This document shows, piece by piece, positions 1-64,000 of a DNA stretch of 64,000 bases. The notes under the pieces are model-generated. The model did not search any database and was not told the DNA's origin. It saw nothing but the letters and a program-made list of their open reading frames with translations. Position 1 is the stretch's first letter, and each line of letters begins with the position of its first letter. The translations under genes were made by a program, and so were the position numbers. Where the stretch lies: sequence record PZ386973.1; one strand, 5' to 3'. This stretch comes from a phage.

Positions 1-1317
1 ATGGAAGTATCAAGACCATATGTTAATACAGTAGACGTTATTGACTTCGGAATAGACAAACGTTTCTTTCGTCTACCTGTTTCAGGAATACTAGCACAAG
101 AGGGTATTACACCTAATGGTCCTCAAATAGCAATTATCAATGCGCTAGAAGATCCTAGACATCGTTTTGTAACAGCGTGTGTATCACGTCGTGTAGGCAA
201 GTCCTTTATAGCATATACACTTGGGTTCCTAAAATTACTGGAACCCAATGTGAAAGTGCTTGTTGTTGCACCGAACTACTCACTAGCTAATATTGGTTGG
301 TCACAGATTCGTGGTCTTATCAAGAAATATGGGTTACAAACAGAACGTGAGAACGCTAAGGATAAAGAGATTGAGCTAGCTAATGGTTCTCTATTTAAAC
401 TAGCTTCCGCGGCTCAGGCTGACTCCGCAGTTGGACGTTCATATGACTTTATCATCTTTGATGAGGCGGCAATTTCCGACGTGGGTGGTGATGCTTTCAG
501 GGTTCAGCTGCGTCCTACTCTAGATAAACCTAATTCTAAGGCTCTATTTATTTCCACCCCTCGTGGAGGTAACTGGTTTAAAGAATTTTATGCCTACGGA
601 TTTGATGATACATTACCTAACTGGGTATCTATTCATGGTACATATCGAGATAACCCTCGTGCTGACCTGAATGACATTGAAGAGGCACGTCGTACTGTTA
701 GTAAAAACTACTTCCGCCAAGAATATGAGGCTGACTTCTCTGTATTCGAAGGACAGATATTTGATACCTTTAATGCTATTGATCATGTTAAAGATCTCAA
801 AGGTATGCGTCATTTCTTTAAAGATGATGAGGCATTCGAAACATTACTTGGTATTGACGTTGGTTATCGTGATCCTACAGCAGTTCTTACTATTAAATAT
901 CATTACGATACGGATACCTACTATGTATTAGAAGAGTATCAGCAAGCAGAAAAAACTACAGCTCAGCATGCTGCGTATATTCAGCACTGTATAGATCGTT
1001 ATAACGTGGATCGTATCTTCGTTGACTCCGCGGCTGCCCAGTTCCGCCAGGACTTAGCTTATGAGCATGAAATTGCATCAGCTCCAGCTAAAAAGTCTGT
1101 CCTAGATGGCCTAGCGTGCTTGCAAGCGCTATTCCAGCAAGGTAAGATTATTGTAGATGCCTCATGTTCCTCCTTAATTCATGCATTGCAGAACTATAAG
1201 TGGGACTTCCAAGAAGGCGAAGAGAAATTATCACGTGAAAAACCACGTCATGATGCTAACTCTCACCTTTGTGATGCGCTCCGCTATGGAATTTACTCTA
1301 TTTCCCGTGGTAAATAA
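1..1317 (+). CDS. Terminase large subunit (ATPase plus nuclease); ORF starts with ATG at position 1
   Basis: 438-aa ORF with Walker A-like VSRRVGKSF near N-terminus and Asp-rich C-terminal nuclease region; lies just upstream of portal as in tailed-phage packaging modules. Confidence 0.88.
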   Translation: MEVSRPYVNTVDVIDFGIDKRFFRLPVSGILAQEGITPNGPQIAIINALEDPRHRFVTACVSRRVGKSFIAYTLGFLKLLEPNVKVLVVAPNYSLANIGWSQIRGLIKKYGLQTERENAKDKEIELANGSLFKLASAAQADSAVGRSYDFIIFDEAAISDVGGDAFRVQLRPTLDKPNSKALFISTPRGGNWFKEFYAYGFDDTLPNWVSIHGTYRDNPRADLNDIEEARRTVSKNYFRQEYEADFSVFEGQIFDTFNAIDHVKDLKGMRHFFKDDEAFETLLGIDVGYRDPTAVLTIKYHYDTDTYYVLEEYQQAEKTTAQHAAYIQHCIDRYNVDRIFVDSAAAQFRQDLAYEHEIASAPAKKSVLDGLACLQALFQQGKIIVDASCSSLIHALQNYKWDFQEGEEKLSREKPRHDANSHLCDALRYGIYSISRGK

Positions 1318-1330
1318 ATAATTATAGGAT

Positions 1331-1354
1331 GGGATACTACTCAGTTGGTATCCC
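1331..1354 (+). other. Stem-loop downstream of terminase gene (possible weak terminator or processing site)
   Basis: GGGATAC-loop-GTATCCC, 7-bp stem; U-tract not immediately adjacent. Confidence 0.35.
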
Positions 1355-1376
1355 GTTCCTGTATTTTAAAATCCCC

Positions 1377-1405
1377 TTTACAAATTCGATACGATTATGT
1401 ATACT
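1377..1405 (+). promoter_or_regulatory. Sigma70-like promoter upstream of HNH gene
   Basis: TTTACA - 17 bp - TATACT, about 27 nt upstream of ATG 1432. Confidence 0.45.
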
Positions 1406-1431
1406 ATATTCATACAGTTGAGGAGAACACT

Positions 1432-1869
1432 ATGGCAAGCAATGTAAAATATAAACGCGATGCTATATCCCTTATGAGAGACGGAATAAAAAGTCAATAT
1501 AAAAAAGACTCTCAATGTGCTATCTGCGGTTGTGCTGAAGAATTAGAGCTTCATCATTACCATACGGTGTCTCTACTAGTTAAAAAATTTGCTAAAGAAC
1601 TCCAATTGGATTTCACTGACGAAGAAACAGTCCTCTCAAATAGGACGGCATTCTATGATCGATATAGGCATGAGCTAGTAGAAGACACTGTTACCCTTTG
1701 TGTACACCATCACCAATTATTACATAAGGTTTACACAAAAGAACCTCCTTTATTTTCTGCTAATAAGCAAAAAGTGTGGGTTCAAAAGCAGAAAGACAAA
1801 TTACAGAATCCTCAAGAAAAGACACAAGTCAAGACTGAAACAAAATCAGGATTCGCAAGGTTCTTATAA
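1432..1869 (+). CDS. HNH endonuclease (small, Cys/His-rich)
   Basis: Motifs CAICGC...ELHHYH...CVHHHQLLH; start chosen at ATG 1432 preceded by GAGGAG; own promoter-like element and upstream hairpin. Confidence 0.72.
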   Translation: MASNVKYKRDAISLMRDGIKSQYKKDSQCAICGCAEELELHHYHTVSLLVKKFAKELQLDFTDEETVLSNRTAFYDRYRHELVEDTVTLCVHHHQLLHKVYTKEPPLFSANKQKVWVQKQKDKLQNPQEKTQVKTETKSGFARFL

Positions 1870-3086
1870 TGGGTTTTAAAAGCTGGATTACTGAAAAGCT
1901 AAATCCGGGTCAACGTATTATAAGAGACATGGAACCAGTTAGTCATCGCACTAACCGTAAGCCTTTTACCACTGGACAAGCCTACAGTAAAATTGAGATT
2001 CTCAATAGAACTGCTAATATGGTTATAGATAGTGCGGCGGAGTGTTCTTATACTGTCGGAGATAAATATAATATTGTCACGTATGCTAATGGCATCAAGA
2101 CAAAGACTCTAGACACTCTCTTAAATGTACGACCTAATCCATTCATGGATATAAGCACATTCCGTAGACTTGTAGTCACTGACCTACTTTTTGAAGGTTG
2201 TGCATACATCTATTGGGATGGCACAGCACTTTATCATGTCCCTGCTGCACTAATGCAAGTAGAGGCAGATGCTAATAAGTTTATCAAAAAATTTATATTT
2301 AATAACCAGATAGACTATCGCGTAGATGAGATTATCTTTATAAAGGATAACAGTTACGTGTGTGGCACAAATTCTCAAATTTCTGGACAATCTCGTGTTG
2401 CTACTGTTATTGATTCTCTTGAGAAGCGTTCCAAGATGCTTAACTTTAAAGAGAAATTCCTCGATAACGGAACCGTGATTGGTCTTATTCTTGAGACGGA
2501 TGAAATCCTGAACAAGAAATTGCGTGAGCGTAAACAAGAAGAATTACAACTAGATTATAATCCTAGTACAGGTCAGTCCTCTGTCCTGATTCTAGATGGT
2601 GGTATGAAAGCTAAACCGTACTCCCAAATATCCTCTTTTAAAGATCTAGACTTTAAGGAAGACATCGAAGGATTTAATAAGTCTATCTGTCTAGCCTTTG
2701 GTGTTCCGCAGGTGCTACTTGATGGTGGTAATAATGCGAACATTCGACCAAACATCGAGTTGTTCTACTATATGACTATCATACCTATGCTGAACAAGCT
2801 GACTAGTTCTCTTACTTTCTTTTTTGGTTATAAGATTACTCCTAATACTAAGGAAGTAGCTGCATTAACACCAGATAAAGAATCTGAGGCTAAACATTTA
2901 ACCTCATTGGTTAATAATGGTATTATAACTGGTAACGAAGCTCGTTTAGAGCTGAACCTTGAACCTTTAGATGATGAGCAGATGAATAAGATTCGTATTC
3001 CTGCTAACGTTGCTGGTTCTGCAACAGGTGTATCCGGTCAAGAAGGTGGTAGACCTCAAGGTTCCACCGAGGGAGATAAAGAATGA
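1869..3086 (+). CDS. Portal protein (T5 pb7-like)
   Basis: 405-aa ORF between terminase and head protease genes; start overlaps preceding stop (TAATG). Confidence 0.85.
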   Translation: MGFKSWITEKLNPGQRIIRDMEPVSHRTNRKPFTTGQAYSKIEILNRTANMVIDSAAECSYTVGDKYNIVTYANGIKTKTLDTLLNVRPNPFMDISTFRRLVVTDLLFEGCAYIYWDGTALYHVPAALMQVEADANKFIKKFIFNNQIDYRVDEIIFIKDNSYVCGTNSQISGQSRVATVIDSLEKRSKMLNFKEKFLDNGTVIGLILETDEILNKKLRERKQEELQLDYNPSTGQSSVLILDGGMKAKPYSQISSFKDLDFKEDIEGFNKSICLAFGVPQVLLDGGNNANIRPNIELFYYMTIIPMLNKLTSSLTFFFGYKITPNTKEVAALTPDKESEAKHLTSLVNNGIITGNEARLELNLEPLDDEQMNKIRIPANVAGSATGVSGQEGGRPQGSTEGDKE

Positions 3087-3574
3087 TTAATTATAGTGGT
3101 CTAAAGACCATTTTTGGTGAAAAACTGCCAGAATCTCATATCTTCTTTGCTACGGTTGCTGCGCATAAATATGTTCCTAGCTATGCTTTTCTGCGTAGAG
3201 AACTAGGACTTTCATCTGCGCATACTAATCGCAAAGTATGGAAGAAATTTGTAGAGGCTTATGGTAAAGCAGTTCCTCCTGCTCCGCCTGCTCCGCCCTT
3301 AACTCTTTCTAAGGATTTAACTTCTAGCATGTCTGTTGAAGAGGGGGCAGAATTAACACTTTCTGTTACTGCAACCGGTGGTACTGGTCCATATACTTAT
3401 GCATGGACTAAAGATGGTTCTCCTATTCCAGATGCTTCAGGAGCTACTTATACTAAGCCTGCAGCAGCTACTGAGGATTCTGGAGTCTATAAAGTAACGG
3501 TAACAGATAGCAAGAAAGTTAGTAAGGATTCTACTGCATGCACAGTAACGGTTAATCCCGGTGTTGGAGGCTAA
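3083..3574 (+). CDS. Head decoration protein with C-terminal Ig-like domain (T5 pb10-like)
   Basis: 163 aa; Pro/Ala linker PPAPPAPP followed by Ig-like segment TGGTGPYTYAWTKDGSPIPDASGATYTK. Confidence 0.7.
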   Translation: MINYSGLKTIFGEKLPESHIFFATVAAHKYVPSYAFLRRELGLSSAHTNRKVWKKFVEAYGKAVPPAPPAPPLTLSKDLTSSMSVEEGAELTLSVTATGGTGPYTYAWTKDGSPIPDASGATYTKPAAATEDSGVYKVTVTDSKKVSKDSTACTVTVNPGVGG

Positions 3575-3577
3575 TAA

Positions 3578-4210
3578 ATGACACAAGCTGCTATTGACTA
3601 TAACAAGTTAAAATCAGCACCGGTTCATTTAGATGCTTATATTAAATCTATTGATAGCGAATCCAAAGAGGGTGTTGTAAAAATCCGTGGATTCGCTAAT
3701 ACAATTAGTAAAGATCGCGCTGGTGATGTAATCCCTGCTTCCGCATGGAAAACATCTAATGCACTTGCTAACTACATGAAAAACCCGATTATTCTTTTCG
3801 GACACGACCATCGTCGTCCAATCGGCAAGTGTATTGATCTTAATCCTACTGAAATGGGTCTCGAAATCGAATGCGAGATCTATGAAAGTTCTGACCCGGC
3901 TATCTTTTCACTAATTAAAAACGGTGTACTGAAAACTTTTAGTATCGGATTCCGCTGCCTAGATGCAGAGTGGGATGAAGCTACTGATATATTTATTATT
4001 AAAGATTTAGAACTATACGAAGTCTCGGTAGTTTCTGTACCTTGTAATCAGGACTCAACATTCAATCTCGCTAAGAGCATGAATGGTCATGATTATACTG
4101 AATGGCGTAAATCTTTTACTGCAATAAGTTCTAAAGCTGTCCCAGCTCAAGAACGTAATCTTTCTGAACTAGAAAAACTTGCGATAGCTTTAGGCTACGT
4201 TAAAGAATAA
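3578..4210 (+). CDS. Prohead maturation protease (T5 pb11-like)
   Basis: 210-aa ORF immediately upstream of major capsid gene, with a His-rich FGHDHRRPIG motif consistent with a prohead protease. Confidence 0.75.
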   Translation: MTQAAIDYNKLKSAPVHLDAYIKSIDSESKEGVVKIRGFANTISKDRAGDVIPASAWKTSNALANYMKNPIILFGHDHRRPIGKCIDLNPTEMGLEIECEIYESSDPAIFSLIKNGVLKTFSIGFRCLDAEWDEATDIFIIKDLELYEVSVVSVPCNQDSTFNLAKSMNGHDYTEWRKSFTAISSKAVPAQERNLSELEKLAIALGYVKE

Positions 4211-4227
4211 CGGAGAATTATTTAAAA

Positions 4228-5604
4228 ATGACTATTGATATTAATAAGCTGAAAGAAGAACTTGGTCTGGGTGATCTGGCTAAATCTCTGGAAGGCCTGA
4301 CCGCTGCTCAGAAAGCTGCTGAAGCTGAACGTATGCGTAAAGAGCAGGAAGAAAAAGAACTGGCTCGTATGAATGACCTGGTTTCTAAAGCAGTTGGCGA
4401 AGATCGTCAGAAACTGGAACAAGCTCTGGAACTGGTTAAGTCTCTGGATGAAAAATCTAAAAAGAGTGCAGAACTGTTTGCACAGACTGTAGAAAAACAG
4501 CAGGAAACTATTGTTGGTCTTCAGGATGAAATTAAATCTCTGCTAGCAGCTCGTGAGGGTCGTTCCTTCGTCGGTGATAGCGTAGCTAAAGCACTGTATG
4601 GTACTCAAGAAAACTTTGAAGACGAAGTGGAGAAACTGGTTCTTCTGTCCTACGTGATGGAAAAAGGTGTATTTGATACTGAACATGGCCAGAGACACCT
4701 GAAAGCTGTAAACCAGTCCTCTTCAGTAGAAGTTTCTAGTGAAAGCTATGAAACTATTTTCTCTCAGCGTATTATTCGTGATCTGCAGAAAGAACTGGTA
4801 GTTGGTGCACTGTTTGAAGAATTGCCGATGTCCAGCAAAATTCTTACTATGCTGGTTGAACCAGATGCGGGTAAAGCTACTTGGGTAGATGCTGCTACTT
4901 ACGGTACTGATGCTACTACTGGTGATGAAGTTAAAGGCGCTCTTAAAGAGATCAGCTTCAAAACTTACAAACTGGCTGCTAAATCCTTTATCACTGATGA
5001 AACTGAAGAAGATGCAATCTTCTCTCTGCTGCCTCTGCTGCGTAAACGTCTGATTGAAGCACATGCTGTTTCTATTGAAGAAGCGTTTATGACTGGTGAT
5101 GGTTCCGGTAAGCCGAAAGGCCTGTTGACTCTTGCTAGCGAAGATGGTGCTAAAGTTACTACTGAAGCTAAAGCTGATGGTTCTGTTCTGGTAACTGCTA
5201 AAACCATTTCTAAACTGCGTCGTAAACTGGGCCGTCACGGTCTAAAACTGAGCAAACTGGTACTGATCGTATCTATGGATGCTTATTACGATCTGCTGGA
5301 AGATGAAGAATGGCAGGATGTTGCACAGGTTGGTAACGATGCTGTTAAACTGCAAGGTCAGGTTGGTCGTATTTATGGTCTGCCGGTTGTAGTTTCTGAG
5401 TACTTCCCAGCTAAAGCAGTAGATAAAGAGTTCGCAGTTATTGTTTATAAAGATAACTTCGTAATGCCGCGTCAGCGTGCTGTTACTGTTGAACGTGAGC
5501 GCCAAGCTGGTAAACAGCGTGATGCGTACTACGTTACTCAGCGTGTTAACCTGCAACGTTACTTTAGTAATGGCGTTGTATCTGGTGCTTACGCTGCATC
5601 TTAA
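4228..5604 (+). CDS. Major capsid protein precursor (HK97 fold, T5 pb8-like)
   Basis: 458 aa; N-terminal coiled-coil scaffold-like delta domain (EELGLGDLAKSLEGL...) then capsid core; strong host-like codon bias; followed by a strong intrinsic terminator. Confidence 0.88.
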   Translation: MTIDINKLKEELGLGDLAKSLEGLTAAQKAAEAERMRKEQEEKELARMNDLVSKAVGEDRQKLEQALELVKSLDEKSKKSAELFAQTVEKQQETIVGLQDEIKSLLAAREGRSFVGDSVAKALYGTQENFEDEVEKLVLLSYVMEKGVFDTEHGQRHLKAVNQSSSVEVSSESYETIFSQRIIRDLQKELVVGALFEELPMSSKILTMLVEPDAGKATWVDAATYGTDATTGDEVKGALKEISFKTYKLAAKSFITDETEEDAIFSLLPLLRKRLIEAHAVSIEEAFMTGDGSGKPKGLLTLASEDGAKVTTEAKADGSVLVTAKTISKLRRKLGRHGLKLSKLVLIVSMDAYYDLLEDEEWQDVAQVGNDAVKLQGQVGRIYGLPVVVSEYFPAKAVDKEFAVIVYKDNFVMPRQRAVTVERERQAGKQRDAYYVTQRVNLQRYFSNGVVSGAYAAS

Positions 5605-5624
5605 TACAGGCTTTTCAGCCGATA

Positions 5625-5652
5625 AGGAGAGCTTCGGCTCTCCTTTTTTATT
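5625..5652 (+). terminator. Intrinsic terminator after major capsid gene
   Basis: AGGAGAGC-TTCG-GCTCTCCT hairpin followed by TTTTTTATT. Confidence 0.75.
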
Positions 5653-5663
5653 GGGAAAAATAA

Positions 5664-6176
5664 ATGCAAATCATTACAGCCGAAGATTATAGGTTATATG
5701 GTAGCTTAAAACGACCTGAACTAGAATCTGGTGTAGAAATGATGATTACTGCTGCCAATGCGCTGATTACTAGCCTTCTAGGCATGGATGATGCTGATGC
5801 GGTAGACCAGCTAATCAATACAAAACCTACACGTAGAAAATATTTTCTGAGTTCGCCCTCTGCTACCTCTGTAACTAAAGTGACGATTAACGATAATGAA
5901 ATTGACCCAGAGCAGTATAGGCTATACTCTGACGGGATTATACTTCTTAAATTTAATCCTCCAGAAGGTTATATGGATGTAGCATATACACAAGGTGGAT
6001 TCAATCCAATACCTGAAGATCTCAAACTTGCAGCATGTATGCTAGTAGATCATTGGCACAAACAAGATTATCGCCAAGCTAAAACAATTGGTGGCGAAAC
6101 AGTAACCTTCAATAACACTAAATCTGGTATTCCAGAGCATATTCGTACTATTATTGAAGTATATAGGAGAGTATAA
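5664..6176 (+). CDS. Head completion / head-tail connector protein
   Basis: 170-aa ORF directly after capsid gene terminator; position in head-tail joining block. Confidence 0.5.
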   Translation: MQIITAEDYRLYGSLKRPELESGVEMMITAANALITSLLGMDDADAVDQLINTKPTRRKYFLSSPSATSVTKVTINDNEIDPEQYRLYSDGIILLKFNPPEGYMDVAYTQGGFNPIPEDLKLAACMLVDHWHKQDYRQAKTIGGETVTFNNTKSGIPEHIRTIIEVYRRV

Positions 6177-6943
6177 TGTCTCTTTCCGATCTAGCTAGAC
6201 AAATTATTAAAGAGCAGCTAGATACTGCAAGCCGATCTGAAAATAATAAGAATACTGTTGTATACTCTGTTGAGACAGGGTTAAAAGATCCTACCAGAGA
6301 TGGTACTGTTGCTCAAGTATCTTTTAAGTTTTCAAAACCTATATCACAGGATCTTCTTAATGTTAGGACAGCTTCTATATTAAAAGCTGTATCCTCTAGT
6401 TTAGATCTTTCTGGAGACTTAGGTGCTCTAGAGAATCTAATACAAGCAACTGCTGGTAAAAAATCCTCAGTAGGTAAAAAACGTTCTACTGGTAGAGTGC
6501 AGGTAAACTTTGGTGATCCTAGTGATGTTGAAGACGGATATTCTGGTGCAGTAACAGGTGCTTCTGGACGTTTTGTGTCTAACAGCAATATGAAGATTAT
6601 ACTAGAGATAGTTGCTAAAGAATACTTAATAAAGGATATGAAAAAAGCTGGAGCACCATTAAAGTTTAGGACTGGTCGCTTTGCAAACTCTTTAAAAATT
6701 AAAGATGTTATGCTTCGTGATTCTGAAACTAGTAAAGGCTCTCCTGAATTGAACGTAACATATAATTATATGACTCGTCCATATTCTGTGTTCAATCCGG
6801 CAGTATCTACATACAGAAGATTATCCCTACGACCTTATCCTGGCGCTAGAAACCCACAAAAACTTATTGGTGAGGCTATAGCAAAAGCTGCAAGAGACCT
6901 GATTCACTCCAGATATAAAATTAAGGTTAATCAAGGAACCTAA
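6176..6943 (+). CDS. Head-tail joining / tail completion protein
   Basis: 255-aa ORF with start overlapping previous stop (ATAATG); position between connector and tail terminator. Confidence 0.5.
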   Translation: MSLSDLARQIIKEQLDTASRSENNKNTVVYSVETGLKDPTRDGTVAQVSFKFSKPISQDLLNVRTASILKAVSSSLDLSGDLGALENLIQATAGKKSSVGKKRSTGRVQVNFGDPSDVEDGYSGAVTGASGRFVSNSNMKIILEIVAKEYLIKDMKKAGAPLKFRTGRFANSLKIKDVMLRDSETSKGSPELNVTYNYMTRPYSVFNPAVSTYRRLSLRPYPGARNPQKLIGEAIAKAARDLIHSRYKIKVNQGT

Positions 6944-6946
6944 TAA

Positions 6947-7432
6947 ATGGATCATAGAACAAGTATTGCACAAGCTATGGTTGATCGAATCTCTAAACAA
7001 ATGGATGGTTCTCAACCTGACGAATATTTTAATAACCTATACGGAAACGTTTCTCGTCAAACTTATAAATTTGAGGAAATACGAGAGTTTCCTTATGTGG
7101 CAGTTCATATCGGAACTGAAACTGGGCAGTATCTTCCTTCAGGCCAACAGTGGATGTTTTTAGAACTTCCAATCCTGGTGTACGATAAAGAGAAAACAGA
7201 CATTCAAGAGCAACTTGAAAAACTCGTAGCGGATATAAAAACCGTTATTGACACAGGTGGAAATTTAGAATATACTGTTAGTAAACCTAATGGATCGACC
7301 TTCCCATGTGAGGCAACTGATATGATCATTACATCAGTTAGTACAGATGAGGGTCTACTGGCCCCATATGGTTTAGCAGAAATAAATGTAACAGTGAGGT
7401 ATCAGCCTCCACGTAGGTCACTTCGCAGATAA
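6947..7432 (+). CDS. Tail terminator protein (T5 p142-like)
   Basis: 161-aa ORF immediately upstream of tail tube gene; size and position match tail terminator proteins. Confidence 0.55.
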   Translation: MDHRTSIAQAMVDRISKQMDGSQPDEYFNNLYGNVSRQTYKFEEIREFPYVAVHIGTETGQYLPSGQQWMFLELPILVYDKEKTDIQEQLEKLVADIKTVIDTGGNLEYTVSKPNGSTFPCEATDMIITSVSTDEGLLAPYGLAEINVTVRYQPPRRSLRR

Positions 7433-7458
7433 GTTACAGATTAGGAGAAAATAATTAA

Positions 7459-8853
7459 ATGTCTTTACAACTATTACGTAATACTCGAATCTTCGTGTCT
7501 ACGGTTAAGACTGGTCATAATAAGACCAACACGCAAGAGATTCTAGTTCAGGATGATATTTCTTGGGGTCAGGACAGTAACTCAACAGATATTACTGTTA
7601 ATGAAGCTGGTCCGCGTCCAACTCGTGGTTCTAAACGTTTTAACGACTCTTTAAACGCAGCTGAGTGGAGTTTTTCTACTTACATCCTACCGTATAAAGA
7701 TAAAACTACTAGCAAACAAATTGTTCCTGACTATATGTTATGGCATGCACTTTCTAGTGGTAAAGCTATTAACTTAGAAGGTAATACAGGGGCACACAAT
7801 AACACAACTAACTTCATGGTTAACTTCAAAGATAACTCCTATCATGAGTTAGCAATGTTACATATTTATATTCTGACTGATAAAGCATGGAGTTATATTG
7901 ATTCCTGTCAGATTAATCAGGCAGAAGTTAACGTTGATATCGAAGATATTGGCCGTGTAACTTGGTCTGGTAATGGTAATCAGCTTATTCCTCTGGATGA
8001 GCAACCCTTTGATCCGGATGAAATAGGTATTGATGATGAAACTTATATGACTATCCAGGGTTCTTATATTAAGAACAAACTAACGATCTTGAAGATCAAG
8101 GACATGGATACCAATAAGTCTTATGACATACCGATTACCGGTGGTACTTTTACTATTAACAACAACATTACTTATTTAACACCTAATGTAATGTCCCGTG
8201 TTACTATTCCAATTGGTTCCTTTACTGGTGCTTTTGAATTAACTGGTTCATTAACTGCTTATCTGAATGATAAATCTCTTGGTTCTATGGAACTATACAA
8301 AGATCTTATCAAAACTCTGAAGGTAGTTAACCGCTTCGAAATAGCTCTAGTACTCGGTGGCGAGTATGAGGATGAACGTCCTGCAGCTATTCTGGTAGCT
8401 AAACAAGCGCACGTTAACATCCCTACGATTGAGACTGATGATGTACTTGGTACATCAGTAGAGTTTAAGGCTATTCCGTCAGAGCTGGATGCTGGTGATG
8501 AAGGTTACTTAGGTTTCTCTAGTAAATATACTAAAACAACTATTAATAACTTGATTGTTAATGGTGATGGTGCTACTGATGCTGTAACTGCAATTACTGT
8601 TAAATCTGCCGGTGAGGCTACTTCTGTTCGGACTGGACAAACTCTTCAGATGAGCGTTGAAGTTGCTCCTTCTTCCGCAAGGAATAAGGATGTTATCTGG
8701 GCTATCACCGCCGGTGATGCAGCTACTATCAATGCAACAGGACTGTTAACAGCAGATGCTAGTAAAACAGGTGCGGTAACTGTTGAAGCTACGGCTAAAG
8801 ATGGCTCTGGTGTTAAAGGCACTAAAGTTATTACTGTGACAGCAGGTGGTTAA
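7459..8853 (+). CDS. Tail tube protein with C-terminal Ig-like (BIG2-type) domain (T5 pb6-like)
   Basis: 464 aa; C-terminal Ig-like segment (AITVKSAGEATSVRTGQTLQMSVEVAPSSARNKDVIWAITAGD...); GGAG RBS. Confidence 0.85.
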   Translation: MSLQLLRNTRIFVSTVKTGHNKTNTQEILVQDDISWGQDSNSTDITVNEAGPRPTRGSKRFNDSLNAAEWSFSTYILPYKDKTTSKQIVPDYMLWHALSSGKAINLEGNTGAHNNTTNFMVNFKDNSYHELAMLHIYILTDKAWSYIDSCQINQAEVNVDIEDIGRVTWSGNGNQLIPLDEQPFDPDEIGIDDETYMTIQGSYIKNKLTILKIKDMDTNKSYDIPITGGTFTINNNITYLTPNVMSRVTIPIGSFTGAFELTGSLTAYLNDKSLGSMELYKDLIKTLKVVNRFEIALVLGGEYEDERPAAILVAKQAHVNIPTIETDDVLGTSVEFKAIPSELDAGDEGYLGFSSKYTKTTINNLIVNGDGATDAVTAITVKSAGEATSVRTGQTLQMSVEVAPSSARNKDVIWAITAGDAATINATGLLTADASKTGAVTVEATAKDGSGVKGTKVITVTAGG

Positions 8854-8857
8854 TTAA

Positions 8858-9754
8858 ATGTTTTATTCTCTCATGCGAGAGTCTAAAATAGTTGTTGAGT
8901 ATGATGGTAGAGGGTATCATTTCGATGCCCTCTCTAACTATGACGCTAGTACGTCTTTTCAAGAGTTTAAAACTCTTAGACGTACTATTCATAATCGTAC
9001 AAACTATGCAGACTCTATTATTAATGCTCAAGATCCTTCATCTATTTCATTGGCAATAAATTTCAGTACTACGCTTATTGAATCTAACTTCTTTGATTGG
9101 ATGGGATTCACGCGTGAGGGAAATTCTTTATTTTTGCCAAGAAATACTCCCAATATTGAACCTATTATGTTCAATATGTATATTATTAATCATAATAATA
9201 GCTGTATTTATTTCGAAAACTGTTATGTATCAACGGTTGATTTTTCTTTAGATAAGAGTATACCGATCCTAAATGTTGGTATTGAGTCTGGAAAATTCTC
9301 TGAAGTATCTACTTTCCGCGATGGATACACAATTACACAGGGTGAAGTACTTCCATATAGCCCTCCAGCTGTGTATACTAATAGCGCACCATTGCCTGCA
9401 TTAGTTTCAGCATCTATGTCCTTCCAGCAACAATGTTCCTGGAGAGAAGATAGAAGTATATTTGATATAAATAAAGTTTACACTAATAAACGAGCTTATG
9501 TCAATGAGATGAATGCTTCCGCAACGCTATCTTTCTACTACGTTAAGAGATTGGTAGGGGATAAGTTCTTGAATCTAGATCCTGAAACAAGAACTCCACT
9601 AATTATTAAAAATAAATATGTTTCTATAACATTCCCTTTAGCACGTATTTCAAAACGCCTAAACTTCTCAGATTTGTATCAGGTAGAATATGATGTAATT
9701 CCTACTGCTGATTCAGATCCTGTAGAAATAAACTTCTTTGGAGAAAGAAAATAA
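8858..9754 (+). CDS. Minor tail protein (possibly tube-like baseplate protein)
   Basis: 298-aa ORF between tail tube and chaperone/tape-measure genes. Confidence 0.5.
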   Translation: MFYSLMRESKIVVEYDGRGYHFDALSNYDASTSFQEFKTLRRTIHNRTNYADSIINAQDPSSISLAINFSTTLIESNFFDWMGFTREGNSLFLPRNTPNIEPIMFNMYIINHNNSCIYFENCYVSTVDFSLDKSIPILNVGIESGKFSEVSTFRDGYTITQGEVLPYSPPAVYTNSAPLPALVSASMSFQQQCSWREDRSIFDINKVYTNKRAYVNEMNASATLSFYYVKRLVGDKFLNLDPETRTPLIIKNKYVSITFPLARISKRLNFSDLYQVEYDVIPTADSDPVEINFFGERK

Positions 9755-10158
9755 TGATTAACTTAAAAGATATTACCCTAGAAACTCGTACTGTCACTCT
9801 TTCATACCCAGGTATGCCGAACTTTAAGCTAGAGCTTAATTATATGTCTCGTGCTACTTCTAAGCGAGTTATCACTTCTGCTAAGCGTGACGAGTGGGTT
9901 AACGGTACTTTGATTCAGGTACAGGATGATGATAAGTTTATTGAAGCTTTCGTTGATGCTGCGATTAAAGGTTGGACTGGTTTGACTGTAGGTGACGTTG
10001 AAAAACTGATGCTGATTGAAACAGATGCTGATCCTGTTACTGAGGTTCCATTTAGTCGTGATAATGCTGTAATGCTTATGCAGAACTCTGCTGCGTTTGA
10101 TTCTTGGATCAACCAGACAGTGTTCCATTTAGACACTTTTCGTAGCTCAAAAGCGTAA
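9754..10158 (+). CDS. Putative tail assembly chaperone (G-like)
   Basis: 134-aa acidic protein immediately upstream of tape measure gene, the conserved chaperone position. Confidence 0.5.
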   Translation: MINLKDITLETRTVTLSYPGMPNFKLELNYMSRATSKRVITSAKRDEWVNGTLIQVQDDDKFIEAFVDAAIKGWTGLTVGDVEKLMLIETDADPVTEVPFSRDNAVMLMQNSAAFDSWINQTVFHLDTFRSSKA

Positions 10159-10219
10159 AGAATTACTAGATGCTGTTGCTGACTTTGCCGATAAATGTAT
10201 TAAAAGCTCAGCATCTAAA

Positions 10220-10588
10220 ATGACTAAACAACAATATTTAATACTTTGTGAATCAATGGGTATAGAACCTGATCCTAAGGCTATGCCTGTTGAACTTGAA
10301 GATTTTCCACCTATTGTAGCTATTAGTATGAATATTTATAATAGTCTAGTTGACTGTTTCATACCTGGCGACTTTCCTATATTTATAGGCAAAGACAAAG
10401 CTGCTTTAGGTGTTTTATTCGATATTTATGGGATTACCGATCCTATAGAGAAAGAATTTGTTCTACACATCATCAATATATTTGATGCTAAAGCTGTAGA
10501 CGCTGCACGTAAACGTGCTGAGAAGCATAAGCCGCAAAACGGTAGAATACCTAACGTTAAGCCGCACGCCAAATCTCGAGCACGGTAA
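10220..10588 (+). CDS. Hypothetical protein; possible frameshift extension of the upstream chaperone
   Basis: 122-aa ORF in +1 frame relative to 9754..10158; that frame is open from 10133; no SD upstream of ATG 10220. Confidence 0.45.
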   Translation: MTKQQYLILCESMGIEPDPKAMPVELEDFPPIVAISMNIYNSLVDCFIPGDFPIFIGKDKAALGVLFDIYGITDPIEKEFVLHIINIFDAKAVDAARKRAEKHKPQNGRIPNVKPHAKSRAR

Positions 10589-10623
10589 AAGTTTCCTCCA
10601 ATGGGCGTTCCACGATGAGGCTT

Positions 10624-10657
10624 GGCTCTGGGTGATTTGCCCAGAGCCTTTTTTATT
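10624..10657 (+). terminator. Intrinsic terminator upstream of tape measure gene
   Basis: GGCTCTGGG-loop-CCCAGAGCC followed by TTTTTTATT. Confidence 0.75.
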
Positions 10658-10671
10658 GGGAAAAATAAAAT

Positions 10672-13600
10672 ATGACTGATAAGCTAATACGAGAATTACT
10701 AATAGACGTTAAACAGAAGGGGGCAACCCGTACTGCAAAGTCTATTGAAAACGTATCTGATGCATTAGAAAATGCTGCTGCTGCTTCCGAACTGACAAAT
10801 GAACAGTTAGGTAAAATGCCCAAAACTCTATACTCCATTGAGAGGGCAGCAGATAGAGCAGCAAAAAGTCTTACTAAAATGCAGGCTAGTAGGGGTATGC
10901 TTAGTGTTACTAAATCTATTAATGATATAGGAGCTAAGCTGGACGACCTTGCTATTACAATGATCGAGGTAGCTGATAAGCTAGAAGTTGGATTCGATGG
11001 GGTTTCTAGATCTGTTAAAACAATGGGCAATGATGTTGCAGCTGCAACAGAGAAAGTTCAAGATAGGTTATACGATACTAATAGGGCTTTAGGAGGTACG
11101 GCTAAAGGCTTTAATGATACTACTGGTGCTGCTGGTAGAGCTTCTAGAGCTATTGGTAATACTTCTGGTTCAGCACGCGGTGCAACTCGTGATTTTGCAG
11201 CAATGGCTAAGATTGGTGGTAGTTTACCTATTATGTATGCAGCTCTTGCTTCCAACATCTTCGTTTTGCAATCTGCATTCGAACAACTTAAACTAGGTGA
11301 TCAGCTAAATCGCCTAGAAAAATTTGGTGTTATAGTAGGTACTCAGACAGGTACTCCTGTTCAGTCTCTTGCTAGATCACTACAAGAAGCTGCCGGATAC
11401 GCTATCTCCTTTGAAGAAGCAATGAGGCAAGCATCCTCTGCTTCTGCGTACGGATTTGATGCTGAACAACTTAATAAATTTGGTCTAGTAGCTCGTCGTG
11501 CTGCTGCTGTTCTTGGCGTTGATATGACTGATGCACTTAACCGTGTAATCAAGGGTGTATCAAAACAGGAAATCGAACTTCTGGATGAACTTGGTGTTAC
11601 TATTCGTCTTAATGACGCATATGCTGACTATGTTAAACAGCTAAATGCTGCTAACACTGGTATAACATATAATATTAATAGCCTTACTACCTTCCAGAAA
11701 CAGCAAGCGTATGCTAATGCTGTTATAGCAGAGTCTACTAAACGTTTTGGTTACTTAGATGAAGTTTTACGTGCAACTCCGTGGGAGCAGTTTGCTGCTA
11801 ACGCAGATGCTGCACTAAGAACAATACAACAAGCTGCTGCTAAGTACTTAGGGCCAGTAATTGATGCTATCAACACAGTATTTTATACTTCTCAGGCTTC
11901 TGTATCCGCTGAAGCAGCTAGAGCTCAAGAAAAAACTAATAGACAGATAGATCCTACCAACGTTGGTGCTGTTGCTTTAAGTTTGGCTGCTTCTGAAGAG
12001 GGCTACAATAAAGCATTAGATATGTATAAGGAATCTCTTGATAAGCGTAATAAGCTAAAATCCGAATTTGATAAACGAATGGAGCAAGCGGATTTCTATA
12101 CAAGATTAGCCATACGTCAAGTTGGTGAAGGTATTCCTGTTGGTCTTGCTGCTGCTGGTGCTTCCGAAGCTAATAAAAAGTTTGTAGAAGAAACAGCGGC
12201 TATGGGTCTACAAGTAACTAGACTTGGTAAGGAAGTAGAGGATTCTACAGAGAACCTCAATGCTTGGAAATCAGCGTATCAAGCTGCTGGAGCTGCTGCT
12301 GCAAAAGCTAATCCAGAGTTCCAGAAACAGATTAATCTACAGAAAGATACTACGGACCCTGATGCTGTATACGATTTTAACTCTACTGTATTAAAAGGAC
12401 TAACTGAACAACAAAAAGCATATAATCAGACTAAGAAAACTGCTAGTGGCCTAGCTAATGATATACAGAACGTTGCTCAGAATACAGATACCGCTGCTAA
12501 AACTAGTGCTACACTAGCAGATGCTATAAAAAATATAGAGTCACTATCTCAAGGTACTGGTAAAAGTGCAGATGAGTATGTTAAAAACCTTAACCTGGGT
12601 TATAACACCCTGTCTGAAATGAAAACTACATCCCAGGCTCTATCTGAGTACGTTAAACTAACTGGTAATGAAACTAAAAATCAGTTAGCAGTTCAACAGA
12701 AAATAGCTGATGTGTATAATCAAACTAAGGATAAGGAAAAAGCTCAGGAAGCTGGTAGACGTTTAGAGTTACAACAGTTAGAGGAGCAAGAAGCTGCTTT
12801 ACGCCGTGTTCTTCAAACAAACCAGGGAAATAAAGCTGTTGAGAAAGAAATTGAAAAAATTCAGCTGGAGAAACTTAAACTTACCAATCAGGGTATGGAA
12901 GCTCAGAAGAAGGTCAAGGATTACACAGATAAAATTCTTGGTGTAGATCGTGAGATAGCTCTTCTGAATGACCGTACTATGACTGCTACTCAATATAGAT
13001 TAGCTCAGTTAAAGCTAGAACTAACTATAGAGAAAGAGAAGTACGAATGGTATACAAAACAAGCGGATAAACAGAAAGAGGCGGAACAGTCTAGACGTGC
13101 TCAAGCACAAATAAGTAGAGAAATATGGGAAGCAGAAAAACAAGCTACCTCAACCCATGTATCTGCTCTCATGGATGCACTAGAAGTTAGCCAAACACAA
13201 AGAAATGTTACTGGCCAATCTCAAATTCTTACGGAAAGATTATCCATTCTGCAGCAACAGCTGGAACTATCTAAGGGTAACACGGAAGAAGAGCTTAAAT
13301 ATCGTAATGAGATTTATAAAACTGCTGCTGCTCTAGAACAACTTAGAAAGCAGAGGGATAGTCAGATGCAGCAACAGGTAGGATCCTCTGTGGGTGCTGT
13401 GTACACGCCTACAACGGGGTTATCTGGAGAAGATAAAGATTTTGCTGATATGCAAAATAGAATGGCTTCTTATGATCAGGCAATCTCTAAGCTGTCTGAA
13501 TTAAATTCTGAAGCAACCGCTGTGGCTCAGAGTATGGGTAATTTAACCAACTCTATGATTCAATTCTCTCAGGGATCTTTAGATACTACGTCTATGATTG

Positions 13601-14352
13601 CTTCTGGTATGCAAACTGTGGCTTCTATGATTCAATATAGTACTAGTCAGCAGGTTAGTGCAATTGATCAGGCTATTGCCGCAGAACAGAAGCGTGATGG
13701 TAAATCTGAGGCATCTAAAGCTAAACTGAAGAAATTAGAAGCTGAAAAGCTTAAAATTCAACAGGATGCAGCTAAGAAACAGATTATCATTCAGACAGCA
13801 GTAGCAGTAATGCAAGCAGCAACAGCTGTACCATATCCGTTCTCTATTCCTCTAATGGTGGCGGCAGGTTTGGCAGGTGCACTAGCTCTTGCTCAGGCAT
13901 CTTCTGCATCTGGTATGTCTTCTATCGCTGACTCTGGAGCAGATACTACCCAGTATTTAACTCTAGGTGAACGACAGAAGAACGTTGATGTATCTATGCA
14001 AGCCAGTTCAGGAGAACTGTCCTACCTACGTGGTGATAAAGGTATTGGTAATGCTAACTCCTTTGTTCCGCGTGCTGAGGGTGGTATGATGTATCCTGGA
14101 GTAAGCTATCAAATGGGTGAGCACGGTACCGAGGTAATTACTCCTATGGTTCCTATGAAAGCTACGCCTAATGATCAGCTTTCCGAAGGATCAAGGTCCT
14201 CTTCTGGTAGACCTATTATCCTGAATATCAGCACTATGGATGCAGCAAGCTTCAGAGATTTTGCATCGAATAATAGTACTGCTTTCAGAGATGCCGTGGA
14301 ACTGGCTCTTAATGAGAATGGGACCACCCTGAAATCTCTTGGTAATTCTTAA
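10672..14352 (+). CDS. Tape measure protein (T5 pb2-like)
   Basis: 1226 aa, long Ala/Gln/Lys-rich coiled-coil stretches, Gly/Ala-rich hydrophobic segment near C-terminus (AVPYPFSIPLMVAAGLAGALALAQA). Confidence 0.9.
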   Translation: MTDKLIRELLIDVKQKGATRTAKSIENVSDALENAAAASELTNEQLGKMPKTLYSIERAADRAAKSLTKMQASRGMLSVTKSINDIGAKLDDLAITMIEVADKLEVGFDGVSRSVKTMGNDVAAATEKVQDRLYDTNRALGGTAKGFNDTTGAAGRASRAIGNTSGSARGATRDFAAMAKIGGSLPIMYAALASNIFVLQSAFEQLKLGDQLNRLEKFGVIVGTQTGTPVQSLARSLQEAAGYAISFEEAMRQASSASAYGFDAEQLNKFGLVARRAAAVLGVDMTDALNRVIKGVSKQEIELLDELGVTIRLNDAYADYVKQLNAANTGITYNINSLTTFQKQQAYANAVIAESTKRFGYLDEVLRATPWEQFAANADAALRTIQQAAAKYLGPVIDAINTVFYTSQASVSAEAARAQEKTNRQIDPTNVGAVALSLAASEEGYNKALDMYKESLDKRNKLKSEFDKRMEQADFYTRLAIRQVGEGIPVGLAAAGASEANKKFVEETAAMGLQVTRLGKEVEDSTENLNAWKSAYQAAGAAAAKANPEFQKQINLQKDTTDPDAVYDFNSTVLKGLTEQQKAYNQTKKTASGLANDIQNVAQNTDTAAKTSATLADAIKNIESLSQGTGKSADEYVKNLNLGYNTLSEMKTTSQALSEYVKLTGNETKNQLAVQQKIADVYNQTKDKEKAQEAGRRLELQQLEEQEAALRRVLQTNQGNKAVEKEIEKIQLEKLKLTNQGMEAQKKVKDYTDKILGVDREIALLNDRTMTATQYRLAQLKLELTIEKEKYEWYTKQADKQKEAEQSRRAQAQISREIWEAEKQATSTHVSALMDALEVSQTQRNVTGQSQILTERLSILQQQLELSKGNTEEELKYRNEIYKTAAALEQLRKQRDSQMQQQVGSSVGAVYTPTTGLSGEDKDFADMQNRMASYDQAISKLSELNSEATAVAQSMGNLTNSMIQFSQGSLDTTSMIASGMQTVASMIQYSTSQQVSAIDQAIAAEQKRDGKSEASKAKLKKLEAEKLKIQQDAAKKQIIIQTAVAVMQAATAVPYPFSIPLMVAAGLAGALALAQASSASGMSSIADSGADTTQYLTLGERQKNVDVSMQASSGELSYLRGDKGIGNANSFVPRAEGGMMYPGVSYQMGEHGTEVITPMVPMKATPNDQLSEGSRSSSGRPIILNISTMDAASFRDFASNNSTAFRDAVELALNENGTTLKSLGNS

Positions 14353-14358
14353 TATTGG

Positions 14359-14387
14359 AGGAGGACTTTATGTCCTCCTTTTCTTTA
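14359..14387 (+). terminator. Intrinsic terminator after tape measure gene
   Basis: AGGAGGAC-TTTAT-GTCCTCCT followed by TTTTCTTT. Confidence 0.7.
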
Positions 14388-14405
14388 TGGAAAAATAAAA
14401 ATTTC

Positions 14406-14434
14406 TTGATAAAATTTTCCAATACTATTATAAT
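14406..14434 (+). promoter_or_regulatory. Sigma70-like promoter upstream of distal tail protein gene
   Basis: TTGATA - 17 bp - TATAAT immediately after tape measure terminator. Confidence 0.5.
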
Positions 14435-14461
14435 ATTGTTATTAAAGAGGAGAAATTAACT

Positions 14462-15076
14462 ATGAGACTACCAGATCCATACACGAACCCAGAGTACCCA
14501 GGGTTAGGTTTTGAAAGCGTCAATTTAGTAGATAACGACCCTATGATTCGTGATGAATTACCTAATGGTAAAGTCAAAGAGGTTAAAATATCTGCTCAAT
14601 ACTGGGGAATTAATATCTCATACCCGGAACTTTTCCCGGATGAATATGCATTTCTAGACTCTAGGCTTTTAGAATATAAAAGAACTGGGGATTATTTAGA
14701 TGTACTCCTGCCTCAGTATGAAGCATTTAGAGTACGTGGTGATACTAAGAGTGTTACCATACCTGCCGGTCAAAAAGGTTCTCAAATTATACTAAATACT
14801 AATGGAACATTAGCTGGCCAGCCAAAAGCAGGGGATTTATTTAAGTTATCTAATCATCCTAAAGTTTATAAAATAACAAATTTTAGTAGTTCAGGAAACG
14901 TATGGAATATTTCCCTATATCCTGATCTATTTATTACTACTACGGGTAGTGAAAAACCAGTTTTTAATGGTATCTTATTTAGAACTAAGCTAATGAACGG
15001 AGATTCCTTCGGTTCTACCCTAAATAACAATGGTACTTACTCTGGTATTTCACTTTCCTTGAGGGAAAGTCTATGA
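14462..15076 (+). CDS. Distal tail protein (T5 pb9-like)
   Basis: 204 aa, immediately downstream of tape measure with own promoter; position-conserved. Confidence 0.75.
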   Translation: MRLPDPYTNPEYPGLGFESVNLVDNDPMIRDELPNGKVKEVKISAQYWGINISYPELFPDEYAFLDSRLLEYKRTGDYLDVLLPQYEAFRVRGDTKSVTIPAGQKGSQIILNTNGTLAGQPKAGDLFKLSNHPKVYKITNFSSSGNVWNISLYPDLFITTTGSEKPVFNGILFRTKLMNGDSFGSTLNNNGTYSGISLSLRESL

Positions 15077-17922
15077 AGAAGATACTCGATAGTGCTAAAA
15101 ACTACCTGAATACTCATGATAAATTAAAGACAGCATGTCTTATAGCTCTTGAATTACCGAGTTCATCTGGTTCCGCAGCTACTTATATATACTTGACAGA
15201 CTATTTTAGAGATGTTACATATAATGGTATTTTATACAGATCAGGTAAAGTAAAAAGTATAAGCTCCCATAAACAGAATCGTCAATTATCTATTGGTAGT
15301 TTATCTTTTACAATAACTGGTACTGCTGAAGATGAGGTATTAAAGCTAGTTCAAAATGGAGTATCTTTCCTAGATAGAAGTGTATCTATCCATCAGGCAA
15401 TAATTGATGAAGAAGGAAATATTCTTCCAGTAGATCCTGATACAGATGGCCCTTTATTATTCTTCCGAGGTAGAATTACTGGAGGTGGAATAAAAGATAA
15501 CGTTAATACTTCAGGAATAGGCACATCAGTTATTACCTGGAACTGCTCCAATCAGTTCTACGATTTTGATAGAGTAAACGGCAGGTATACAGATGATGCA
15601 TCTCATAGAGGTCTTGAAGTTGTTAATGGAACTCTTCAGCCATCAAATGGTGCTAAACGTCCTGAGTACCAAGAAGACTATGGATTCTTCCACTCTAATA
15701 AGAGTACAACTATATTAGCTAAATACCAAGTTAAAGAAGAACGATACAAATTACAGTCTAAGAAAAAGTTATTTGGCCTATCTAGAAGCTACAGCCTTAA
15801 AAAATACTATGAAACTGTAACTAAAGAAGTTGACCTAGACTTTAACTTAGCAGCTAAATTTATACCTGTAGTATATGGTGTTCAGAAAATTCCTGGTATA
15901 CCTATTTTTGCAGATACGGAACTAAATAATCCTAATATAGTATATGTAGTATATGCTTTTGCAGAAGGTGAGATAGATGGATTTCTAGATTTTTATATTG
16001 GAGATAGTCCCATGATATGTTTTGATGAGACAGACTCCGATGCTAGAACTTGTTTTGGACGTAAAAAGATAGTTGGTGATACAATGCACCGTCTAGCTGC
16101 AGGTACAAGTACCTCTCAGCCTTCTGTTCATGGACAAGAATATAAGTATAATGATGGTAATGGGGATATAAGAATCTGGACCTTTCATGGAAAACCAGAC
16201 CAGACTGCTGCACAAGTACTTGTAGATATTGCTAAGAAAAAAGGATTTTACCTACAGAATCAGAATGGTAACGGACCGGAATACTGGGATTCTCGTTATA
16301 AGTTATTAGATACAGCTTATGCTATAGTTAGATTTACTATTAATGAGAATAGGACCGAAATTCCTGAAATTAGTGCGGAAGTACAGGGTAAGAAGATTAA
16401 AGTATACAGTTCTGATGGTACTGTAAAAGCAGATAAAACTAGTCTAAATGGTATCTGGCAACTTATGGATTACCTGACTTCAGATCGTTATGGTGCTAAT
16501 ATAACTTTAGATCAGTTTCCACTACAAAAAGTAATATCAGAAGCAAAAATACTTGATATAATTGATGAATCCTATCAGGTTAGTTGGCAACCTTACTGGC
16601 GTTACGTTGGATGGAGTGATTCTATATCTGAACATCGTCAAGTAGTTCAATTAAACACCATACTAGATACTTCTGAATCAGTTTTTAAAAACGTTCAAGG
16701 TATATTAGAATCATTTGGTGGGGCTATAAATAACCTGTCAGGTGAGTATAGAATAACGGTAGAAAAACATTCTACAACTCCATTAAAAATAGGTTTTCTA
16801 GACACTTATGGTGACTTAGACTTATCTGATACTACTGGTAGAAATAAATTTAACTCAGTACAGGCCTCTTTAGTAGATCCTGCACTAAGCTGGAAAACAA
16901 ACTCTATCACATTCTATAACTCTAAATTTAAAGAGCAGGATAAGGGTCTTGATAAAAAGCTCCAACTATCTTTTGCTAATATTACTAATTACTACACTGC
17001 TAGAAGTTACGCAGATAGAGAACTTAAGAAATCTAGGTACTCGCGTACTTTAAGTTTTTCTGTACCATATAAATTTATAGGTATAGAGCCTAACGATCCT
17101 ATTGCTTTCACATATGAACGTTATGGCTGGAAGGACAAATTCTTCCTGGTTGACGAAGTAGAAAATACTCGTGATGGTAAAATTAATCTAGTTCTCCAAG
17201 AGTATGGAGAAGATGTATTTATTAACTCCGAACAGGTAGATAATAGTGGTAATGATATTCCTGATATTAGTAATAACGTTCTGCCTCCTAGAGATTTTAA
17301 GTACACTCCTACTCCAGGTGGCGTAGTTGGTGCTATAGGTAAGAATGGTGAGCTATCCTGGCTTCCTAGTCTTACAAATAACGTAGTATATTATTCTATT
17401 GCACATTCTGGACATGTTGATCCATACATAGTTCAACAACTGGAAAATAATCCCAATGAAAGAATGATTCAGGAGATTATAGGAGAACCTGCTGGTTTAG
17501 CTATTTTTGAGTTACGTGCAGTAGACATTAATGGTAGACGTAGTTCTCCAGTTACACTATCTGTAGATCTTAACTCAGCAAAGAACTTAAGCGTAGTTAG
17601 TAACTTTAGAGTTATTAATACTGCTTCAGGAGATGTGACTGAATTTGTTGGTCCAGATGTCAAACTTGCCTGGGATAAGATTCCAGAGGAGGAGATAATT
17701 CCTGAAATCTATTATACTCTGGAAATTTATGATTCTCAAGATAGAATGCTTCGTAGTGTTAGAATAGAAGATGTCTATACTTATGATTACCTATTAACAT
17801 ATAATAAGGCGGATTTTGCTTTGCTGAATTCAGGTGCTCTAGGTATCAATCGTAAATTACGATTTAGAATACGGGCTGAAGGAGAAAGCGGAGAACAATC
17901 TGTTAGTTGGGCTACCATTTAA
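15073..17922 (+). CDS. Baseplate hub protein (T5 pb3-like)
   Basis: 949-aa ORF following distal tail protein; start overlaps previous stop. Confidence 0.78.
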   Translation: MKKILDSAKNYLNTHDKLKTACLIALELPSSSGSAATYIYLTDYFRDVTYNGILYRSGKVKSISSHKQNRQLSIGSLSFTITGTAEDEVLKLVQNGVSFLDRSVSIHQAIIDEEGNILPVDPDTDGPLLFFRGRITGGGIKDNVNTSGIGTSVITWNCSNQFYDFDRVNGRYTDDASHRGLEVVNGTLQPSNGAKRPEYQEDYGFFHSNKSTTILAKYQVKEERYKLQSKKKLFGLSRSYSLKKYYETVTKEVDLDFNLAAKFIPVVYGVQKIPGIPIFADTELNNPNIVYVVYAFAEGEIDGFLDFYIGDSPMICFDETDSDARTCFGRKKIVGDTMHRLAAGTSTSQPSVHGQEYKYNDGNGDIRIWTFHGKPDQTAAQVLVDIAKKKGFYLQNQNGNGPEYWDSRYKLLDTAYAIVRFTINENRTEIPEISAEVQGKKIKVYSSDGTVKADKTSLNGIWQLMDYLTSDRYGANITLDQFPLQKVISEAKILDIIDESYQVSWQPYWRYVGWSDSISEHRQVVQLNTILDTSESVFKNVQGILESFGGAINNLSGEYRITVEKHSTTPLKIGFLDTYGDLDLSDTTGRNKFNSVQASLVDPALSWKTNSITFYNSKFKEQDKGLDKKLQLSFANITNYYTARSYADRELKKSRYSRTLSFSVPYKFIGIEPNDPIAFTYERYGWKDKFFLVDEVENTRDGKINLVLQEYGEDVFINSEQVDNSGNDIPDISNNVLPPRDFKYTPTPGGVVGAIGKNGELSWLPSLTNNVVYYSIAHSGHVDPYIVQQLENNPNERMIQEIIGEPAGLAIFELRAVDINGRRSSPVTLSVDLNSAKNLSVVSNFRVINTASGDVTEFVGPDVKLAWDKIPEEEIIPEIYYTLEIYDSQDRMLRSVRIEDVYTYDYLLTYNKADFALLNSGALGINRKLRFRIRAEGESGEQSVSWATI

Positions 17923-20025
17923 ATGATTTCAAATAATGCACCAGCTAAAATGGTTCTAAATAGCGTCTTAACTGGGTATACGTTGGCGTATATCCAGCAT
18001 TCTATTTACTCAGATTATGACGTTATAGGCAGATCTTTTTGGCTAAAAGAAGGTAGTAACATTACTCGTAGAGACTTCACGGGTGTTGATACTTTCTCTG
18101 TAACTATTAATAATCTAAAACCTACAACAACTTATGAAGTTCAGGGTGCATTTTATGATTCTATAATAGACTCTGAACTACTTAATGCTCAGATAGGAAT
18201 TAACCTATCTGATAAGCAAACTTTTAAAATGAAATCAGCACCTAGAATCACAGGTGCTAGATGTGAATCAGAACCAGTAGATGTTGGTGTTGGAGCACCT
18301 ATAGTTTTTATCGATACTACTGGAGAAGCTGATTATTGTACTATAGAATTAAAAAACAATTCTAATGCTAATAATCCGTGGGTTAAATATTACGTTGGTG
18401 CACTAATGCCAACTATTATGTTTGGTGGTGTGCCAATCGGGTTCTATAAAGTAAGAATTTCTGGTCAAATAAGCCTACCAGACGGTGTTACTATTGATTC
18501 GTCTGGATACTATGAGTATCCTACCGTCTTTGAAGTTAATTATAATTTTGTTCCTCCTACAGCACCCACTAATATTGAGTTTAAAGCAGCGCGCATTGCA
18601 GACGGTAAAGAACGCTATGATTTGCGTGTGCAATGGGATTGGAATAGAGGCGCAGGTGCCAACGTTCGTGAATTCGTTCTATCTTATATAGATTCAACAG
18701 AATTTGCTAGAACTGGATGGACTAAGGCACAAAAAATCAACGTGGGGGCTGCTCAGTCGGCAACAATTATATCATTCCCGTGGAAAGTAGAGCATAAATT
18801 TAAAGTATCATCTATTGCCTGGGGACCGGATACTCAAGATGTTGCCGATTCCGCAATACAAACATTTATATTAAATGAGAGTACTCCATTAGATAATAGT
18901 TTTGTTAATGAAACTGGTATCGAAGTAAATTACGCGTACATTAAGGGTAAGATCAAAGATGGATCTACCTGGAAACAAACCTTCCTAATAGATGCTGCTA
19001 CAGGTGCTATTAATATAGGTCTTCTAGATGCAGAAGGAAAAGCACCAATATCTTTTGACCCTATTAAAAAGATAATTAACGTTGATGGAAGTGTAATAAC
19101 TAAAACTATTAATGCTGCGAACTTTGTCATGACTAACTTAACTGGTCAAGATAACCCAGCAATCTATACTCAAGGTAAAACTTGGGGAGATACAAAATCA
19201 GGTATTTGGATGGGCATGGATAATGCTACTGCTAAGCCAAAACTGGACATTGGTAATGCTACACAGTATATTCGTTATGATGGGGATACATTAAGAATCT
19301 CTAGTGGGGTTGTAATTGGTACACCTAATGGCGATATTGATATAGAAACAGGTATACAAGGTAAGCAAACAGTATTTATATATATTCTAGGTACTTCATT
19401 ACCCGCTAAACCAACAAGCCCTACATATCCACCTTCTGGTTGGTCTAAAACCCCACCAAATAGAACATCTAATACTCAGAATATTTACTGCTCTACTGGT
19501 ACTCTAGACCCTGTTACTAATCAATTAGTATCCGGAACCAGTTGGTCAGATGTAGTTCAATGGAGTGGTACTGAAGGTGTTGATGGTAGACCCGGGGCAG
19601 ATGGTAAGCCAGGTGCTGATGGTAGACCAGGAGATACAGGACAACGTGGTCCTGGAATGTATTCTCTTGCTATTGCGAATTTAACAGCATGGAATGATTC
19701 TCAGGCTAATTCGTTTTTTACATCTAATTTTGGTACTGGTCCTGTTAAATATGATGTATTAACCGAGTATAAAAGTGGGGCACCAGGAACAGCATTTACT
19801 AGGCAGTGGAATGGTTCAGCATGGGCTAGCCCTGCAATGGTTTTACATGGTGATATGATAGTTAATGGTACGGTAACTGCTAGTAAAATTGTTGCTAATA
19901 ACGCTTTCTTATCACAAATTGGTGTAAATATTATATATGATCGTGCAGCCGCACTATCCTCTAATCCAGAGGGATCTTACAAAATGAAGATAGACCTGCA
20001 AAACGGGTATATCCATATAAGGTAA
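17923..20025 (+). CDS. Tail tip / central fibre protein with collagen-like triplets (T5 pb4-like)
   Basis: 700 aa; Gly-X-Y run [27 protein letters not shown]. Confidence 0.72.
19576..19656 (+). repeat. Collagen-like Gly-X-Y triplet run (27 codons) inside pb4-like gene
   Basis: [27 protein letters not shown]. Confidence 0.8.
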
Positions 20026-20030
20026 AAATA

Positions 20031-20453
20031 ATGAGTACAGAAAATAGAGTTATTGATTTAGTAGTAGACGAAAACGTACCTTATGGTTTACTTATGCAAT
20101 TTATGGATGTGGATGATAGTGTTTACCCTTCTACATCTAAACCAGTAGATCTTACTGGTTTCTCCCTAAGAGGTACTATTAAAAGTAACCTAGAAGATGG
20201 GGCTGAAACTTTAGCATCTTTTACTACGTCTATTATCGATGCTAAGCAAGGAGTAGCATCAATAAGTCTACCTATTAGTGCCGTAACTACTATTGCATCT
20301 AAAGCATCCAAAGAAAGGGACAGATATAATCCTAGACAAAGATTAGCGGGGTATTATGATGTGATAATTACCAGAACAGCTGTTGGCAGTGCTGCTAGTT
20401 CTTTCCGTATTATGGAAGGCAAAGTTTATATTAGCGATGGGGTAACTCAATAA
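20031..20453 (+). CDS. Collar / fibre attachment protein (T5 p132-like)
   Basis: 140-aa ORF immediately upstream of the tail fibre gene. Confidence 0.55.
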
Positions 20454-23400
20454 TGGCTATAACTAAAATAATCTTACAACAAATGGTCACCATGGACCAA
20501 AATAGTATAACTGCAAGTAAATATCCTAAGTATACAGTTGTACTTTCTAATTCCATTAGCTCTATTACAGCAGGAGAACTAACTGCCGCCATAGAATCCT
20601 CTAAAGCTTCTGCAGCAGCAGCTAAACAATCAGAGATTAATGCTAAGCAGTCAGAGTTAAATGCCAAAGATTCTGAGAATGAGGCAGAAATTTCTGCAGC
20701 ATCTTCCCAGCAATCTGCAGCTCAGTCTGCTTCTTCTGCTACTGCTTCTGCTAATAGTGCTAAAGCTGCAAAAACTTCCGAAACTAACGCAAAAGCTAGT
20801 GAGACCGCTGCTAAAACTTCAGAAACTAATGCAAAGGCTAGTGAAACAGCAGCTAAAGCTTCTGAGACTAATGCTAACAGTAGTAAAACTGCTGCGGCTG
20901 CATCTGCTTCAGCAGCAAAAACCTCAGAAACTAATGCTGCTGCATCTGCATCTGCTGCAAAAACTTCAGAAACTAATGCAAAGGCTAGTGAAACAGCAGC
21001 TAAAGCTTCTGAGACTAATGCAAAGGCTAGCGAGTTAAAGGCTAAGGAATATGCGGATATAGTTGCTCCTAGTAATTTTCTTTCTAAATCCCAAAATTTA
21101 GATGATATACCTAATAAATCTGCCGCTCGCCTTAATCTAGAAGTATTCCATCAATCAAGAGTAAACCTAGATGATACTAATTTAGATACTCTTAGAGGGG
21201 GTCAGGCCGGTTTTTATTATCAGTCCGCTAATGCCCTTGCTACAGCAGAAAAAGGTTATCCAGTTAGAGCAGCAGGATCACTGGAGGTAATAAAAAATGC
21301 TGCTAATACAGTAGATGGTTGTCACCAAATATATAGACCATATAATACACAAGACTACTATTTTTCTAGGTGGTATGATTCTGCCAAATCTGTATGGTCT
21401 ACATGGTCTGCCTTTTACGCACCTGAATCCTCTGATGCATACAGAACTAGAATTGGTCTAGGAGCGCTCAATAACCCTCAATTTGCGAATGTTAATTTAG
21501 TAAATGTGTCCGATAATGCCCAAGCAGCCTCTGGTATTATAAGCGGATATTTAAACAATAGTTCAGGTGCACAGAGGGCACGCTACAGGTTGTACTCCGA
21601 AGTACGTGGCGATAACAAAGAATGGGTTACTATACACCTACAATCAGATACTAATACTAATAAGTACGCAGGATTAAGTATTGATGGAAACTTTCAGATT
21701 AATGGAAATTTTATAGGTAATGCCATAAGCTTGTCAGATGTAGCTACTTCTAAAGTAAACTTGAAGATTGATAGGTTAGATCAGTGGGGAAGCGAAACCT
21801 GGGTTTACAATGCTTCTAAGACTATGCGTCTAGGACTTACTGACAATTCTTGGGGAGCATATAGTGACACAGAAAAAAGGTGGATTCCACTAGACGTATC
21901 CCATGGTGGTACTGGCGGTAATAATACTTCTGATGCGCGTAGAAATCTAGAAGTAATGTACCGTAGATTTTCTACCTTAACAGGACAGAACCTGAATGAC
22001 CTTAATGGTGATTACGCAGGTTTCTACTACCAGAGCCTATCAGCTAATGCAACTACAGCCCGTAATTACCCTATTCAAGAAGCTGGAAACTTAATGGTAC
22101 TACAAAATAGTGCTAATGGAACCCCAGGATGTTGTCAGATATACATTACCTTTAGTTCTAATAGAATATATGAACGTAGCTATAACCCAGGTACTTCAAC
22201 GTGGTCTCCTTGGGGGTCTATTCTTAATAGCTACGATCCTAGTTATTGTAGACAGCTTATAGAACTAGGTTCTCAACATGCTCCTTTATTTGCTGGTTTG
22301 GCTTTAACTGGATATAGTGATAGTACTGTAGCTGCCGGCGGTATTATTAATAGCTATCTAAGAGCTACAGATGGTACTCAAAGGGTACGTATGCGCTTAT
22401 ACCCAGAGAAACTTGCTGAGGGGGTTGCGGCTGCAACTCTACAGATTATGGGGGAGGATACTGGCCCCTCGTATAAGACCTTCCAGTTTAAGAATAATGG
22501 TCAACTATTAGTACCTAATGAACTGAATGCAGATACTATAGCTGTTAGAAATCTTAACACAACTCAACAAAATCTAGGAATACCTACTACAGGATTTATG
22601 GGTGCTTACCAGACTATCAATGCACCTGCTGGTGCTGTAGATGGAAAATATTATCCAGTTATATTTTACACCGGAGGTACTAATGGTAATGGTGTTCTGC
22701 CAGTACCTATATCTATTCGTACTCCTGGTAGATCGGCTGGCCATGAGATGAATAATAACGTTTTTTCTGGATACGTAACTTGTGGTGGCTGGAGCGATAG
22801 CCCTAATATAGCATATGGGGTATTTACTGCTTATGATCCTAGAGAATTAGGTATTCTATGTATAAAAGGTAGTAATAAAGACTATGCTCAGCATATAGCA
22901 GTTTATGTACACTACAAAGCATTCCCTGTACATGTTATGACAGATCCTAAGGTTGTTATAAATGTTCCTACTGAAGACTATGTATTAGGGACTAACGGGG
23001 TTAAATTTAAATTTGGAGTAACAGATGCGGGTGATGGAAATGCTGAGGGTAATGTTAGCAACCTCTTGAACTTTACTGGTGGCGGTTCTGGCTTTTACTC
23101 TAATCATCCATTCCGTTCTGGATTATCTCCTAATTTTGCTCTAACTAATAACCTTAGTACTGGAGATGCTTTTTCTGCTACTGCACCTTCTTTTACTTTT
23201 AATGGTAGTGTTGTTGGTGCTAATAGTTTTTCTGCTAGAGGTGATGCTGTAACAAAAAATACGTACACATCTCAACTGGTAAATAGTGCCGATGCCATAG
23301 TAGGACAAAGTGAGTTTAGGGCAACAGAGGAAGCAGGACAAATTATTGTTAGAGATATGAGTAGTTCTGCTAGTCATAAATTCTTTAACTTCAATAAGGA

Positions 23401-24529
23401 TGGAACCTTTTCAGCTCCTTCTGGTATTTTATCTTCTACTGGTGTAGACTGGAATACACAACATAACACTGTCAATAAGTTTTATGGTATTGCGGGTCAA
23501 GTTAATAGTCCTGAAAACAATGTTGTTTTTGGTGGTGTACATATAGGTTTTAGTGGTAACTATGCTACTCAACTAGCCGGTAGGGGTAATAGATATTATC
23601 TGAGAAGTATTGAATCTGGCACTATAGGTGCATGGAATCGTATAATTACAGATCAATATGCTGATTTTAAAGTCCCTATTTTTATATATAAAAATGGAGA
23701 GGCATTAACCCTAAAATCTAGTGTTAATGATACTTCTGAAAGTGGTTATTTAGCAGGTAGAACTGCTAATAATACTAGAATGTGGCTTTTTGGAAAGACT
23801 GATTCTTCTAAGAGTGTTACTCTTAGCAACGAAATGGTCGGAGCATACTTTACTGTTTCTGATAATATTGTACTAAGAACACCCAGCTATAACGGTGGAA
23901 TATTTGCTGATGGTAGTGGTGTTTCTGTTAGAAGAAGTAACGGTCGGGAATTCAAATATGAGAATAACATGACTGCTGCTAGAAATGGATCTATTCTTCT
24001 TTGGGGTAACACTACCGGAAGACCAACTGTTGTTGAGTGTAAGCTTGACAATGGATATTTATGGTATGCTCAAGAAAACTCTGACGGAAGTAGAGTATTC
24101 AATATAAACGGAAATGCTGAGGCAAGGGCGTTTAATCAAACTTCTGATAGGGATCTAAAGAAAAATATACAGGAGATACCAAACGCAACCCAATCTATCC
24201 GAAAAATTAGCGGATATACCTATAATTTTAAGGATGATGATATGCCATACGCCGGGGTGATTGCCCAAGAAGTAATGGAAGTTCTTCCAGAAGCAATAAG
24301 TGGCTTCACTAGATATACAGAATTGGCAGGCGCTACTGTAGATGGGGAACCACTTATGGGTGAAGAGCGTTTCTATTCTGTAGATTATGGAGCTGTTACA
24401 GGGTTGCTAGTTCAGGTAAGCAAGGAATCTGATAGCAGGATCACAGCTCTAGAATCAGAAGTATCTGATCTTAAAAAGCAAATTGCAGATCTAACGTTAG
24501 TAGTTAACTCTCTACTAGCAAATAGATAA
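20453..24529 (+). CDS. L-shaped tail fibre (T5 pb1-like) with C-terminal intramolecular chaperone (peptidase S74-type) domain
   Basis: 1358 aa; N-terminal SETNAKASETAAKA tandem repeats; C-terminal segment DRDLKKNIQEIPNATQSIRKISGYTYNFKDDDMPYAGVIAQEVMEVLPEAI typical of autocleaving chaperone domains. Confidence 0.88.
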   Translation: MAITKIILQQMVTMDQNSITASKYPKYTVVLSNSISSITAGELTAAIESSKASAAAAKQSEINAKQSELNAKDSENEAEISAASSQQSAAQSASSATASANSAKAAKTSETNAKASETAAKTSETNAKASETAAKASETNANSSKTAAAASASAAKTSETNAAASASAAKTSETNAKASETAAKASETNAKASELKAKEYADIVAPSNFLSKSQNLDDIPNKSAARLNLEVFHQSRVNLDDTNLDTLRGGQAGFYYQSANALATAEKGYPVRAAGSLEVIKNAANTVDGCHQIYRPYNTQDYYFSRWYDSAKSVWSTWSAFYAPESSDAYRTRIGLGALNNPQFANVNLVNVSDNAQAASGIISGYLNNSSGAQRARYRLYSEVRGDNKEWVTIHLQSDTNTNKYAGLSIDGNFQINGNFIGNAISLSDVATSKVNLKIDRLDQWGSETWVYNASKTMRLGLTDNSWGAYSDTEKRWIPLDVSHGGTGGNNTSDARRNLEVMYRRFSTLTGQNLNDLNGDYAGFYYQSLSANATTARNYPIQEAGNLMVLQNSANGTPGCCQIYITFSSNRIYERSYNPGTSTWSPWGSILNSYDPSYCRQLIELGSQHAPLFAGLALTGYSDSTVAAGGIINSYLRATDGTQRVRMRLYPEKLAEGVAAATLQIMGEDTGPSYKTFQFKNNGQLLVPNELNADTIAVRNLNTTQQNLGIPTTGFMGAYQTINAPAGAVDGKYYPVIFYTGGTNGNGVLPVPISIRTPGRSAGHEMNNNVFSGYVTCGGWSDSPNIAYGVFTAYDPRELGILCIKGSNKDYAQHIAVYVHYKAFPVHVMTDPKVVINVPTEDYVLGTNGVKFKFGVTDAGDGNAEGNVSNLLNFTGGGSGFYSNHPFRSGLSPNFALTNNLSTGDAFSATAPSFTFNGSVVGANSFSARGDAVTKNTYTSQLVNSADAIVGQSEFRATEEAGQIIVRDMSSSASHKFFNFNKDGTFSAPSGILSSTGVDWNTQHNTVNKFYGIAGQVNSPENNVVFGGVHIGFSGNYATQLAGRGNRYYLRSIESGTIGAWNRIITDQYADFKVPIFIYKNGEALTLKSSVNDTSESGYLAGRTANNTRMWLFGKTDSSKSVTLSNEMVGAYFTVSDNIVLRTPSYNGGIFADGSGVSVRRSNGREFKYENNMTAARNGSILLWGNTTGRPTVVECKLDNGYLWYAQENSDGSRVFNINGNAEARAFNQTSDRDLKKNIQEIPNATQSIRKISGYTYNFKDDDMPYAGVIAQEVMEVLPEAISGFTRYTELAGATVDGEPLMGEERFYSVDYGAVTGLLVQVSKESDSRITALESEVSDLKKQIADLTLVVNSLLANR
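20760..21040 (+). repeat. Intragenic tandem repeat array in tail fibre gene, including a perfect 62-nt direct repeat (20813..20874 and 20960..21021)
   Basis: Repeated AAAACTTCAGAAACTAATGCAAAGGCTAGTGAAACAGCAGCTAAAGCTTCTGAGACTAATGC encoding SETNAKASETAAKASETNA-type peptide repeats. Confidence 0.85.
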
Positions 24530-24540
24530 TAGCTAAAAGA

Positions 24541-24573
24541 AACCCCAGTGGACAAAATCCACTGGGGTTTTTC
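24541..24573. terminator. Bidirectional intrinsic terminator between convergent late and early modules
   Basis: AACCCCAGTGGA-CAAAA-TCCACTGGGGTT with T-runs on both strands. Confidence 0.8.
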
Positions 24574-24575
24574 TA

Positions 24576-24785
24576 TTATTCGCTTCTACAACCTTCTATA
24601 ATACCAAGATTATAAATAGTTAGTAGTAATTTTAACTGCTCATTATCTGTATTAGTACAAAGCTCTACAAAACCTTCAGGATCCCAGAAAGTAACATTAC
24701 CTTCTTTATCTGTTCTTAGCACAAACTTTTCTGGTTCAGTAGTTTTAATCTGATAGGTTGGCATATTAGTATCAATACCTATCAT
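24576..24785 (-). CDS. Hypothetical small protein
   Basis: 69 aa from ATG 24785 (track ORF 24576..24839 starts at GTG inside dUTPase gene); last gene before convergent terminator; weak RBS. Confidence 0.4.
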   Translation of the reverse strand: MIGIDTNMPTYQIKTTEPEKFVLRTDKEGNVTFWDPEGFVELCTNTDNEQLKLLLTIYNLGIIEGCRSE

Positions 24786-24801
24786 ATTAGGATCAACAAA
24801 A

Positions 24802-25248
24802 TTACTTACTTCCTGAGCTTCCAAATCCACCTTCTCCACGAATAGTCTCCTCTAGTTTGTCAACGATTTTAAAATTATGTGTTGAGTAGTGCGGTACTAC
24901 TACTAACTGACAAAGTCTTTCGAAATTCTCCAGAGTTTGTATTTCAGAACCGTAGTTATAAAGGTTCATCTTAATAGTACCACGATAGTCTGAGTCGATC
25001 ACTCCTGCGGTATTTGCAATCATCAAATGACGTTTACCTAAAGAACTACGAGGAACTACCAAACCGAACCAACCTCGCGGAATTTCTACCGCGACACCGG
25101 TATCAATCATTAGGGATTTGCCTGGTGCAATAGCGCGTAAGTCTGCAGCTGGATTAGTACCAAAGAATGCTCGCAGATCCATACCTGCAGCATCTTCGGA
25201 ACCAATCTTAGGCATACAATCTGGATGAGTTAATTTAATTTTAATCAT
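24802..25248 (-). CDS. dut: dUTP diphosphatase (dUTPase)
   Basis: 148 aa with dUTPase motifs (AAGMDL, PRSSLGKRH, GVIDSDYRG, RGEGGFGSSG). Confidence 0.9.
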   Translation of the reverse strand: MIKIKLTHPDCMPKIGSEDAAGMDLRAFFGTNPAADLRAIAPGKSLMIDTGVAVEIPRGWFGLVVPRSSLGKRHLMIANTAGVIDSDYRGTIKMNLYNYGSEIQTLENFERLCQLVVVPHYSTHNFKIVDKLEETIRGEGGFGSSGSK

Positions 25249-26120
25249 TGTTCTGCAATCTCCAAAATATCTTTTGTAAACTTATCTAATACGTCTTGAC
25301 CTACCGCAGCAATAGCGTCTACACAGTAGGTTGGTAAATCAACCAGAATTAAATTTCGATAAAGCAATTCTTCCGAAGCATTTAAATTCTGTATATATTT
25401 CTGTTTTCCAGGTAGTGGAAGCTGATCAATAATATCCAGAACGTTACCAAATTCACGAATAATATTATACCCGCGTTTTGCCCCAATACCTTCAACACCT
25501 CGGATATTATCCCCTAAATCACCCATAATTGCTTTCAGAGAGATAAACTGCTCTACATCGTCAACATTATGATGCTCATACATATCACGAAGATGATATT
25601 CACGACGTGTTGTGAAAGAGAAGCGAGAAACTTTATCAGTTAATAAGGTATCCCAGTCACCGTCAGTAGAAATCAACCAAACGTGATCATATAGATGCCC
25701 GATGAGCTTAACAATATAAGCTGCCATGTCGTCTGCTTCTACACCACGAATAGTGAAAGTTGGGAATGTAGTTTCACATAACTCGAAAGCATCTTTCAAA
25801 TACTCGAAGAACTGCTCATCTAACGCTTTCTCCTCTTCCGTACGCTGTGAGTATTTCTCATCTCGGTTCCCTTTATACTCGGGGAGATGCTCTAGGCGGA
25901 ATGCGGACTTCCCTTTATCTCCTAAAACTATTGTAGTTCTAGCAGAATAAGATTTTGCAAGAGATTGAATAGTGGAAACATAACTTGAGGCAAATGGTTT
26001 TTTACTATTGTTATGCTTGAAGCGAAAGCCTAAGTTAGTTCCATCGACAATCATTAGGTTACGACGGGAAGCCATTTCAGCTTCCTCTTCTTCAATAAAT
26101 TTTCCCCAGGATTTACTCAT
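25245..26120 (-). CDS. Flap endonuclease / 5'-3' exonuclease (T5 D15-like)
   Basis: 291 aa; FEN motifs (LMIVDGTNLGFR, ISTDGDWDTL, GDLGDNIRGVEGIGAKRG helix-3-turn-helix); N-terminus matches my recollection of T5 D15. Confidence 0.93.
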   Translation of the reverse strand: MSKSWGKFIEEEEAEMASRRNLMIVDGTNLGFRFKHNNSKKPFASSYVSTIQSLAKSYSARTTIVLGDKGKSAFRLEHLPEYKGNRDEKYSQRTEEEKALDEQFFEYLKDAFELCETTFPTFTIRGVEADDMAAYIVKLIGHLYDHVWLISTDGDWDTLLTDKVSRFSFTTRREYHLRDMYEHHNVDDVEQFISLKAIMGDLGDNIRGVEGIGAKRGYNIIREFGNVLDIIDQLPLPGKQKYIQNLNASEELLYRNLILVDLPTYCVDAIAAVGQDVLDKFTKDILEIAEQ

Positions 26121-26602
26121 TATTTAATTAAGTCCTCAACAGATGCATGATGTAGCCACGGCTCAAATAAACCAATTACGATTTCCATGTCTTTCTTATT
26201 TAACACCATATGGGTACGACTCATTAAGTTGTCAACCATCGGGTCTGAGCTATCCAAAGCTATTAACCACTGTCCTCTGTCTTTCTTGAATATTAATGCA
26301 GGTTTGGAGTTCATCTGCTCACCTTCACGTGAGCATTGCTGCCACCACTTCTCTAGAGTGGATTCGCCAACATTAAATAAATTACTTGATATATTATCAT
26401 CTTTATACCACTTAACTTCGAAGCAGTATTTACTAATGTGTCCGCTTTGTGGTGGAAGGTAGATGTCACCTTTCAGTCCGTGGCTCTGGCCAAAAGCACC
26501 AGAGCCAGGAACACGTTCCCACTCAAGACCTGTACGTTCACGTAAAATATCTCTTACCTGATATTCACCACGTTTACCTTTCTCTCTACTATCTACAGCC
26601 AT
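26120..26602 (-). CDS. Holliday junction resolvase-like nuclease (Hjc-like PD-(D/E)xK)
   Basis: 160 aa; motifs KGKRGEYQVRDIL, VPGSGAFG, GDIY, FEVKW resemble archaeal Hjc catalytic core. Confidence 0.6.
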   Translation of the reverse strand: MAVDSREKGKRGEYQVRDILRERTGLEWERVPGSGAFGQSHGLKGDIYLPPQSGHISKYCFEVKWYKDDNISSNLFNVGESTLEKWWQQCSREGEQMNSKPALIFKKDRGQWLIALDSSDPMVDNLMSRTHMVLNKKDMEIVIGLFEPWLHHASVEDLIK

Positions 26603-26605
26603 GTT

Positions 26606-28444
26606 TTATTCTAGGTAGGAAAATCCTTCTGCATCTTTTTTAACAGTAATCTTATGAGCTAATGGATGCGTATGCCCATGAGAAACAATGATAGAATTTA
26701 GACTTTCTTCCTCATTTAATAGTTCAACAAGAGTGTCAAGTCCTTTAGTATCAATAAAGCTAATTACTTCATCAAGGAATAGAAGATTAATATTAACTTT
26801 ACTAATAGATGTTAGTAGCATTCGAATAGCTAACAGAGTTGCTAGGTTGATTCGACTTTGCTGACCAGTAGAGCAATTCTCCATACTAGTACGATTTCCA
26901 TCATTGAAGATTACTACTTGTAATTTTGTTTCATCAAGTTCAAATCCAAGTGCGAACTTACCGCCAGTCATAATGGAAAGGTATTTATTGATAAGCTCTT
27001 CAAATACTTTCACACTATGCTCTAGTTTATATCCTACTAGATTCTTTAATGCAGCGATCAGAATATCGAGATCAGCAACAGCCTCTGATACCTCATCCAG
27101 TTTGGAAGTAATCTCAGACATTTCTGCCTCAGCTTTCTCAATCTGTTCTAGTTTCGCTTTATATTTTGCATTGGCTAATTCGACATTTGCATTATGCTCT
27201 TTGGCAATTGCAACCTTAGAACGGCCATCAGCGATTTCCTGTTCTAATTGTCGGATTTGCACCTGTAGGTTTTGCACATTGAGTTCTTCAAAAGAAGCAT
27301 CACTCATTGAACTTTTGAACTCGTCTCTAGCTGCTACTGCTTTATCCAAAGCATCCTTTGCTCTAGTATACGCAACGTACTCAAGTTGTTCTTTCTTCAA
27401 CTGTTCTAACTTAGCTTCAAGAGATTGCTTCTCTTTGAACAGAGGGTCATATTCTATTCTAGCCATATCCATTGCTTTTTGAGCAGCAGTTGTATCCAGA
27501 TGAGTACCGCAAGTAGGACATTCAGTATTTGAAGCCTCTTGCTTGAACTTCTGATAACGTTTCTTAACTTCTCCCGCACGTGAGGTCACAATCGTTAGGT
27601 CACGCGTAACACTTGAGATCTCTTCGTTTTGGTCAGTGGGCGCAGGTAAATTTTTGAAAGGCTCGAAAGATTGTTCGGCAACTTGTACAGCTTTGTCCAA
27701 ATTACGCAATTTAGTAATATTAGCCTCTTGAGACTTGGCTAATGCCGCCTTAATTTTCGATTCAGTAAGTTCTTGTGCTAATGGCTCTTCATCAAACTCC
27801 GGCACTTCGACTGGTTCTTGTAAGGTTCCCAAGTTATTCTTTCCATTAAGGATTTTCGTAATTACAGCCATTTGGCCCTGCAAATTATTTAAGGTATTTG
27901 CTATTTCTTTACGATCAGCCTTAATAGTTTCAGACATTTCTTTATACTGCTCTTGATTAAACAAGTTAACAAGAAACGCTTTACGTGTTGCATCGGTAGC
28001 TTTGAGGAAGTCTAGATTTGAACCAACAGATTGATAGATTAGTTTGGTGAAAGTTTGGAAGTCACCACCCATGATCTCTTCAATCATCTTGTATGTTTGG
28101 GTTGCCGTGTGTCCACTAATATCTTCTCCATTCTTAATAAGAGTTACTTTAGCGGTTGACTTGACAACTTTATGCAGCTCATATTCATCATCATCCTTTG
28201 AAAAGTAAGCGTGCATATCATACTCTTTTTTCGGAGAAGACCAAGAGAACAGAGCATCTTTCTTAATACCGCGTGAGTTCTTATTATAGAATAGTTCTTC
28301 AATAACAGTAGCAATTGTAGATTTCCCTAGCCCATTGCCACCAATTAGTTGAGTAACGGGATTCTTATCGAAATGAATTACGATGTCCTTACCGTAAGAC
28401 ATAACGTTACTAAATTTTAGTGTCTTAATTATAATCTTTGACAT
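26606..28444 (-). CDS. SbcC/Rad50-like recombination ATPase
   Basis: N-terminal Walker A (GGNGLGKST), long central coiled coil with CPTCG zinc hook, C-terminal LLFLDEVISFID Walker B/D-loop; start set at ATG 28444. Confidence 0.85.
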   Translation of the reverse strand: MSKIIIKTLKFSNVMSYGKDIVIHFDKNPVTQLIGGNGLGKSTIATVIEELFYNKNSRGIKKDALFSWSSPKKEYDMHAYFSKDDDEYELHKVVKSTAKVTLIKNGEDISGHTATQTYKMIEEIMGGDFQTFTKLIYQSVGSNLDFLKATDATRKAFLVNLFNQEQYKEMSETIKADRKEIANTLNNLQGQMAVITKILNGKNNLGTLQEPVEVPEFDEEPLAQELTESKIKAALAKSQEANITKLRNLDKAVQVAEQSFEPFKNLPAPTDQNEEISSVTRDLTIVTSRAGEVKKRYQKFKQEASNTECPTCGTHLDTTAAQKAMDMARIEYDPLFKEKQSLEAKLEQLKKEQLEYVAYTRAKDALDKAVAARDEFKSSMSDASFEELNVQNLQVQIRQLEQEIADGRSKVAIAKEHNANVELANAKYKAKLEQIEKAEAEMSEITSKLDEVSEAVADLDILIAALKNLVGYKLEHSVKVFEELINKYLSIMTGGKFALGFELDETKLQVVIFNDGNRTSMENCSTGQQSRINLATLLAIRMLLTSISKVNINLLFLDEVISFIDTKGLDTLVELLNEEESLNSIIVSHGHTHPLAHKITVKKDAEGFSYLE

Positions 28445-29402
28445 ATTTCGCAGCTCTAGCCAAGATTCTATCAATGTCGCCTTGAGATAGCTTCTCGACT
28501 TCACGGAAGTAAAGTTCAAGTTCACCTAACATATCAAGATCAACAAGATTTAACTTAGCATCTTTAGTAACTCGATGGTTAATCTTCTTATCTAATAAAT
28601 CAGAGTCTTTAATAGACTTTAATTGAACAACGTCACCAGTAACTTCATAGACTACACGATCATAATCGCTAGGTTCCATCTCTTCACCAGCTACAATTGT
28701 TTTACGAATAAGTTGTGGTAAATCACCTAGTTCAATCCATTCTACTTTTAATGTGTCGGTATCAACGATAAAGCAACCATTTGTACCTTTTGTGCGTTCT
28801 CTATGGAACGATGTAGTTAATGGAGACCCTGGGTAGAGGAGTCTAGTAGATCCGATAGTCTGGCTATTAGTATAAGAATGTAAATCGCCAGCAATTACAG
28901 TATCATAACAGTTGTACTTAGTTAGATCAATTTCTGGTTTTACATGTGGAGGGATTTCACCACGAACATGCGTGAAACATAGTTTTGATTCAGACGGTTT
29001 CCATTTGGATTTATGGATCTCATCGTACGGAACAATATCAAATTCAGGGGAACGATATGGTTTGGTAATTACTTCCCACTTACCACTCGTTACCTTATTA
29101 ATAACTCCTGCATAATGATATAGACATGAAATCGTTTTAGTTAACATTTCATGATTTCCAGTAAAGATTTTACCTGGGTGGTCGAGTCTTGACATGAACT
29201 GTTCAAGCAGTTCTATTTCTTCTGACGACGGGTCGGCAACATCAAGAATATCACCACCAGCAATATGAAGATCACAGTTATGATTATGGAATATATCATT
29301 TAACCGTTCTCCTAGCATCAAGAAGCGACGCTTCTGCCATTCCTTTGGAACTTTATCTTGTCCTAGTTTGATATGATGATCAGCACTAAATAATATTCTC
29401 AT
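28425..29402 (-). CDS. SbcD/Mre11-like nuclease (calcineurin-like phosphoesterase)
   Basis: MRILFSADHHIKLG metallophosphatase motif I, GGDILD, GNHE; directly upstream of SbcC-like gene. Confidence 0.85.
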   Translation of the reverse strand: MRILFSADHHIKLGQDKVPKEWQKRRFLMLGERLNDIFHNHNCDLHIAGGDILDVADPSSEEIELLEQFMSRLDHPGKIFTGNHEMLTKTISCLYHYAGVINKVTSGKWEVITKPYRSPEFDIVPYDEIHKSKWKPSESKLCFTHVRGEIPPHVKPEIDLTKYNCYDTVIAGDLHSYTNSQTIGSTRLLYPGSPLTTSFHRERTKGTNGCFIVDTDTLKVEWIELGDLPQLIRKTIVAGEEMEPSDYDRVVYEVTGDVVQLKSIKDSDLLDKKINHRVTKDAKLNLVDLDMLGELELYFREVEKLSQGDIDRILARAAKYVKDYN

Positions 29403-29406
29403 TGGT

Positions 29407-29431
29407 TAAAAAGAAAGGGGCCGAAGCCCCT
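29407..29431 (-). terminator. Intrinsic terminator (minus strand)
   Basis: Minus strand AGGGGC-TTCG-GCCCCT followed by TTTCTTTTT. Confidence 0.7.
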
Positions 29432-29438
29432 CTATTTA

Positions 29439-30212
29439 TTAGTCGTCCAGATCGCTTGCAGCTTCTGAGTCAATACCTTTCTGGGAGCCTGCATTGCTAT
29501 TACCAGATTTGGCATCATCATCTTTATTCTCACGACCCTCCATGAAGGCTAGAATTGCTTCTTTCTGCTCTTCATAGGTAGGAACCGGATAGGTTTGTTC
29601 CAGAGAAGGAACTTTTTCGAACTTAATGATGTCGCCATCTTCATCACACATAGCTTCACCGATCAGATCGACATCCGCAGCATATTGCTTAGATTCCGCA
29701 CTGTTAGGATCTTGCAGCTTAATCTGGAACTGCATAGCAGCAATCTGCTGTACATCATACTCAGTATCGAAACCTTTACCTTTTTTCTCGATAGAAATAT
29801 CGATATCAAACGGAGTTGCCAGGCTCAGCTGCTTCATGATAGACTGGATGCCTTTCAGAATAGTAGCCTTAACTTCCATTACTTTCAGTTTGTTATCAGA
29901 ACGGTCAATAACAAAAGCGATATAGTTTTTCTTCGGTTTCAGCGGAACACGATTACCATCTTTATCCAGCTCTTTCTCGAAGAAGCCCATCTCATGAACC
30001 GGATCAGCTTTACCACGAACAAAACTCTCTTTGTCACGGTTAAAACGGAGACATTCGAAAGGAGCTACGTTACCCTCTTTATTAGTCAGCCAATAGACAT
30101 AACGTGGAAGAACACCAGAAACGATACGGACACGAGTGATACCGTTGTTGAACTTCAGGAATTCGATTTTATCGTTAGAACCGCCAGTAGTTTCGCCCCA
30201 AGACTTAGCCAT
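29439..30212 (-). CDS. Hypothetical protein with acidic C-terminal tail (possible ssDNA-binding or replication accessory protein)
   Basis: 257 aa ending DSEAASDLDD; followed by intrinsic terminator. Confidence 0.45.
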   Translation of the reverse strand: MAKSWGETTGGSNDKIEFLKFNNGITRVRIVSGVLPRYVYWLTNKEGNVAPFECLRFNRDKESFVRGKADPVHEMGFFEKELDKDGNRVPLKPKKNYIAFVIDRSDNKLKVMEVKATILKGIQSIMKQLSLATPFDIDISIEKKGKGFDTEYDVQQIAAMQFQIKLQDPNSAESKQYAADVDLIGEAMCDEDGDIIKFEKVPSLEQTYPVPTYEEQKEAILAFMEGRENKDDDAKSGNSNAGSQKGIDSEAASDLDD

Positions 30213-30489
30213 ATTTTATTTCCTCTTTAAAGATTAATTTCGATTTGTTAATTGCGATTAGTGGGTTAGTGTCGATTACTAAACGTGGTATCCATACTGG
30301 AACATATTGCATGTCCAAACTAGGATCGTTTGTAAACTTGTATTCGGCATAATTTCGTAGACTTAAAATTCCCAGATATTCTGCCAGTTGTCTATTAGAC
30401 AATTTATTTGGATTATCAACTATTGTTGATTCATTCAAAATGAATGAGGAACCGACCAATAATTGGTGAGCATCAGGCTCTGTAAGCAT
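30205..30489 (-). CDS. Hypothetical protein
   Basis: 94-aa ORF with ATG start and upstream early promoter 30597..30626. Confidence 0.5.
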   Translation of the reverse strand: MLTEPDAHQLLVGSSFILNESTIVDNPNKLSNRQLAEYLGILSLRNYAEYKFTNDPSLDMQYVPVWIPRLVIDTNPLIAINKSKLIFKEEIKYG

Positions 30490-30596
30490 TCTTTTGAATA
30501 GCTTAATAATTAGGTCGGAATTTCCTCTAGCTAGTAAGTATAGCTTTTCATAATCGAAGAATTTAATTTTTGTTTTCTCCTCGAATTTATGTATAT

Positions 30597-30626
30597 ATTA
30601 TACTAGATTTCGAGAGAATTTAGCAA
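30597..30626 (-). promoter_or_regulatory. T5-type early promoter
   Basis: On minus strand TTGCTA - 18 bp - TATAAT followed by conserved ATATACATAAATTCGAGGAG leader. Confidence 0.6.
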
Positions 30627-30697
30627 CTAAAATTTTTATTTTTCTGCTTCGGACTTTCTTATCAATCCGAAACTTTCTCTCTCAAATTTATGTATAT

Positions 30698-30726
30698 ATT
30701 ATACATCATTTATGAGCTGTTGCCAA
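30698..30726 (-). promoter_or_regulatory. T5-type early promoter (tandem, overlapping helicase 3' end)
   Basis: Minus strand TTGGCA - 17 bp - TATAAT then ATATACATAAATTTGAGAGAG. Confidence 0.5.
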
Positions 30727-32062
30727 ATGCAATTTTAGCTAATTGAACTGCTTTCTCCGGGGTCATGGTAATAGTTTTCCACCCGTTGTTACGATATACT
30801 GCCATACGTCCAGAAGCCTGTCTTAGCCCAGTGCCCCCTTTCATAATTAGATCTACAACAATAGGGTCGAGTTTACCTTCAACAATACGTTGAACACGAC
30901 CTGCAAGCTGTTCAATGAGAGATTCATTATTAATAAGACTTCCCATTATTAAACAAGATAGCTCATTAAGGGAAATACCTTCAGAGAAGATACTCTGAGC
31001 TGCTGCAAGTACACAAGGTCCACCTTTTGCTATATCTTCCTGGATTTTTAATCGGTCATCTAAGTGGGTTGCCCCTATAATTTCATATGTTGTAACACCA
31101 CGCTGTGCAAGAGCTTCTAGTACTGTTTGGATTAACTCTGTTCTATCACTTACAATGAGTACTTTATGTCCCATATTCACATATAAATGTGCCAGGTTTA
31201 TAATAGTCTCTCGATACTCAGGATGATTATACACATCGTTAGCACGTAATGCCCACGGTACGTTTTGGTTTCCAGATAACTCAACAGGTACGGAGTATCT
31301 ATGGATTGTAGGTGCAACAGTATTATTAACTGGTGGGCTAAAGATCTTATATCCAAAGAAATCTTTGAACATAACTTGTAGACCATCTTTTCTTTTTAAT
31401 GTACCGGATAGTCCAATCTTATAGCGAGCACATGATATCTCTAGGAAGTTAGTGAAAGTTGTAGCCACACAATGGTGAACCTCATCAACTATAACAGTAC
31501 CGAATACTTTAGAAAGATTATTCGCATGTTTATTCACTGTTTGAATATTACTGACCACAATTGGTGGATCAATATTGTATTTTCCAGAACCTATGATACC
31601 TGGTTCAAACCCAAACCATTTACGAACTTCTGCCGCCCACATTTCACGAATAGATGTGTTGGTACAAATTACCAAAGTTTTCTGGCCAAATTTATACGCA
31701 AGTGCAAGGGCTAAGATAGTTTTACCAAATCCAGGCTTACCATTAATGATACAGGTATCATCACACTCTTCATATATTGGGAGCTGGTCTTCTTCACGCA
31801 GTTTGAACTTAGGTTTTGGTATATCTACCGGAGCTAATGTGCGTTTATCGACTAATTCGTATTTTACTCCTTTAGCATCTAGTAAGTCCAGACGCGTAAT
31901 AGGAATCCACTTAATCTCTTTGGCAACAACACCACTATTCTTATACATAATAGGGTATTTACTAGTCATTGTCTCAATGTGATAAGTAGTTTGCTTACTA
32001 CAATAATCCCAAAGTTCATCATCGGGCTTGAAATAGGCTTTATTAGATATAACAACCTTCAT
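30710..32062 (-). CDS. SF2 DEAD/DEAH-box helicase (T5 D10-like)
   Basis: Walker A GKPGFGKT, DExH box VIVDEVHH, C-terminal helicase motifs. Confidence 0.85.
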   Translation of the reverse strand: MKVVISNKAYFKPDDELWDYCSKQTTYHIETMTSKYPIMYKNSGVVAKEIKWIPITRLDLLDAKGVKYELVDKRTLAPVDIPKPKFKLREEDQLPIYEECDDTCIINGKPGFGKTILALALAYKFGQKTLVICTNTSIREMWAAEVRKWFGFEPGIIGSGKYNIDPPIVVSNIQTVNKHANNLSKVFGTVIVDEVHHCVATTFTNFLEISCARYKIGLSGTLKRKDGLQVMFKDFFGYKIFSPPVNNTVAPTIHRYSVPVELSGNQNVPWALRANDVYNHPEYRETIINLAHLYVNMGHKVLIVSDRTELIQTVLEALAQRGVTTYEIIGATHLDDRLKIQEDIAKGGPCVLAAAQSIFSEGISLNELSCLIMGSLINNESLIEQLAGRVQRIVEGKLDPIVVDLIMKGGTGLRQASGRMAVYRNNGWKTITMTPEKAVQLAKIAFGNSS

Positions 32063-32556
32063 AATTTTATTCTAAGTCTAGGAATTTCAGGCTCCTCTTG
32101 ATGGACTTGATAAATAACAGGGCTATTATTTACCAGAATATAGCTTATATAAGCTGGAACATAGGATAATACAAATGGATAAGGGACTTTAGCCACATAG
32201 CATTGGTATTTTCCGTTATAAATTCTAGCTGAATGCAAAACTTTAGAGGTGACAACATCATAGAACGTAGTTTTCTTCCAGTTAATAAGATTTCCATCAG
32301 AATCTATAAATTGGCTACGCTTTGACCCAACTAATTGAGACAACATTGATATTCTGCCCCTAATAGGATAGAGCTTGTAGGGTAATTCCTTCCGTTTCTC
32401 AAATAGAATAAGCCTACGTTGAGAAAACGTGCCAGGCAACTTCCTGTTATCTAGCACATATTTATTATACCTTGTTGTAATTACGGAATAATCACCTTCT
32501 TGCTCAATTGATACAAACGCCCGTAACGCATAGACGGGCAATTTGAAATTAAGCAC
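32059..32556 (-). CDS. Hypothetical protein
   Basis: 165-aa ORF between DNA polymerase and helicase genes, overlapping both; GTG start inferred. Confidence 0.45.
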   Translation of the reverse strand: MLNFKLPVYALRAFVSIEQEGDYSVITTRYNKYVLDNRKLPGTFSQRRLILFEKRKELPYKLYPIRGRISMLSQLVGSKRSQFIDSDGNLINWKKTTFYDVVTSKVLHSARIYNGKYQCYVAKVPYPFVLSYVPAYISYILVNNSPVIYQVHQEEPEIPRLRIKL

Positions 32557-35116
32557 CGAGAATCCTTTTCACGTTATCCAGATCTTTACATACAGCAATA
32601 AACTTATCATCCTTGTACTTGCTGTGATCTGGATGCTCTTTATCCATTGCAGCTAGTTTCTTATACTCGAACTCTGCATCAAGTAATACACCCTTGACAT
32701 AACGAGTATATTCATCATCATCAATACAAGCGATTGATGGGTGCTGTTTCTTCATCTTACCACAAGAATAGTCACGAGAACCCCCAGCTTCAGAATCTGA
32801 ATCAATACCAATCGGACAGCCAGGAATACTGATACCACGGTCTTTCTGAATATTACGAATCAGGATTTCATTGTATTGGTCGATCAAATCCTCACGAACA
32901 ATAGCAACTACGGAGTCATGAACCAGCATAACAATCTTCATCTCTTGTTCTAAGCCAAGAGAAATGATCTCATTATCTGCATCTACAGCACCTAAAAGGA
33001 GACTATCAGAAGAAGCAGACTGAATGATTGCGTTAAATCCAGAACGAATTTCTTCACCCTGAACGCCACGGTCTTCGGAGTGGATATTATGCAGACGACG
33101 TTTACGACCAAAGTGACTATAGATAAATCCATGATTCTTGATCTGGTCGTGACACTTATCAATCCAACGCTTAAGCTGCGGGAACTGACCGAAGTAAGTT
33201 TCGATATAGTCCTTCGCATCCGCAACAGTACACTCAACAAACGGTTCTCCTGTCTTAGCAGCCTGTTCCAGAAGAGCTTCGTTAACAGAATGAGCTACTT
33301 TAGCTGGGCCAGAACCATACAGAATACCGAAGGTAATTGCTTTAGCTGCTTGACGCAGAGCTGGGAACAGCTTTTTAACATCACGGGGTTCGCACTGGAG
33401 CTTAAATACCATGTGTGCGATGTTAGAGTGGAAGTCCGGGTATTTATCAGGTTCATTTCTCATGTTGATAAATACCTGTTGCATATTTCTATCACCAGAT
33501 AGAACAGCAGCATAATAAACTTCCGCAGTTGTTAAGTCCCACGCGATTACACGATACCCCGGAGGAGCTACTACACAACCCTTGATAATAGATTCATCAC
33601 GAGGTAACTGCTGCAGGTTCAGTTTACCAGAAGAACTCAGACGACCGGAAGTAGTCATGTGTTCGTGGAAACCAGTACGAATGCAACCATCTGCATCAAT
33701 ACTCAGAAGAATTTTCTCAACATAAGTAGAGATTAGCTTAGTCAGCTTACGAATCTCTAGCAGAGTTTTAGCAATTGGATGCTGCGTAGCCAGTTCGTTC
33801 AGAGCTTCTGCATCTGTAGAATCTGCCCCAGTATCTGTCAGTTTACCTGTTGGAGTTAACCCAACATAATCAAACAGAAGAACACGTAGCTGCTTAACAG
33901 AGTTTGGGTTAAACGCTTCGTTCTGATCTTTTTCTAGCTGAACGACTTCTGGATAAGTATACAGTTTCTCACGGGCTTTATTCAGATTATGAGTTAACTG
34001 ATACTGAGCTTCTTTTAAACGATCAACAGAAATAGGTACACCACGATCTTCAACACGCTGTAGGAATACACAACCAGGCATTAGAACATCATAATACAGA
34101 CTGCAAAGTTTTTCATTCTTCTCAATTTTTGGTAAGAAGAAGTTGTGCAAACGTATGGTAGCATCTGTATCTTTCGCAGCGTAAGGCCACATAATATCAA
34201 ACGGAATTAAATCATAGGTGAAATCCTCTTTCTTGATTTTATGTGCTTTGCAATAATCATCCTTGAATTTATCTAGTTCGAAGTCATAGTCACCCATATC
34301 GGTGTACTTCATCGCTAGAGATTTCAAGCCATGAGTACCACGACGTTCATCTAGAACATAGTGCTGCAACATGGTATCATGGAGCCTGCGTTCTTTATGT
34401 GCTTTATCAAAAGTAAGTCCCAGATGGTACTTATAAAAGTGCATATCAAACTTCAAGTTGTGAAAAACAATGGTGTGGTTTTCACTATCCAGAATTTTCT
34501 GGAGATAATATACTGCAACCTCTGTGAGACAATCAGAATCGATATATACACCCTGATATTCTTGGTGAGACATAGAAACACCAAGCAGATAACCATCCCG
34601 ACAGTATAGTGCTGAGGTTTCGGAGTCGAATGCGACAGGTCCGATAACCATATTATACACCATCTTGATATATTCTTCCGCCTCATCAGGGTCAGTAATA
34701 GGACGGTAATCACCAGCTTTTGCAATCTTCTCACGACCATTGATAATATCGTGGATATTCTCTACTGTTGCATCAAAAACTGGTTTCATTTCAGGTTTAA
34801 AATGTAACTGGGCTGGGCTGATACTCGCAATCCAGTTAGCATACCCATTATACTCTACACGTTTACCGGTATAATCACCAATACCTTTCTTACCTGCAAA
34901 GTACAGGAAAGGTTCGGCACCTACCAGTATAACAAAATCATAATCATTCGGATCAAATGGGTTTTCTGGTGTTCCAATAGTAATGTGCTTTTTAAGCAAA
35001 CGACCAGATAACTTCTCGTTACACATATGGAATACATCAACTTCCTCGCCGTATAGCTGGAAATGTTTATCATAACGAGTGTTATTTAGAGCTTTATCAA
35101 CTACTGCGATTTTCAA
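32549..35116 (-). CDS. DNA polymerase, family A, with 3'-5' exonuclease domain
   Basis: 855 aa; exo motifs (VAFDSETSAL), Pol A motifs (DYSQIELR-like region, KxxxFGxxYG: KAITFGILYGSG, HDSVV); TTG start inferred. Confidence 0.93.
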   Translation of the reverse strand: MKIAVVDKALNNTRYDKHFQLYGEEVDVFHMCNEKLSGRLLKKHITIGTPENPFDPNDYDFVILVGAEPFLYFAGKKGIGDYTGKRVEYNGYANWIASISPAQLHFKPEMKPVFDATVENIHDIINGREKIAKAGDYRPITDPDEAEEYIKMVYNMVIGPVAFDSETSALYCRDGYLLGVSMSHQEYQGVYIDSDCLTEVAVYYLQKILDSENHTIVFHNLKFDMHFYKYHLGLTFDKAHKERRLHDTMLQHYVLDERRGTHGLKSLAMKYTDMGDYDFELDKFKDDYCKAHKIKKEDFTYDLIPFDIMWPYAAKDTDATIRLHNFFLPKIEKNEKLCSLYYDVLMPGCVFLQRVEDRGVPISVDRLKEAQYQLTHNLNKAREKLYTYPEVVQLEKDQNEAFNPNSVKQLRVLLFDYVGLTPTGKLTDTGADSTDAEALNELATQHPIAKTLLEIRKLTKLISTYVEKILLSIDADGCIRTGFHEHMTTSGRLSSSGKLNLQQLPRDESIIKGCVVAPPGYRVIAWDLTTAEVYYAAVLSGDRNMQQVFINMRNEPDKYPDFHSNIAHMVFKLQCEPRDVKKLFPALRQAAKAITFGILYGSGPAKVAHSVNEALLEQAAKTGEPFVECTVADAKDYIETYFGQFPQLKRWIDKCHDQIKNHGFIYSHFGRKRRLHNIHSEDRGVQGEEIRSGFNAIIQSASSDSLLLGAVDADNEIISLGLEQEMKIVMLVHDSVVAIVREDLIDQYNEILIRNIQKDRGISIPGCPIGIDSDSEAGGSRDYSCGKMKKQHPSIACIDDDEYTRYVKGVLLDAEFEYKKLAAMDKEHPDHSKYKDDKFIAVCKDLDNVKRILGA

Positions 35117-35177
35117 ATTTAATCTCCTCTTGGTAAGTAAGTATAACTTCAGTGTTTCTTCTCTAACTTACCAATAT

Positions 35178-35206
35178 ATTATATCAAAATATTGGGATAA
35201 TAGCAA
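35178..35206 (-). promoter_or_regulatory. T5-type early promoter upstream of DNA polymerase gene
   Basis: Minus strand TTGCTA - 17 bp - TATAAT. Confidence 0.6.
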
Positions 35207-35209
35207 ATA

Positions 35210-35539
35210 CTATTTATAGGTGTGAAGTAATTTACGCATTTCATTGCGCTGCTTTTCTAGTACCCGAAATTCTTCATCTATACGCAGAAAAGCATCTAGC
35301 GCTTTCATAGATTGCTCAGTATTTTCTACAACAGCCCAATCATATGTTAGGTATACCTCTTGACCTGTATCTTTTACTTTAAAGTAAATATAAGATGCAG
35401 GTAATTTAGGATCACCAAATAAATGGAAATTCTTTCGTTTATTAAGGGACTCCAGTGTTGTAAACCGCTCTAGTTTAACCTCTTTGTGTGTTATACTATC
35501 ATACACTGGAACATCCGCATAAATATATACATATTCCAT
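35210..35539 (-). CDS. Hypothetical protein
   Basis: 109-aa ORF with ATG start, GAGGAG RBS and upstream promoter overlapping primase 3' end. Confidence 0.55.
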   Translation of the reverse strand: MEYVYIYADVPVYDSITHKEVKLERFTTLESLNKRKNFHLFGDPKLPASYIYFKVKDTGQEVYLTYDWAVVENTEQSMKALDAFLRIDEEFRVLEKQRNEMRKLLHTYK

Positions 35540-35564
35540 AGTAGCTCCTCAGTTATTTAGGACT

Positions 35565-35594
35565 ATTATACCAAATCTTTAAGCGATTCAGCAA
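35565..35594 (-). promoter_or_regulatory. Promoter-like element overlapping primase 3' end
   Basis: Minus strand TTGCTG - 18 bp - TATAAT upstream of 35210..35539. Confidence 0.45.
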
Positions 35595-36456
35595 CTAAAA
35601 TTTCAATACGTTTTGCTAACATATCAATTTCTTCTTTATTTAAGTCACCTGGGTCTTTACCTTCAGGCAGAAGAAAGTTAGCAACTACAGGTGTTAAACG
35701 CGTTTTTGTACGAATTAGCTTGGCCAGTGCTTGTGCAGCTTTATTACCAGAAGCATCATTATCTAGTAAGATAACAACAACTTTTACACCAGCAATAATA
35801 TAAGGACTAAACTTATCTGCAATGTTATCCGAAGTAAACTGATGTGTACCAAAGCAGCAAGAAGCATAGTCTATGCCATTATCCTCTAGGTTCAGCATAT
35901 CAAAGATACCTTCAACTAAAATAAGAACTGGAGTATTATATCGTACAGGAAAAATTGGCGGTGAAACTTGTTTTGGTTTTACTAAGTATTTAGGAGGGGC
36001 AGAACTGTTTATAGAACGACCCAAAAATAGGGTATTGCGTCCAACAGCATCTGTGATTGGGAATACAATTCTGCCTTCCCAGTCTGCTTGGTGTTGGAAA
36101 GCAAAATATTTCTTCAAGGTCTTAGAACTTATACCTCGGAAATCACCTTCGAAAAGGTAAGCAGATTCAGGAATTGCAAGATTCGTTGATCCATTCCTAA
36201 TCTCTGAAATCTTTTTACGTACTTGCGATAGCCTTGGAGACTGTCGGTACTGAGTCTCATTAAAATAATGGTAAATGCTCGGTATACCTTTACCGAAGCC
36301 ACAACTCAAGCAGTGCATAATACCTGTTTCAGGATCAATACGCAAACTTGGGTGTTTATCGTCATGATCTGGATTGAGACAACAGATGAGGATGTCCCCA
36401 CCTGTGTCTTTATATTCAATGCCTTTCAGATCAAGTAGTTCTGTTATTCTACTCAT
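35566..36456 (-). CDS. DNA primase (zinc-binding domain plus TOPRIM)
   Basis: CCLNPDHDDKHPSLRIDPETGIMHCLSCGF zinc ribbon; TOPRIM motifs LILVEGIFD and VVILLDNDASG. Confidence 0.85.
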   Translation of the reverse strand: MSRITELLDLKGIEYKDTGGDILICCLNPDHDDKHPSLRIDPETGIMHCLSCGFGKGIPSIYHYFNETQYRQSPRLSQVRKKISEIRNGSTNLAIPESAYLFEGDFRGISSKTLKKYFAFQHQADWEGRIVFPITDAVGRNTLFLGRSINSSAPPKYLVKPKQVSPPIFPVRYNTPVLILVEGIFDMLNLEDNGIDYASCCFGTHQFTSDNIADKFSPYIIAGVKVVVILLDNDASGNKAAQALAKLIRTKTRLTPVVANFLLPEGKDPGDLNKEEIDMLAKRIEILVAESLKDLV

Positions 36457-37925
36457 ATATCGCTGGCCTGTTCACCTGTTGAATTTTCAGCTTTGTCTTT
36501 CTTAGCACGTTTAGGTTGAGCCGGCTTATCCTTCTCAATAGGGATAACGAACTCAGCTTCCATTTGAGATATATCTTCCATTGCTAGGTTGGTAGTGTTA
36601 TCCATCCGCAGGGTTTCCCAGTTCATCTTAGGCATAAACTTAACGCTATCAGAAGAACGAGTCTTAACGAAGTCAAACATAATAGCACCTTGACCATTAT
36701 CAGCTTTTGCAGCATTAAGATTAGCAGCCATGTCTGCGGAATCAAGAATCCCCTTTGACATACGTGTTCTACCATCTTGATCGATCTGGTAAGGAGCTAC
36801 GCCAGCCACGTTATGTTTCTGGCAGATAGATTTGAAAGACGAGCTAACAACCATCTGTTCTTTCCAGTCATACATATCAATGGTTTTAGAGTCTGGAAGT
36901 CGGGTTTGGTTAATATAGTCAAGTAGAGCTACTGTAACTTTATCACCATATCTAGCAACTAATTTATTTAATTCTACGTCAACTGTTGTAATAGACAACT
37001 CAGGGTCATAAACAATAATCATAGGAGTATGTAGCTCATACCCTTCTATTAGCCTACTCTCCATATCGTAGAAATCACTCATCTTAGCCATTGTGTACTG
37101 TTTAACGAAGCTATCAAAAAGCTCTTCGCCACCATTAAACATCCTAGCTCTAGTTCTGGCTAATCTCAACAGAGCTGCACCTTCTAGAGTATTATTACGC
37201 ATTGCTAGTGCTGATACACCAGCTAACATGGCTAGATTACGTCTAAATACTTCATGTTCTTTCATCTCAATTGAGAAGTATGGAGCAATATCTCCATTCA
37301 AATATTGCTGAACCTGTATGTTTGAACAGATAATGGATTTACCAGTACCACGCCAACCACCAAGCAGTAACGTTTCTGTGCGAGCTAAACCAATTTGAGC
37401 GTCGAACTCATTACAAATACCAAGAGCGATTAAGTTCAGTTTGGTATCTTCTTCTCTCTGGAAAATACGCATGTTATCTGCGTTGAATACTTTTCCAGTA
37501 TTCGTTACTTTCTCTTCTAATTTTAAGTGAAGGGAGGCAACTCGGTTGAGAATTTCTCCCTGATCCAGCATTGTTAAATCTTGAAGCACGTCTGTTTCTA
37601 GAAGCTTCAGGAATAAATCCTGTGTATACTCGGCCTCTAGGACTTCAAGTGCCTGTTCCATGCTCACTTCTGGAATTTGAGTGTTAGCTAAGACGACTAG
37701 GGCTTGAGAAAGGCGGGCGTTCCTATTAGCTTCAAGCATAAGTGCGTCAATGGACGGCATTGTGTTATATTTTTTATAATAATTCTGGACGGCTTGGTAA
37801 ATTGAGGAGAAAGCGTCATTAAAATGATCTTTATGCAGTTTTGAGAATGTTTCCAATGCTATTTGCTTCTGTTCGGAAGCTAGAAGCATCTTCAACACTA
37901 CAGCTTGCACGTTAAACAAGGTCAT
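36453..37925 (-). CDS. DnaB-like replicative helicase
   Basis: RecA-like core with Walker A GGWRGTGKS and Walker B IIVYDPELS; start ambiguous (track start 37976 lies in loop of a terminator hairpin; ATG 37925 chosen). Confidence 0.75.
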   Translation of the reverse strand: MTLFNVQAVVLKMLLASEQKQIALETFSKLHKDHFNDAFSSIYQAVQNYYKKYNTMPSIDALMLEANRNARLSQALVVLANTQIPEVSMEQALEVLEAEYTQDLFLKLLETDVLQDLTMLDQGEILNRVASLHLKLEEKVTNTGKVFNADNMRIFQREEDTKLNLIALGICNEFDAQIGLARTETLLLGGWRGTGKSIICSNIQVQQYLNGDIAPYFSIEMKEHEVFRRNLAMLAGVSALAMRNNTLEGAALLRLARTRARMFNGGEELFDSFVKQYTMAKMSDFYDMESRLIEGYELHTPMIIVYDPELSITTVDVELNKLVARYGDKVTVALLDYINQTRLPDSKTIDMYDWKEQMVVSSSFKSICQKHNVAGVAPYQIDQDGRTRMSKGILDSADMAANLNAAKADNGQGAIMFDFVKTRSSDSVKFMPKMNWETLRMDNTTNLAMEDISQMEAEFVIPIEKDKPAQPKRAKKDKAENSTGEQASDI

Positions 37926-37958
37926 TCTCCTTTGCACGCTTTCGTGCCTTCTAAATGC

Positions 37959-37990
37959 AAAAAGGGGAAGGAGCATAGCCCCCTCCCCTT
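37959..37990 (-). terminator. Intrinsic terminator-like hairpin between D5-like gene and DnaB-like helicase gene
   Basis: Minus strand GGGGAGGGGGC-UAUG-CUCCUUCCCC followed by TTTTT; loop contains an in-frame ATG. Confidence 0.55.
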
Positions 37991-38007
37991 AGGTTTAATT
38001 TACCAGA

Positions 38008-38775
38008 TTATTCAGCAGCCGCAGCTTTTGCATCCAGTTTAGCACGCTTAGCGGCACCATCATAGTCCTTAGCAACCAGACCACGACGAGACAGCATAGA
38101 TTTAACACCGCGCTCAGACTTACCAGTTTTCTCAGCGATCTCAGCAACAGTCATGTTAACCAGATCCAGGCCTTCTAACAGATCTTCACGAGTTTTAGCA
38201 CTTGAGGTTTCCTGTACCGGCATAGCAGCGATACGACCTTCACGAAGCAGGCTCAGAGCTTTACCACGGATCTGCTTGATATTACGACCGAAGTGAGCAG
38301 CGATAGCTTCAATAGTAGCACCAGCAACAACCTGATTAACAAAATCAGTTTCTTCATCCGGAGTGAAGGAACGAACAGCGGCGGCTTTTTCGGTTGGTTT
38401 AACAGAAGCGGTCATTTCCAGGCTCAGAATTTTACCCTGTACCTGTTTAGCACCGAACTGACCACCAGCTACAGCAGCAGCGATTTCAGCATAAGTATAC
38501 TGACCAGCATGAGCGTTCAGGAAATCAACCAGTTCAGCTTCCTGCTCAGGAGTCCACGGGGATTTCTGTACTTCGTTAGCTTTCTGTACTTCGAAACCTT
38601 CTTTACGCAGCTTAGAGCCAACAGAGCGAGCGGTAACGTCTTTGCCAGTTTCAGCAGCCAGTTCAGCGGCGATAGCAGCTACTTGTTCTTGAGAGATTAC
38701 AGAAACACCCAGAGCAGTGGCTTTTGCTTTCAGAGACTCGGTTACACCTTCTACGTTCCAGTTCAGTTTAGACAT
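38008..38775 (-). CDS. Ala-rich DNA-binding-like protein with four tandem helix-hairpin repeats (possibly T5 D5-like)
   Basis: 255 aa; repeated ~30-aa module (xAEIAxxxGxxxxxVxxKLxxxG); strong host-like codon bias. Confidence 0.5.
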   Translation of the reverse strand: MSKLNWNVEGVTESLKAKATALGVSVISQEQVAAIAAELAAETGKDVTARSVGSKLRKEGFEVQKANEVQKSPWTPEQEAELVDFLNAHAGQYTYAEIAAAVAGGQFGAKQVQGKILSLEMTASVKPTEKAAAVRSFTPDEETDFVNQVVAGATIEAIAAHFGRNIKQIRGKALSLLREGRIAAMPVQETSSAKTREDLLEGLDLVNMTVAEIAEKTGKSERGVKSMLSRRGLVAKDYDGAAKRAKLDAKAAAAE

Positions 38776-39547
38776 TATTATTTTTCTCCAATAGTTCTTT
38801 AATCGACAGGATTTCTATCCCATTCGTTTCGGCTTTCTTATAAGATGAGGAAGAACGTTTTGATTCATCCTCACAGATTAGGTATTTGACGTCTTTAGTA
38901 ACGGATTTCTTAACCGTATACCCTAGACTTTCTAAATAGTTTGTTGCATCCGTTCTATTTGCAAAATCTTGCAAAGATCCGGTAATACATACCGCGATTC
39001 CATTTGGCTGGGCAACTAATTCATCTGCAATGATGATGTCAGCTTTAGCACCCTTAATACCATTTGAGAATTTCCACGGTAATTCAATAACATCCTTGCC
39101 TTGTGGGGAATTTAGCCAGGCTTTATAATTTTCTCCAGCTTTGCCGTCAGCTCTCACATCTTGAAAACTGGTGCAATTTTGGGATAATTTCTTTGCTGCA
39201 ACCTCTCCAATTAGGGGGATTCCTAAAGAACCGAGAACTGAACCAAAGTCAATGTCTCCGCGAACTTTAGTATTTAATTCGCTAGTTAACTTAGCGGCAA
39301 CCTTGCTACCCACGGCTCTAACCAAATCTTCTTCGGTTAGGTAAAATAGTTCTGAAATCTTCGTCAGCTCCAGCTTCTCAATAGTTTTTGGGCCAAAACC
39401 CTTTAACTTCATCTTTGTACAGAAGTTCTCGATTAACTTACTTGATTGCGCTGGACAGTTGGACTTATTCCGACAGAATAATTGTCCGTTGACAAGATCT
39501 AGCTTAGAACCACAAGAGGGACATTGTGTTGGAATTTCGATTTTCAT
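38768..39547 (-). CDS. NAD-dependent DNA ligase subunit B (zinc finger, HhH, BRCT-like part)
   Basis: CPSCGSKL...CRNKSNCPAQ zinc finger, HhH (GFGPKTIEKL), C-terminal BRCT-like; ATG 39547 chosen. Confidence 0.8.
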   Translation of the reverse strand: MKIEIPTQCPSCGSKLDLVNGQLFCRNKSNCPAQSSKLIENFCTKMKLKGFGPKTIEKLELTKISELFYLTEEDLVRAVGSKVAAKLTSELNTKVRGDIDFGSVLGSLGIPLIGEVAAKKLSQNCTSFQDVRADGKAGENYKAWLNSPQGKDVIELPWKFSNGIKGAKADIIIADELVAQPNGIAVCITGSLQDFANRTDATNYLESLGYTVKKSVTKDVKYLICEDESKRSSSSYKKAETNGIEILSIKELLEKNNNV

Positions 39548-39577
39548 CAAATTTCTTCCTTATCAATTTATATAAAT

Positions 39578-39606
39578 ATTATAGCAAGTATTTAAGCATT
39601 TAGCAA
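39578..39606 (-). promoter_or_regulatory. T5-type early promoter upstream of ligase subunit B
   Basis: Minus strand TTGCTA - 17 bp - TATAAT then ATTTATATAAATTGATAAGGAAG. Confidence 0.6.
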
Positions 39607-39670
39607 CTACAATTTTAACTAACTTTGCTTACCCTCGCCATAACTTTCTATCCCTCAACTGAATGATAAT

Positions 39671-39699
39671 AGTATATACCTAAGCGGCGAAAATGTCAA
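39671..39699 (-). promoter_or_regulatory. Sigma70 consensus-like promoter (tandem with 39578..39606)
   Basis: Minus strand TTGACA - 17 bp - TATACT. Confidence 0.45.
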
Positions 39700-39749
39700 T
39701 AACCACTTTATAATTCCGATATGGTAGATGGGTAGCAAAGGGTTATGTA

Positions 39750-40721
39750 TTAATCGTATACTCGCTCTACTATGCACGGGATTACACCACCAGCACGAAT
39801 CACTCGAATCTGGCAACCGATCTCTAGATCAAGAGAGTTAATATAATCAACGTTATTAAGAGTCGCTTTAACAATTGTAGCATCATCAATAATTACCGGT
39901 TCGAAATAACCAACTGGAGTTACTTTACCAGAAGCCCCTACCTGCCATTCAACTTTAGTAAGAGTTGTAATCTCGCCTTCTTCATCCTCTTTAATAGCGA
40001 ATGCTCCACGAGGGAATTTATTAGTCCAGCCTTCTCGGAAGAATTTGTTGTTGTCATTAATACGAACAACTTTACCGTCCGTCGGAATCCATTTAAAGAA
40101 GGAACGCACATTAACAACTGTTAAGAAGTTCTCATTCTCTAGCCAAAGCATATCTTTTAAATACGATTCTGTAATACCTACAGATTCAGTAGAGCACTGG
40201 ATACCGTATGCAACGAAGATTAAACCACCTTCCCCGATACGTTGTACGAAATCATCACTATCTTTGAGGTTAATAGCACCCGAGGCAAAGTTACGTTTAT
40301 TTTCTACTTCTTTTGTAATTAGAACTTCACCAGTGATTTGGGTTGGTACTTTTTGGGAAATCCTTTTAGGAATGTTCAGCAATCTTACGTTGCTTGTGAC
40401 ATCATTCCCTAGAATACCATTACCCCGAGTTAGTGCTTGAACAAATTCGCCATTAATATATAACAGAGAAATCGCACAACCATCTAACTTATCAGTTTCT
40501 ACCTGACCTAATGGGTTAAACGGAGGTTTATCTCCACGATTATAATAAACTTTCTGTAAAGAATACATACGATACAGATGTGGAATATCACCCTTAGGCC
40601 CGATCTCTTCTTCTAACGGAAATCTTTTAATCAGACGATCATATTCTTCGTCAGAGATTAAAGACATTCCCTGGTAATATGCTTCTTGGCAACGTTTAAT
40701 AAATTCTTTTACATTAGTCAT
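39750..40721 (-). CDS. NAD-dependent DNA ligase subunit A (adenylation domain)
   Basis: KLDGCAIS (KxDG adenylation motif), LTRGNG, OB-fold region; separate gene from subunit B as in split ligases. Confidence 0.85.
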   Translation of the reverse strand: MTNVKEFIKRCQEAYYQGMSLISDEEYDRLIKRFPLEEEIGPKGDIPHLYRMYSLQKVYYNRGDKPPFNPLGQVETDKLDGCAISLLYINGEFVQALTRGNGILGNDVTSNVRLLNIPKRISQKVPTQITGEVLITKEVENKRNFASGAINLKDSDDFVQRIGEGGLIFVAYGIQCSTESVGITESYLKDMLWLENENFLTVVNVRSFFKWIPTDGKVVRINDNNKFFREGWTNKFPRGAFAIKEDEEGEITTLTKVEWQVGASGKVTPVGYFEPVIIDDATIVKATLNNVDYINSLDLEIGCQIRVIRAGGVIPCIVERVYD

Positions 40722-40752
40722 TTATTTGTATCTCTCATTAATTTATATAAAT

Positions 40753-40781
40753 ATTATATAACAAAACTGAGTTGAAAGCAA
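40753..40781 (-). promoter_or_regulatory. T5-type early promoter upstream of ligase subunit A
   Basis: Minus strand TTGCTT - 17 bp - TATAAT. Confidence 0.6.
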
Positions 40782-40808
40782 ATACATTTATAAAGAAAAA
40801 GCCAAGAA

Positions 40809-41117
40809 CTAGGCATTCTTGGCTTTGAGTTCTTCAGCTCGTTTCTGTACTTCATGTAAAACCTCAGATTCGCTAAGAATCTGTGTAAACGCATAGAAAA
40901 GCTGTGATGTTGTTTCTAGAGTGTAAGGAAAAGAGAAGCCAGATTTCGTTGGAAACCATTCATCATTAATATCAAGAAGCCAGTAACGAATACCCATGTA
41001 TAGATTCCCACGAAATTCAGATACTGTTAATCTTACTTGTTCTCCCTCCTTCTCCCAAAGTATGATGGACTGGTCATCAACGTGTCCTTCATAGTTTTGA
41101 TTTACCTGTTCGCTCAT
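40809..41117 (-). CDS. PC4-like single-stranded DNA-binding protein
   Basis: 102 aa; RLTVSEFRGNLYMGIRYW matches PC4 core motif (VSEFKGKVLIDIREYW-like). Confidence 0.6.
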   Translation of the reverse strand: MSEQVNQNYEGHVDDQSIILWEKEGEQVRLTVSEFRGNLYMGIRYWLLDINDEWFPTKSGFSFPYTLETTSQLFYAFTQILSESEVLHEVQKRAEELKAKNA

Positions 41118-41135
41118 TTACATATCCCAAATACA

Positions 41136-41157
41136 CAAAAAGCCCCATATAGGGGCT
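41136..41157 (-). terminator. Hairpin with U-tract (minus strand) upstream of PC4-like gene; probably partial terminator
   Basis: Minus strand AGCCCC-UAUAU-GGGGCU followed by TTTTT. Confidence 0.45.
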
Positions 41158-41167
41158 AATTGGTTTC

Positions 41168-41464
41168 TTATCGGCCTACTGGAGAAGCACGATCTAACTC
41201 TGATTGGAGGCTAGTCACACGACGGACTTTCTCGACAGGAATAAAACGGAAGCTATCATTAGTACGAGAGAAGACAAGGATTTCATCATCTTTCGCTTTA
41301 CGAATACGTTCACGTTTAATACGCTCAGCCAGATATTTATCCTGGGCTGGATCAAATTCCATCGTACCCTGAAGGTACGTGGTTCCTTTCTGACGAAGTT
41401 TCTCGTAATGAAGATAAAACTCACCAAATTTTTCACATTGTGCGATAATTTCAGCTTTGGTCAT
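41168..41464 (-). CDS. Hypothetical protein
   Basis: 98-aa ORF with ATG start; operon context. Confidence 0.5.
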   Translation of the reverse strand: MTKAEIIAQCEKFGEFYLHYEKLRQKGTTYLQGTMEFDPAQDKYLAERIKRERIRKAKDDEILVFSRTNDSFRFIPVEKVRRVTSLQSELDRASPVGR

Positions 41465-41500
41465 AACTGTGTTCCTTTTGTTGGTGGATTTATCTAAAAA

Positions 41501-41911
41501 TTACTTAGTGATAGCTCGGATTGCTTCTGCCAGATGAGCAGCTGCTTTACCGGTCAGTTTGTCGATAATTGCATCATCCAGAAAATCTGGTGCTAAGCCA
41601 GCATCAGAGAATGCTGAACGAAGATCGGCGTGGGCTTGGGCTTTGGAAGTACGAGAACCACCAGAAGCTTTTTCTCCGGTAGACGCGCTAGATTTAGAAG
41701 CAGAGCCAGCAGCTTTCTTGATATACAAACCTGCTTTAGTTAGCTTCATACGAAAACCGTTCGGAGTTACACCATTTTCCTGGGCAATTTCGCTAACAAT
41801 TTCCATGCTAACACCCGGACGTTCATCTTCTGGGAATTTCTCCATACGAGCAACATATTCGGAAGACATTTTTTCGAACAGTTCATCAGTCCACTGAGTT
41901 GGAGTAGTCAT
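41501..41911 (-). CDS. Hypothetical protein with one helix-hairpin DNA-binding-like module
   Basis: 136 aa; module MEIVSEIAQENGVTPNGFRMKLTKAGLY resembles repeats in 38008..38775; promoter at 41969..41997. Confidence 0.5.
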   Translation of the reverse strand: MTTPTQWTDELFEKMSSEYVARMEKFPEDERPGVSMEIVSEIAQENGVTPNGFRMKLTKAGLYIKKAAGSASKSSASTGEKASGGSRTSKAQAHADLRSAFSDAGLAPDFLDDAIIDKLTGKAAAHLAEAIRAITK

Positions 41912-41968
41912 ATTTTATATTTCCTTAATTAAGAATTAAACAGAATAGTTCTTTCAAACTATGAGAAT

Positions 41969-41997
41969 ATTATATCAAGAATTATAGGATTAAGCAA
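41969..41997 (-). promoter_or_regulatory. T5-type early promoter
   Basis: Minus strand TTGCTT - 17 bp - TATAAT upstream of 41501..41911. Confidence 0.6.
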
Positions 41998-42017
41998 CTG
42001 AAATTTTTCGGTAATTG

Positions 42018-42278
42018 CTACACATCTAGCTCAACAATCTCCCAATCATCCGCTAGAGCTTCGTCTAGTGTTAATTCAACTTCTTCATCACTAGGCAGTA
42101 GTGTAGTATCTGAAGGCATCCACACATATTGGCGTACAGTATTGCTGTCTACGTCAAATTTCAATAGTACAGTATATTCTTTATTATTTTCCCAGCAATC
42201 TCGCTGGAGATATTTTACGTCTCCAGCTTTCAGCAAATCAGTTAGCTTACTCACGGCGTTTTCCTTTTTCTTTATCAA
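42018..42278 (-). CDS. Hypothetical acidic protein
   Basis: 86-aa ORF; start uncertain (TTG), overlaps upstream gene end. Confidence 0.4.
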   Translation of the reverse strand: MIKKKENAVSKLTDLLKAGDVKYLQRDCWENNKEYTVLLKFDVDSNTVRQYVWMPSDTTLLPSDEEVELTLDEALADDWEIVELDV

Positions 42279-42951
42279 GTTTCAGGGCAGCCTTAACAGC
42301 TTCGTTAATCAATGTAATAATTTCTTCACGAGTCCACTTGTACCCAAGGGATTTTACGTCAACCCCTAACTTTTCCAGGTGTTTAACAGAAGCCAGCTCA
42401 TAATTCATATAATGAACGTTCTGTTGTTTGCCTTCCGATAGAAGCCATACGCGGTAACAACCAACAGGGTTATCCATTGCTTTTTTGATTTCACCGATAC
42501 ACTGATATCCAGGAACCCAGACAAGTTCTCCAACCTCAAATTCTTCTGCTACAGCATCATCAGGAATAATTGGTGGATTCAATGGATCTACAATATCATT
42601 CAAACGAAGCAGAGCGCCATAGCGTTCCAGAACAGATTTAACCATTGCTACAGAGCGGTAATTACGATCGGCAATTTCTTCAAAAGAATCACCAGACAAA
42701 TACTGCTCAATAACGTTAGCTAACTCAATGCCTTCAATGAGAGTGCCGCGTTTCTTTTTCTTCATTTCGGCAACTTGAATCTGGCGGTCTTGCCATTCTT
42801 CAATCATCCTTTCCATAGTTGGATTGGACGATACGCCGAGCATTTCACATGCTGCTTTCTTGGTACCACCGTTCTCCAGATGCTCTATAACCTTTTTAAA
42901 GACTTCATCAGGGATTTCATGGATATGTTTCTTTCTGCGAGAACCAGCCAT
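42247..42951 (-). CDS. Helix-turn-helix DNA-binding protein (putative transcription regulator)
   Basis: 234 aa; HTH-like TKKAACEMLGVSSNPTMERMI; driven by P25-like promoter. Confidence 0.6.
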   Translation of the reverse strand: MAGSRRKKHIHEIPDEVFKKVIEHLENGGTKKAACEMLGVSSNPTMERMIEEWQDRQIQVAEMKKKKRGTLIEGIELANVIEQYLSGDSFEEIADRNYRSVAMVKSVLERYGALLRLNDIVDPLNPPIIPDDAVAEEFEVGELVWVPGYQCIGEIKKAMDNPVGCYRVWLLSEGKQQNVHYMNYELASVKHLEKLGVDVKSLGYKWTREEIITLINEAVKAALKLDKEKGKRRE

Positions 42952-42981
42952 ATTTAAACTCCTCTCTCAAATTTATGAATC

Positions 42982-43010
42982 TATTATACAGAAAAATTTT
43001 CCTGAAAGCA
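42982..43010 (-). promoter_or_regulatory. T5-type early promoter closely resembling the classical T5 P25 promoter
   Basis: Minus strand AAAAATTTATTTGCTTTCAGGAAAATTTTTCTGTATAATAGATTCATAAATTTGAGAGAGGAG matches my recollection of P25. Confidence 0.7.
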
Positions 43011-43019
43011 AATAAATTT

Positions 43020-43253
43020 TTACGATTCCTTGAGCAAAGAAGCAAGTTCAGCATAGACTTTATCTAACTCAAAGCCGATGCGAAGAGACACGTTTGTTTT
43101 CCGTTGTTTAAGTAACCACTCGGATATGTTAGGGATGCCAGCTAGTCTAGCAGGAACCACCCTACATAGCTTTTCCGAAGTGTCGTAAACAGGAACTTTA
43201 CGTTCTTTTACAGGGAACTTCCTTGTTTCCCATTTTTTATTCTTCACTGTCAT
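43020..43253 (-). CDS. Hypothetical protein
   Basis: 77 aa from ATG 43253; overlaps helicase gene 3' end. Confidence 0.45.
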   Translation of the reverse strand: MTVKNKKWETRKFPVKERKVPVYDTSEKLCRVVPARLAGIPNISEWLLKQRKTNVSLRIGFELDKVYAELASLLKES

Positions 43254-46026
43254 TTCTAGCACCTAGCTCTGCCATTGCTTCATCATGCATATGTTTTTCC
43301 TCATCAGTCATAAACTTATATGGAATTGGCATACACTCGATTTTACAATAGGTTCTGTACCAGTCTACAATATTTTCAGTGTTCATATCCTTACCAATAC
43401 CCATCATACCAAGATACATTCTCGCATATTTTGGGTTAGCACTCTGACCTGTTTTAAGGAAGAAATCTTTCTTCTTACCTTTCAGAGCTTCTATGAATGG
43501 TTTGATAGTGATATTTGAACACTTCTTAATATCCTCCCAGAACATCTCGTGCATCTTATGGAAGAATGCAGCTCGATCATTCGGTTTATCCTTGATATAT
43601 TGTTCGACATGCTCAACTGTTACATCTTTAATAGACTCAAGATGATAATAGCGAACAAGAAGTAGTTTAGCTTCATACGCATCTGCATGGCGTGGAGCAC
43701 AATAATCAGGAGTTGAATACAAAATAGCTTTGATTCGCTCTTCCGTATACTCTTTTCCTGCACCTTCGATAGTTCCCCAGCTTTCACTGAAAATATCAAT
43801 AGTTGCACCCTGATCAAGCAAGTAATAACGTAAAGTACTAGTATAGTTCCTAGACTCCAGCTCCCTACGACGTGTGTATAATTGCTGTGCTAACTCCAGC
43901 CAACCTTCATCAATGTTATATTGTTCAGAGCCTGCGGAGAATCCACTCGTAGATTTATCAATAAAATAATAAATGTTCTGAGCGCCACGGTCGCGCCTGA
44001 TTGCTTGAAAACGCATGTTTGGCGCTTGATTACTGGTTCTAGTAATAACGAATACGTTATCAAAATAGTTGAAGTCAACACCACTCGTTACGGATGGACT
44101 ACATAATAAGCAATCAATTTGTTGATCAATTAGCTCATTAGTTGTATAATCCAGGATACGTCGAATATCTACATCAGACGTAGAATTTGAGTGAATTTCC
44201 TTAACTAACGCACCCGTATTACGACGCAATGCCATGCCCTTCTCATTCAGTTCATCCGGTCCACAGTCAGATACTAGGATAGATTTCTCACCCATCTCTA
44301 GGGAAGTCTGAAGTGCAACCCAAATACTGGATTCATCAGGAAACTCATAAGCATGAGCTTTTGATAGCATTTTACGGTGATGATTATAAAATGCAACCGG
44401 TTTATCAAACTCAATCAAAGAACCATATGCTTCAATTGTTTCTGCACTAATATCCCCATCAGATAATATAATGATTTTTGCAGTTGCAAGAATATCCCGA
44501 AGAACCTGAATACATTCACGACGTTGTTTAACAACCGGGGCGAATAATAGGTCATTCATTACAGCATCACATTCATCGATAAAGATTGCATCAATTTGAC
44601 CAATAAAACTCTTGAACTTATGCAAAGAGTGAATAGTTGTGGACATACGGTCAATAGCACCACGCTTAAAATTAAGCATATCTACAGACTTATCATATTG
44701 TCCTGCACTAAATTTCTTAGCATTTGAAGATACCAGTGCTCGAGTATTGGTAATTGCTAAGAAATTACCATTAATAACTCCTGAATCTAACCAACGCACA
44801 ACCGCCGTAGTTTTACCTGTACCTAGACTTGCTTTTACAAAAGTCATATAACCTTCTGGTGGTACAGTATTTAATTTCAAGAAGTTATCAGTCTCTAAAG
44901 AGTTAGTTTCTAGCTTTTTAAGTGGAATACCTTTTAAAACATCCGGTATATCACGTTTAGAATTATTAACAAACGCTTTCAGAGCCTGTTTACGACCATT
45001 ATTAAAGTAGTCTTGAATATTACGACTATTATCTTTAGTTGCAATATATTCTGATAAGGCTGGACGAATTTCTTTTTCTAGCCATGCAAAATCAACACCA
45101 TCCTCTAAAGCCCTGTGATAGAGTTTAGGAATAATACGTAGATACACTCCATCCTCAGCTTCTTCTAGTTCGCTGATAGTTTCTTCTACTTTATCAGAGG
45201 CAGCTTTTTTACCCTTAATTTGGTCGAGTAAAGAGTAGAACTCTTCTTTAAACTCACCTCTAGTTGTTTCATAGTCAACCAGATTATTGGGTAAATTTAC
45301 TTTAGAACCCTTAACAAATACCAGACGTGAAGCACCCTCCGCTTTAAACGGATCTACTATACCATCAGTAAATAAAGGATCTGCAAAATAATGGAGCTGT
45401 ACGGAAGAGTAATAAGCTAAGTCGGCAATATCAAAGCCATACTTTTGTCTACTACTTTCGTTGATAGATGTAAATAAGAATTTGATTTGACCCTGAGTTA
45501 CTTTAACATTAGATTCTAGTATTAAGTGCATTCGGATACCTGGTTTTAGCCCAGCCGAAGACGATGCATGAGCGATAAACCCTGCATCAAGAGGAAACAT
45601 ATCCTCACTAATACTATTTAACATTCTAATAATATGTCGAGCCATGCCAACAAGATCAAACTTGTTACAACCACCTGTATCTACAATACCATCCACGTCC
45701 ATTGCAATTATATGGCTTGGATTAGATACATTAAAGTTGCCCTTCTTACGTCGCACATTATTTTTAGGTGCAAGACATCGACCTCGTACCGCAACGATAT
45801 GAGGGTCAGACGTTAAACGTCTCATAAGAGGAAGCATTTCTACTAGGGTTTGAGGATCAACTTCATCAATTACATCAAACTTGAAGGGCATTGAAGCTGG
45901 TTTACCTTCAGGATGCTTTGAGGAAAATCTTTTAGCAAAAAGATAATCTTCTGCTTTAACTTCTCGCCAATTGCCTGTGGCTAAATCGCGATGAAATCCT
46001 GCATGACCTTGTAGGATTGAGAACAC
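43237..46026 (-). CDS. UL9-like SF2 helicase / putative replication origin-binding protein
   Basis: Walker A ASLGTGKTTAV, Walker B IFIDECDAV; GTG start at 46026 preceded by AGGAG (track start 46104 is TTG). Confidence 0.72.
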   Translation of the reverse strand: MFSILQGHAGFHRDLATGNWREVKAEDYLFAKRFSSKHPEGKPASMPFKFDVIDEVDPQTLVEMLPLMRRLTSDPHIVAVRGRCLAPKNNVRRKKGNFNVSNPSHIIAMDVDGIVDTGGCNKFDLVGMARHIIRMLNSISEDMFPLDAGFIAHASSSAGLKPGIRMHLILESNVKVTQGQIKFLFTSINESSRQKYGFDIADLAYYSSVQLHYFADPLFTDGIVDPFKAEGASRLVFVKGSKVNLPNNLVDYETTRGEFKEEFYSLLDQIKGKKAASDKVEETISELEEAEDGVYLRIIPKLYHRALEDGVDFAWLEKEIRPALSEYIATKDNSRNIQDYFNNGRKQALKAFVNNSKRDIPDVLKGIPLKKLETNSLETDNFLKLNTVPPEGYMTFVKASLGTGKTTAVVRWLDSGVINGNFLAITNTRALVSSNAKKFSAGQYDKSVDMLNFKRGAIDRMSTTIHSLHKFKSFIGQIDAIFIDECDAVMNDLLFAPVVKQRRECIQVLRDILATAKIIILSDGDISAETIEAYGSLIEFDKPVAFYNHHRKMLSKAHAYEFPDESSIWVALQTSLEMGEKSILVSDCGPDELNEKGMALRRNTGALVKEIHSNSTSDVDIRRILDYTTNELIDQQIDCLLCSPSVTSGVDFNYFDNVFVITRTSNQAPNMRFQAIRRDRGAQNIYYFIDKSTSGFSAGSEQYNIDEGWLELAQQLYTRRRELESRNYTSTLRYYLLDQGATIDIFSESWGTIEGAGKEYTEERIKAILYSTPDYCAPRHADAYEAKLLLVRYYHLESIKDVTVEHVEQYIKDKPNDRAAFFHKMHEMFWEDIKKCSNITIKPFIEALKGKKKDFFLKTGQSANPKYARMYLGMMGIGKDMNTENIVDWYRTYCKIECMPIPYKFMTDEEKHMHDEAMAELGARNDSEE

Positions 46027-46526
46027 AACAATACTCCTGTGTTGGAAATGAAATAAGTTTTCTTTAGGACTATTCAGAAAGAATAGAACAACTGTTACTG
46101 TCAATTTCTCAACAAATTAATCGCAAATACTGAAGTGGGGTGGCAACTTCCACTTTCACGCTGCGCTGCTGCCTCATTATACCGCACAAATCCTTGAGGA
46201 TGGCCGCTAAGCCAGATTTGCTCACCTAATGCTTCATATACTAGCTCATACTAGATGCAATATAACTTACAGAATCACGTCTCGGTAGTTTTTCACTCCT
46301 CCCATCTCACTTCACAACCACCTCATACTAGGTTGCTTCGAGGCCTTACCAGGGTTCCTATGGGACGCAGATCGCTAAGTATTCTATTAACTATTTGTTT
46401 AAAAACTAACACGTAACAGTTAAAACAACCCTTAATGGGGCAGCCTAACTGTTCCGTATCGCGGATTGTAAACAAGAAAAATTAGCAAAATCAATTTTTA
46501 CTAATGTCTCTCAATTCAATATAAAT

Positions 46527-46555
46527 ATTATATCAAGATTTTGGGCATCCTGCAA
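46527..46555 (-). promoter_or_regulatory. T5-type early promoter with ~500-nt leader before UL9-like helicase gene
   Basis: Minus strand TTGCAG - 17 bp - TATAAT then ATTTATATTGAATTGAGAGAC. Confidence 0.55.
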
Positions 46556-46595
46556 GTAAAATTTTCCGGATGGTGCTATCATTGGTCTTGAGTAC

Positions 46596-46623
46596 GGATA
46601 AAACCGAGCCAAAATGACTCGGT
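46596..46623 (-). terminator. Intrinsic terminator (minus strand) after paralog pair
   Basis: Minus strand ACCGAG-loop-CTCGGT followed by TTTTAT. Confidence 0.55.
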
Positions 46624-46649
46624 AATCAGAGTTCAGCTAATAAAAATCA

Positions 46650-47039
46650 TTAGTCATTTAGGCCAGGAACATAGATCCCAACACGGTTTAATTGTTCTTT
46701 AGCTTCTTTAAGAATATCTGGAGTGTACTCCCAAACATCATCTTCCACCTGTAAAAGATGGGGCGAACAACCATCATCCGGCACACGACATATGGCCAGA
46801 CCACGTGGATGGAACAAAGAGAAATTTAGGGCAACAATCAAGCCCATAGCAGACAATTCATTCCAATCCAATTCCCATTCCCCGGCATATCCAGACAGGA
46901 AAACACCAATGCAGGGATCATCTATTTGCTGCTCCGGAAAAGTGAAGGAGGCTTGTCTTACCCCCAACCAACGTTGTAGTAGCTTCTCCGCACGTCTCAC
47001 CAAACTAGGGTCAATCTGACGCCAATATACTTGTTCCAT
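46650..47039 (-). CDS. Hypothetical protein, paralog of 47049..47477
   Basis: 129 aa; shares ELxxMGLxxALNxxLFxP and C-terminal Y(V/M)(I/V)PGL with the adjacent gene. Confidence 0.6.
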   Translation of the reverse strand: MEQVYWRQIDPSLVRRAEKLLQRWLGVRQASFTFPEQQIDDPCIGVFLSGYAGEWELDWNELSAMGLIVALNFSLFHPRGLAICRVPDDGCSPHLLQVEDDVWEYTPDILKEAKEQLNRVGIYVPGLND

Positions 47040-47048
47040 TCTGCCCCC

Positions 47049-47477
47049 TTAAGCAGTTAAACCTGGGATCATATACCCGAAACGTCGAAGTTTCTGAATC
47101 CCCTCATTTACTTCTTCCGGTGAGTAAGACCAACCATAACGTTCATTAACCTGAAAACCAGGGGATTCACTAGTCTTATAGTTAACAACGAGGCGATGCT
47201 TAGCAGGCATAAACAGCTTATAGTTTAACGCAAAAACTAAGCCCATTTCATCTAACTCTTTCCAGCCAACAATTTCTTCAAGACCCTCCTCTACCTGAAC
47301 AATTAAACCAATACAGAGGGCCTCATCAATATCATCTTTAAAAGCAAAGGAGATTTCGTTATTCTCACACCATATTTTCAAGGAATTAATAGCCTCATTA
47401 TACAGGCTAGCCGGGAGAGTACGCCAAAAGTTAACCAAAATTGGGTTAGCTTCTTTAGAGAATACATTATTGAACAT
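47049..47477 (-). CDS. Hypothetical protein, paralog of 46650..47039
   Basis: 142 aa; same motif pattern as neighbour. Confidence 0.6.
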   Translation of the reverse strand: MFNNVFSKEANPILVNFWRTLPASLYNEAINSLKIWCENNEISFAFKDDIDEALCIGLIVQVEEGLEEIVGWKELDEMGLVFALNYKLFMPAKHRLVVNYKTSESPGFQVNERYGWSYSPEEVNEGIQKLRRFGYMIPGLTA

Positions 47478-47479
47478 AC

Positions 47480-47986
47480 TTACACCTTAAATTGTTGTAA
47501 GGATTTACACATTTCAAGATCCGGGCTAAATTCTAGCATATAGCTAACAGCTTTTAAATCTTGAAGATTTATCCCAGTCCTACCGTTGACTATAACTGTT
47601 GGATACTGATACATCATAGCACCAGCATCATCAAGCACACACCAATGTTTGAGCTTATGCTTTTCAACGAAGCGAAGAACAGAATTACCCCTAGATAATC
47701 CACCACCAGTAAAATCCGTTGTACCAAGAAAACGATCGATAAGACCTAATCCGGTCATAATTCGAACGTTCTCCATTTCATTTTTAACAGAAAACCACGA
47801 AGATACCCCAACAATCATTATTGAAGAGGGACGAATAAAATCCTGAAAAGCCTTGAGAAGTGGCTTAAAAACCCAATCACTTCCGAAGAAGATCTTTTCA
47901 TCATCCGGCGCATGGTGGTGCGAGATGCTCGAATTGAGCACCCCATCAATATCTAGAAAAATAACTGGAGTATTACTTATTTCCAT
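47480..47986 (-). CDS. HAD-superfamily phosphatase-like protein
   Basis: N-terminal VIFLDIDGVLNS (hhhhDxDG(V/T) motif I); 168 aa. Confidence 0.65.
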   Translation of the reverse strand: MEISNTPVIFLDIDGVLNSSISHHHAPDDEKIFFGSDWVFKPLLKAFQDFIRPSSIMIVGVSSWFSVKNEMENVRIMTGLGLIDRFLGTTDFTGGGLSRGNSVLRFVEKHKLKHWCVLDDAGAMMYQYPTVIVNGRTGINLQDLKAVSYMLEFSPDLEMCKSLQQFKV

Positions 47987-48155
47987 TTTTGTTCCTTTCT
48001 AAGAACGTATCATACTCAACCGTATCAACATATATGACACCATAGTCATCGGATTTATAGTCCATTTCCCACAGCTCACAGCGATAACACCAACTACCAT
48101 CCGCCCATACAAATATATCATCGGGATGTGTATATACAGATTTAACTATAGACAT
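47973..48155 (-). CDS. Hypothetical small protein
   Basis: 60-aa ORF with ATG start, overlapping both neighbours in operon. Confidence 0.45.
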   Translation of the reverse strand: MSIVKSVYTHPDDIFVWADGSWCYRCELWEMDYKSDDYGVIYVDTVEYDTFLERNKNGNK

Positions 48156-48970
48156 ATTTGTTTCCCTGGCATATAAGGTCTACCCTCTAAATGAGCTTCC
48201 ACACGAGCAATAAAATCAGGATCACTGAAAGCATCTACCGCACCTTTACTCCAGTAAGGGACCCCACGTTCTTCCAGCTGGTACATCTCACTACGAGTCA
48301 TACCTTGATAGCCGGGCTCCGCTGCTAGAGCACTATCATAGTAGTTAACAACCATAAGTTTCGCAGCAGTCAAATTAAGAACAGGAAATAATTCCCAGTA
48401 GAAGTTAATTACTTGGTTAGAGCAACCAACTACAATAATCATATCTTGACTGGTAATACTGTCAAAAACATTATACATTTCTGCGTATGCAGGAGCATGC
48501 TCTCCAAAGAAGATTACATTAGGTTTAGCCCATTTATAATCATCCGGATCGATAGAACTGTATCCTACATCAATAATCCGTTTATTGCTACTATTGTATC
48601 TATCAGCTACAACAACCTCTTTTAAATATCCGTGAATGTGCAGAATGTCACTATGTGGAACGCCAGCACGCTCAATAAGGTCATCAACGTTGGTAGTCAA
48701 GTTTACTACTTGACCAGGGTATTGTTTATGCCATTCACCAATACGCAAATGCGCAAGATTGGGTTCGACAGTTTTTAGCTCTTCACGACGCTTGTTATAA
48801 AACATATGGGTTTTATGGTAAAAATTACCACGAAAGGCATGAATATTACATACTTCTTCTAGATCATAATCATCCCACAATGCTTTACCACTAGCAGTAT
48901 CAGTACGAAAAGCTCGTACACCACTTTCAACGCTCAAACCTGCACCGCTAATAATAATTACTCTACGCAT
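48146..48970 (-). CDS. Sir2-like (sirtuin family) NAD-dependent deacylase / ADP-ribosyltransferase-like protein
   Basis: GAGLSVESGVRAFR (cf. GAGISxESGIPxFR), TTNVDDL (cf. TQNIDxL), HG, PNVIFFGE, IVVGCS; no CxxC zinc ribbon evident. Confidence 0.75.
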   Translation of the reverse strand: MRRVIIISGAGLSVESGVRAFRTDTASGKALWDDYDLEEVCNIHAFRGNFYHKTHMFYNKRREELKTVEPNLAHLRIGEWHKQYPGQVVNLTTNVDDLIERAGVPHSDILHIHGYLKEVVVADRYNSSNKRIIDVGYSSIDPDDYKWAKPNVIFFGEHAPAYAEMYNVFDSITSQDMIIVVGCSNQVINFYWELFPVLNLTAAKLMVVNYYDSALAAEPGYQGMTRSEMYQLEERGVPYWSKGAVDAFSDPDFIARVEAHLEGRPYMPGKQICL

Positions 48971-49184
48971 TTTTCACCTGTTCTCTGAAGTTTTGCCCAA
49001 TGCTGTCTAATAGCTCAGCTAATTCTTTATTGCCTTTCTCCATTAAGGTATTAGCAATAACTTCTAGCATAGTAGCACAGGATTCAACACCATCCTTATA
49101 GCCAGTTTCCCACTGCTGCATTAATGCATTTTCCAAAGCGGCATTTAAACCATTATCTGGTAGCATCGGCTTCGAGAATGCCAT
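48963..49184 (-). CDS. Hypothetical protein
   Basis: 73-aa ORF with ATG start in Sir2 operon. Confidence 0.5.
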   Translation of the reverse strand: MAFSKPMLPDNGLNAALENALMQQWETGYKDGVESCATMLEVIANTLMEKGNKELAELLDSIGQNFREQVKNA

Positions 49185-49356
49185 AAAGTTTCTCCTCTAG
49201 TTCCATAACACGATTTTCATAAGAGGCACGCAACTTTTCAATTGCCAGCGCACGCACTGTAACCTCATTAGAATTAATAGCTAATTGGGCCAGGTCTTCT
49301 GTTTCCATACGTCCATTGTAAATTAAGCGATATTTAAGATGTTTTACGTTTTTCAT
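49153..49356 (-). CDS. Hypothetical protein
   Basis: 67-aa ORF with ATG start in Sir2 operon. Confidence 0.5.
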   Translation of the reverse strand: MKNVKHLKYRLIYNGRMETEDLAQLAINSNEVTVRALAIEKLRASYENRVMELEEKLYGILEADATR

Positions 49357-49365
49357 TCTTGTTCC

Positions 49366-49647
49366 TTAGTTCTGTACTGTAAATTTATTCTTATCACAGT
49401 AAGCATAATAATACCCATACATACGATAAATTTTCACAGCCTTAGTAGACCCCTTCGATTCTTCATAATCAATCCAGAGCCACTTGTCTTTACCTACATA
49501 ATGTACCCGAAACTTCTTAACTTTCTTATCATTCCATGTTGCAACAACACGACGATAATCAAATCCGCCCAACCAATCTAGAGCCTTACGTTCTTCACTA
49601 GGCTCTCCAAGATGGGAGACATCTACTTTAGGAAGCAATTCGCTCAT
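49366..49647 (-). CDS. Hypothetical protein
   Basis: 93-aa ORF, first gene downstream of promoter 49676..49704. Confidence 0.55.
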   Translation of the reverse strand: MSELLPKVDVSHLGEPSEERKALDWLGGFDYRRVVATWNDKKVKKFRVHYVGKDKWLWIDYEESKGSTKAVKIYRMYGYYYAYCDKNKFTVQN

Positions 49648-49675
49648 AGCTTTCTCCTCTCAAATTTATAAATCT

Positions 49676-49704
49676 ATTATATATAAATTTTTGGCTGAAA
49701 GCAA
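49676..49704 (-). promoter_or_regulatory. T5-type early promoter of the Sir2-like operon
   Basis: Minus strand TTGCTT - 17 bp - TATAAT then AGATTTATAAATTTGAGAGGAG. Confidence 0.6.
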
Positions 49705-49746
49705 ATAAAATAAAAGCCAGGTCGACTAGCAACCCGGCTGATTAGC

Positions 49747-51621
49747 TTATTTAGCTCGAATATCCTGATGTTTCACTCTGCCCATCACCTCGTGCTGTTT
49801 GCCGGGGTTAAATGGACGAGCACCTGGATTTCCAAGATACCCACAAACTCGACGAGTTACTTCAAGAGTTTCGGGGTCATGATTACCACAGATAGGGCAC
49901 TTAAATCCATCTTCGGATGCTATTGTTTCACCTAAGAATCCACATTTACCACAAGAATCCACTGGAGTATTAATACCGAAGTAATGAACCTTACTAGCAG
50001 CATAATTAATAACCCATTCCAGTGCATCTGGGAATCGTTTCATATCCGGTAGTTCCACATAGGAAATGCATCCACCAGAAGCAATCGGCGTAAAATTAGA
50101 TTCATAGTCGAACTTCACGTTTGGAGCAACCTTACGCTCCACATCTAGGTGGTGCGAGTTAGTGTAGTAACCTTTACTAAGAATATCTTCATGCTCCGGG
50201 AAATATTCACGATCTAAACGGCAGAAACGATCACATAAGGATTCAGATGGTGTAGCATACAGACTATAGCCTAACTGAGTCTCTTCCTTCTTCTGATCCA
50301 CTCTATCCCGCATATATTGTAGAACACGTTGTACAAACTTAATACAGGTCTCGGACATTGTATCTACATCTTTGCCAAACATAAATTGTAGCATCTCATG
50401 GCAACCAATATATCCCAGAGATACAGAAGCACGGTTATAGAAATGATCAAATACATATTCATCAGGCCCCAAGCGTAGTCCAAAGGCTCCTGACATATAG
50501 AGGATGGGTGCGGCTTTAGCTTGAATGTATTTTAAGCGATCAACTCTCCACTCCAGTGCTTTAAGCGCGGTATCCACACGTAGCTCAAGCAAATCAAAGA
50601 ATAGATCAATGTTCCCTTCAGCTTCGATAGCAATTCTAGGCAAGTTTACAGAAACAACACCTAAGTTATTACGACCGGCAGTTTCTCCATCTTCTGCAGC
50701 AGCTAGGAACGAACGGCAGCCCATAGAAACTTTATAGTCACCAGTAACTTCCACAACCTTATCATAGCTGATGTAATCAGGATACATACGTTCAGCAGTA
50801 CATTTCATAGCTAACTTCTTGATGTCATAATTAACATCCCCTGGTTTCATATTTACGCCATCACGAAGTACAAATACCAGTTTCGGGAAGATAGCTGTAC
50901 GTTTATTGATACCTAAACCATCCATGCGTACTTTCAGTATTGCTTTCTGTACTAGACGTGCTTCCCAAGAAGTTCCTAGACCAAAACCAAAGGTAATAAA
51001 TGGACTCTGACCATTAGAGTTGAACATGGTATTGATTTCATATTCTAAACCCTGACAAGCGTCATAGACTTCTTTTTCAGTCATCTCCGTAGCCATTACG
51101 GATGCTTTAGCTTCATCCTTAGTCCAACGTTTTGCAAACGCATGATTTTTGTCATAGGATTTACGAACATAAGGGGCTAATACTTCATCAAGGCGATCTA
51201 CAGAAGTACCACCATACTGATGGGAGCTAACCTGAGTAATAATTTGAGCAGTAATAGCCGCCGCAGTAGTGATAGAGTTTGGAGTGCTAATTTCAGCATT
51301 ACCAACTTTCATACCATTCTTCAACATATCTTCCAGAGCTACCAGACAACAGTTAGTCATGCCTAATGCAGCATAATCAGCATCATGGAAATGAATATCC
51401 CCAATCATATGAGCATTTCGAATCTGAATTGGCATTTCTTCTAGAATTAGATACTTACTCAATTCACCTGCAAGCATATCCCTTTGTGTAGGGAAACGTT
51501 CTGAGGGTTTATTGGCATTATTAAATAGCAGTTCTTCATCTGCTGACCCTTCGATAATCTCTTTGCAGTTTCTAATTAACGCCTGCATTTCTTTATATTT
51601 TAGTTCTTCATTACGATTCAT
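49747..51621 (-). CDS. nrdD: Anaerobic ribonucleoside-triphosphate reductase
   Basis: C-terminal glycyl-radical motif RVCGYLG and Cys cluster CGKCGF...CPICG; ATG 51621 chosen (track start is GTG one codon upstream). Confidence 0.9.
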   Translation of the reverse strand: MNRNEELKYKEMQALIRNCKEIIEGSADEELLFNNANKPSERFPTQRDMLAGELSKYLILEEMPIQIRNAHMIGDIHFHDADYAALGMTNCCLVALEDMLKNGMKVGNAEISTPNSITTAAAITAQIITQVSSHQYGGTSVDRLDEVLAPYVRKSYDKNHAFAKRWTKDEAKASVMATEMTEKEVYDACQGLEYEINTMFNSNGQSPFITFGFGLGTSWEARLVQKAILKVRMDGLGINKRTAIFPKLVFVLRDGVNMKPGDVNYDIKKLAMKCTAERMYPDYISYDKVVEVTGDYKVSMGCRSFLAAAEDGETAGRNNLGVVSVNLPRIAIEAEGNIDLFFDLLELRVDTALKALEWRVDRLKYIQAKAAPILYMSGAFGLRLGPDEYVFDHFYNRASVSLGYIGCHEMLQFMFGKDVDTMSETCIKFVQRVLQYMRDRVDQKKEETQLGYSLYATPSESLCDRFCRLDREYFPEHEDILSKGYYTNSHHLDVERKVAPNVKFDYESNFTPIASGGCISYVELPDMKRFPDALEWVINYAASKVHYFGINTPVDSCGKCGFLGETIASEDGFKCPICGNHDPETLEVTRRVCGYLGNPGARPFNPGKQHEVMGRVKHQDIRAK

Positions 51622-51650
51622 CACACCCTCCTTCTCTAACTAAGACTACT

Positions 51651-51679
51651 ATTATAACTCATTCGAGGGCGGATGTCAA
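51651..51679 (-). promoter_or_regulatory. Consensus sigma70 promoter upstream of nrdD
   Basis: Minus strand TTGACA - 17 bp - TATAAT, then GAAGGAGG RBS and ATG. Confidence 0.65.
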
Positions 51680-51730
51680 CAATATTTTACTATAAAGTTC
51701 TGTAACATGATCTGAGTCAAAAAATTTTAT

Positions 51731-51759
51731 TTGCCAACCTCTATTAAAAATTGTATAAT
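51731..51759 (+). promoter_or_regulatory. T5-type early promoter (distal, upstream of phoH)
   Basis: TTGCCA - 17 bp - TATAAT. Confidence 0.5.
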
Positions 51760-51871
51760 CACGCACTCGTGTATGCGATATAAAATGATTGTCTAGTATC
51801 ACACATCTACCATTAAAAGCAAGCAAATTTTTTATTTAAATGCAATATCATAGGCTTATTTAAAATTGTAG

Positions 51872-51900
51872 TTGCTTTTTACTGTATATATTGGTATAAT
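51872..51900 (+). promoter_or_regulatory. T5-type early promoter (proximal, upstream of phoH)
   Basis: TTGCTT - 17 bp - TATAAT. Confidence 0.6.
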
Positions 51901-51973
51901 ATATTTGTAAGTTGATAAACAAGATCTTTTTGTTGATCCTCTGTTAGCGAAGTACACTATAGGAGTGTTATTT

Positions 51974-52726
51974 ATGGGAAAAGCACGTCAAAAAAGAGAG
52001 AACCGCAATGGTTCAAGAAAGCGTGGCAACAAATATGAGAATAACGTAATTCAGGCTGATTTTTCTAATGATTACGCTAACCCAGTTGCTAAATCCCTAG
52101 TAGGTAAAAACCGCGAGCAAAAATCATATATCAATATGATCAAGAACAACACAGTGACTGTGGGTATCGGTGAGCCAGGTACTGGTAAAACCTTTATTCC
52201 GTCTGTTCTTGCAGCTCAGGAACTCGTAGACATTCACTCAGATATTGAGCAAGTGATTCTCGTACGTCCTAATGAACCTCTAGGTAAGTCTCTTGGTATG
52301 CTTCCTGGTGATCTAGCGGAAAAGCTAGAGCCTTGGTTGGAGCCAATAGCTGATGGTATGAAATGGGCCATCGGCGACCATGCATATAAAGGATATGTCG
52401 AACGTCAGAAAATTAAATTTTTGGCTATCGAACATGCTCGTGGCAGAACTTTCAACAACTCCTATGTAATTGTCGATGAAGCTCAGAATATTTCCGTTGA
52501 GGCAATGATTTGTCTCCTAACTCGTGTAGGACAAGATTGCCGTTTAATTATCTGCGGAGATATAGCTCAGAAAGACATTAAAGGTGACTCAGGTCTAGCA
52601 CTACTTATGGAAGTCTATGAGAAATACGAAAATGCCCCATTCTCAATGATCGAATTGATTGATAACGTTCGTTCTGTTGAGTCTAAAGCATTCTATGATA
52701 TTTTTAAAGACATGGGGAAGGTGTAA
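51974..52726 (+). CDS. phoH: PhoH-like ATPase
   Basis: Walker A GEPGTGKTF, Walker B VIVDEAQN; ATG 51974 with AGGAG RBS. Confidence 0.85.
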   Translation: MGKARQKRENRNGSRKRGNKYENNVIQADFSNDYANPVAKSLVGKNREQKSYINMIKNNTVTVGIGEPGTGKTFIPSVLAAQELVDIHSDIEQVILVRPNEPLGKSLGMLPGDLAEKLEPWLEPIADGMKWAIGDHAYKGYVERQKIKFLAIEHARGRTFNNSYVIVDEAQNISVEAMICLLTRVGQDCRLIICGDIAQKDIKGDSGLALLMEVYEKYENAPFSMIELIDNVRSVESKAFYDIFKDMGKV

Positions 52727-52727
52727 T

Positions 52728-52949
52728 ATGGGAAACGTCGTTCATCTGAGCCGTAAAACTAAAATACATCGTACTTCACTGAGTGCTGCTAATATGATTA
52801 CACGTAGGGAAGGGGAAGAAAGTCCTAAGACAACCCTAGCGTGGAAAATTGTAACCTCAAATCCAAATAAACCATTCAATTATAACGAGCTGAGCACCTC
52901 CATAGATATTCTATTAAAAGAAGTAGCTAGAGCTAAAGTAATTGAATAA
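52728..52949 (+). CDS. Hypothetical protein
   Basis: 73 aa from ATG 52728 right after phoH stop; followed by terminator hairpin. Confidence 0.5.
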   Translation: MGNVVHLSRKTKIHRTSLSAANMITRREGEESPKTTLAWKIVTSNPNKPFNYNELSTSIDILLKEVARAKVIE

Positions 52950-52977
52950 GCTAAAAAGCTAGACTGACAACACAGAA

Positions 52978-53009
52978 GGCCTGGGTATGAAAATACTCGG
53001 GCCTTTTCT
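52978..53009 (+). terminator. Intrinsic terminator upstream of nrdA promoter
   Basis: GGCCTGGGTA-TGAAAA-TACTCGGGCC (with G-U pairs) followed by TTTTCT. Confidence 0.55.
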
Positions 53010-53024
53010 ATCAGAAAATTTTAT

Positions 53025-53053
53025 TTGCCTAATGACCGATAATAAAGTAGAAT
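53025..53053 (+). promoter_or_regulatory. T5-type early promoter upstream of nrdA
   Basis: TTGCCT - 17 bp - TAGAAT with A/T-rich upstream. Confidence 0.5.
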
Positions 53054-53091
53054 ATTTCCTAAATCCTGATAACTATAAAAAGGAAAACCAA

Positions 53092-55422
53092 ATGAGCCAT
53101 CGTATTGAAAAAGTAATTAAACGTGACGGTACTGTAGAAGACTTTGCTCCTGAAAAAATCAATGGTTGGGCAGAGTATGGTTGCAAAACAGTTGATGTAA
53201 GTTGGTCAGCCATTACTATGGCTGCTCAAAAAACTCTGCCTAAAGGGGTTGTAGATTCCGACACTCTGATGGACGCATTAATTAAAGCTGCTGAAAGTCT
53301 TATCAAAGATAACCCAGCATACGACGTGCCGGCAAAGGAATTACGTCTTGCGCAAATGCGTAAACGCCTCTATGATTCCTTCGAACCGCCTTCTCTGCGC
53401 TTCTTCCATGACCATATGGTTAGCGTAGGTGCATGGGAAGACATGAGTGCATGGATTACCGATGAGCAATTTGAAGCTCTGAATCAGGTTATCGACCATG
53501 ATCGTGATCGTCTTTTTACTAGTGGTGGACTGAAGCAGTTCTTTGATAAGTATTCCCGTCGTAATATAGCCACTGGTGAAATTTATGAAACCCCGCAATT
53601 TGCCTACATGGGTATGGCAATGGCGATGCTATCTCAACCTAACTGGACAATTCTAGATGCAATCGACCTCTACAACGCAATGTCGCTCCACAAAATCAAC
53701 GTTCCTACGCCGCCACTGGTTGGTCTGCGCTCTAGTGACCGCGGATTTGCTAGTTGCTGCCTCGTGGATTCCACTGACACATTGGATTCAATCGACACCG
53801 CCGAGCACATCGTCTTCAAAATGGTCGCAGCCAGAGCGGGAATCGGGTATCATCTTGAAAGCCGATCAATTGCTGATCCGGTGCGAAATGGGGCATTCCC
53901 GCATTCCGGAAAACTGCCATATTATCGACACATTGATCGATCAGTAAAAGCGAACACTCAGCAAACCCGTGGTGGTTCTGCTACTGTATCTTACCCGTAC
54001 TTCGATCCTGAAATCATTCAGTTGATGCAGGTTAAGCAACAACGTGCTACAGACGAGAATAAAATCGACAAGATGGATTATTCTCTGAGCTTCAATAATC
54101 TTTTGTTAAAACGTTATCTGAAAAACGAAGATATTACGCTAATGTCGTACTTCTATGCCCCAGAAGTTCATGAAGCGTTTTATAGTGATGACGAGGCTAA
54201 ATTTGAAGAAATCTATGTGGCAGCGGAGAAACGTGTGGCATCTCTTACAAAGATCGACCACGAAGGAAAAACAGTTCCAGCAGCTCCTAAAGTCTCTGCA
54301 AAAGAAATCCTAGATACCTGGCTGCGTATCCGAATGGAAACAGGACGTATGTATGCTCATCACATTGGGGAATCTAATCGTCATGGTAACTTCCTTGATC
54401 CGATCCGTATGACAAACCTTTGTGTTGAAATTACTCAGCCTACACGCCCGTTCCACCATATCACAGAACTGTATAAGACAAAAGAGCAGCTTGATCAAAT
54501 GAAGCCAGAGGATATTGGTGAAGTATCTCTGTGTAACTTAGGCGGTGTTGTACTTGGACGCATGGAATCTCTGGCTGAGTGGGAAAAGACTTGCTATATT
54601 CTTCTGAAATTCGTTGATACCATCATTGAAATTCAGGATTATCCATTCCCAACTATGGAATATACGGCTAAGAAACGTCGTAACGTTGGTATTGGTCTGA
54701 TGAACGCAGCAGGTGCAATGGCAGCGGAAGGTTTGGCTTATGAAGGCGTTGAAGCGCGTAACTGGATTCATCGTGAAGCTGAAAAACTGTCCTACTTCCT
54801 GCATAAAGCCTCTGTACGCCTAGCCAAAGAGCAAGGTGCATGTGAATGGTTTGACCGTACTAAACCGTCTAAAGGAATACTGGTAATCGACACGTACAAG
54901 AAAACTGTTGATGAACTGGTATCAGTAGGTCTAGAAATGGATTGGGAATCTCTACGTGCAGATATTCTGAAATATGGTATGCGTAACTCTGTTCTGACTG
55001 CTCAGATGCCTGGAGAAAGTTCTTCTGTACTGTTGGGTGTTACTAACTCTATCGAACCGCCTCGTAAGATTGTATCTATCAAGGGTAGTGCGGTGAATAA
55101 AGTAATTGCAATTGCTCCAGGTGCAACCGATTGGGAAACGTTAATGAGCTATAAACTGGCTTATGATGTAGATCGTATCGAGTGGATCAAATGGGTAGCA
55201 ACTATGCAGAAATTCTTCAGTCAGTCTATCAGTACGAATATGTACTATGACTACACCAAGTTTGAGAATGAAATCATTCCTGGCCCAGTAGTAGTTCGTG
55301 ATTTCATGACTGCTGTTAAGTATGGGTGGAAAACTTGGTATTATGCTAACTTCAACACTGCAAATGGTGGAGGTGCTGGAGAAGAAGCAGCCGGTTGTGC
55401 ATCCGGTGGTTGTACTATTTAA
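53092..55422 (+). CDS. nrdA: Ribonucleotide reductase class Ia large subunit
   Basis: ATP-cone N-terminus, NLCVEI active-site motif, C-terminal CASGGC tail; ATG 53092. Confidence 0.92.
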   Translation: MSHRIEKVIKRDGTVEDFAPEKINGWAEYGCKTVDVSWSAITMAAQKTLPKGVVDSDTLMDALIKAAESLIKDNPAYDVPAKELRLAQMRKRLYDSFEPPSLRFFHDHMVSVGAWEDMSAWITDEQFEALNQVIDHDRDRLFTSGGLKQFFDKYSRRNIATGEIYETPQFAYMGMAMAMLSQPNWTILDAIDLYNAMSLHKINVPTPPLVGLRSSDRGFASCCLVDSTDTLDSIDTAEHIVFKMVAARAGIGYHLESRSIADPVRNGAFPHSGKLPYYRHIDRSVKANTQQTRGGSATVSYPYFDPEIIQLMQVKQQRATDENKIDKMDYSLSFNNLLLKRYLKNEDITLMSYFYAPEVHEAFYSDDEAKFEEIYVAAEKRVASLTKIDHEGKTVPAAPKVSAKEILDTWLRIRMETGRMYAHHIGESNRHGNFLDPIRMTNLCVEITQPTRPFHHITELYKTKEQLDQMKPEDIGEVSLCNLGGVVLGRMESLAEWEKTCYILLKFVDTIIEIQDYPFPTMEYTAKKRRNVGIGLMNAAGAMAAEGLAYEGVEARNWIHREAEKLSYFLHKASVRLAKEQGACEWFDRTKPSKGILVIDTYKKTVDELVSVGLEMDWESLRADILKYGMRNSVLTAQMPGESSSVLLGVTNSIEPPRKIVSIKGSAVNKVIAIAPGATDWETLMSYKLAYDVDRIEWIKWVATMQKFFSQSISTNMYYDYTKFENEIIPGPVVVRDFMTAVKYGWKTWYYANFNTANGGGAGEEAAGCASGGCTI

Positions 55423-55430
55423 TAAAAACA

Positions 55431-55458
55431 AGGAGATCTTCGGGTCTCCTTTTTCTTT
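55431..55458 (+). terminator. Intrinsic terminator after nrdA
   Basis: AGGAGA-TCTTCGGG-TCTCCT followed by TTTTCTTT. Confidence 0.7.
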
Positions 55459-55468
55459 GAAATTTTAC

Positions 55469-55497
55469 TTGCTAATCTCTACCAGATTTGCTATAAT
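55469..55497 (+). promoter_or_regulatory. T5-type early promoter upstream of nrdB
   Basis: TTGCTA - 17 bp - TATAAT. Confidence 0.6.
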
Positions 55498-55528
55498 ATT
55501 CCTGAAATAGTGAGAAAGAGGAAAATCA

Positions 55529-56674
55529 ATGACTACTTTACTAAACCTGAATTGGGACCATACTAACGCTGACCTTTTCCTGGGAGATTCTCTCGGTGTC
55601 GCAGATTATGTACGCGTAGCACATCCAGAACTAGAACGTCTGGCACTTCTGCAACGCTCTCAATTTTGGACTGAAACTGAAATCAGTCTGGAAGCAGATA
55701 AGAAACAATGGCCTAATCTCCCACGTGAAATTCAGGAAATTACACTCCTGAACTTAGCATGGCAGACTCAAACTGATTCCTTTATCAGTCGTGCCCCTGA
55801 AGCAGCTATTATGCCGCTTGTAAGTCGTCCAGAATTGGAAGGAATGTTAAAGCAGTGGAGCTACTTCGAAGACCTGCATAGTCGTGCTTATAGTAATATT
55901 ATTCGTAATGTGTTGACTGACCCAGCAGAATTTATTGATTCTGTAACTAAAAACCAAGAAGCATTCGCACGAATCGCTGATTCTGTTGAACTATTCGATG
56001 AACTGTACCAGTTAGGTCAGTATTTCATTGCAGTACGCGATCATCGTGGCGACAATACTTATCCAGAAACTGAGTTCCCTGAAGTTAAACGTGAAACTCA
56101 GGCTAAACTATTAGACGCTTACTTTGCTATCTATGGTCTGGAAGCAATGCAGTTTTACGCATCATTTGCATGTACCTTTGCATTAGCAGAGAACGATATT
56201 CTGCAAGGTATTGCTAAAAATCTGCAATTAATCGCTAAAGATGAAGCTCTGCACACTCAGATGTCCAAAGCAATCATCCAGATTATGTTCCAGCAGTTTG
56301 ACAAAGACCTGGTGGATGAAGCAGTGGCTAAAGCACCAGCACAGCTCCTGAAAACTCTGAAAACTGAAATTGAATGGGGTCATTTCATTTTCAAAGGTCG
56401 TAGTCTGATTGGCTTGAATGCAGAACTTCTAGAAGAATATCTGTACTTTGTGGGGCGTAATGCATTTATGCACATCGGTGTAGAATGGCCTAGTCACTTA
56501 CCAGTAATCACCAAAAACCCTATTCCGTGGATCATGAACTGGTTGGATACTACTTCTCTACAGCCTGCTCCGCAAGAAATCCAGATTGGTGCAGCTTACC
56601 GTGTAGGTCAGGTAACTGAGACCTCTACGGATACCCTGAAAGATCTGGGTAATGAATTTGGAGATTTCTTATGA
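55529..56674 (+). CDS. nrdB: Ribonucleotide reductase class Ia small subunit
   Basis: 381 aa immediately downstream of nrdA with own promoter; R2-type ferritin-like fold motifs. Confidence 0.88.
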   Translation: MTTLLNLNWDHTNADLFLGDSLGVADYVRVAHPELERLALLQRSQFWTETEISLEADKKQWPNLPREIQEITLLNLAWQTQTDSFISRAPEAAIMPLVSRPELEGMLKQWSYFEDLHSRAYSNIIRNVLTDPAEFIDSVTKNQEAFARIADSVELFDELYQLGQYFIAVRDHRGDNTYPETEFPEVKRETQAKLLDAYFAIYGLEAMQFYASFACTFALAENDILQGIAKNLQLIAKDEALHTQMSKAIIQIMFQQFDKDLVDEAVAKAPAQLLKTLKTEIEWGHFIFKGRSLIGLNAELLEEYLYFVGRNAFMHIGVEWPSHLPVITKNPIPWIMNWLDTTSLQPAPQEIQIGAAYRVGQVTETSTDTLKDLGNEFGDFL

Positions 56675-57204
56675 TTACAGCAATGTATGCAGTTGGGCCG
56701 AATGGGGAGTTCGGCCTCCGCGGTAAACTTCCATGGGGTTCTTTCAAAGAAGAACTAGATGCTTTCTATTCTCAACTGGACGTGTTGAATCCAGATAACA
56801 TCATTATTGGTGCGGGTACTTATTTAGCTCTTCCATACGCCGTTAGGGAACGTATGATTGGAGCCTCCGACCTATTTATTCGTGCAGATCGTCCACTGCC
56901 AGACGATATTACACATGATATTTACACCCCAATTTCTAGGATTGGGGATACATTGCCCACGTTCTTAAAAGATCAGCAAACAGTAGTTCTAGGCGGAGCT
57001 AATCTTCTTTTGGAAATGTACCAGCACGGGCACATAGAAAGTGCTTTTGTATCTACAATCTTTAGCGAACAGAAGCTAGAGGCAGATATACACCTAGATA
57101 GCACAATCCTGGATTATAATTATGAATCCACTAGATTAGTTTATGCAGTTGGCGCTAACAGTGATAACAGCCTGCGATTTGTACAGGAATTGGTTACTTA
57201 TTAA
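56671..57204 (+). CDS. frd: Dihydrofolate reductase
   Basis: N-terminal AVGPNGEFGLRGKLPW motif typical of DHFR; adjacent to thymidylate synthase. Confidence 0.75.
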   Translation: MITAMYAVGPNGEFGLRGKLPWGSFKEELDAFYSQLDVLNPDNIIIGAGTYLALPYAVRERMIGASDLFIRADRPLPDDITHDIYTPISRIGDTLPTFLKDQQTVVLGGANLLLEMYQHGHIESAFVSTIFSEQKLEADIHLDSTILDYNYESTRLVYAVGANSDNSLRFVQELVTY

Positions 57205-58043
57205 TGCAACAATACTTAAAAATTCTAACAGATGTAATTTTATTGGGTGAACCACGTAACGATCGTACGGGAACAGGCACAGTTTCAATTTTCGATTCCT
57301 ATGCTAAGTTCGACCTACGTGAAGGATTCCCTGCCGTAACCACTAAACGTCTAGCTTGGAAATCGGTAGTTGGGGAACTCTTATGGTTTTTATCTGGATC
57401 TACAAATCTTCATGATCTACGTGTATTCACATTTGGTCGTGACGAAGGACAGTGGACCATCTGGACTCCAAATTATGAAGACCAAGCTATAAGTATGGGG
57501 TATGATAAGGGTAATCTAGGACCAGTATATGGTAAACAGTGGCGTAACTTTGGTGGACGAGATCAGATTCTAGAACTTATTGAGGGACTCAAGAATAATC
57601 CTCATGGCCGCAGACATCTAGTTTCTGCATGGAATGTTGCTGAACTTGATAAAATGGCATTACCACCCTGTCACTACGGCTTCCAGTGCTATGTAAGTAA
57701 CGATGGATACCTAGATCTTAAATGGACACAACGTTCTGTAGATTGTTTCCTCGGTTTACCTTTCAATATTGCTAGTTATGCTTTATTAACGCATATAATA
57801 GCAAAACTGACAGGATTAAAACCTCGTTATCTTATCTTTAGTGGCGGTGATACTCATATCTATAATGACCACATGGAACAGGTAGAAGAACAGGTAAAAC
57901 GTAAACCTCGTCCTTTACCGACTCTAGTAATGCCAGAATTTGTAGATCTTTACGACTTACTAGAAAATAATACGGCAGCTTGGTCATTCCATTTAGAGGG
58001 GTACGATCCTCACCCAGCTCTTAAAGCTAAGATGTCTTCTTAA
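57204..58043 (+). CDS. thyA: Thymidylate synthase
   Basis: 279 aa; motifs RTGTGT, catalytic PPCH (LPPCHYGFQCYV), DxxLGxPFN-like region. Confidence 0.9.
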   Translation: MQQYLKILTDVILLGEPRNDRTGTGTVSIFDSYAKFDLREGFPAVTTKRLAWKSVVGELLWFLSGSTNLHDLRVFTFGRDEGQWTIWTPNYEDQAISMGYDKGNLGPVYGKQWRNFGGRDQILELIEGLKNNPHGRRHLVSAWNVAELDKMALPPCHYGFQCYVSNDGYLDLKWTQRSVDCFLGLPFNIASYALLTHIIAKLTGLKPRYLIFSGGDTHIYNDHMEQVEEQVKRKPRPLPTLVMPEFVDLYDLLENNTAAWSFHLEGYDPHPALKAKMSS

Positions 58044-58047
58044 CTCA

Positions 58048-58070
58048 AATAGCCCTTCGGGGCTATTATA
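58048..58070 (+). terminator. Hairpin after thyA (weak terminator)
   Basis: ATAGCCC-TTCG-GGGCTAT; U-tract weak. Confidence 0.4.
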
Positions 58071-58082
58071 TCTAAATTTCAT

Positions 58083-58111
58083 TTGCTTACTGAGTGAAAT
58101 TTAGATATAAT
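58083..58111 (+). promoter_or_regulatory. T5-type early promoter
   Basis: TTGCTT - 17 bp - TATAAT upstream of 58136..58390. Confidence 0.6.
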
Positions 58112-58135
58112 ATATTTTATAAATCGGAGACAACT

Positions 58136-58390
58136 ATGGGACTCTTTAAAAAGAAAGTTTATTTAACACAAAGTCAAGAACGTAGGTTCTTAGCTCTGTC
58201 TCAGTATTATCACTTACCTTTCGATCATTTTGTAGAACGGGCGTTAGAACAATTCCTAGAAAAGGAATTAAAGGCAATTAGACCTGAACCGCCAAGAGTA
58301 CCAAATGATGCACAGAGAGGTCATCCATGTATTCCTCCTATGCCGCCAATTCCTCCAGCGACTAGGGTAATTATAGAAGGCGAAAACTAA
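58136..58390 (+). CDS. Hypothetical protein
   Basis: 85 aa from ATG 58136 with GGAGA RBS and promoter 58083..58111. Confidence 0.5.
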   Translation: MGLFKKKVYLTQSQERRFLALSQYYHLPFDHFVERALEQFLEKELKAIRPEPPRVPNDAQRGHPCIPPMPPIPPATRVIIEGEN

Positions 58391-58659
58391 TGTCTATTCT
58401 TTTATCTGCTTTAGAAGCAAAACAAAATACTATTGCTGTTATTAAACAGGAAGTACTTAATCTAGAGTCACTTATTGCCGTAGAGATTGATAAAGCAATC
58501 AAAGAAAAAGAATTTAACTGCCATATTCAGGGATTAACTGAATATTCAGAAAACGCCAGAAACAGCGTTATGCAACGACTCACTAAACTAGGCTATGTCG
58601 TAGAAGCTAAGTATGAGCAGCGTGAAGGTTTTTGGCTTGAAATTGACTGGAGCAAATAA
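58390..58659 (+). CDS. Hypothetical protein
   Basis: 89-aa ORF, start overlapping previous stop. Confidence 0.5.
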   Translation: MSILLSALEAKQNTIAVIKQEVLNLESLIAVEIDKAIKEKEFNCHIQGLTEYSENARNSVMQRLTKLGYVVEAKYEQREGFWLEIDWSK

Positions 58660-59135
58660 TGTCGGTTTTCCACATTTACACAGATGGTGCTTGTAAGTCT
58701 AACCCAGGTCCAGGTGCTTGGGGTTTTATTGTCTATGATGATAACGACGATCGTTTAGGTTCTAAATCGGGTTATAGTCCTAAAACTACAAATAATGAGA
58801 TGGAACTCACAGCTATTGTAGAAGCTCTACGTTGGTCTGTTAAAAAAGATAATAGACCAATTGCTATCTATACTGACTCTGCTTATTGCAAAAATGGCAT
58901 GGAAAGTTGGATGTTTTCTTGGCAAAGGAAAGGCTGGAAGAAAGCAGATGGTGAAGTTCCTCTTAATCTAGAACTTTGGCAGGAAGCATTTAGATTAACA
59001 CAGCAGTATATTAACTTTCATAATACTAACCCTACCTTTATTAAGGTTAAAGGACATTCTGGTATTAGTGGTAATGAAGCTGTAGATGCCTTATGTAATA
59101 CAGTTATTACTGAAGCTGAAATGGCTGAGATGTAA
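58659..59135 (+). CDS. rnh: Ribonuclease H (RNase HI-like)
   Basis: HIYTDGACKSNPGPGAWG, TNNEMELTAIVEAL, IYTDSAY, GHSG..NE.VDALC catalytic DEDD pattern. Confidence 0.85.
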   Translation: MSVFHIYTDGACKSNPGPGAWGFIVYDDNDDRLGSKSGYSPKTTNNEMELTAIVEALRWSVKKDNRPIAIYTDSAYCKNGMESWMFSWQRKGWKKADGEVPLNLELWQEAFRLTQQYINFHNTNPTFIKVKGHSGISGNEAVDALCNTVITEAEMAEM

Positions 59136-59155
59136 TAAATAAATTAAAAATTCTC

Positions 59156-59184
59156 TTGCTTAAAGCTCTCTAATTTAGTATAAT
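59156..59184 (+). promoter_or_regulatory. T5-type early promoter
   Basis: TTGCTT - 17 bp - TATAAT upstream of 59212..59496 and NADAR gene. Confidence 0.6.
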
Positions 59185-59211
59185 ATTCGTATTGAAAGTG
59201 AGGAGGGCTTT

Positions 59212-59496
59212 ATGCGGATTTATAACTCAAATTCATTAGGATTTAAACCATTGAGAAAACGTGCACAATCACCTCGTCAAATAAGAAAGGCTAATATTGG
59301 TGAGCCAGAAACACGTCTTCCACCTCCTCCAGAACAACGTTTAGTTTATCTGGACGAAGAATTAGCTGAACGCGAAAGAAAAGCTCAAGAAGAGATTGAG
59401 CGTAAGAAAATGTGTACTGCTCCAGCCTACTCCAAGGGGGCTTATCAGTATATCTATACAGCCGAGGAGGCTAAAGATGCGGGGCGTAAAAAATGA
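59212..59496 (+). CDS. Hypothetical protein
   Basis: 94-aa ORF with GAGGAGG RBS and promoter 59156..59184. Confidence 0.5.
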   Translation: MRIYNSNSLGFKPLRKRAQSPRQIRKANIGEPETRLPPPPEQRLVYLDEELAERERKAQEEIERKKMCTAPAYSKGAYQYIYTAEEAKDAGRKK

Positions 59497-59942
59497 AGAT
59501 TACTGAATTTAAAGGTACTTATAGTTTCTTATCTAACTTTTATTTATCACCAATTACTTTCGAATATCTAAATGAGATATGGCATGCTGATACTGTAGAA
59601 CATGCCTTTCAGGCTATGAAATCCGACCAAAAAGATGATGTAGCTCATGTACTGCGCTCCCTAAGTGCAGGAGTTGCCAAACGTAGGGGACGTAAATTAA
59701 CTCTGCGCTCTGACTGGGATAAGGTAAAAGATGATGTAATGCTAGAGCTTTTACGGTTAAAGTTTGCAATCCCTGATTTGAGAGACAAACTGTTAGCAAC
59801 AAAAAATGCAACTTTGGTCGAAGGAAATACCTGGGGAGATACATATTGGGGTGTTTGCCGAGGCATCGGGGATAATACTTTAGGAGTTCTTTTGATGCAG
59901 GTAAGGTCTGAAATTAAAAGAAGCTTACAGTTAATAAATTAA
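59493..59942 (+). CDS. NADAR / YbiA-like (DUF1768) domain protein
   Basis: 149 aa; FLSNFY N-terminal motif and W..VKDDVM...LRxKF...LLATxNAxLVE...DxYWG...GxNxLGxLLMxxR pattern similar to E. coli YbiA as recalled. Confidence 0.72.
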   Translation: MKITEFKGTYSFLSNFYLSPITFEYLNEIWHADTVEHAFQAMKSDQKDDVAHVLRSLSAGVAKRRGRKLTLRSDWDKVKDDVMLELLRLKFAIPDLRDKLLATKNATLVEGNTWGDTYWGVCRGIGDNTLGVLLMQVRSEIKRSLQLIN

Positions 59943-59950
59943 AAATTCAT

Positions 59951-59979
59951 TTGCTAAACGCTTCAAATTCTCGTATAAT
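59951..59979 (+). promoter_or_regulatory. T5-type early promoter
   Basis: TTGCTA - 17 bp - TATAAT then ATACTTCATAAATTGATAAAC. Confidence 0.6.
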
Positions 59980-60017
59980 ATACTTCATAAATTGATAAAC
60001 AAAAAGGAAAATAAATA

Positions 60018-60533
60018 ATGGCTAAGCAGAAAAACGCAAAAACTCAAGCAGCTCCGGCAGTTAAAACTTTCCCTCAGACTGAGGCTAATCGCAAAGCTCG
60101 TCTGGAACGCCACCTGCGCAAGCATCCTACCGATGCTCAGGCTGCGCAAGCACTGAATAACCCGGCTCCGATTCGCCAGAAACCTAAGGCTAAGAATACT
60201 GCTCGTTCTGTAGCCCGCCTTGTAACCTATGTGCAGGGTTATGGTCACAAATCTGTTCCAGTAACACTGAGTTTCAATGCTGGGGCTGAATTGTTCCCTC
60301 GTAATGGCATGGCTATGAAAGACTATGAGAAGGCAGTTAACCAGAAGCGTAAACCAACGGCAGATGTACTTCGTGACACTCGTGGCCAGTTTGGTTCTGT
60401 TAAACCAAATATTTTTGGCGTAGAATATAGCAAAGATAACGTTCGTGCTCTGTGCTACGGTGTAGGAATTAAGTTCACCGGCGATTCTGCTCGTAAATCT
60501 GCTAAACCAGCTCGCAAGCGTAAAGCGAAGTAA
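60018..60533 (+). CDS. Hypothetical basic protein
   Basis: 171 aa, Lys/Arg-rich termini; promoter 59951..59979; host-like codon bias. Confidence 0.55.
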   Translation: MAKQKNAKTQAAPAVKTFPQTEANRKARLERHLRKHPTDAQAAQALNNPAPIRQKPKAKNTARSVARLVTYVQGYGHKSVPVTLSFNAGAELFPRNGMAMKDYEKAVNQKRKPTADVLRDTRGQFGSVKPNIFGVEYSKDNVRALCYGVGIKFTGDSARKSAKPARKRKAK

Positions 60534-60542
60534 TAGATAAAT

Positions 60543-60558
60543 AGGGGCAGAAGCCCCT
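60543..60558 (+). other. GC-rich stem-loop after 60018..60533 (no U-tract)
   Basis: AGGGGC-AGAA-GCCCCT. Confidence 0.35.
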
Positions 60559-60596
60559 ACAATCTACTAATTCTCTAACTAATCAAGGATATTTTT

Positions 60597-60812
60597 ATGT
60601 TCTCTAAGAAACCACGTTCCGTTACTGAAATCGTTGCTTCCTTTACCACTATCACTGATGAGCTTCAAGCTCGTATTGAGGCTGATCAAAAAATTGCTGC
60701 GGATATTCAGAAACAGCAGGAAGAACTCGCTTTAAAGTTGGCTGAAACCAACAAGAGTGAAAAATCTGCCCAAACTATTATGGAAAATATCCTTAAACTG
60801 CTGGGCAAGTAA
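60597..60812 (+). CDS. Hypothetical protein (predicted coiled coil)
   Basis: 71-aa ORF flanked by hairpins. Confidence 0.5.
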   Translation: MFSKKPRSVTEIVASFTTITDELQARIEADQKIAADIQKQQEELALKLAETNKSEKSAQTIMENILKLLGK

Positions 60813-60820
60813 TTTAAATC

Positions 60821-60846
60821 AGGGGGCGAAAGCCCCTCTTATTTGG
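60821..60846 (+). terminator. Hairpin with GAAA tetraloop and T-rich tail
   Basis: GGGGC-GAAA-GCCCC followed by TCTTATTT. Confidence 0.5.
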
Positions 60847-60853
60847 AGAAACT

Positions 60854-61090
60854 ATGCGTAATTTTGTAGCAAAGAATGATTTTAACCGTGCTAGCACCCA
60901 TAAGTCAGCTAGGGATTATACACGACTTTCTAGTCATGAGGTAATGGATACCTGTTATGAAGAGCTGGAAGGTAGCTGGAATGAATGGCCCGACTTCTCT
61001 ATGGAAGAGAACTGGGATGTCAGTGAGGATATGCTTCCTGGTTTTAAAGACCCCAAGAAGTGGGAGTCTATTAAAGAGACAGCTCTTTAA
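60854..61090 (+). CDS. Hypothetical acidic protein
   Basis: 78-aa ORF with GGAGA RBS. Confidence 0.5.
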   Translation: MRNFVAKNDFNRASTHKSARDYTRLSSHEVMDTCYEELEGSWNEWPDFSMEENWDVSEDMLPGFKDPKKWESIKETAL

Positions 61091-61118
61091 TAGTTTTCTA
61101 CACAATAAAGGATAAGTT

Positions 61119-61820
61119 ATGAAAGTAAAACCATTTGGTATGCTAGATATTGAATCTCTAGGAACCCCTGGAGATTGTGGTACTACCCATATCGCAATGC
61201 CTTCATTCGCTTTTGTGGCTATGCATGGAATTGATAAAGACCCTGATCTAGTATTTGTTACTTTAGATGTACAAGATCAACTTAATTCTGGTGCCAAAGT
61301 TACAGCATCTACTCTAGCATTCTGGATGGATCAGGCTAAACATAGCCCGTCTGCTATTCACATTATGGAAGCTATGAAGGAACGTAATCCAAAACTGATT
61401 GCCTTCCAAAATGGTAAACATCATTGCACTAATAAATTAGGCTCAAACTATGCTGCCTTCTCTATGGCTCAAAATATTATGGAGTTGGCTCTAGGCGAAA
61501 ATGCTTTGTATTATGGCAATGGCCCAGAGTTTGATATGACTATCTACTCTGCAAACACGTTCCATGCTGGAACCAATGAAGAGGTAGTTCCGTGGAAATT
61601 CTGGAATTTGGGTAATGTTCGATCTCTTCGTAATCTCTGGATGCAAGCTGGATACAGTTATAAAGCTCTAGAGACAGAAGGTATTAGCTGGGCAATAGCT
61701 AAAATGGAGAAGATGGACACTATTCGTTATGGGATCTATCCGGTTAAGCATGATCCTGCATTTGATGCCTTAGTTGAAAGCTATTGTGTTGCAGCTATGA
61801 TCGAAAAAATGAAAATTTGA
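61119..61820 (+). CDS. DEDDh-type 3'-5' exonuclease (DnaQ-like)
   Basis: Exo I motif GMLDIESLG, Exo III-like YPVKHDPAFDAL (H-x4-D). Confidence 0.62.
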   Translation: MKVKPFGMLDIESLGTPGDCGTTHIAMPSFAFVAMHGIDKDPDLVFVTLDVQDQLNSGAKVTASTLAFWMDQAKHSPSAIHIMEAMKERNPKLIAFQNGKHHCTNKLGSNYAAFSMAQNIMELALGENALYYGNGPEFDMTIYSANTFHAGTNEEVVPWKFWNLGNVRSLRNLWMQAGYSYKALETEGISWAIAKMEKMDTIRYGIYPVKHDPAFDALVESYCVAAMIEKMKI

Positions 61821-61821
61821 T

Positions 61822-61850
61822 TTGCCTCCGGCTCCAAAATTCTGTATAAT
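61822..61850 (+). promoter_or_regulatory. T5-type early promoter
   Basis: TTGCCT - 17 bp - TATAAT then ATATTCATAAATTTGAGAAAAC. Confidence 0.6.
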
Positions 61851-61890
61851 ATATTCATAAATTTGAGAAAACAATAAAAGGAAAACAAAT

Positions 61891-62073
61891 ATGCCAGTAT
61901 CTAAAAATGTTCGTAAAAATGGTAAGAAAGCTACTCGTAATCTGGGTATCCGTCGTATGGCTGAACGTCAATCAGGTGTCCAGAAAATCTTTGATCTGCT
62001 AAATCGTGCTAATCCTAAAATTGATAACAGTAACGATACTGTTCTACGCACTCTGCTGGCAATTGGTCTGTAA
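61891..62073 (+). CDS. Hypothetical small basic protein
   Basis: 60-aa ORF with own promoter 61822..61850 and AAAGGA RBS. Confidence 0.45.
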   Translation: MPVSKNVRKNGKKATRNLGIRRMAERQSGVQKIFDLLNRANPKIDNSNDTVLRTLLAIGL

Positions 62074-62126
62074 TAGACCAAATTTAAACAAATTCAAATC
62101 TCAAACCTCATATAAGGAAGCAAATA

Positions 62127-62765
62127 ATGACTACTCGTATTTCTAAAACTCGCGCTCTGGCAACTATCAAATCTCTGGAAGCTAAAATCCGTAAAGCTAC
62201 TGAACAGCAGCTTCTGATCGCTGTTGGTGAAGGTAAGGATAAAAATAAGGTTGTAGTTGGCGCTGCAATCGAAGTAGACGATCTGTCTGCTCGTATTAAG
62301 GCAGATTTCCAATCTCTCCTGGATATGATGTCCCAGCGTGACCGTATCAAAGCTGCTCTGATTAAGAGCAATGCGGAAACAGTAGTTGAGATTGGTTCTC
62401 GTAAGATGACTGTTGCGGAAGCAATTGAAGCTAAACGTTCTATGGAGCTTAAAGCTCAGCTGCTGGCTAACATGCGTAAGCAGTTCCATGCCGCAACGGT
62501 TAAGTTTAATACCCAGAAAGCACAGTTTGATGCTAAATATGAGCGTTTGCAGGATAGCATGGCTACCCGCGATAAGAAAACTTCCGAAGATGAAGTTAAA
62601 ATGCAGCTCAACCTGCTGGAACTCAAGAATACCCCATTCTTGATTGATCCGCTGGAACTGGAGAAGCTGATTAAGCAGCATGACGAGGAATATCAGGACT
62701 TTGCAACAAATGTTGACTTTGTTCTGTCCGAGTCTAACGCCTCTACTTTCATTGAAGTAGAGTAA
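62127..62765 (+). CDS. Hypothetical protein (coiled-coil rich)
   Basis: 212-aa ORF with AAGGAAG RBS; host-like codon bias. Confidence 0.55.
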   Translation: MTTRISKTRALATIKSLEAKIRKATEQQLLIAVGEGKDKNKVVVGAAIEVDDLSARIKADFQSLLDMMSQRDRIKAALIKSNAETVVEIGSRKMTVAEAIEAKRSMELKAQLLANMRKQFHAATVKFNTQKAQFDAKYERLQDSMATRDKKTSEDEVKMQLNLLELKNTPFLIDPLELEKLIKQHDEEYQDFATNVDFVLSESNASTFIEVE

Positions 62766-63147
62766 TGATTTGAAAGCTAGTAAATCGGTAGACGAAAGCC
62801 CAAGCATCTTACCTCGCAGCAGCGGTTGAAATACGAGGTTAAATAAGACCGCTGACCATACTATAAAGTATAATCTATTGGAGATTATGTTTATTACACC
62901 AGCCTTTTAAGCTGACACGTAAGAACAAAGCGTCGTTGATATTACCGACACAACTTCAAAGATCAACATTTAAGTATGAAAGCTGAAAAGTTTAAAGAAC
63001 TCAAACTTCTAAACTTCTAAAGCTAAAAGATGCAAAGTATTCGTTGATGATTCAAACCCTAGATCAAAGGTACATGGCTCATAAGATATGGCCTGTGGCG
63101 CCTCTAGGCTGTTTATCGGTTTACTAGTTTCACAATTTAAAAATGTA

Positions 63148-63176
63148 TTTGCTAATTTATTAAGTTATCTGTATAA
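63148..63176 (+). promoter_or_regulatory. T5-type early promoter upstream of HNH_3 endonuclease gene
   Basis: TTGCTA - 17 bp - TATAAT. Confidence 0.6.
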
Positions 63177-63206
63177 TATATTTTTAAATTGATGAAACGA
63201 GGCTAT

Positions 63207-64000
63207 TATGGGTAAATTACAAAAACAAATACTACCATATATAGATTATATTCGAGAAATTATAGAGTATAATCCTTATACCGGTAAATTATTTTATAAG
63301 CCTAATAAATACAAGAATAAAACTTGGCACACCCTATATGCTGGGAGAGAAATATGTAGTAAGAACTCTGATGGGTACATCAGGGTTAGTTTGCTATTAG
63401 ATAATAAACCCACAATTATTTATGGACACCGAATAGCGTGGTTGCTCCATTATGGTGAAGAGCCGCCTTATATGATCGACCATATAAATACCATACCGTG
63501 GGATAACAGAATTATTAATCTAAGAGAGACAAATTTTAAGTTAAATAGGATTAATACTAGTAAAACCGTAGGTGTAGAACTCCTCCCCGAGGGTTTTGTG
63601 TATAGCATTACATTAGGTGGAAAGTTTTTCGTATCTCCTGGCTTCACCACTTTCGAACAAGCTAAAGTAGAAAGAGAAAAACTAGTAAATGGTTTATGTA
63701 ATGCAGAAATTGGGAAGCAGACCAATATTCTAATAGACGATGTTAGAGATTTACCTGAAATGTCCATTATTTGTCGTACAGTTATAGGTGCGCTGGAACT
63801 ATCAGATGTGTTTAGTTTTACAGGATCCTATTTATTTATGGACTCAGATTTAGGAGATCCAGAGGTACAAGGAAAAGATTTATTAGATCATATACTATCA
63901 TTAGGTCAAAGACCCCTAAAAGTGATTCTAGTAACATCTAATCCTGTTGACGCAGAGTACATGAGAGGTACTCTTACGTCTTATGGATACCGAGAAAATC
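63207..64000 (+). CDS. HNH_3-family endonuclease (homing/nicking type), 3'-partial; ORF runs off window end
   Basis: Not in supplied ORF track (no stop within window); translation from ATG 63207 gives GHRIAWLLHYGEEPPYMIDHINTIPWDNRIINLRETNFKLN; own promoter 63148..63176. Confidence 0.68.

Follow-up and report, generated by a model that had tools for sequence, protein, structure and literature searches.

Two junctions in the late structural operons of the phage analysed here probably act as leaky intrinsic terminators, each joined to the ribosome-binding site (RBS) of the next gene and holding the minor virion proteins at a low ratio to the major ones. The stretch we analysed (the window, 64,000 nt of record PZ386973.1) is from a T5-like phage (Tequintavirus), and a search of its whole length found the 23-mer CCTTTTTTATTGGGAAAAATAAA in two exact copies, both on the + strand (table 1). 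The first lies 3' of the major capsid gene and ends in the start codon of the head adaptor gene (p144 homologue), position 5664 being the A of the ATG. The second lies 3' of the tail-chaperone genes and ends at position 10669, 2 nt before the ATG of the tape measure gene. The exact repeat at two sites that had been predicted from the sequence is therefore confirmed. Allowing up to three mismatches revealed no further matches to CCTTTTTTATTGGGAAAAATAAA in the window, and none is expected by chance (0 matches in 100 dinucleotide shuffles). Each copy consists of three parts: the final 2 nt of a strong hairpin, the U-tract TTTTTTATT, and a weak Shine-Dalgarno (SD) sequence, GGGA, with an A-rich spacer.

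Table 1. Features at the three sites and the nearby late promoters; positions are those of the window.
Feature	Position	Strand	Description	Source
Small hairpin GGCU-UUUC-AGCC	5609..5620	+	just 3' of the capsid stop codon (5602-5604)	fold
Site 1 terminator hairpin	5624..5645	+	AAGGAGAGC-UUCG-GCUCUCCUU, C(UUCG)G tetraloop	scan and fold
23-mer, copy 1	5642..5664	+	last 2 nt of the stem; U-tract 5644-5652; GGGA 5653-5656; A-rich spacer; A of ATG	
Head adaptor / head completion protein gene	5664..6176	+	170 aa, T5 p144 homologue	
Sigma-70 promoter, T5 late promoter P-J5	7248..7276	+	TTGACA-17-TATACT	scan; T5 annotation maps to 7228-7302
Conserved non-coding block	10592..10623	+	TTTCCTCCAATGGGCGTTCCACGATGAGGCTT, 32 nt, 3' of the chaperone stop codon and 5' of the site 2 hairpin	
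Site 2 terminator hairpin	10624..10648	+	GGCUCUGGGU-GAUUU-GCCCAGAGCC	scan and fold
23-mer, copy 2	10647..10669	+	stem end; U-tract 10649-10657; GGGA 10658-10661; A-rich spacer; ATG at 10672	
Tape measure / pore-forming tail tip protein gene	10672..14352	+	pb2 homologue, 1226 aa	
Site 3 terminator hairpin	14357..14381	+	3' of the tape measure gene, -16.0 kcal/mol	scan and fold
'Variant' element	14377..14400	+	T-tract of terminator 3 and A/T-rich stretch upstream of P-G25	
Sigma-70 promoter, T5 late promoter P-G25	14406..14434	+	TTGATA-17-TATAAT	scan and T5 annotation

The hairpins that precede the two copies, and a third one behind the tape measure gene (site 3), have the features of intrinsic (Rho-independent) terminators. 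Their stems of 9-11 pairs fold at -16 to -20 kcal/mol, with z-scores of -4.0 to -5.4, and are followed by the tails TTTTTTATT or TTTTCTTTAT; hairpins and T-tracts lie on the sense strand, 19-35 nt 3' of stop codons. The folding energy is -18.1 kcal/mol (z -4.6) at site 1 and -20.3 kcal/mol (z -5.4) at site 2. A terminator scan showed that the CC or CCT with which the element starts at all three places is the end of a terminator-like hairpin, with the T-run next to it. Selection on the stems is visible in relatives, where compensatory changes affect six pairs in the stem of site 2 (10 lineages) and three in that of site 1 across the family (10-11 lineages over both stems). The site 1 terminator is annotated in the records of T5, BF23, VAH1 and Slocum, that of site 2 in T5, BF23, VAH1, PR1 and Slocum, and that of site 3 in T5, BF23 and VAH1. 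Scan, folds, compensatory changes and GenBank annotations thus all bear out the prediction that the 5' part of the element is the end of a terminator hairpin with its U-tract.

The RBS is unpaired in centroid folds. An alternative hairpin between the U-tract and the A-tract was rejected: it comprises six A-U pairs only, is absent from the centroid fold and is not kept in other genera. The small hairpin just behind the capsid gene recurs, as a GGC...GCC stem whose loop varies, in most of the enterobacterial-phage relatives in the family alignment. An Rfam scan of positions 5000-15000 gave best matches far below threshold (E-values of at least 0.25), and a tRNA/tmRNA scan found nothing. Searches of the literature on T5 terminators, late transcription and transcriptomes returned no experimental data on these terminators, and no Term-seq or RNA-seq data for the T5 group.

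At both sites the terminator runs directly into a translation start. A conserved ATG follows the GGGA after 7 nt at site 1 and after 10 nt at site 2, in agreement with the role of minimal SD that had been proposed for this motif, and homologues of the head adaptor align from residue 1, with a coverage of at least 80%, in 554/554 records. The pairing energy of the GGGA is -4.2 kcal/mol at both sites, compared with a median of -5.95 over 58 crude gene calls and with -9.1 kcal/mol for the promoter-driven pb9 gene. At the position of the GGG, Vibrio and Pectobacterium relatives carry the stronger SDs GGAGG, AGGAG or AGAGG (phi3 and DU_PP_V at site 1, phi3 at site 2), which further supports its assignment. 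The A-rich leader, on the other hand, varies between genera. Unlike the window, which has both copies, T5 itself lacks a full second copy: an inserted gene, T5.141, shortens it to CCTTTTTTATT, and the ATG of the tape measure gene overlaps the end of T5.141. The SD motif of site 2 is replaced in this natural variant, which argues that the 12-nt RBS half is dispensable for tape measure expression in T5.

Conservation is much higher at sites 1 and 2 than in the flanking genes or at the third terminator. Among Tequintavirus and Epseptimavirus records, the 65-nt spacer of site 1 is at least 99% identical in 341/565 and the 89-nt spacer of site 2 in 243/544, whereas the surrounding 10 kb reaches 99% in 0/554 records (6 in the 95-99% band, 387 in the 80-90% band). 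In other genera, the site 1 hairpin and T-tract are 0.93-1.00 identical, compared with 0.31-0.58 at third codon positions of the flanking genes; identity of the site 3 hairpin, an internal control, is at noise level there. The sequence of the site 1 hairpin is invariant over all enterobacterial-phage genera sampled. That of site 3 is not conserved beyond close relatives, although a hairpin is still present in every lineage. A motif search in related phages, which had been suggested as a check, showed that the layout is kept across Demerecviridae. The order hairpin, T5-6 ATT, GG(R), 7-12 nt, ATG was found at both sites in Priunavirus, Sugarlandvirus, Novosibvirus, Slocum and Hongcheonvirus. Three Vibrio-phage genera likewise have this order at both sites, and the gene after site 2 is there an extra 252-aa ORF, not the tape measure gene. 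Single-protein searches of IMG/VR from PM135, phi3 and Slocum yielded 0-2 near-identical loci each.

Conservation at site 2 extends upstream of the hairpin into the 32-nt block, which is 94-97% identical across five enterobacterial-phage genera and recognizable in Vibrio phages. The block contains a 1-nt indel and is therefore not coding. The same indel (GGG versus GGGG), together with variable spacing, rules out a coding or frameshift extension through the spacer. No consensus structure was supported for the block, single-sequence folds differing between the enteric and Vibrio lineages. In a metagenome scan with the block, one of 120 among the matches listed was T5-like, and the rest were almost all chance matches.

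Site 3 is of a different kind. The variant element predicted at 14377-14400, CCTTTTCTTTATGGAAAAATAAAA, is present but is only a loose relative of the 23-mer, from which it differs by more than three ungapped mismatches; it shows 75% identity within a 36-nt repeat family (D9). Taken alone, its A-rich half is not above chance (five matches to the 13-mer with up to two mismatches, against 4.1 expected). No start codon follows there, and this half occupies roughly -53 to -41 of P-G25, so that the element cannot be counted as a third copy of the same cassette. The element is the tail of terminator 3 running into the upstream region of P-G25, not a translation cassette. Within it, GGAAAAATAAAAATTT lies at about -53 to -38 of P-G25, and an A+T-rich stretch (14388-14404) lies upstream of the -35 hexamer (14406-14411); judged by its sequence, this tract occupies the position of a putative UP element (-40 to -60 of a sigma-70 promoter). 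P-G25 drives the distal tail protein gene (ATG at 14462), which has a strong SD, GAGGAG. We also considered a mini-ORF in the loop of the site 3 hairpin, with an ATG at 14370 behind GGAGGAGGA, and discarded it, as this ATG is GAG in most relatives.

P-G25 and P-J5, which lies within the tail-terminator gene, 5' of the tail tube gene, are late promoters, as shown in vivo (PMC7472727). They are the only promoters annotated in this stretch, besides calls over site 1 in AY587007 (T5P40) and BF23 (Sigma70Pred). No promoter is annotated as the head adaptor gene's own. A promoter scan made no call at sites 1 and 2, where only 18-23 nt separate hairpin and ATG, and gave weak promoter-like matches inside the genes downstream. 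At site 2 the gap between hairpin and ATG, 23 nt only, is too short to hold a promoter. Judged by their features, the terminators should be strong; even so, the genes that come immediately after them are essential. Since no promoter is annotated before these genes, and there is no room for one at site 2, we infer that both terminators must be leaky.

The gene order fits the proposed control of stoichiometry. The virion contains 12 copies of the adaptor, 40 trimers (120 copies) of the tube protein, three copies of p140, six of pb9 and three of pb3 (PMC11313276). As the original prediction had it, the highly expressed capsid gene precedes a low-copy gene, that of the 12-copy adaptor, and the genes for the 120-copy tube protein and the chaperones likewise precede the tape measure gene (PMC11313276). 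Host RNA polymerase would transcribe the highly expressed upstream genes, capsid at site 1 and tail tube plus chaperones at site 2, and a large fraction of transcripts would end in the U-tract behind the hairpin. Read-through transcripts would carry the head adaptor or the tape measure gene, to be translated from the weak GGGA in an unstructured A/U-rich leader. On this read-through RNA, the U-tract of the terminator probably serves as a landing region for the ribosome (S1). Minor virion proteins would thereby be made at a fixed, low ratio to the major ones. P-J5 would raise transcription again for the tube protein, while site 3 would be a full stop followed by a new promoter. Leaky terminators that are tuned may tolerate less change than full-stop ones.

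The element has also been read as a part of a late promoter, with TTGGGA as a -35-like hexamer. TTGGGA shares 4/6 positions with TTGACA, a similar A-rich stretch lies upstream of the real promoter at site 3, and both the 'putative late promoter T5P40' of the T5 record AY587007 and the Sigma70Pred promoter of BF23 cover site 1. Nevertheless, inspection of the sequence 16-18 nt downstream turned up no acceptable -10 hexamer at site 1 or site 2, the promoter scan agrees, and a transcript would start downstream of the conserved start codons. The start of T5P40 falls inside the gene, and AY587007 starts the ORF at a later ATG, one not chosen in the other records. Sites 1 and 2 thus lack the make-up of a sigma-70 promoter, and we regard this reading as scarcely credible. 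Hardly more credible is that the repeat arose by duplication or gene conversion between the sites, or is a small mobile repeat, kept by chance and with no function in its exact sequence. The two identical 23-mers, direct repeats 5 kb apart, might suggest this, as might the confinement of the exact 23-mer to T5-like contigs in IMG/VR. A scan of bacterial genomes gave five chance matches in unrelated MAGs and none in enterobacteria, which argues against an origin in the host. However, the copies number only two and sit at the same orthologous positions in all relatives, without terminal repeats or target duplications, and the hairpins next to them are unrelated in sequence. In 28 relatives, each sequence variant was confined to one site, with no co-variation between sites within a genome, which argues against ongoing gene conversion, and conservation of each site by itself extends as far as Vibrio phages. 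This is not the pattern of a dispersed or mobile repeat or of a gene-conversion pair, nor does it agree with the 'reused cassette' that had been envisaged. Rather than a mobile or recently copied element, the 23-nt identity more plausibly reflects two junctions, each conserved independently, built on the same plan and both under strong purifying selection. Exchange between co-infecting phages could also keep the junctions uniform if they were DNA recombination linkers or homing-endonuclease targets at module boundaries (head/neck, tail tube/tape measure/baseplate), leaving the 23-nt identity without a role in expression. Related mobile genes do sit exactly at the junctions: they encode CapR and treble-clef domains, one with a weak T5orf172 match, and include T5.141, directly after CCTTTTTTATT at site 2, and, in three relatives from IMG/VR, genes of 189-190 aa that separate the site 1 hairpin from the stop codon of the capsid gene. 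Phage IrisVonRoten has an annotated 'putative homing endonuclease' at site 2. Conversion tracts should reach into the neighbouring genes, but identity ends exactly at the coding borders; in Providencia phage PR1, site 1 is 46/46 identical while the flanking proteins are 56% and 29% identical. Conservation moreover spans hosts that rarely share cells (Vibrio versus enterics), and covariation in the stems shows selection on RNA structure. We therefore consider exchange at the junctions improbable.

Regulation of the terminators is a weightier alternative to passive leakiness, although still an unlikely one. A simple passive terminator has no obvious need for an invariant hairpin at site 1 or for the conserved block at site 2. 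The hairpin and tail of site 1, and the block, hairpin and tail of site 2, could be recognized by a factor of the phage or of the host. Candidates would be a protein that acts as an antiterminator or is bound to RNA polymerase, a repressor of translation that targets the GGGAAAAAUAAA leader, or Hfq/ProQ together with a 3'UTR-derived small RNA ending at site 2. In favour of this, sequence and not just structure is conserved, far above the flanking genes and the site 3 control, and the site 2 block is non-coding and nearly invariant in five genera without a supported consensus fold. Block, hairpin and U6 have the layout of an Hfq-type 3' end, and T5 proteins that bind RNA polymerase shift early and late transcript levels (PMC7472727). 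Against it, there is no known factor and no match to an Rfam family, and the A-rich leader is variable between genera and dispensable at site 2 in T5. A search for conserved pairing targets of a small RNA in the late-gene start regions of 10 lineages found no consistent partner. In Ceto, pVp-1 and DU_PP_V, pairing of the site 2 block with the start of chaperone G ranks within the top 0.4-3% of windows; it is intermediate in PR1 and average in six lineages including ours, and was rejected as inconsistent. Stabilizing selection on tuned read-through could alone explain the extra constraint. It is a slightly slimmer chance that the junctions are sequence-specific regulatory RNAs kept since the origin of Demerecviridae, either read by a factor or, at site 2, giving a 3'UTR small RNA whose seed, CCUCC, resembles an anti-SD. 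If so, read-through or translation of minor virion proteins would be actively timed or dosed. The contrast of site 1, site 2 and the block with site 3 offers a test between constrained, tuned attenuators and a factor that reads them.

Our preferred reading, leaky terminators fused to start sites, rests on stop signals that are already annotated in T5, ordinary in kind and unusually well conserved across the phage family. The terminators in the records of T5 (AY543070), BF23, VAH1, PR1 and Slocum lie at orthologous positions, are essentially identical in sequence and have the same flanking genes and the same P-J5/P-G25. These records call the hairpins only, and none notes the shared 23-nt tail, its fusion to the start codon or its conservation throughout the family. 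The curious exact repeat is thereby explained as two orthologues of annotated T5 terminators, and the reading of the third site is corrected to P-G25. Junctions of this kind might be of use in phage engineering as compact parts that fix expression ratios.

UP elements are A+T-rich regions upstream of strong sigma-70 promoters, rrnB P1 and the classical T5 promoters among them; by sequence, a likeness to them appears limited to site 3, sites 1 and 2 having no downstream promoter. A/U-rich translational enhancers upstream of weak SDs are bound by ribosomal protein S1. Sites 1 and 2 resemble these by analogy, with a U-rich unstructured tract directly 5' of a weak SD and then an A-rich spacer, but the main role of the U-tract here would be termination. 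In E. coli, the intra-operon terminators of rplL-rpoB and rpsU-dnaG are partial and lower expression of the distal gene relative to a highly expressed proximal one, and T-phi of phage T7 follows the major capsid gene 10. Both junctions are, by analogy, putative partial terminators inside an operon, and site 1 also follows a major capsid gene; T-phi, however, acts on T7 RNA polymerase, whereas sites 1 and 2 would act on the host enzyme. Because the start codon comes only 18-23 nt after the hairpin, the U-tract is here, unlike in these systems, part of the ribosome-binding region. The modest added value of the two junctions is that they provide a clean natural example of a terminator U-tract that doubles as the leader of the next gene's RBS.

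The 23-nt element CCTTTTTTATTGGGAAAAATAAA was present exactly twice in the window, at 5642-5664 after the capsid gene (site 1) and at 10647-10669 before the tape measure gene (site 2), with the predicted offsets to both ATG codons. A search of the window allowing up to 3 mismatches gave no third match, and shuffled sequences gave none. The best matches to a 10-kb query around these sites were GEC_vB_N5, VAH1 and BF23 (93-95% identity; 554 phage records matched), and sequence similarity places the window in a T5-like phage whose closest relatives are in Tequintavirus, Demerecviridae. Gene order and strand were assigned from ORFs together with the BF23 and T5 annotations.

Genes, terminator hairpins and late promoters around the three sites
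Feature	Position	Strand	Details
Prohead protease	3578-4210	+	
Major capsid protein	4228-5604	+	
Site 1 hairpin	5624-5645	+	AAGGAGAGC-UUCG-GCUCUCCUU; -18.1 kcal/mol
Head adaptor / head completion protein	5664-6176	+	
Tail completion protein	6176-6943	+	
Tail terminator protein	6947-7432	+	
P-J5, upstream of tail tube gene	7228-7302	+	inside T5.146 (AY543070); predicted TTGACA-17-TATACT at 7248-7276
Tail tube protein	7459-8853	+	
p140 homologue	8858-9754	+	
Two chaperone genes	9754-10158 and 10220-10588	+	
Site 2 hairpin	10624-10648	+	GGCUCUGGGU-GAUUU-GCCCAGAGCC; -20.3 kcal/mol
Tape measure protein pb2	10672-14352	+	
Site 3 hairpin	14357-14381	+	GGAGGAGGAC-UUUAU-GUCCUCC; -16.0 kcal/mol
P-G25, directly 3' of third terminator	14386-14460	+	TTGATA-17-TATAAT at 14406-14434
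Distal tail protein pb9	14462-15076	+	
Baseplate hub pb3	after pb9	+	

Several features of the wider sequence were recorded alongside. The tail-chaperone ORFs are parted by a 61-nt gap (10158-10220, +), and the reading frame of the second is +1 to that of the first; the homologous ORFs of Vibrio phage Ceto overlap. A 1358-aa ORF (20453..24529), by its position probably the long tail fibre gene, contains repeats at 20699-21066 (+) with a 42-nt period and a 137-nt unit present five times (62-81% identity). Between 30580 and 63196, both strands carry 30-60 nt direct-repeat families (for example D3-D7 and 59138/59933/61804) whose 3' ends are -10 boxes of the TATAAT(A)T type and which look like conserved early promoters of T5-type phages.

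The first two bases of both 23-mer copies are the last two of a terminator-like hairpin, and at all three sites every shuffle folded worse than the real sequence. The hairpins of sites 1 and 2 have unrelated sequences, which confines the identity to the tail; this runs from TTTTTTATT through GGGA and an A-rich spacer (7 nt at site 1, 10 nt at site 2) to ATG. The ribosome-binding region was unpaired in centroid folds. Pairing of GGGA with the 16S 3' end reached -4.2 kcal/mol; about 70% of 58 crude gene calls pair more strongly (median of all 58, -5.95), and the promoter-driven pb9 gene reaches -9.1 kcal/mol. The original prediction of a terminator joined to a weak ribosome-binding site was right in kind for both sites. 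Such fusions are not unique to the 23-mer, since on the minus strand a hairpin (AGAGGGGCUUCGGCCCCUUU) followed by CUUUUUAACCA directly precedes the ATG of an SbcD-like nuclease gene (29402..28425); this junction (29433-29402) has no Shine-Dalgarno sequence.

The extension of the cassette to site 3, after the tape measure gene, did not hold. The 24-nt variant proposed there exists at 14377-14400 as a loose relative (75% identical in a 36-nt family aligned without gaps), with its A-rich half at chance level (5 matches versus 4.1 expected). Given where P-G25 maps, it is instead the T-tract of the third terminator entering the A/T-rich stretch from -53 to -41 of this promoter, and not a cassette for translation. 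In vivo, PJ5 and PG25 both show late-promoter activity (PMC7472727). A 9-codon ORF from an ATG in the site 3 loop (14370-14399, +; ATG 6 nt past GGAGGAGGA) was dismissed as a chance feature because the ATG reads GAG in most relatives. Separately, a predicted late promoter, 'T5P40', is annotated over site 1 in T5 AY587007 (locus L213, 414-503; window about 5615-5704), as is a Sigma70Pred call in BF23 (L002, 2109-2189); both are probably wrong, as their transcripts would begin 3' of the conserved start codon at 5664.

Within the T5 group, the spacers of the three sites are nearly invariant (28 IMG/VR T5-like loci, VAH1 and BF23). Across the phage collection, identity was at least 99% in 341/565 records for the 65-nt site 1 spacer and in 243/544 for the 89-nt site 2 spacer, against 0/554 for the surrounding 10 kb (95-99% in 6; 80-90% in 387). 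Identity between sites 1 and 2 reaches 25 nt, ATG included, in four loci. Rare variants always affect one site alone (for example TTATTATTAGGAAAAATAAATG at site 1 in loci L004 and L011; GGGAAAATAAAAC at site 2 in L009), giving no sign of gene conversion between them.

We compared the three junctions in Providencia PR1, Klebsiella IME260 and Roth49, Enterobacter KKP_3711, Serratia Slocum, Proteus PM135, Pectobacterium DU_PP_V and Vibrio phi3, Ceto and pVp-1, whose proteins are 24-70% identical to those of the window and whose third codon positions (31-58%) are near saturation. Even so, every lineage has hairpin, T5-6(A)TT, GG(R), short spacer and ATG at sites 1 and 2; in T5 and the Vibrio phages, the gene starting after site 2 is an extra gene, not the tape measure. 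Compensatory changes affect six pairs of the site 2 stem (for example GGCUCUGGG/CCCAGAGCC to GGCCUAGGG/CCCUAGGCC) and three of the site 1 stem. The GGG position is replaced by GGAGG (site 1) and AGGAG (site 2) in Vibrio phi3 and by AGAGG (site 1) in DU_PP_V, substitutions that support a role of GGG as Shine-Dalgarno sequence. The A-rich spacer differs among genera with no co-variation between sites.

Hairpin and T-tract of site 1 retain 0.93-1.00 identity in all enterobacterial-phage genera, and the site 2 hairpin 0.76-0.91. Site 3 falls to noise level (0.38-0.78; 95th percentile of shuffles 0.69) with a hairpin present in every case, and so serves as an internal control for ordinary terminator drift in these genomes. 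The site 1 hairpin GGAGAGCUUCGGCUCUCC with its U-run also occurs in unrelated phages (for example Vibrio phage K480, 24/24 match), and a near-copy, AAGGAGAUCUUCGGGUCUCCUU, with one G:C changed to U:G, lies at 55430-55451 (+). Its constancy may therefore in part reflect a generic optimum. Downstream of the near-copy come TTTTTCTTTG and a TTGCTA-17-TATAAT promoter (55469-55497), which makes it a terminator-plus-promoter unit like site 3.

The junctions also receive genes. In T5, the 250-aa gene T5.141 (L038, 15520-16272; CapR, treble-clef zinc-finger domains) is inserted directly after CCTTTTTTATT, past the site 2 U-tract; T5 lacks a second full 23-mer, and its tape measure ATG overlaps the end of T5.141. 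The 12-nt half is therefore dispensable at site 2. In three IMG/VR loci (L011, 1819-2388; L014, 1805-2377; L015), related, mobile-looking genes with the same kinds of domain separate the capsid stop codon from the site 1 hairpin, that of L014 also weakly matching T5orf172 (GIY-YIG-like). These junctions therefore attract mobile genes. Vibrio phages carry a 252-aa gene, not related to the T5.141 group, between site 2 and the tape measure gene. Past the chaperone stop codon and ahead of the site 2 hairpin we found a non-coding 32-nt block, TTTCCTCCAATGGGCGTTCCACGATGAGGCTT (10592-10623, +). Its identity is 94-97% in five further enterobacterial-phage genera and about 70% in the Vibrio phages, even though synonymous sites of the flanking genes are saturated. 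The block matched no Rfam family, folding yielded no structure with support, and no late-gene start region paired with it consistently.

The interval from site 1 to P-J5 has no annotated promoter, and the tape measure ATG lies only 23 nt beyond the site 2 hairpin, so the adaptor, tail-completion, tail-terminator and tape measure genes should lie on read-through transcripts. Sites 1 and 2 would then be leaky, or antiterminated. P-J5 would restore transcription of the tube protein, and site 3 with P-G25 would reset it for the baseplate genes. Full-text searches on T5 terminators, late transcription and transcriptomes yielded no experimental data on these terminators. The arrangement fits virion stoichiometry: a T=13 head has about 775 capsid subunits, and the adaptor gene is next after the capsid gene. 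Each virion holds 12 copies of the adaptor and 40 trimers of the tube protein, whose gene precedes those for trimeric p140 and the tape measure, and then pb9 (6 copies) and pb3 (3 copies) (PMC11313276). In read-through transcripts the weak Shine-Dalgarno sequence is immediately preceded by the U-tract, which sits where A/U-rich enhancers bound by ribosomal protein S1 are usually found and might act as one. We propose that stabilising selection, by fixing both the level of read-through and the rate of initiation, constrains sites 1 and 2 beyond the full-stop site 3, which would explain the 23-nt identity of two junctions built to the same plan.

A "putative rho-independent transcription terminator" is annotated at all three orthologous sites in T5 AY543070, the same terminators are annotated in the BF23, VAH1, PR1 and Slocum records, and some records annotate a ribosome-binding site at site 1. 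The terminator features are thus orthologues of long-annotated T5 terminators and little new in kind; the residual interest is in their unusual sequence conservation and in the conserved block preceding site 2.

Follow-up and report, generated by a model that had tools for sequence, protein, structure and literature searches.

The two small open reading frames (ORFs) that separate the tail tube genes from the tape measure gene in a T5-like phage (sequence record PZ386973.1; the 64,000-nucleotide stretch that we analyzed is called the window) appear to be the G and T parts of a lambda-like tail assembly chaperone pair. We consider it likely, judging from sequence comparisons, that a +1 slip at UUU_C connects them to yield a 277-amino-acid (aa) fusion. 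A programmed shift into the +1 frame that joins both chaperone ORFs had been proposed in the original prediction, and comparative evidence strongly supports it. The arrangement would represent the known G/GT chaperone frameshift in a +1 version, apparently conserved across the Demerecviridae and largely unannotated.

Positions 9700 to 10700 of the window are 96 to 99% identical to Escherichia phages VAH1 and BF23, and this interval matched 445 phage records at the megablast level. All features described here are on the plus strand. The order of genes is pb6, p140, ORF1, ORF2, and tape measure: the pb6 tail tube protein gene (7459 to 8853; phrog_3575, Pfam Big_2) and the gene for baseplate tube protein p140 (8858 to 9754; Pfam Baseplate_Tube_p140) are followed by ORF1 (9754 to 10158), which encodes a G-type tail assembly chaperone of 134 aa by standard decoding from an ATG; by ORF2 as annotated (10220 to 10588; 122 aa, ATG), which comprises the rest of the T part; and by the gene for a 1,226-aa tape measure protein homologous to pb2 (10672 to 14352; Pfam TMP_N and TMP_C, phrog_3779), the presumed client of the ORF1 and ORF2 chaperones. 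This order places the two ORFs where lambda-type G/GT pairs are found, with pb6 and p140 on the 5′ side and the tape measure gene on the 3′ side, confirming the location between tube and tape measure genes that was first proposed; the coordinates assigned earlier to ORF1 and ORF2 were likewise all correct. A terminator-like hairpin (10624 to 10648) with a T run (whole element, 10624 to 10657) separates the chaperone genes from the tape measure gene, and terminators are annotated at the equivalent place in the BF23 and T5 records. We found no tRNA genes in the window.

Relative to ORF1, ORF2 reads in the +1 frame. A TAG at 10130 to 10132 interrupts this frame, which, as had been noted, is open from 10133 and overlaps the end of ORF1; frame 0 ends with the TAA at 10156 to 10158. 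Any shift from ORF1 to ORF2 must fall within this 26-nucleotide (nt) overlap (10133 to 10158), which consists of the last 7 sense codons of ORF1 plus its stop. The −1 frame at the locus is closed (7 codons), and the shift needed is either +1 or −2; we did not find a canonical −1 heptamer (X_XXY_YYZ) in the window's overlap. From 10133 to 10219 the +1 frame contains no ATG, GTG, or TTG. Agreeing with the earlier claim that ORF2 lacks a Shine-Dalgarno (SD) sequence, the SD-like triplets GGA, GAG, and AGG are absent from the 25 nt 5′ of the ATG at 10220 (atgtattaaaagctcagcatctaaa); ORF1 and the tube gene, unlike ORF2, are preceded by GGAG. Many homologs have Ile, Val, or Leu where ORF2 has the Met encoded at 10220, and ORF2 is probably not initiated independently at this ATG. 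An open stretch of 29 codons is unremarkable on its own in AT-rich DNA; its significance derives from comparative data rather than from openness itself.

These data come from a gap-free alignment of 33 distinct T5-like and Epseptimavirus sequences spanning 835 nt. Between 10142 and 10219, the apparent spacer between the two annotated ORFs, variable sites in the +1 frame fall 5/1/16 at codon positions 1/2/3, a distribution like that of ORF1 (26/4/88) and ORF2 (18/12/73); the binomial probability of at least 16 of 22 spacer sites falling at one codon position is 1.8e-4. Almost all of the changes in the spacer are synonymous in the +1 frame, including a serine switch between AGC and TCC. Moreover, distant T-type proteins that were called with start codons farther upstream (P0004, P0006, and P0107) align from residue 128 of the fusion onward. 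Codon periodicity, homologs, and a predicted helix thus all indicate that the spacer is coding in the +1 frame, where it reads VAQKRKELLDAVADFADKCIKSSASK and forms the N-terminal helix of the T part. Since this frame is coding but has no start codon, ribosomes must come in from ORF1.

The same 33 sequences show where the frame changes: the coding-frame signature switches between about 10134 and 10147. At 10131 and 10134, substitutions are silent in frame 0 and nonsense or missense in +1. At 10147 the opposite holds: a common T/C polymorphism is silent in +1 (GCT/GCC) and exchanges Ser and Pro in frame 0. At 10144, where T5-like phages and Klebsiella phages differ (A/G), only the +1 reading makes the change synonymous. 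The pattern at these four positions places the switch within ACT TTT CGT AGC (10135 to 10146), which is invariant; the proposed +1 shift site, ACU UUU CGU A, occupies 10135 to 10144. Within T5-like phages, the support for a shift before 10147 is thin, consisting of one polymorphism and the one T5-versus-Klebsiella difference at 10144.

We then considered 106 loci from cultured phages and IMG/VR contigs, leaving out Aeromonas phage AhSzq-1 (L009) because of its broken reading frames. (Searches for further loci added little: the P0015 query returned none, the Klebsiella query returned only 2, and an alignment-based locus search yielded no sufficiently conserved stretch.) All 63 loci with the +1 arrangement, representing 27 distinct 21-nt contexts, have an in-frame TTT followed by C; the next codon is CGT, CGA, or CGC in 61 and CAC in 2. 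These loci span T5, Epseptimavirus, Klebsiella Sugarland-like phages, Pectobacterium phage My1, Proteus phage 2, an uncultured clade, and four genera of Vibrio phages (Vibrio loci include pVp-1, Achelous, D13, and valsw3), and they extend to protein identities as low as about 30%. In My1 and D13, ORF1 ends with TTT CGT TAA, so that UUU to UUC is the only +1 re-pairing codon in the open overlap. What these relatives conserve is a shift-prone site at the position that joins two conserved domains. Frame relation and slip motif are kept and the ORF2 ATG is not, the reverse of the independent start without frame conservation that the original prediction had named as evidence against itself.

Sister loci solve the same problem in the other direction. 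In 43 of 43 loci with a −1 arrangement, a canonical heptamer (G_GGA_AAC, A_AAU_UUU, or A_AAA_AAC) lies in phase at the homologous spot; A_AAA_AAC is also the motif proposed for phage Loki. The Phe codon is TTC or TTT in the G_GGA_AAC group, where it lies outside the slip site, and is always TTT when within the site (Fisher P of about 1e-3, computed on distinct contexts and not corrected for phylogeny). Phe is followed by Thr or Ser in the −1 clades and by Arg in most +1 loci, which argues that the Arg of the +1 clades reflects constraint at the nucleotide rather than the protein level; AGR is never used for it, though AGR accounts for 31% of the window's Arg codons. Of all that the sequences offer, this match of slip motif to needed direction in sister clades argues most strongly for programmed shifting.

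How might the shift occur? Most ribosomes would finish ORF1 at its stop to give the 134-aa G protein. In a minority, peptidyl-tRNA-Phe on UUU (10138 to 10140), with CGU in the A site, would slip +1 to UUC (10139 to 10141), which should pair better than UUU with anticodon GAA. Base 10141 would thereby be skipped as a codon start, the next codon would be GUA (10142 to 10144), and translation would continue in the +1 frame to 10588. The predicted GT-type fusion (9754 to 10588; 9754 to 10140 joined to 10142 to 10588) has by conceptual translation 277 aa and the junction ...HLDTF/VAQKRKELL..., and a +1 event at UUU_C would yield the junction peptide ...SWINQTVFHLDTFVAQK. A −2 step would produce the same frame; re-pairing favors +1, which uses UUC, over −2, which would use CUU or ACU. 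What the sequences show is how the frames relate, that the spacer is coding, where the frame changes, and that the motif is conserved; the tRNA slip, its efficiency, and what the proteins do are inferred.

We found little sign of the usual stimulators. CGT is the commonest Arg codon in window ORFs (401 of 825), so a "hungry" A-site codon is not evident as a stimulus; CGT is also a major codon in Escherichia coli. In-frame TTT_CGN occurs 8 times in window ORFs, counting the slip site (7 elsewhere), against 13.1 expected. No SD-like or GGAGG-like element precedes the TTT in any lineage compared, nor did we find a consistently placed downstream structure. The locus does not fit an RF2 (prfB)-type +1 shift, which takes place on a P-site codon immediately 5′ of a stop and has an SD-like stimulator 3 nt upstream: in T5-like phages the stop lies five codons downstream, and there is no SD-like stimulator. 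The only local structure, a hairpin with a perfect 9-bp stem (10167 to 10217; fold z-score of −2.98), lies inside the +1-frame spacer, and T5-like sequences show one compensatory and three wobble changes in it. We do not claim it as a stimulator, because it starts 26 nt 3′ of the slip site and is not conserved in divergent lineages; it is possibly irrelevant.

ORF1 matches positions 12 to 141 of phrog_313 ("tail assembly chaperone," 258 positions), and the extended ORF2 frame matches positions 170 to 258, as well as phrog_3914; because they match different parts of one family, ORF1 and ORF2 behave as its two halves. Although these PHROG matches are strong, searches of Pfam, NCBIfam, and PDB sequences with the chaperone proteins gave no matches, and Foldseek against the PDB gave no significant match. 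The G part has a tail assembly chaperone fold. The model of the +1-frame part (pLDDT of 87.5) opens with a confident helix encoded by the spacer and weakly resembles annotated GT fusion chaperones of phages Loki, Solomon, CcrColossus, and Scapp. F129, the Phe of the slip site, is invariant among 88 family representatives. No natural in-frame G-T fusion was seen among the best 150 family representatives. The sole match that spans the junction, P0003 (94 aa), has extra indels and a garbled C terminus and was treated as an assembly error. The lambda precedent suggests roles for the two parts: G, present in both proteins, would cover the tape measure protein, and T would bring in the tube protein.

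The idea of a G-T fusion in T5-like phages is not wholly new. ORF1 and ORF2 are annotated as separate, unjoined coding sequences (CDS) in the T5 RefSeq, BF23, Sepoy, and other records, but the annotators of Salmonella phage Shivani (KP143763.1) had earlier inferred a fusion: a two-piece CDS (AJA73579.1/YP_009194776.1) encoding a 277-aa "tape measure chaperone." An exact-sequence look-up showed that its junction, FRSSK/KRKELL, is made by reading AAA (corresponding to window positions 10150 to 10152) and then re-reading two bases, a −2 step. Shivani has the only fusion among 40 members examined of a 117-member cluster; the join goes unmentioned in its genome announcement and is missing from most later records of T5-like phages. 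This CDS, the only database annotation of the fusion, is one reason to consider that recoding occurs instead at TCA AAA G (10147 to 10153), either as a +1 slip of tRNA-Lys from AAA to AAG at an AAA_G site (10150 to 10153) or as the Shivani-type −2 step. Re-pairing of AAA to AAG is good, tRNA-Lys is a known slippery tRNA, all 33 T5-like sequences carry the motif unchanged, and the original prediction also pointed here, to a slip near the stop at TCA AAA GCG TAA. We nevertheless think this site unlikely. The motif is missing from every divergent +1 lineage, including My1, D13, pVp-1, Achelous, and Proteus phage 2; Klebsiella phages read AAA_T or AAA_C, and in My1 and D13, whose ORF1 ends TTT CGT TAA, the stop directly follows TTT CGT. 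The T/C polymorphism at 10147 and the A/G difference from Klebsiella phages at 10144 are synonymous in +1 only, and for a −2 step at AAA, tRNA-Lys would have to re-pair with CAA. The better-supported site is ACU UUU CGU (10135 to 10143), five codons 5′ of the ORF1 stop rather than at the place first suggested.

A second alternative dispenses with recoding: ORF2 would be translated from its own ATG at 10220, or by reinitiation after the ORF1 stop, to give two separate chaperones. The two-CDS annotation in T5, BF23, Sepoy, and many other records is consistent with this, as is the lack of any natural in-frame fusion among the best 150 family representatives (0 of 150). A genome announcement (PMC6256483), citing Zivanovic 2014, likewise describes the phage Sugarland chaperone as similar to that of T5 in having no predicted frameshift signal. 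We regard independent translation as quite improbable, however, because periodicity and amino acid conservation reach 78 nt 5′ of the ATG, through a stretch that has no start codon; because ORF2 has no SD sequence and many homologs carry Ile, Val, or Leu in place of its Met; and because the frame relation and direction-matched slip motifs are kept over 106 loci. Least probable of all, and hardly to be expected here, is transcriptional slippage that deletes one U from the T run in ACTTTTC. A short T run is indeed present at the slip site, but it comprises only 4 T in this phage and 3 T in most +1 lineages (AAC TTT CG), and the conserved feature is the C after TTT, not run length; runs of 3 to 4 T are far below the lengths known for polymerase slippage.

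The proposed +1 slip at UUU_C shares features with several known systems. In lambda, gpG and gpGT arise by a −1 shift at G_GGA_AAG (Levin 1993; Xu, Hendrix, and Duda 2004, 2013, 2014; as outlined in PMC5009743). As in lambda, two ORFs lie directly 5′ of the tape measure gene, and the second, which lacks its own start, would be entered through a shift of low frequency close to where the first ends; another shared trait is a G-like fold related to the HK97 chaperone. The lambda heptamer is nearly matched by the G_GGA_AAC of uncultured relatives of the present chaperone family. In contrast to the −1 shift on a tandem X_XXY_YYZ heptamer, the shift proposed here is +1 on a single P-site codon, UUU_C, and there is no Pfam-level sequence similarity between lambda G/T and the present proteins. 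The Shivani annotation concerns the same two orthologous ORFs in a Tequintavirus (the T part is 99% identical) but joins them at AAA by a −2 step, at a site that is not conserved outside T5-like phages.

A close likeness to the slip site itself is eukaryotic. Influenza A virus PA-X has UCC_UUU_CGU as its established +1 site (Firth 2012, cited in PMC5009743), and the same source lists related UUU_CGN sites in chronic bee paralysis virus, Lake Sinai virus, and Amalgaviridae. The core UUU_CGN and the direction are identical here, where an in-frame UUU precedes CGN (within 10135 to 10143) and ORF2 lies in +1; Pectobacterium phage My1 even has UCC UUU CGU, as in PA-X. Both sites lack an obvious stimulatory structure, and low efficiency would be expected of both. 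They differ in that PA-X is made by eukaryotic translation and CGU is rare in influenza hosts, whereas the present system is bacterial and its A-site codon is not rare or slow but the commonest Arg codon (401 of 825), so the kinetic basis may differ. A +1 chaperone frameshift has also been described for the haloarchaeal myovirus HSTV-2 (PMC5009743). It shows that the G/GT device tolerates a +1 solution, although the proteins and hosts are unrelated and no common slip motif is documented.

A bacterial basis for the slip would be supplied by the translation machinery of the host. UUU followed by a pyrimidine is a known +1 error site in E. coli; such shift-prone sites are said to have been described by Fu and Parker in 1994 (in argI) and by Schwartz and Curran in 1997. 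They could account for a basal +1 shift of tRNA-Phe from UUU to UUC. Those events are translational errors, however, whereas the site considered here is conserved and opens a conserved 148-residue domain. Somewhat less confidently than for the fusion itself, we lean toward a broader reading in which UUU_C(GN) would be an evolutionarily maintained bacterial +1 signal of all Demerecviridae and many uncultured relatives, working without a rare A-site codon or a recognizable stimulator. Because the invariant Phe codon is at the same time the 3′ half of A_AAU_UUU, a one-base downstream indel could flip a lineage from −1 to +1 or back, and loci with GAA AAT TTT CGT may shift in both directions.

T5 is one of the main models of siphophage tail structure and assembly, and its reference genome, like most of roughly 900 related records, gives each chaperone ORF as a protein of its own. 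Should the +1 fusion be correct, the real T-domain protein would be one of 277 aa that starts at ORF1, and the 122-aa product now annotated is probably not a real protein. Pipelines that seek only −1 heptamers would have overlooked a family-wide case of recoding. The influenza-type UUU_CGN site would gain a bacterial counterpart that is accessible to E. coli genetics, and these phages would provide a set of natural examples of switching from −1 to +1 at a single codon, informative on both the direction and the efficiency of frameshifting.

The +1-frame coding spacer upstream of the second chaperone ORF (10142-10219) contains a hairpin at 10167-10217, built on a 9-bp perfect inverted repeat (TAGATGCTG ... 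CAGCATCTA), whose 3' end falls 2 nt short of the ATG at 10220 and whose fold z-score is −2.98. Among T5-like sequences, a compensatory replacement of U-A by C-G was found in one, and a replacement of U-A by U.G in three; in divergent lineages, we saw no conservation of the hairpin. The record of the T5-like phage BF23 carries an annotation, "promoter, absent in T5," across the stretch matching 10167-10217; a search there for a sigma-70-like site found none. Farther downstream, the gap that separates the tape measure gene from the chaperone ORFs holds a strong intrinsic-terminator-like hairpin of 11 pairs with a T run (10624-10657). In T5, an additional gene for an endonuclease (T5.141) sits between the terminator and the gene for its tape measure protein, pb2; both the window and BF23 lack this additional gene.

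The coding spacer leaves a trace in the annotation of some records, where gene callers extend the second chaperone CDS upstream: for Klebsiella phage vB_Kpn24-P3 and Vibrio phage Gary, this CDS was called from noncanonical starts inside the overlap. The chaperone region of Aeromonas phage AhSzq-1 (NC_047949.1, "partial genome") has broken reading frames, likely a problem of sequence quality; nearly no genes are annotated in that record from the tail protein to the tape measure gene.

At the protein level, a word-indexed homology search with the predicted fusion gave no hit in the protein collection, although exact look-up placed the T part (ORF2) in a 117-member cluster there. A predicted 94-aa protein in the representative library, P0003, crosses the G/T junction in a single frame (…FRSSKRKLLDAV…). 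One residue is missing and its C-terminal end is unrelated sequence, so it probably derives from an indel-ridden assembly and not from a natural G-T fusion.

The direction of the proposed shift varies among uncultured relatives. IMG/VR contigs L042-L066, some of about 100 kb, represent an uncultured clade of T5-sized phages with canonical −1 sites (G_GGA_AAC or A_AAU_UUU); among the cultured phages of the INPHARED collection, none has a chaperone more than 39% identical to the one in this clade. Two other contigs of the +1 type (L078 and L079) carry TTT CAC (Phe-His) in place of TTT CGN, which suggests that only the C after UUU is indispensable. One uncultured clade of IMG/VR contigs (51-63% identity) mixes loci whose downstream ORF lies in the +1 frame (L087-L092) with loci where it lies in the −1 frame (L093-L104): the former read GAA AAT TTT CGT, and their −1 sisters read GAA AAT TTT ACN. 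In GAA AAT TTT CGT, a single Phe codon belongs both to a −1 heptamer, A_AAU_UUU, and to the +1 motif (an in-frame TTT, then C); this arrangement suggests that direction may flip easily at such loci, or that slipping there may be bidirectional.

Follow-up and report, generated by a model that had tools for sequence, protein, structure and literature searches.

The DNA analyzed here, referred to as the window, is a stretch of 64,000 nucleotides from a phage (sequence record PZ386973.1), and on its minus strand an ORF-free leader separates a T5-type early promoter from a helicase gene (Table 1). The gene upstream of the leader ends in an intrinsic terminator, so that a separate transcription unit begins with the leader, and a terminator is annotated at the homologous site in the records of T5 (AY543070), Lindwurm, and KEY. 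The early promoter that the original prediction placed before the leader can be read in the sequence as TTGCAG (46555-46550), an extended -10 TG (46535-46534), and TATAAT (46532-46527), with a predicted transcription start near 46520, and it was overlooked by a consensus scanner because its -35 element agrees at only 3 of 6 positions. In the T5 GenBank record, both the terminator and the promoter are annotated at homologous positions, while the leader itself carries no annotation. A regular expression for the promoter (TTGC[AT]..TA[TA]AAT) matches at a distance of 487 to 525 nt from the helicase start, on its 5' side, in most lineages; where the spacing is longer, insertions or longer leaders account for it, and some distant lineages fail to match. 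A terminator scan of the leader found no intrinsic terminator between the promoter and the helicase start.

As predicted, the GTG codon that follows AGGAG opens a 929-aa ORF with a Herpes_ori_bp core, so that the leader adjoins the only initiator-type gene, and the position of this start is the same in all lineages compared. The Pfam match spans residues 394 to 533 of the product, which also matches phrog_3712 ("replication origin binding") and, below the curated cutoff, the NCBIfam CyRepA1 plasmid replication family (E = 5e-35). Its identity with T5 D2 follows Wong et al. 2013 (PMC3632103), who proposed D2 as an initiation protein. The N-terminal region of the D2 homologue (380 aa) contains no domain recognized in a Pfam search and gave no relative in a profile search of PDB sequences, and a single-sequence AlphaFold model made with no alignment (pLDDT 35) is too low in confidence to use.

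The leader holds no credible ORF, as had been claimed: sense ORFs between the promoter and the helicase start are only 28 to 50 aa long, a comparison of related leaders found none that is kept in frame or position across lineages, and the leader of one lineage has no sense ORF of at least 25 aa. Some database records place spurious small ORFs in the leader or extend the D2 start into it, and these annotations should be corrected. Its division into an AT-rich and a GC-richer part also holds, with a GC content of 28 to 34% at 46400-46549 versus 41 to 49% at 46100-46400.

Table 1. Features of the leader and of the DNA on either side of it, in the order of minus-strand transcription (positions in the window)
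Feature	Position	Strand	Details
Intrinsic terminator of upstream gene	46598..46623	-	Stem ACCGAG/CTCGGT, then TTTTAT
T5-type early promoter	46527..46555	-	-35 TTGCAG, 17-nt spacer, -10 TATAAT
Leader	46027-46526	-	ORF-free; 3' of terminator and T5-type early promoter, runs into helicase gene
P1, 5' hairpin of the transcript	46474..46512	-	Folding; 7 of 16 pairs with double changes
Unpaired conserved block GAUACGGAACAGUUAGGCUGCCCC	46437..46460	-	Nearly invariant in alignments A1, A2, and A11
Rod P2, 5' arm	46379..46421	-	AACUGUUAC-g-UGUU-AGUUUUUAAACAAAU-...-UAAU-.-GAAUAC; inverted repeats I1 and I8
P3, 5' strand	46365..46375	-	GCG-au-CUGCGU; partner 46158-46166; encloses domains A and B
Domain A	46284..46364	-	Helices Hy 46364-60/46305-01, Hx 46336-32/46318-14, Hz 46299-96/46288-84
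Conserved linker GAGACGUGAU between domains A and B	46274..46283	-	GAGAAGUGAU in most lineages (alignments)
Domain B, three-way junction	46175..46267	-	PK 46265-58/46184-77, PN 46257-52/46228-23, PM 46221-14/46193-86
GGCUUAGCGGCC in PM loop	46202..46213	-	Contains invariant CUUAGCGG
P3, 3' strand	46158..46166	-	GCGCAG-CGU
PR hairpin	46133..46155	-	AAGUGG/CCACUU, conserved loop AAGUUGCCACC; covariation statistics, helix 15
Rod P2, 3' arm	46090..46130	-	GUAUUU-...-AUUA-AUUUGUUGAGAAAUU-GACA-GUAACAGUU
PL hairpin	46070..46086	-	CUAUUC-uuucu-GAAUAG; hairpin of other sequence at same place in other lineages
Shine-Dalgarno AGGAG (46038-46034) and GTG start (46026-46024)	46024..46038	-	Helicase gene
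Homologue of T5 D2	43237..46026	-	929-aa ORF; SF2 bipolar helicase annotated "replication origin binding protein"

Leaders of similar length (about 470 to 620 nt) lie at the same place in Tequintavirus, Epseptimavirus, KEY, DU_PP_V, My1, Sugarland, Eos, and PR1, and the spacer is kept in related phages, one of the tests on which the original prediction depended. In one pair it is even better conserved than the genes on either side, as the leaders of the window and of locus L018 are 95.4% identical, compared with 86.1% for D2 and 68.5% for the upstream gene. Leader identity is at least 99% in 77 of 80 matching records, nearly all of them Klebsiella phages. Among the collections scanned, the element is confined to Demerecviridae; a metagenome scan contributed just 11 more loci, and a pattern scan of bacterial genomes gave 4 matches, a number compatible with a rough chance estimate, with no match there to the covariance models R1, R2, and R3 described below. 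Vibrio phages have a conserved leader of about 650 nt, which may be a divergent homologue. Of the phages compared, KEY is an Erwinia phage, DU_PP_V and My1 are Pectobacterium phages, Sugarland is a Klebsiella phage, and PR1 is a Providencia phage. In phage 3sent1, an HNH gene is inserted beside the leader, in addition to an intact leader.

Together, these comparisons indicate that the leader is very probably a conserved structured RNA that is read from the minus strand. The reading as a structured RNA is upheld by many covarying helices and by a position and length that are kept across several Demerecviridae genera. In an unguided MAFFT alignment of 12 phages, 76.8% of the cells of the 121 proposed pairs are paired, versus 41 to 47% when the partners are slid; double changes occur in 69 of these pairs, and the covariation score is 0.382 versus 0.201±0.010 in shuffles (0 of 500 as high). 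Earlier statistics were also run on an 83-pair version of the structure model. The proposed pairs contain 196 G·U cells versus 54 A·C cells, and therefore the transcribed (sense) strand is the strand that folds. Plain MAFFT misaligns domain B among distant lineages. When this domain was evaluated on its own, 93.8% of the cells are paired, all 22 pairs show double changes, and covariation reaches 0.89 versus 0.26 in shuffles. The covariance analysis across related phages that had been suggested as a check of the prediction is favorable. The thermodynamic stability of the leader alone is only mildly unusual (z = -1.9), and it is comparative analysis, not thermodynamics, that points to a large conserved structure. 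The "several short hairpins" of the original prediction are present, but this description understated the structure.

The leader is predicted to fold as a multi-domain RNA of about 430 nt, composed of a 5' hairpin, a single-stranded block, a rod of about 40 bp, and a core. At the site of P1, a hairpin of other sequence is found in DU_PP_V, My1, Sugarland, and Eos. The conserved single-stranded block, which reads ACGGAACAG..GGCUGC, may take part in a pseudoknot (PK2) in which GGCUGC (46445-46440) is a candidate partner for GCGGCC of the invariant loop; this pairing is consistent with, though not proven by, an alignment in which 95.6% of the cells are paired and the only changes are C/U exchanges on one side, always opposite G, with zero double changes. 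The rod P2, which joins 46421 with 46090 in the model, stands out when its arms are set by position only, forming a 33-bp duplex of -29.8 kcal/mol (z = -6.3; 0 of 200 shuffles as stable). The same test is significant in 10 of 12 lineages (z = -3.3 to -7.3; 0 of 200 shuffles as stable) and weaker in Sugarland (z = -2.0) and Eos (z = -1.4), and compensatory changes in P2 are found in T5, Epseptimavirus, DU_PP_V, and My1. A local hairpin, AACAGUUA/UAACUGUU, was dropped in favor of P2, since P2 alone covaries. Helix P3 (helix 6) is paired in 88% of cells with double changes in 7 of 9 pairs, and reads CUGCGU/GCGCAG in the window, CUACAU/GUGUAG in locus L008, CUACAC/GUGUAG in DU_PP_V and My1, and CUGUGU/GCACAG in T5.

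Within the core, the helices of domain A vary in sequence while pairing is kept (Hy, CCCAU/AUGGG, GCCGU/ACGGC, and UUCGU/GCGAA; Hx, GCAAC/GUUGU, GCUAU/AUAGC, and ACUCU/AGAGU), and the sequence of the domain differs in the T5/Epseptimavirus type. GAGG in the Hx loop (46324-21) is a candidate for a kissing interaction, K1, with CCUC (46199-96), for which the variants GAGG/CCUC, AGAG/CUCU, and AAGG/CCUU are found. For domain B, a single-lineage covariance model (R1) gave weak matches to distant lineages that were equally weak in random GC-rich bacterial DNA, a weakness that was overcome by iterating to model R3 (90 nt). R3 finds domain B as its sole match in the 64-kb window (E = 2e-17). Each phage has a single R3 match, located at the homologous site, and this holds even for T5 (E = 7e-4), a phage absent from the seed. 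A second weak R1/R2 match at 46329-46432 was due to a second CUUAGCG heptamer and is gone with R3. The CUUAGCGG loop is invariant in all lineages with enterobacterial hosts that were examined and supplies the sole invariant columns over 15 sequences. On the 3' side, the PR helix has GGGG/CCCC in L008, and its core reads AAGG/CCUU in My1 and GGGG/CCCC in Eos; by eye, T5 has AUAUGA/UCAUAU versus GUAUGA/UCAUAC in Epseptimavirus. The PL hairpin is not an intrinsic terminator, because no U-tract follows it. Two further pairings were left out of the model: helix a-c' (GGAAC/GUUCU), which occurs in the window type, T5, Sugarland, and Eos, is missing in KEY, L094, and My1 and overlaps PL, and AGGCC/GGCUU has moderate support only.

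No RNA family in Rfam 15 matches the leader. A search of positions 45500-47200 with Rfam 15 at E values up to 10 returned a single chance snoU13 match inside the upstream gene, and the same library applied to 8 related loci at E values up to 5 gave no relevant match; the families covered without a match include ROOL, GOLLD, HEARO, OLE, RNase P, tmRNA, group I and II introns, 6S, and riboswitches. ARAGORN found no tRNA or tmRNA, and a literature search of incomplete coverage found no description of the leader RNA, which is a candidate for a new RNA family. The direct repeats named in the original prediction do exist, as a two-copy, 15-nt family, CATACTAG (46240-46254 and 46317-46331, 87% identity), but they amount only to a chance or structural coincidence, and both copies fall in loops of the RNA model. 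The leader contains two direct-repeat families of two copies each, the other being 11 nt at 91% identity, and a repeat search found no iterons or DnaA-box arrays of three or more repeats, while AT-rich flanks are present.

Our favored explanation, to which we give a little less than an even chance with its mechanism included, is that the leader is a cis-acting, RNase III-processed leader of the initiator mRNA. The order of terminator, promoter, leader, and D2 with no intrinsic terminator in between speaks for it, and conserved structure in the 5' UTR of the D2 gene is what a cis-regulatory leader is expected to show. The early promoter would transcribe the leader as the 5' part of the D2 mRNA, and the long double-stranded rod P2 would be the kind of substrate that is cut by host RNase III. 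It is the length of the duplex that suggests this cleavage, as P2 forms 19 to 33 bp in each lineage tested and RNase III stems have at least about 20 bp. Cutting would detach the compact folded core from the part of the transcript that codes for D2, and would in this way determine how stable the D2 message is and how well it is translated, and hence the amount of initiator early in infection. Because the loops are invariant, they may be protein contact sites, with D2 itself as the obvious candidate, which would create feedback. For this mechanism taken by itself, cis action on the initiator transcript via RNase III and D2 feedback, our confidence is more tentative.

Several points stand against a cis-acting leader. 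No conserved pairing with the Shine-Dalgarno sequence or the start codon was found, and the leader has no recognizable expression platform, that is, neither a terminator nor conserved sequestration of the ribosome site, the anti-Shine-Dalgarno candidates being lineage specific. Occlusion of the ribosome site by the RNAalifold pairings GCGAUAC/GUAUUGU and UCCU/AGGA (T5 type) was rejected, as these are missing in KEY, DU_PP_V, My1, and Sugarland. The distance between core and start codon is about 100 nt greater in PR1, which makes direct occlusion unlikely. In addition, the junctions, the candidate kissing loop, and the candidate pseudoknot exceed the needs of most bacterial translational operators, and the thermodynamic stability noted above is unremarkable. 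The PM135-like locus L036 has a consensus promoter (TTGACA-18-TATAAT) about 40 nt before the D2 start, 3' of the noncoding stretch, which hints that the upstream element may be more than a 5' UTR.

The processed-leader explanation has parallels in known systems. The mRNAs of plasmid initiators (IncI-alpha/IncB repZ and IncFII repA) also have a long structured leader before a replication-initiator gene, and synthesis of the initiator may be controlled by long-range or pseudoknot pairings there as it possibly is here; however, control in the plasmids involves an antisense RNA together with a leader peptide. Neither was found in the T5-type leader, and there is no homology. The RNase III stems that bracket 16S and 23S rRNA or occur in T7 early mRNA resemble P2 as a long-range duplex (19 to 33 bp in the leader) flanking a folded core. 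The rRNA-bracketing stems enclose ribosomal RNA, whereas the T5-type rod encloses a different RNA, and its processing by RNase III is putative.

A second explanation, which we regard as rather unlikely, is an origin-associated pre-primer, in which transcription from the early promoter runs through the origin region and the leader acts like ColE1 RNA II or the T4 and T7 origin transcripts. Its fold would help an RNA-DNA hybrid to persist toward the AT-rich 3' end (about 46027-46130), and after processing this hybrid would be extended by the polymerase of the phage, or it would open the duplex for loading of the D2 helicase. The element abuts the only initiator-type gene (Herpes_ori_bp; CyRepA1 plasmid Rep family), whose T5 counterpart was proposed as an initiation protein (Wong et al., PMC3632103). 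The homologous leader in T5 occupies 59,048-59,544 of 121,750 bp (48.5 to 48.9% of the genome). Origins of T5 have been reported "near the centre" (Davison, bioRxiv 10.1101/866236), a description that spans the entire replication gene cluster. AT-rich flanks and an excess of G over C in the core RNA (GC skew of the plus strand as low as -0.41) also agree with a pre-primer, although flanking coding DNA has a similar skew. ColE1 has a strong promoter about 500 nt upstream, as does the T5-type leader, and the leader shares with a ColE1-type origin the combination of a promoter a few hundred nucleotides upstream and a structured transcript. A promoter at about 500 nt and a long transcript are likewise what the leader has in common with ColE1 RNA II, T4 ori(uvsY), and T7 phi1.1; such origin transcripts sit beside replication functions and can double as mRNA, as the leader would, and for RNA II the specific fold matters for function. 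In contrast, there is no sequence or Rfam relationship to these transcripts and no RNA I-like antisense partner was found, a consensus-match scan of the opposite strand in the leader having given no promoter-like site and only the counts expected by chance. The leader has neither iterons nor DnaA boxes. R-loop origins of T4 and T7 are not known to need an elaborate RNA fold, and the fold of the leader goes well beyond what their transcripts require. An origin role here is a candidate one.

It is also possible, though we consider it unlikely, that the core is released as a stable noncoding RNA that works in trans, either serving the D2 protein as cofactor, guide, or scaffold or acting against a host target. 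In size and complexity it is like a typical ribonucleoprotein RNA, it has invariant loops and linkers (CUUAGCGG, ACGGAACAG, GAGAAGUGAU, and AGUUGCC), and cutting of the rod could free it. In every lineage examined, the RNA lies at a fixed position 5' of the D2 homologue, as guide or scaffold RNAs lie next to their enzymes. Furthermore, the RNA variant cosegregates with the type of the D2 N terminus, which has no Pfam or PDB relative: RNA of the window type accompanies loci with 93 to 100% identity in the D2 N-terminal region (L018, at 94%, included), and the T5-type RNA accompanies groups with 87 to 91% identity. This cosegregation may merely be linkage, and no terminator or separate promoter marks a stand-alone gene. 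Omega RNA with IscB and the noncoding RNAs of retrons and DRT systems are large RNAs that bind a neighboring nucleic-acid enzyme and provide an analogy. ROOL, GOLLD, and HEARO/omega RNA are similarly several hundred nucleotides long, rich in helices, phage-borne, and located beside a gene for a nucleic-acid enzyme, but the leader has no Rfam 15 match to them at E values up to 10, no tRNA cluster, and no IscB or TnpB neighbor.

Far less probable is a double-stranded DNA origin only, in which the conserved blocks would be protein sites and RNA structure would be incidental. The region adjoins an "origin-binding" gene and contains three AACAGTT-like elements (46455-46447; 46421-46413, inverted; and 46098-46090), but two of the three covary as RNA base pairs (CUGUUAC/GUAACAG, CUAUUAC/GUAAUAG, and GAUUAUUAUACAG/CUGUAUAAUAAUU) and are not fixed in the manner of protein sites. 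Compensatory changes in more than 60 pairs, the asymmetry of G·U versus A·C, which indicates one strand, and the lack of an iteron family argue further against it. Finally, a decayed or unannotated coding sequence or a mobile-element remnant, such as a homing endonuclease, is scarcely credible despite the small hypothetical ORFs annotated here in some GenBank records and the HNH gene beside the leader in 3sent1, as neither the position nor the frame of any ORF is conserved, indels in the leader are not multiples of three, one lineage lacks even a sense ORF of at least 25 aa, and the HNH gene is an extra one next to an intact leader.

We put forward, as a doubtful but consequential speculation, that the folded core is a functional partner of D2. 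As an RNA cofactor or pre-primer, it would select the replication origin of T5 or open it, by way of an RNA-DNA hybrid or RNA-guided helicase loading. If this were true, replication initiation in a classical model phage would be RNA dependent, and the partnership would also explain the joint exchange of the variable RNA domain and the D2 N-terminal region between phages. To our knowledge, the origin and the mode of initiation of T5 have never been defined at the sequence level.

Our analysis turns an unannotated 500-bp gap into a testable large RNA for which a secondary-structure model and a covariance model exist and whose invariant loops are known. Hundreds of T5-like phages carry this RNA, among them phages used in therapy and biocontrol. 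Should it prove to be a free-standing ribonucleoprotein RNA, it would add a new class of large structured RNA, and if the leader governs D2 or has a part in the firing of the origin, the long-standing question of T5 replication would become directly approachable.

The approximately 500-nt leader of the D2 helicase gene belongs to the D2 transcript as an RNA-level element, and the evidence for a conserved RNA structure within it is solid. Helices were set on the window sequence and then projected onto A11, a plain MAFFT alignment of 12 phages made without structural guidance. In an 83-pair model, 79.0% of the alignment cells hold standard pairs, versus 42-48% when the partner is slid by 1-3 columns, and the covariation score is 0.403 versus 0.204±0.013 in shuffles (0/500). 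After addition of a rod extension and helix P3, the resulting 121-pair model remains 76.8% paired (41-47% slid) with a covariation of 0.382 versus 0.201±0.010 (0/500), and double-sided changes occur at 69 of its pairs. Compensatory sets replace the window pairings in Hy (CCCAU/AUGGG; elsewhere GCCGU/ACGGC and UUCGU/GCGAA), Hx (GCAAC/GUUGU; GCUAU/AUAGC and ACUCU/AGAGU), P3 (CUGCGU/GCGCAG; CUACAU/GUGUAG and CUGUGU/GCACAG), and PM (GCAAAUC/GAUUUGU; CCACA/UGUGG, GUACA/UGUAC, AUAGAAUC/GGUUCUAU, and UCAGAAUC/GGUUCUGA). With arms picked solely by their distance from two motifs, the long-range rod P2 comprises 19-33 bp with z = -3.3 to -7.3 in 10 of 12 lineages, none of 200 shuffles equalling it there; it is weaker in Sugarland and Eos. 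Cells with G·U are far more numerous than those with A·C (196 versus 54), which places the structure on the transcribed minus strand and speaks against a strand-neutral DNA palindrome. A structured RNA was one of two alternatives in the original prediction, and these independent tests agree on it with the covariance model described below.

The signals that delimit the leader are all present as predicted, as are its AT-rich 5' part and GC-richer centre (see the table). The window is that of a T5-like phage. Its query region shares 99% identity with Salmonella phage ABTNLsp4, and matching Tequintavirus and Epseptimavirus records number in the hundreds. The gene after the leader is the homologue of T5.108, D2, because its residues 394-533 match Pfam Herpes_ori_bp, it matches phrog_3712 and, below threshold, the CyRepA1 plasmid Rep family, and T5 D2 is a bipolar SF2 helicase (Wong et al. 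2013, PMC3632103), which carries the annotation "replication origin binding protein." The GenBank record of T5 annotates the terminator and promoter at homologous sites and leaves the stretch between blank; other records leave the leader blank or fill it with up to three small hypothetical ORFs on either strand. Some name D2 "DNA primase" or begin its CDS about 120 nt within the leader (e.g., L103:531, phage GEC_vB_N3). Directly upstream lie tandem phrog_2502 paralogues of unknown function (46650-47039 and 47049-47477, minus), and the label "tail tube protein" that several records give to the first looks like an annotation error, because the gene sits in an early-region context.

Features of the D2 leader locus and of the leader RNA model
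Feature	Position	Strand	Remarks
T5.107-type gene	46650-47039	minus	borders the leader gap upstream
Terminator	46623-46598	minus	hairpin and T-run; read from sequence
Promoter	46555-46527	minus	TTGCAG, 17-nt spacer with extended -10 TG, TATAAT; read from sequence
Leader	46526-46027	minus	ORF-poor, ~500 nt, promoter to helicase start; short, non-conserved ORFs only
P1	46512-46474	minus	helix
Conserved block	46460-46437	minus	single-stranded
Rod P2	46421-46379 with 46130-46090	minus	long-range pairing
Three-way junction		minus	P2, P3, and PR meet
P3	46375-46365 with 46166-46158	minus	encloses domain A, linker GAGACGUGAU, domain B
Domain A	46364-46284	minus	inside P3
Domain B	46267-46175	minus	inside P3; R3 match, E = 2e-17
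PR	46155-46133	minus
PL	46086-46070	minus	U-tract absent, therefore not a terminator
AGGAG	46038-46034	minus	ahead of helicase start; ~30 nt beyond PL
D2 start	46026	minus	GTG; read from sequence
Vibrio pre-D2 stretches	L042:700-1375; L085/L086:797-1472; L045:370-1045		Achelous, JSF12, and relatives

The spacer is conserved in every lineage listed here, the D2 homologue following a leader of about 470-620 nt in T5, Epseptimavirus, and EC100, in Erwinia phage KEY and a metagenome contig related to it, in Pectobacterium phages DU_PP_V and My1, and in Klebsiella phage Sugarland, phage Eos, and Providencia phage PR1. Between lineages, leader identity falls to 40-60%. Lineage alignments keep the blocks GAUACGGAACAGUU.GGCUGC, GAGAAGUGAU, and AGUUGCCACC fixed, and CUUAGCGG provides the only invariant columns among 15 sequences. 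Between the window and the related locus L018, the leader (95.4%) is more similar than D2 (86.1%) or the upstream gene (68.5%), and of 80 records that match the Sugarland leader, nearly all from Klebsiella phages, 77 share at least 99% identity with it. The combined motif pattern occurs in 31 T5-like contigs of IMG/VR, once per contig, and in no other viral contig type; it occurs at four sites in 596 Gb of bacterial genomes, a number compatible with chance by rough estimate, and covariance models R1, R2, and R3, searched over these loci, matched at none of the sites.

The centre of the leader exists in two unrelated-looking sequence versions, and the window carries that of the distant DU_PP_V rather than that of T5. 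A covariance model of domain B (R3; the 93-nt three-way junction of PK, PN, and PM), seeded with window-type sequences only and iterated twice, finds a single match in each phage, in every case at the homologous site, with E values of 9e-12 in My1, 2e-10 in Sugarland, 5e-9 in PR1, and 1e-6 in Eos, and none elsewhere in the 64-kb window. Since R3 also matches T5-type and Epseptimavirus phages outside the seed (T5, KKP_3822, GEC_vB_N3, and L030; E ~7e-4), the two versions have at least domain B in common, together with P2, P3, PR, and P1. In the R3 alignment, which is fitted to the model, 93.8% of cells are paired, each of the 22 pairs changes on both sides somewhere, and the covariation score reaches 0.892 versus 0.261 shuffled (0/500) and 0.09-0.18 slid. 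With the earlier models R1 and R2, a second, weak match appeared at 46329-46432 (minus; E 0.002-0.03), caused by a second CUUAGCG heptamer, ACUUAGCGAUCUG, that is part of P3; it is gone with the broader R3 and is probably not an internal duplication. We propose two tertiary contacts: there is a candidate kissing pair between the Hx-loop GAGG and the PM-loop CCUC, all four pairs of which change on both sides (GAGG/CCUC, AGAG/CUCU, AAGG/CCUU), and a candidate pseudoknot of GGCUGC with GCGGCC of the invariant loop is 95.6% paired with one-sided C/U changes only, which is therefore consistent with pairing but short of proof.

R3 matched none of the Vibrio, Aeromonas, and PM135-like loci. The D2 homologue of Vibrio Demerecviridae follows a conserved non-coding stretch of its own, about 650 nt long, in which many blocks are invariant and 30 predicted pairs show compensatory changes. 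Records annotate parts of this stretch as tiny hypothetical ORFs, and R3 did not link it to the enterobacterial RNA. In the more distant L081/L097 lineage (41% D2 identity), the long leader is seemingly absent.

Insertions were seen in the linker between P1 and the core, which is an indel hotspot, the core being untouched. Phages of the DT571/2 type (L029:959-1055; also L002, L016, and L040) carry approximately 97 nt right after P1 (window equivalent ~46474), with a hairpin of its own, AUUUACGG...CCGUAAAU, and flanking repeats of TTTTTCTT that look like a target-site duplication; the insert is possibly a miniature mobile element, either tolerant of the linker or directed to it. Salmonella phage KKP_3822 has a poly-T/C expansion of ~25 nt (L101:~200-225) and GEC_vB_N3 (L103) a 7-nt duplication, CAATCCG. 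An HNH endonuclease gene (L003:1694-2146), free-standing, is inserted between the upstream gene and the leader of Salmonella phage 3sent1; this leader is intact from nt 11 on, and the insertion may thus have displaced the usual promoter.

Several classes can be set aside. The leader is a member of no Rfam 15 family and is neither tRNA nor tmRNA; nor is it protein coding, as predicted, since no ORF is conserved in position across lineages and one lineage lacks any sense ORF of at least 25 aa. The predicted direct repeat CATACTAG exists as a single two-copy, 15-nt family that carries no weight alone, and this repeat content does not fit an iteron or DnaA-box origin. Of three AACAGTT-like elements that could pass for initiator sites, two covary as the two strands of P2.

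Our tentative preference, at somewhat less than an even chance, is for a cis-acting, processed leader of the D2 mRNA. In mechanical terms the leader stands out most for the long duplex bracketing its core, and in this it is like RNase III substrates, such as the stems that flank rRNAs and the early sites of T7. By this analogy, P2 might serve as an RNase III substrate, processing would set how stable the initiator mRNA is and how well it is translated, and the invariant loops could be protein contact sites. No terminator was found between the promoter and the D2 start, no anti-Shine-Dalgarno pairing is conserved (pairings in single lineages do not carry over to others), and the core does not lie at a fixed distance from the start codon (~100 nt farther in PR1); we infer that no expression platform is conserved.

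An RNA II-like origin transcript, the other side of the original prediction, seems less probable to us than the processed leader but is attractive, because the T5 leader lies at 48.5-48.9% of the genome, T5 origins are reported to map near its centre (10.1101/866236), and D2 resembles an initiator. Slightly less probable again is a released ribonucleoprotein RNA, which could act as a D2 partner; the N-terminal 380 residues of D2 (window 44887-46026) contain no recognisable domain and are without relatives in Pfam, NCBIfam, and PDB sequences. By eye this region contains the motifs AMDVD and SSSAG..GIRMH, which we take to be reminiscent of archaeo-eukaryotic primases; a single-sequence AlphaFold model (pLDDT 35) is too poor to judge the likeness. 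In a PM135-like phage of Proteus, a site that fits the sigma-70 consensus perfectly (L036:1437-1466; TTGACA, 18 nt, TATAAT) lies ~40 nt before the D2 start and downstream of a ~500-nt non-coding stretch with a CUUAGCGG / CCUUAGCGG hairpin, whose homology to the leader RNA R3 did not confirm; D2 may be transcribed there independently of the upstream element, a hint against the leader being "only a UTR."

No description of the leader RNA was found in the literature searched, and we regard it as a candidate for a new family among the large structured RNAs. It occupies a biologically loaded position in a well-studied phage and is akin to structured leader or origin-associated RNAs; if it turned out to serve the initiator as a cofactor, it would be categorically new.
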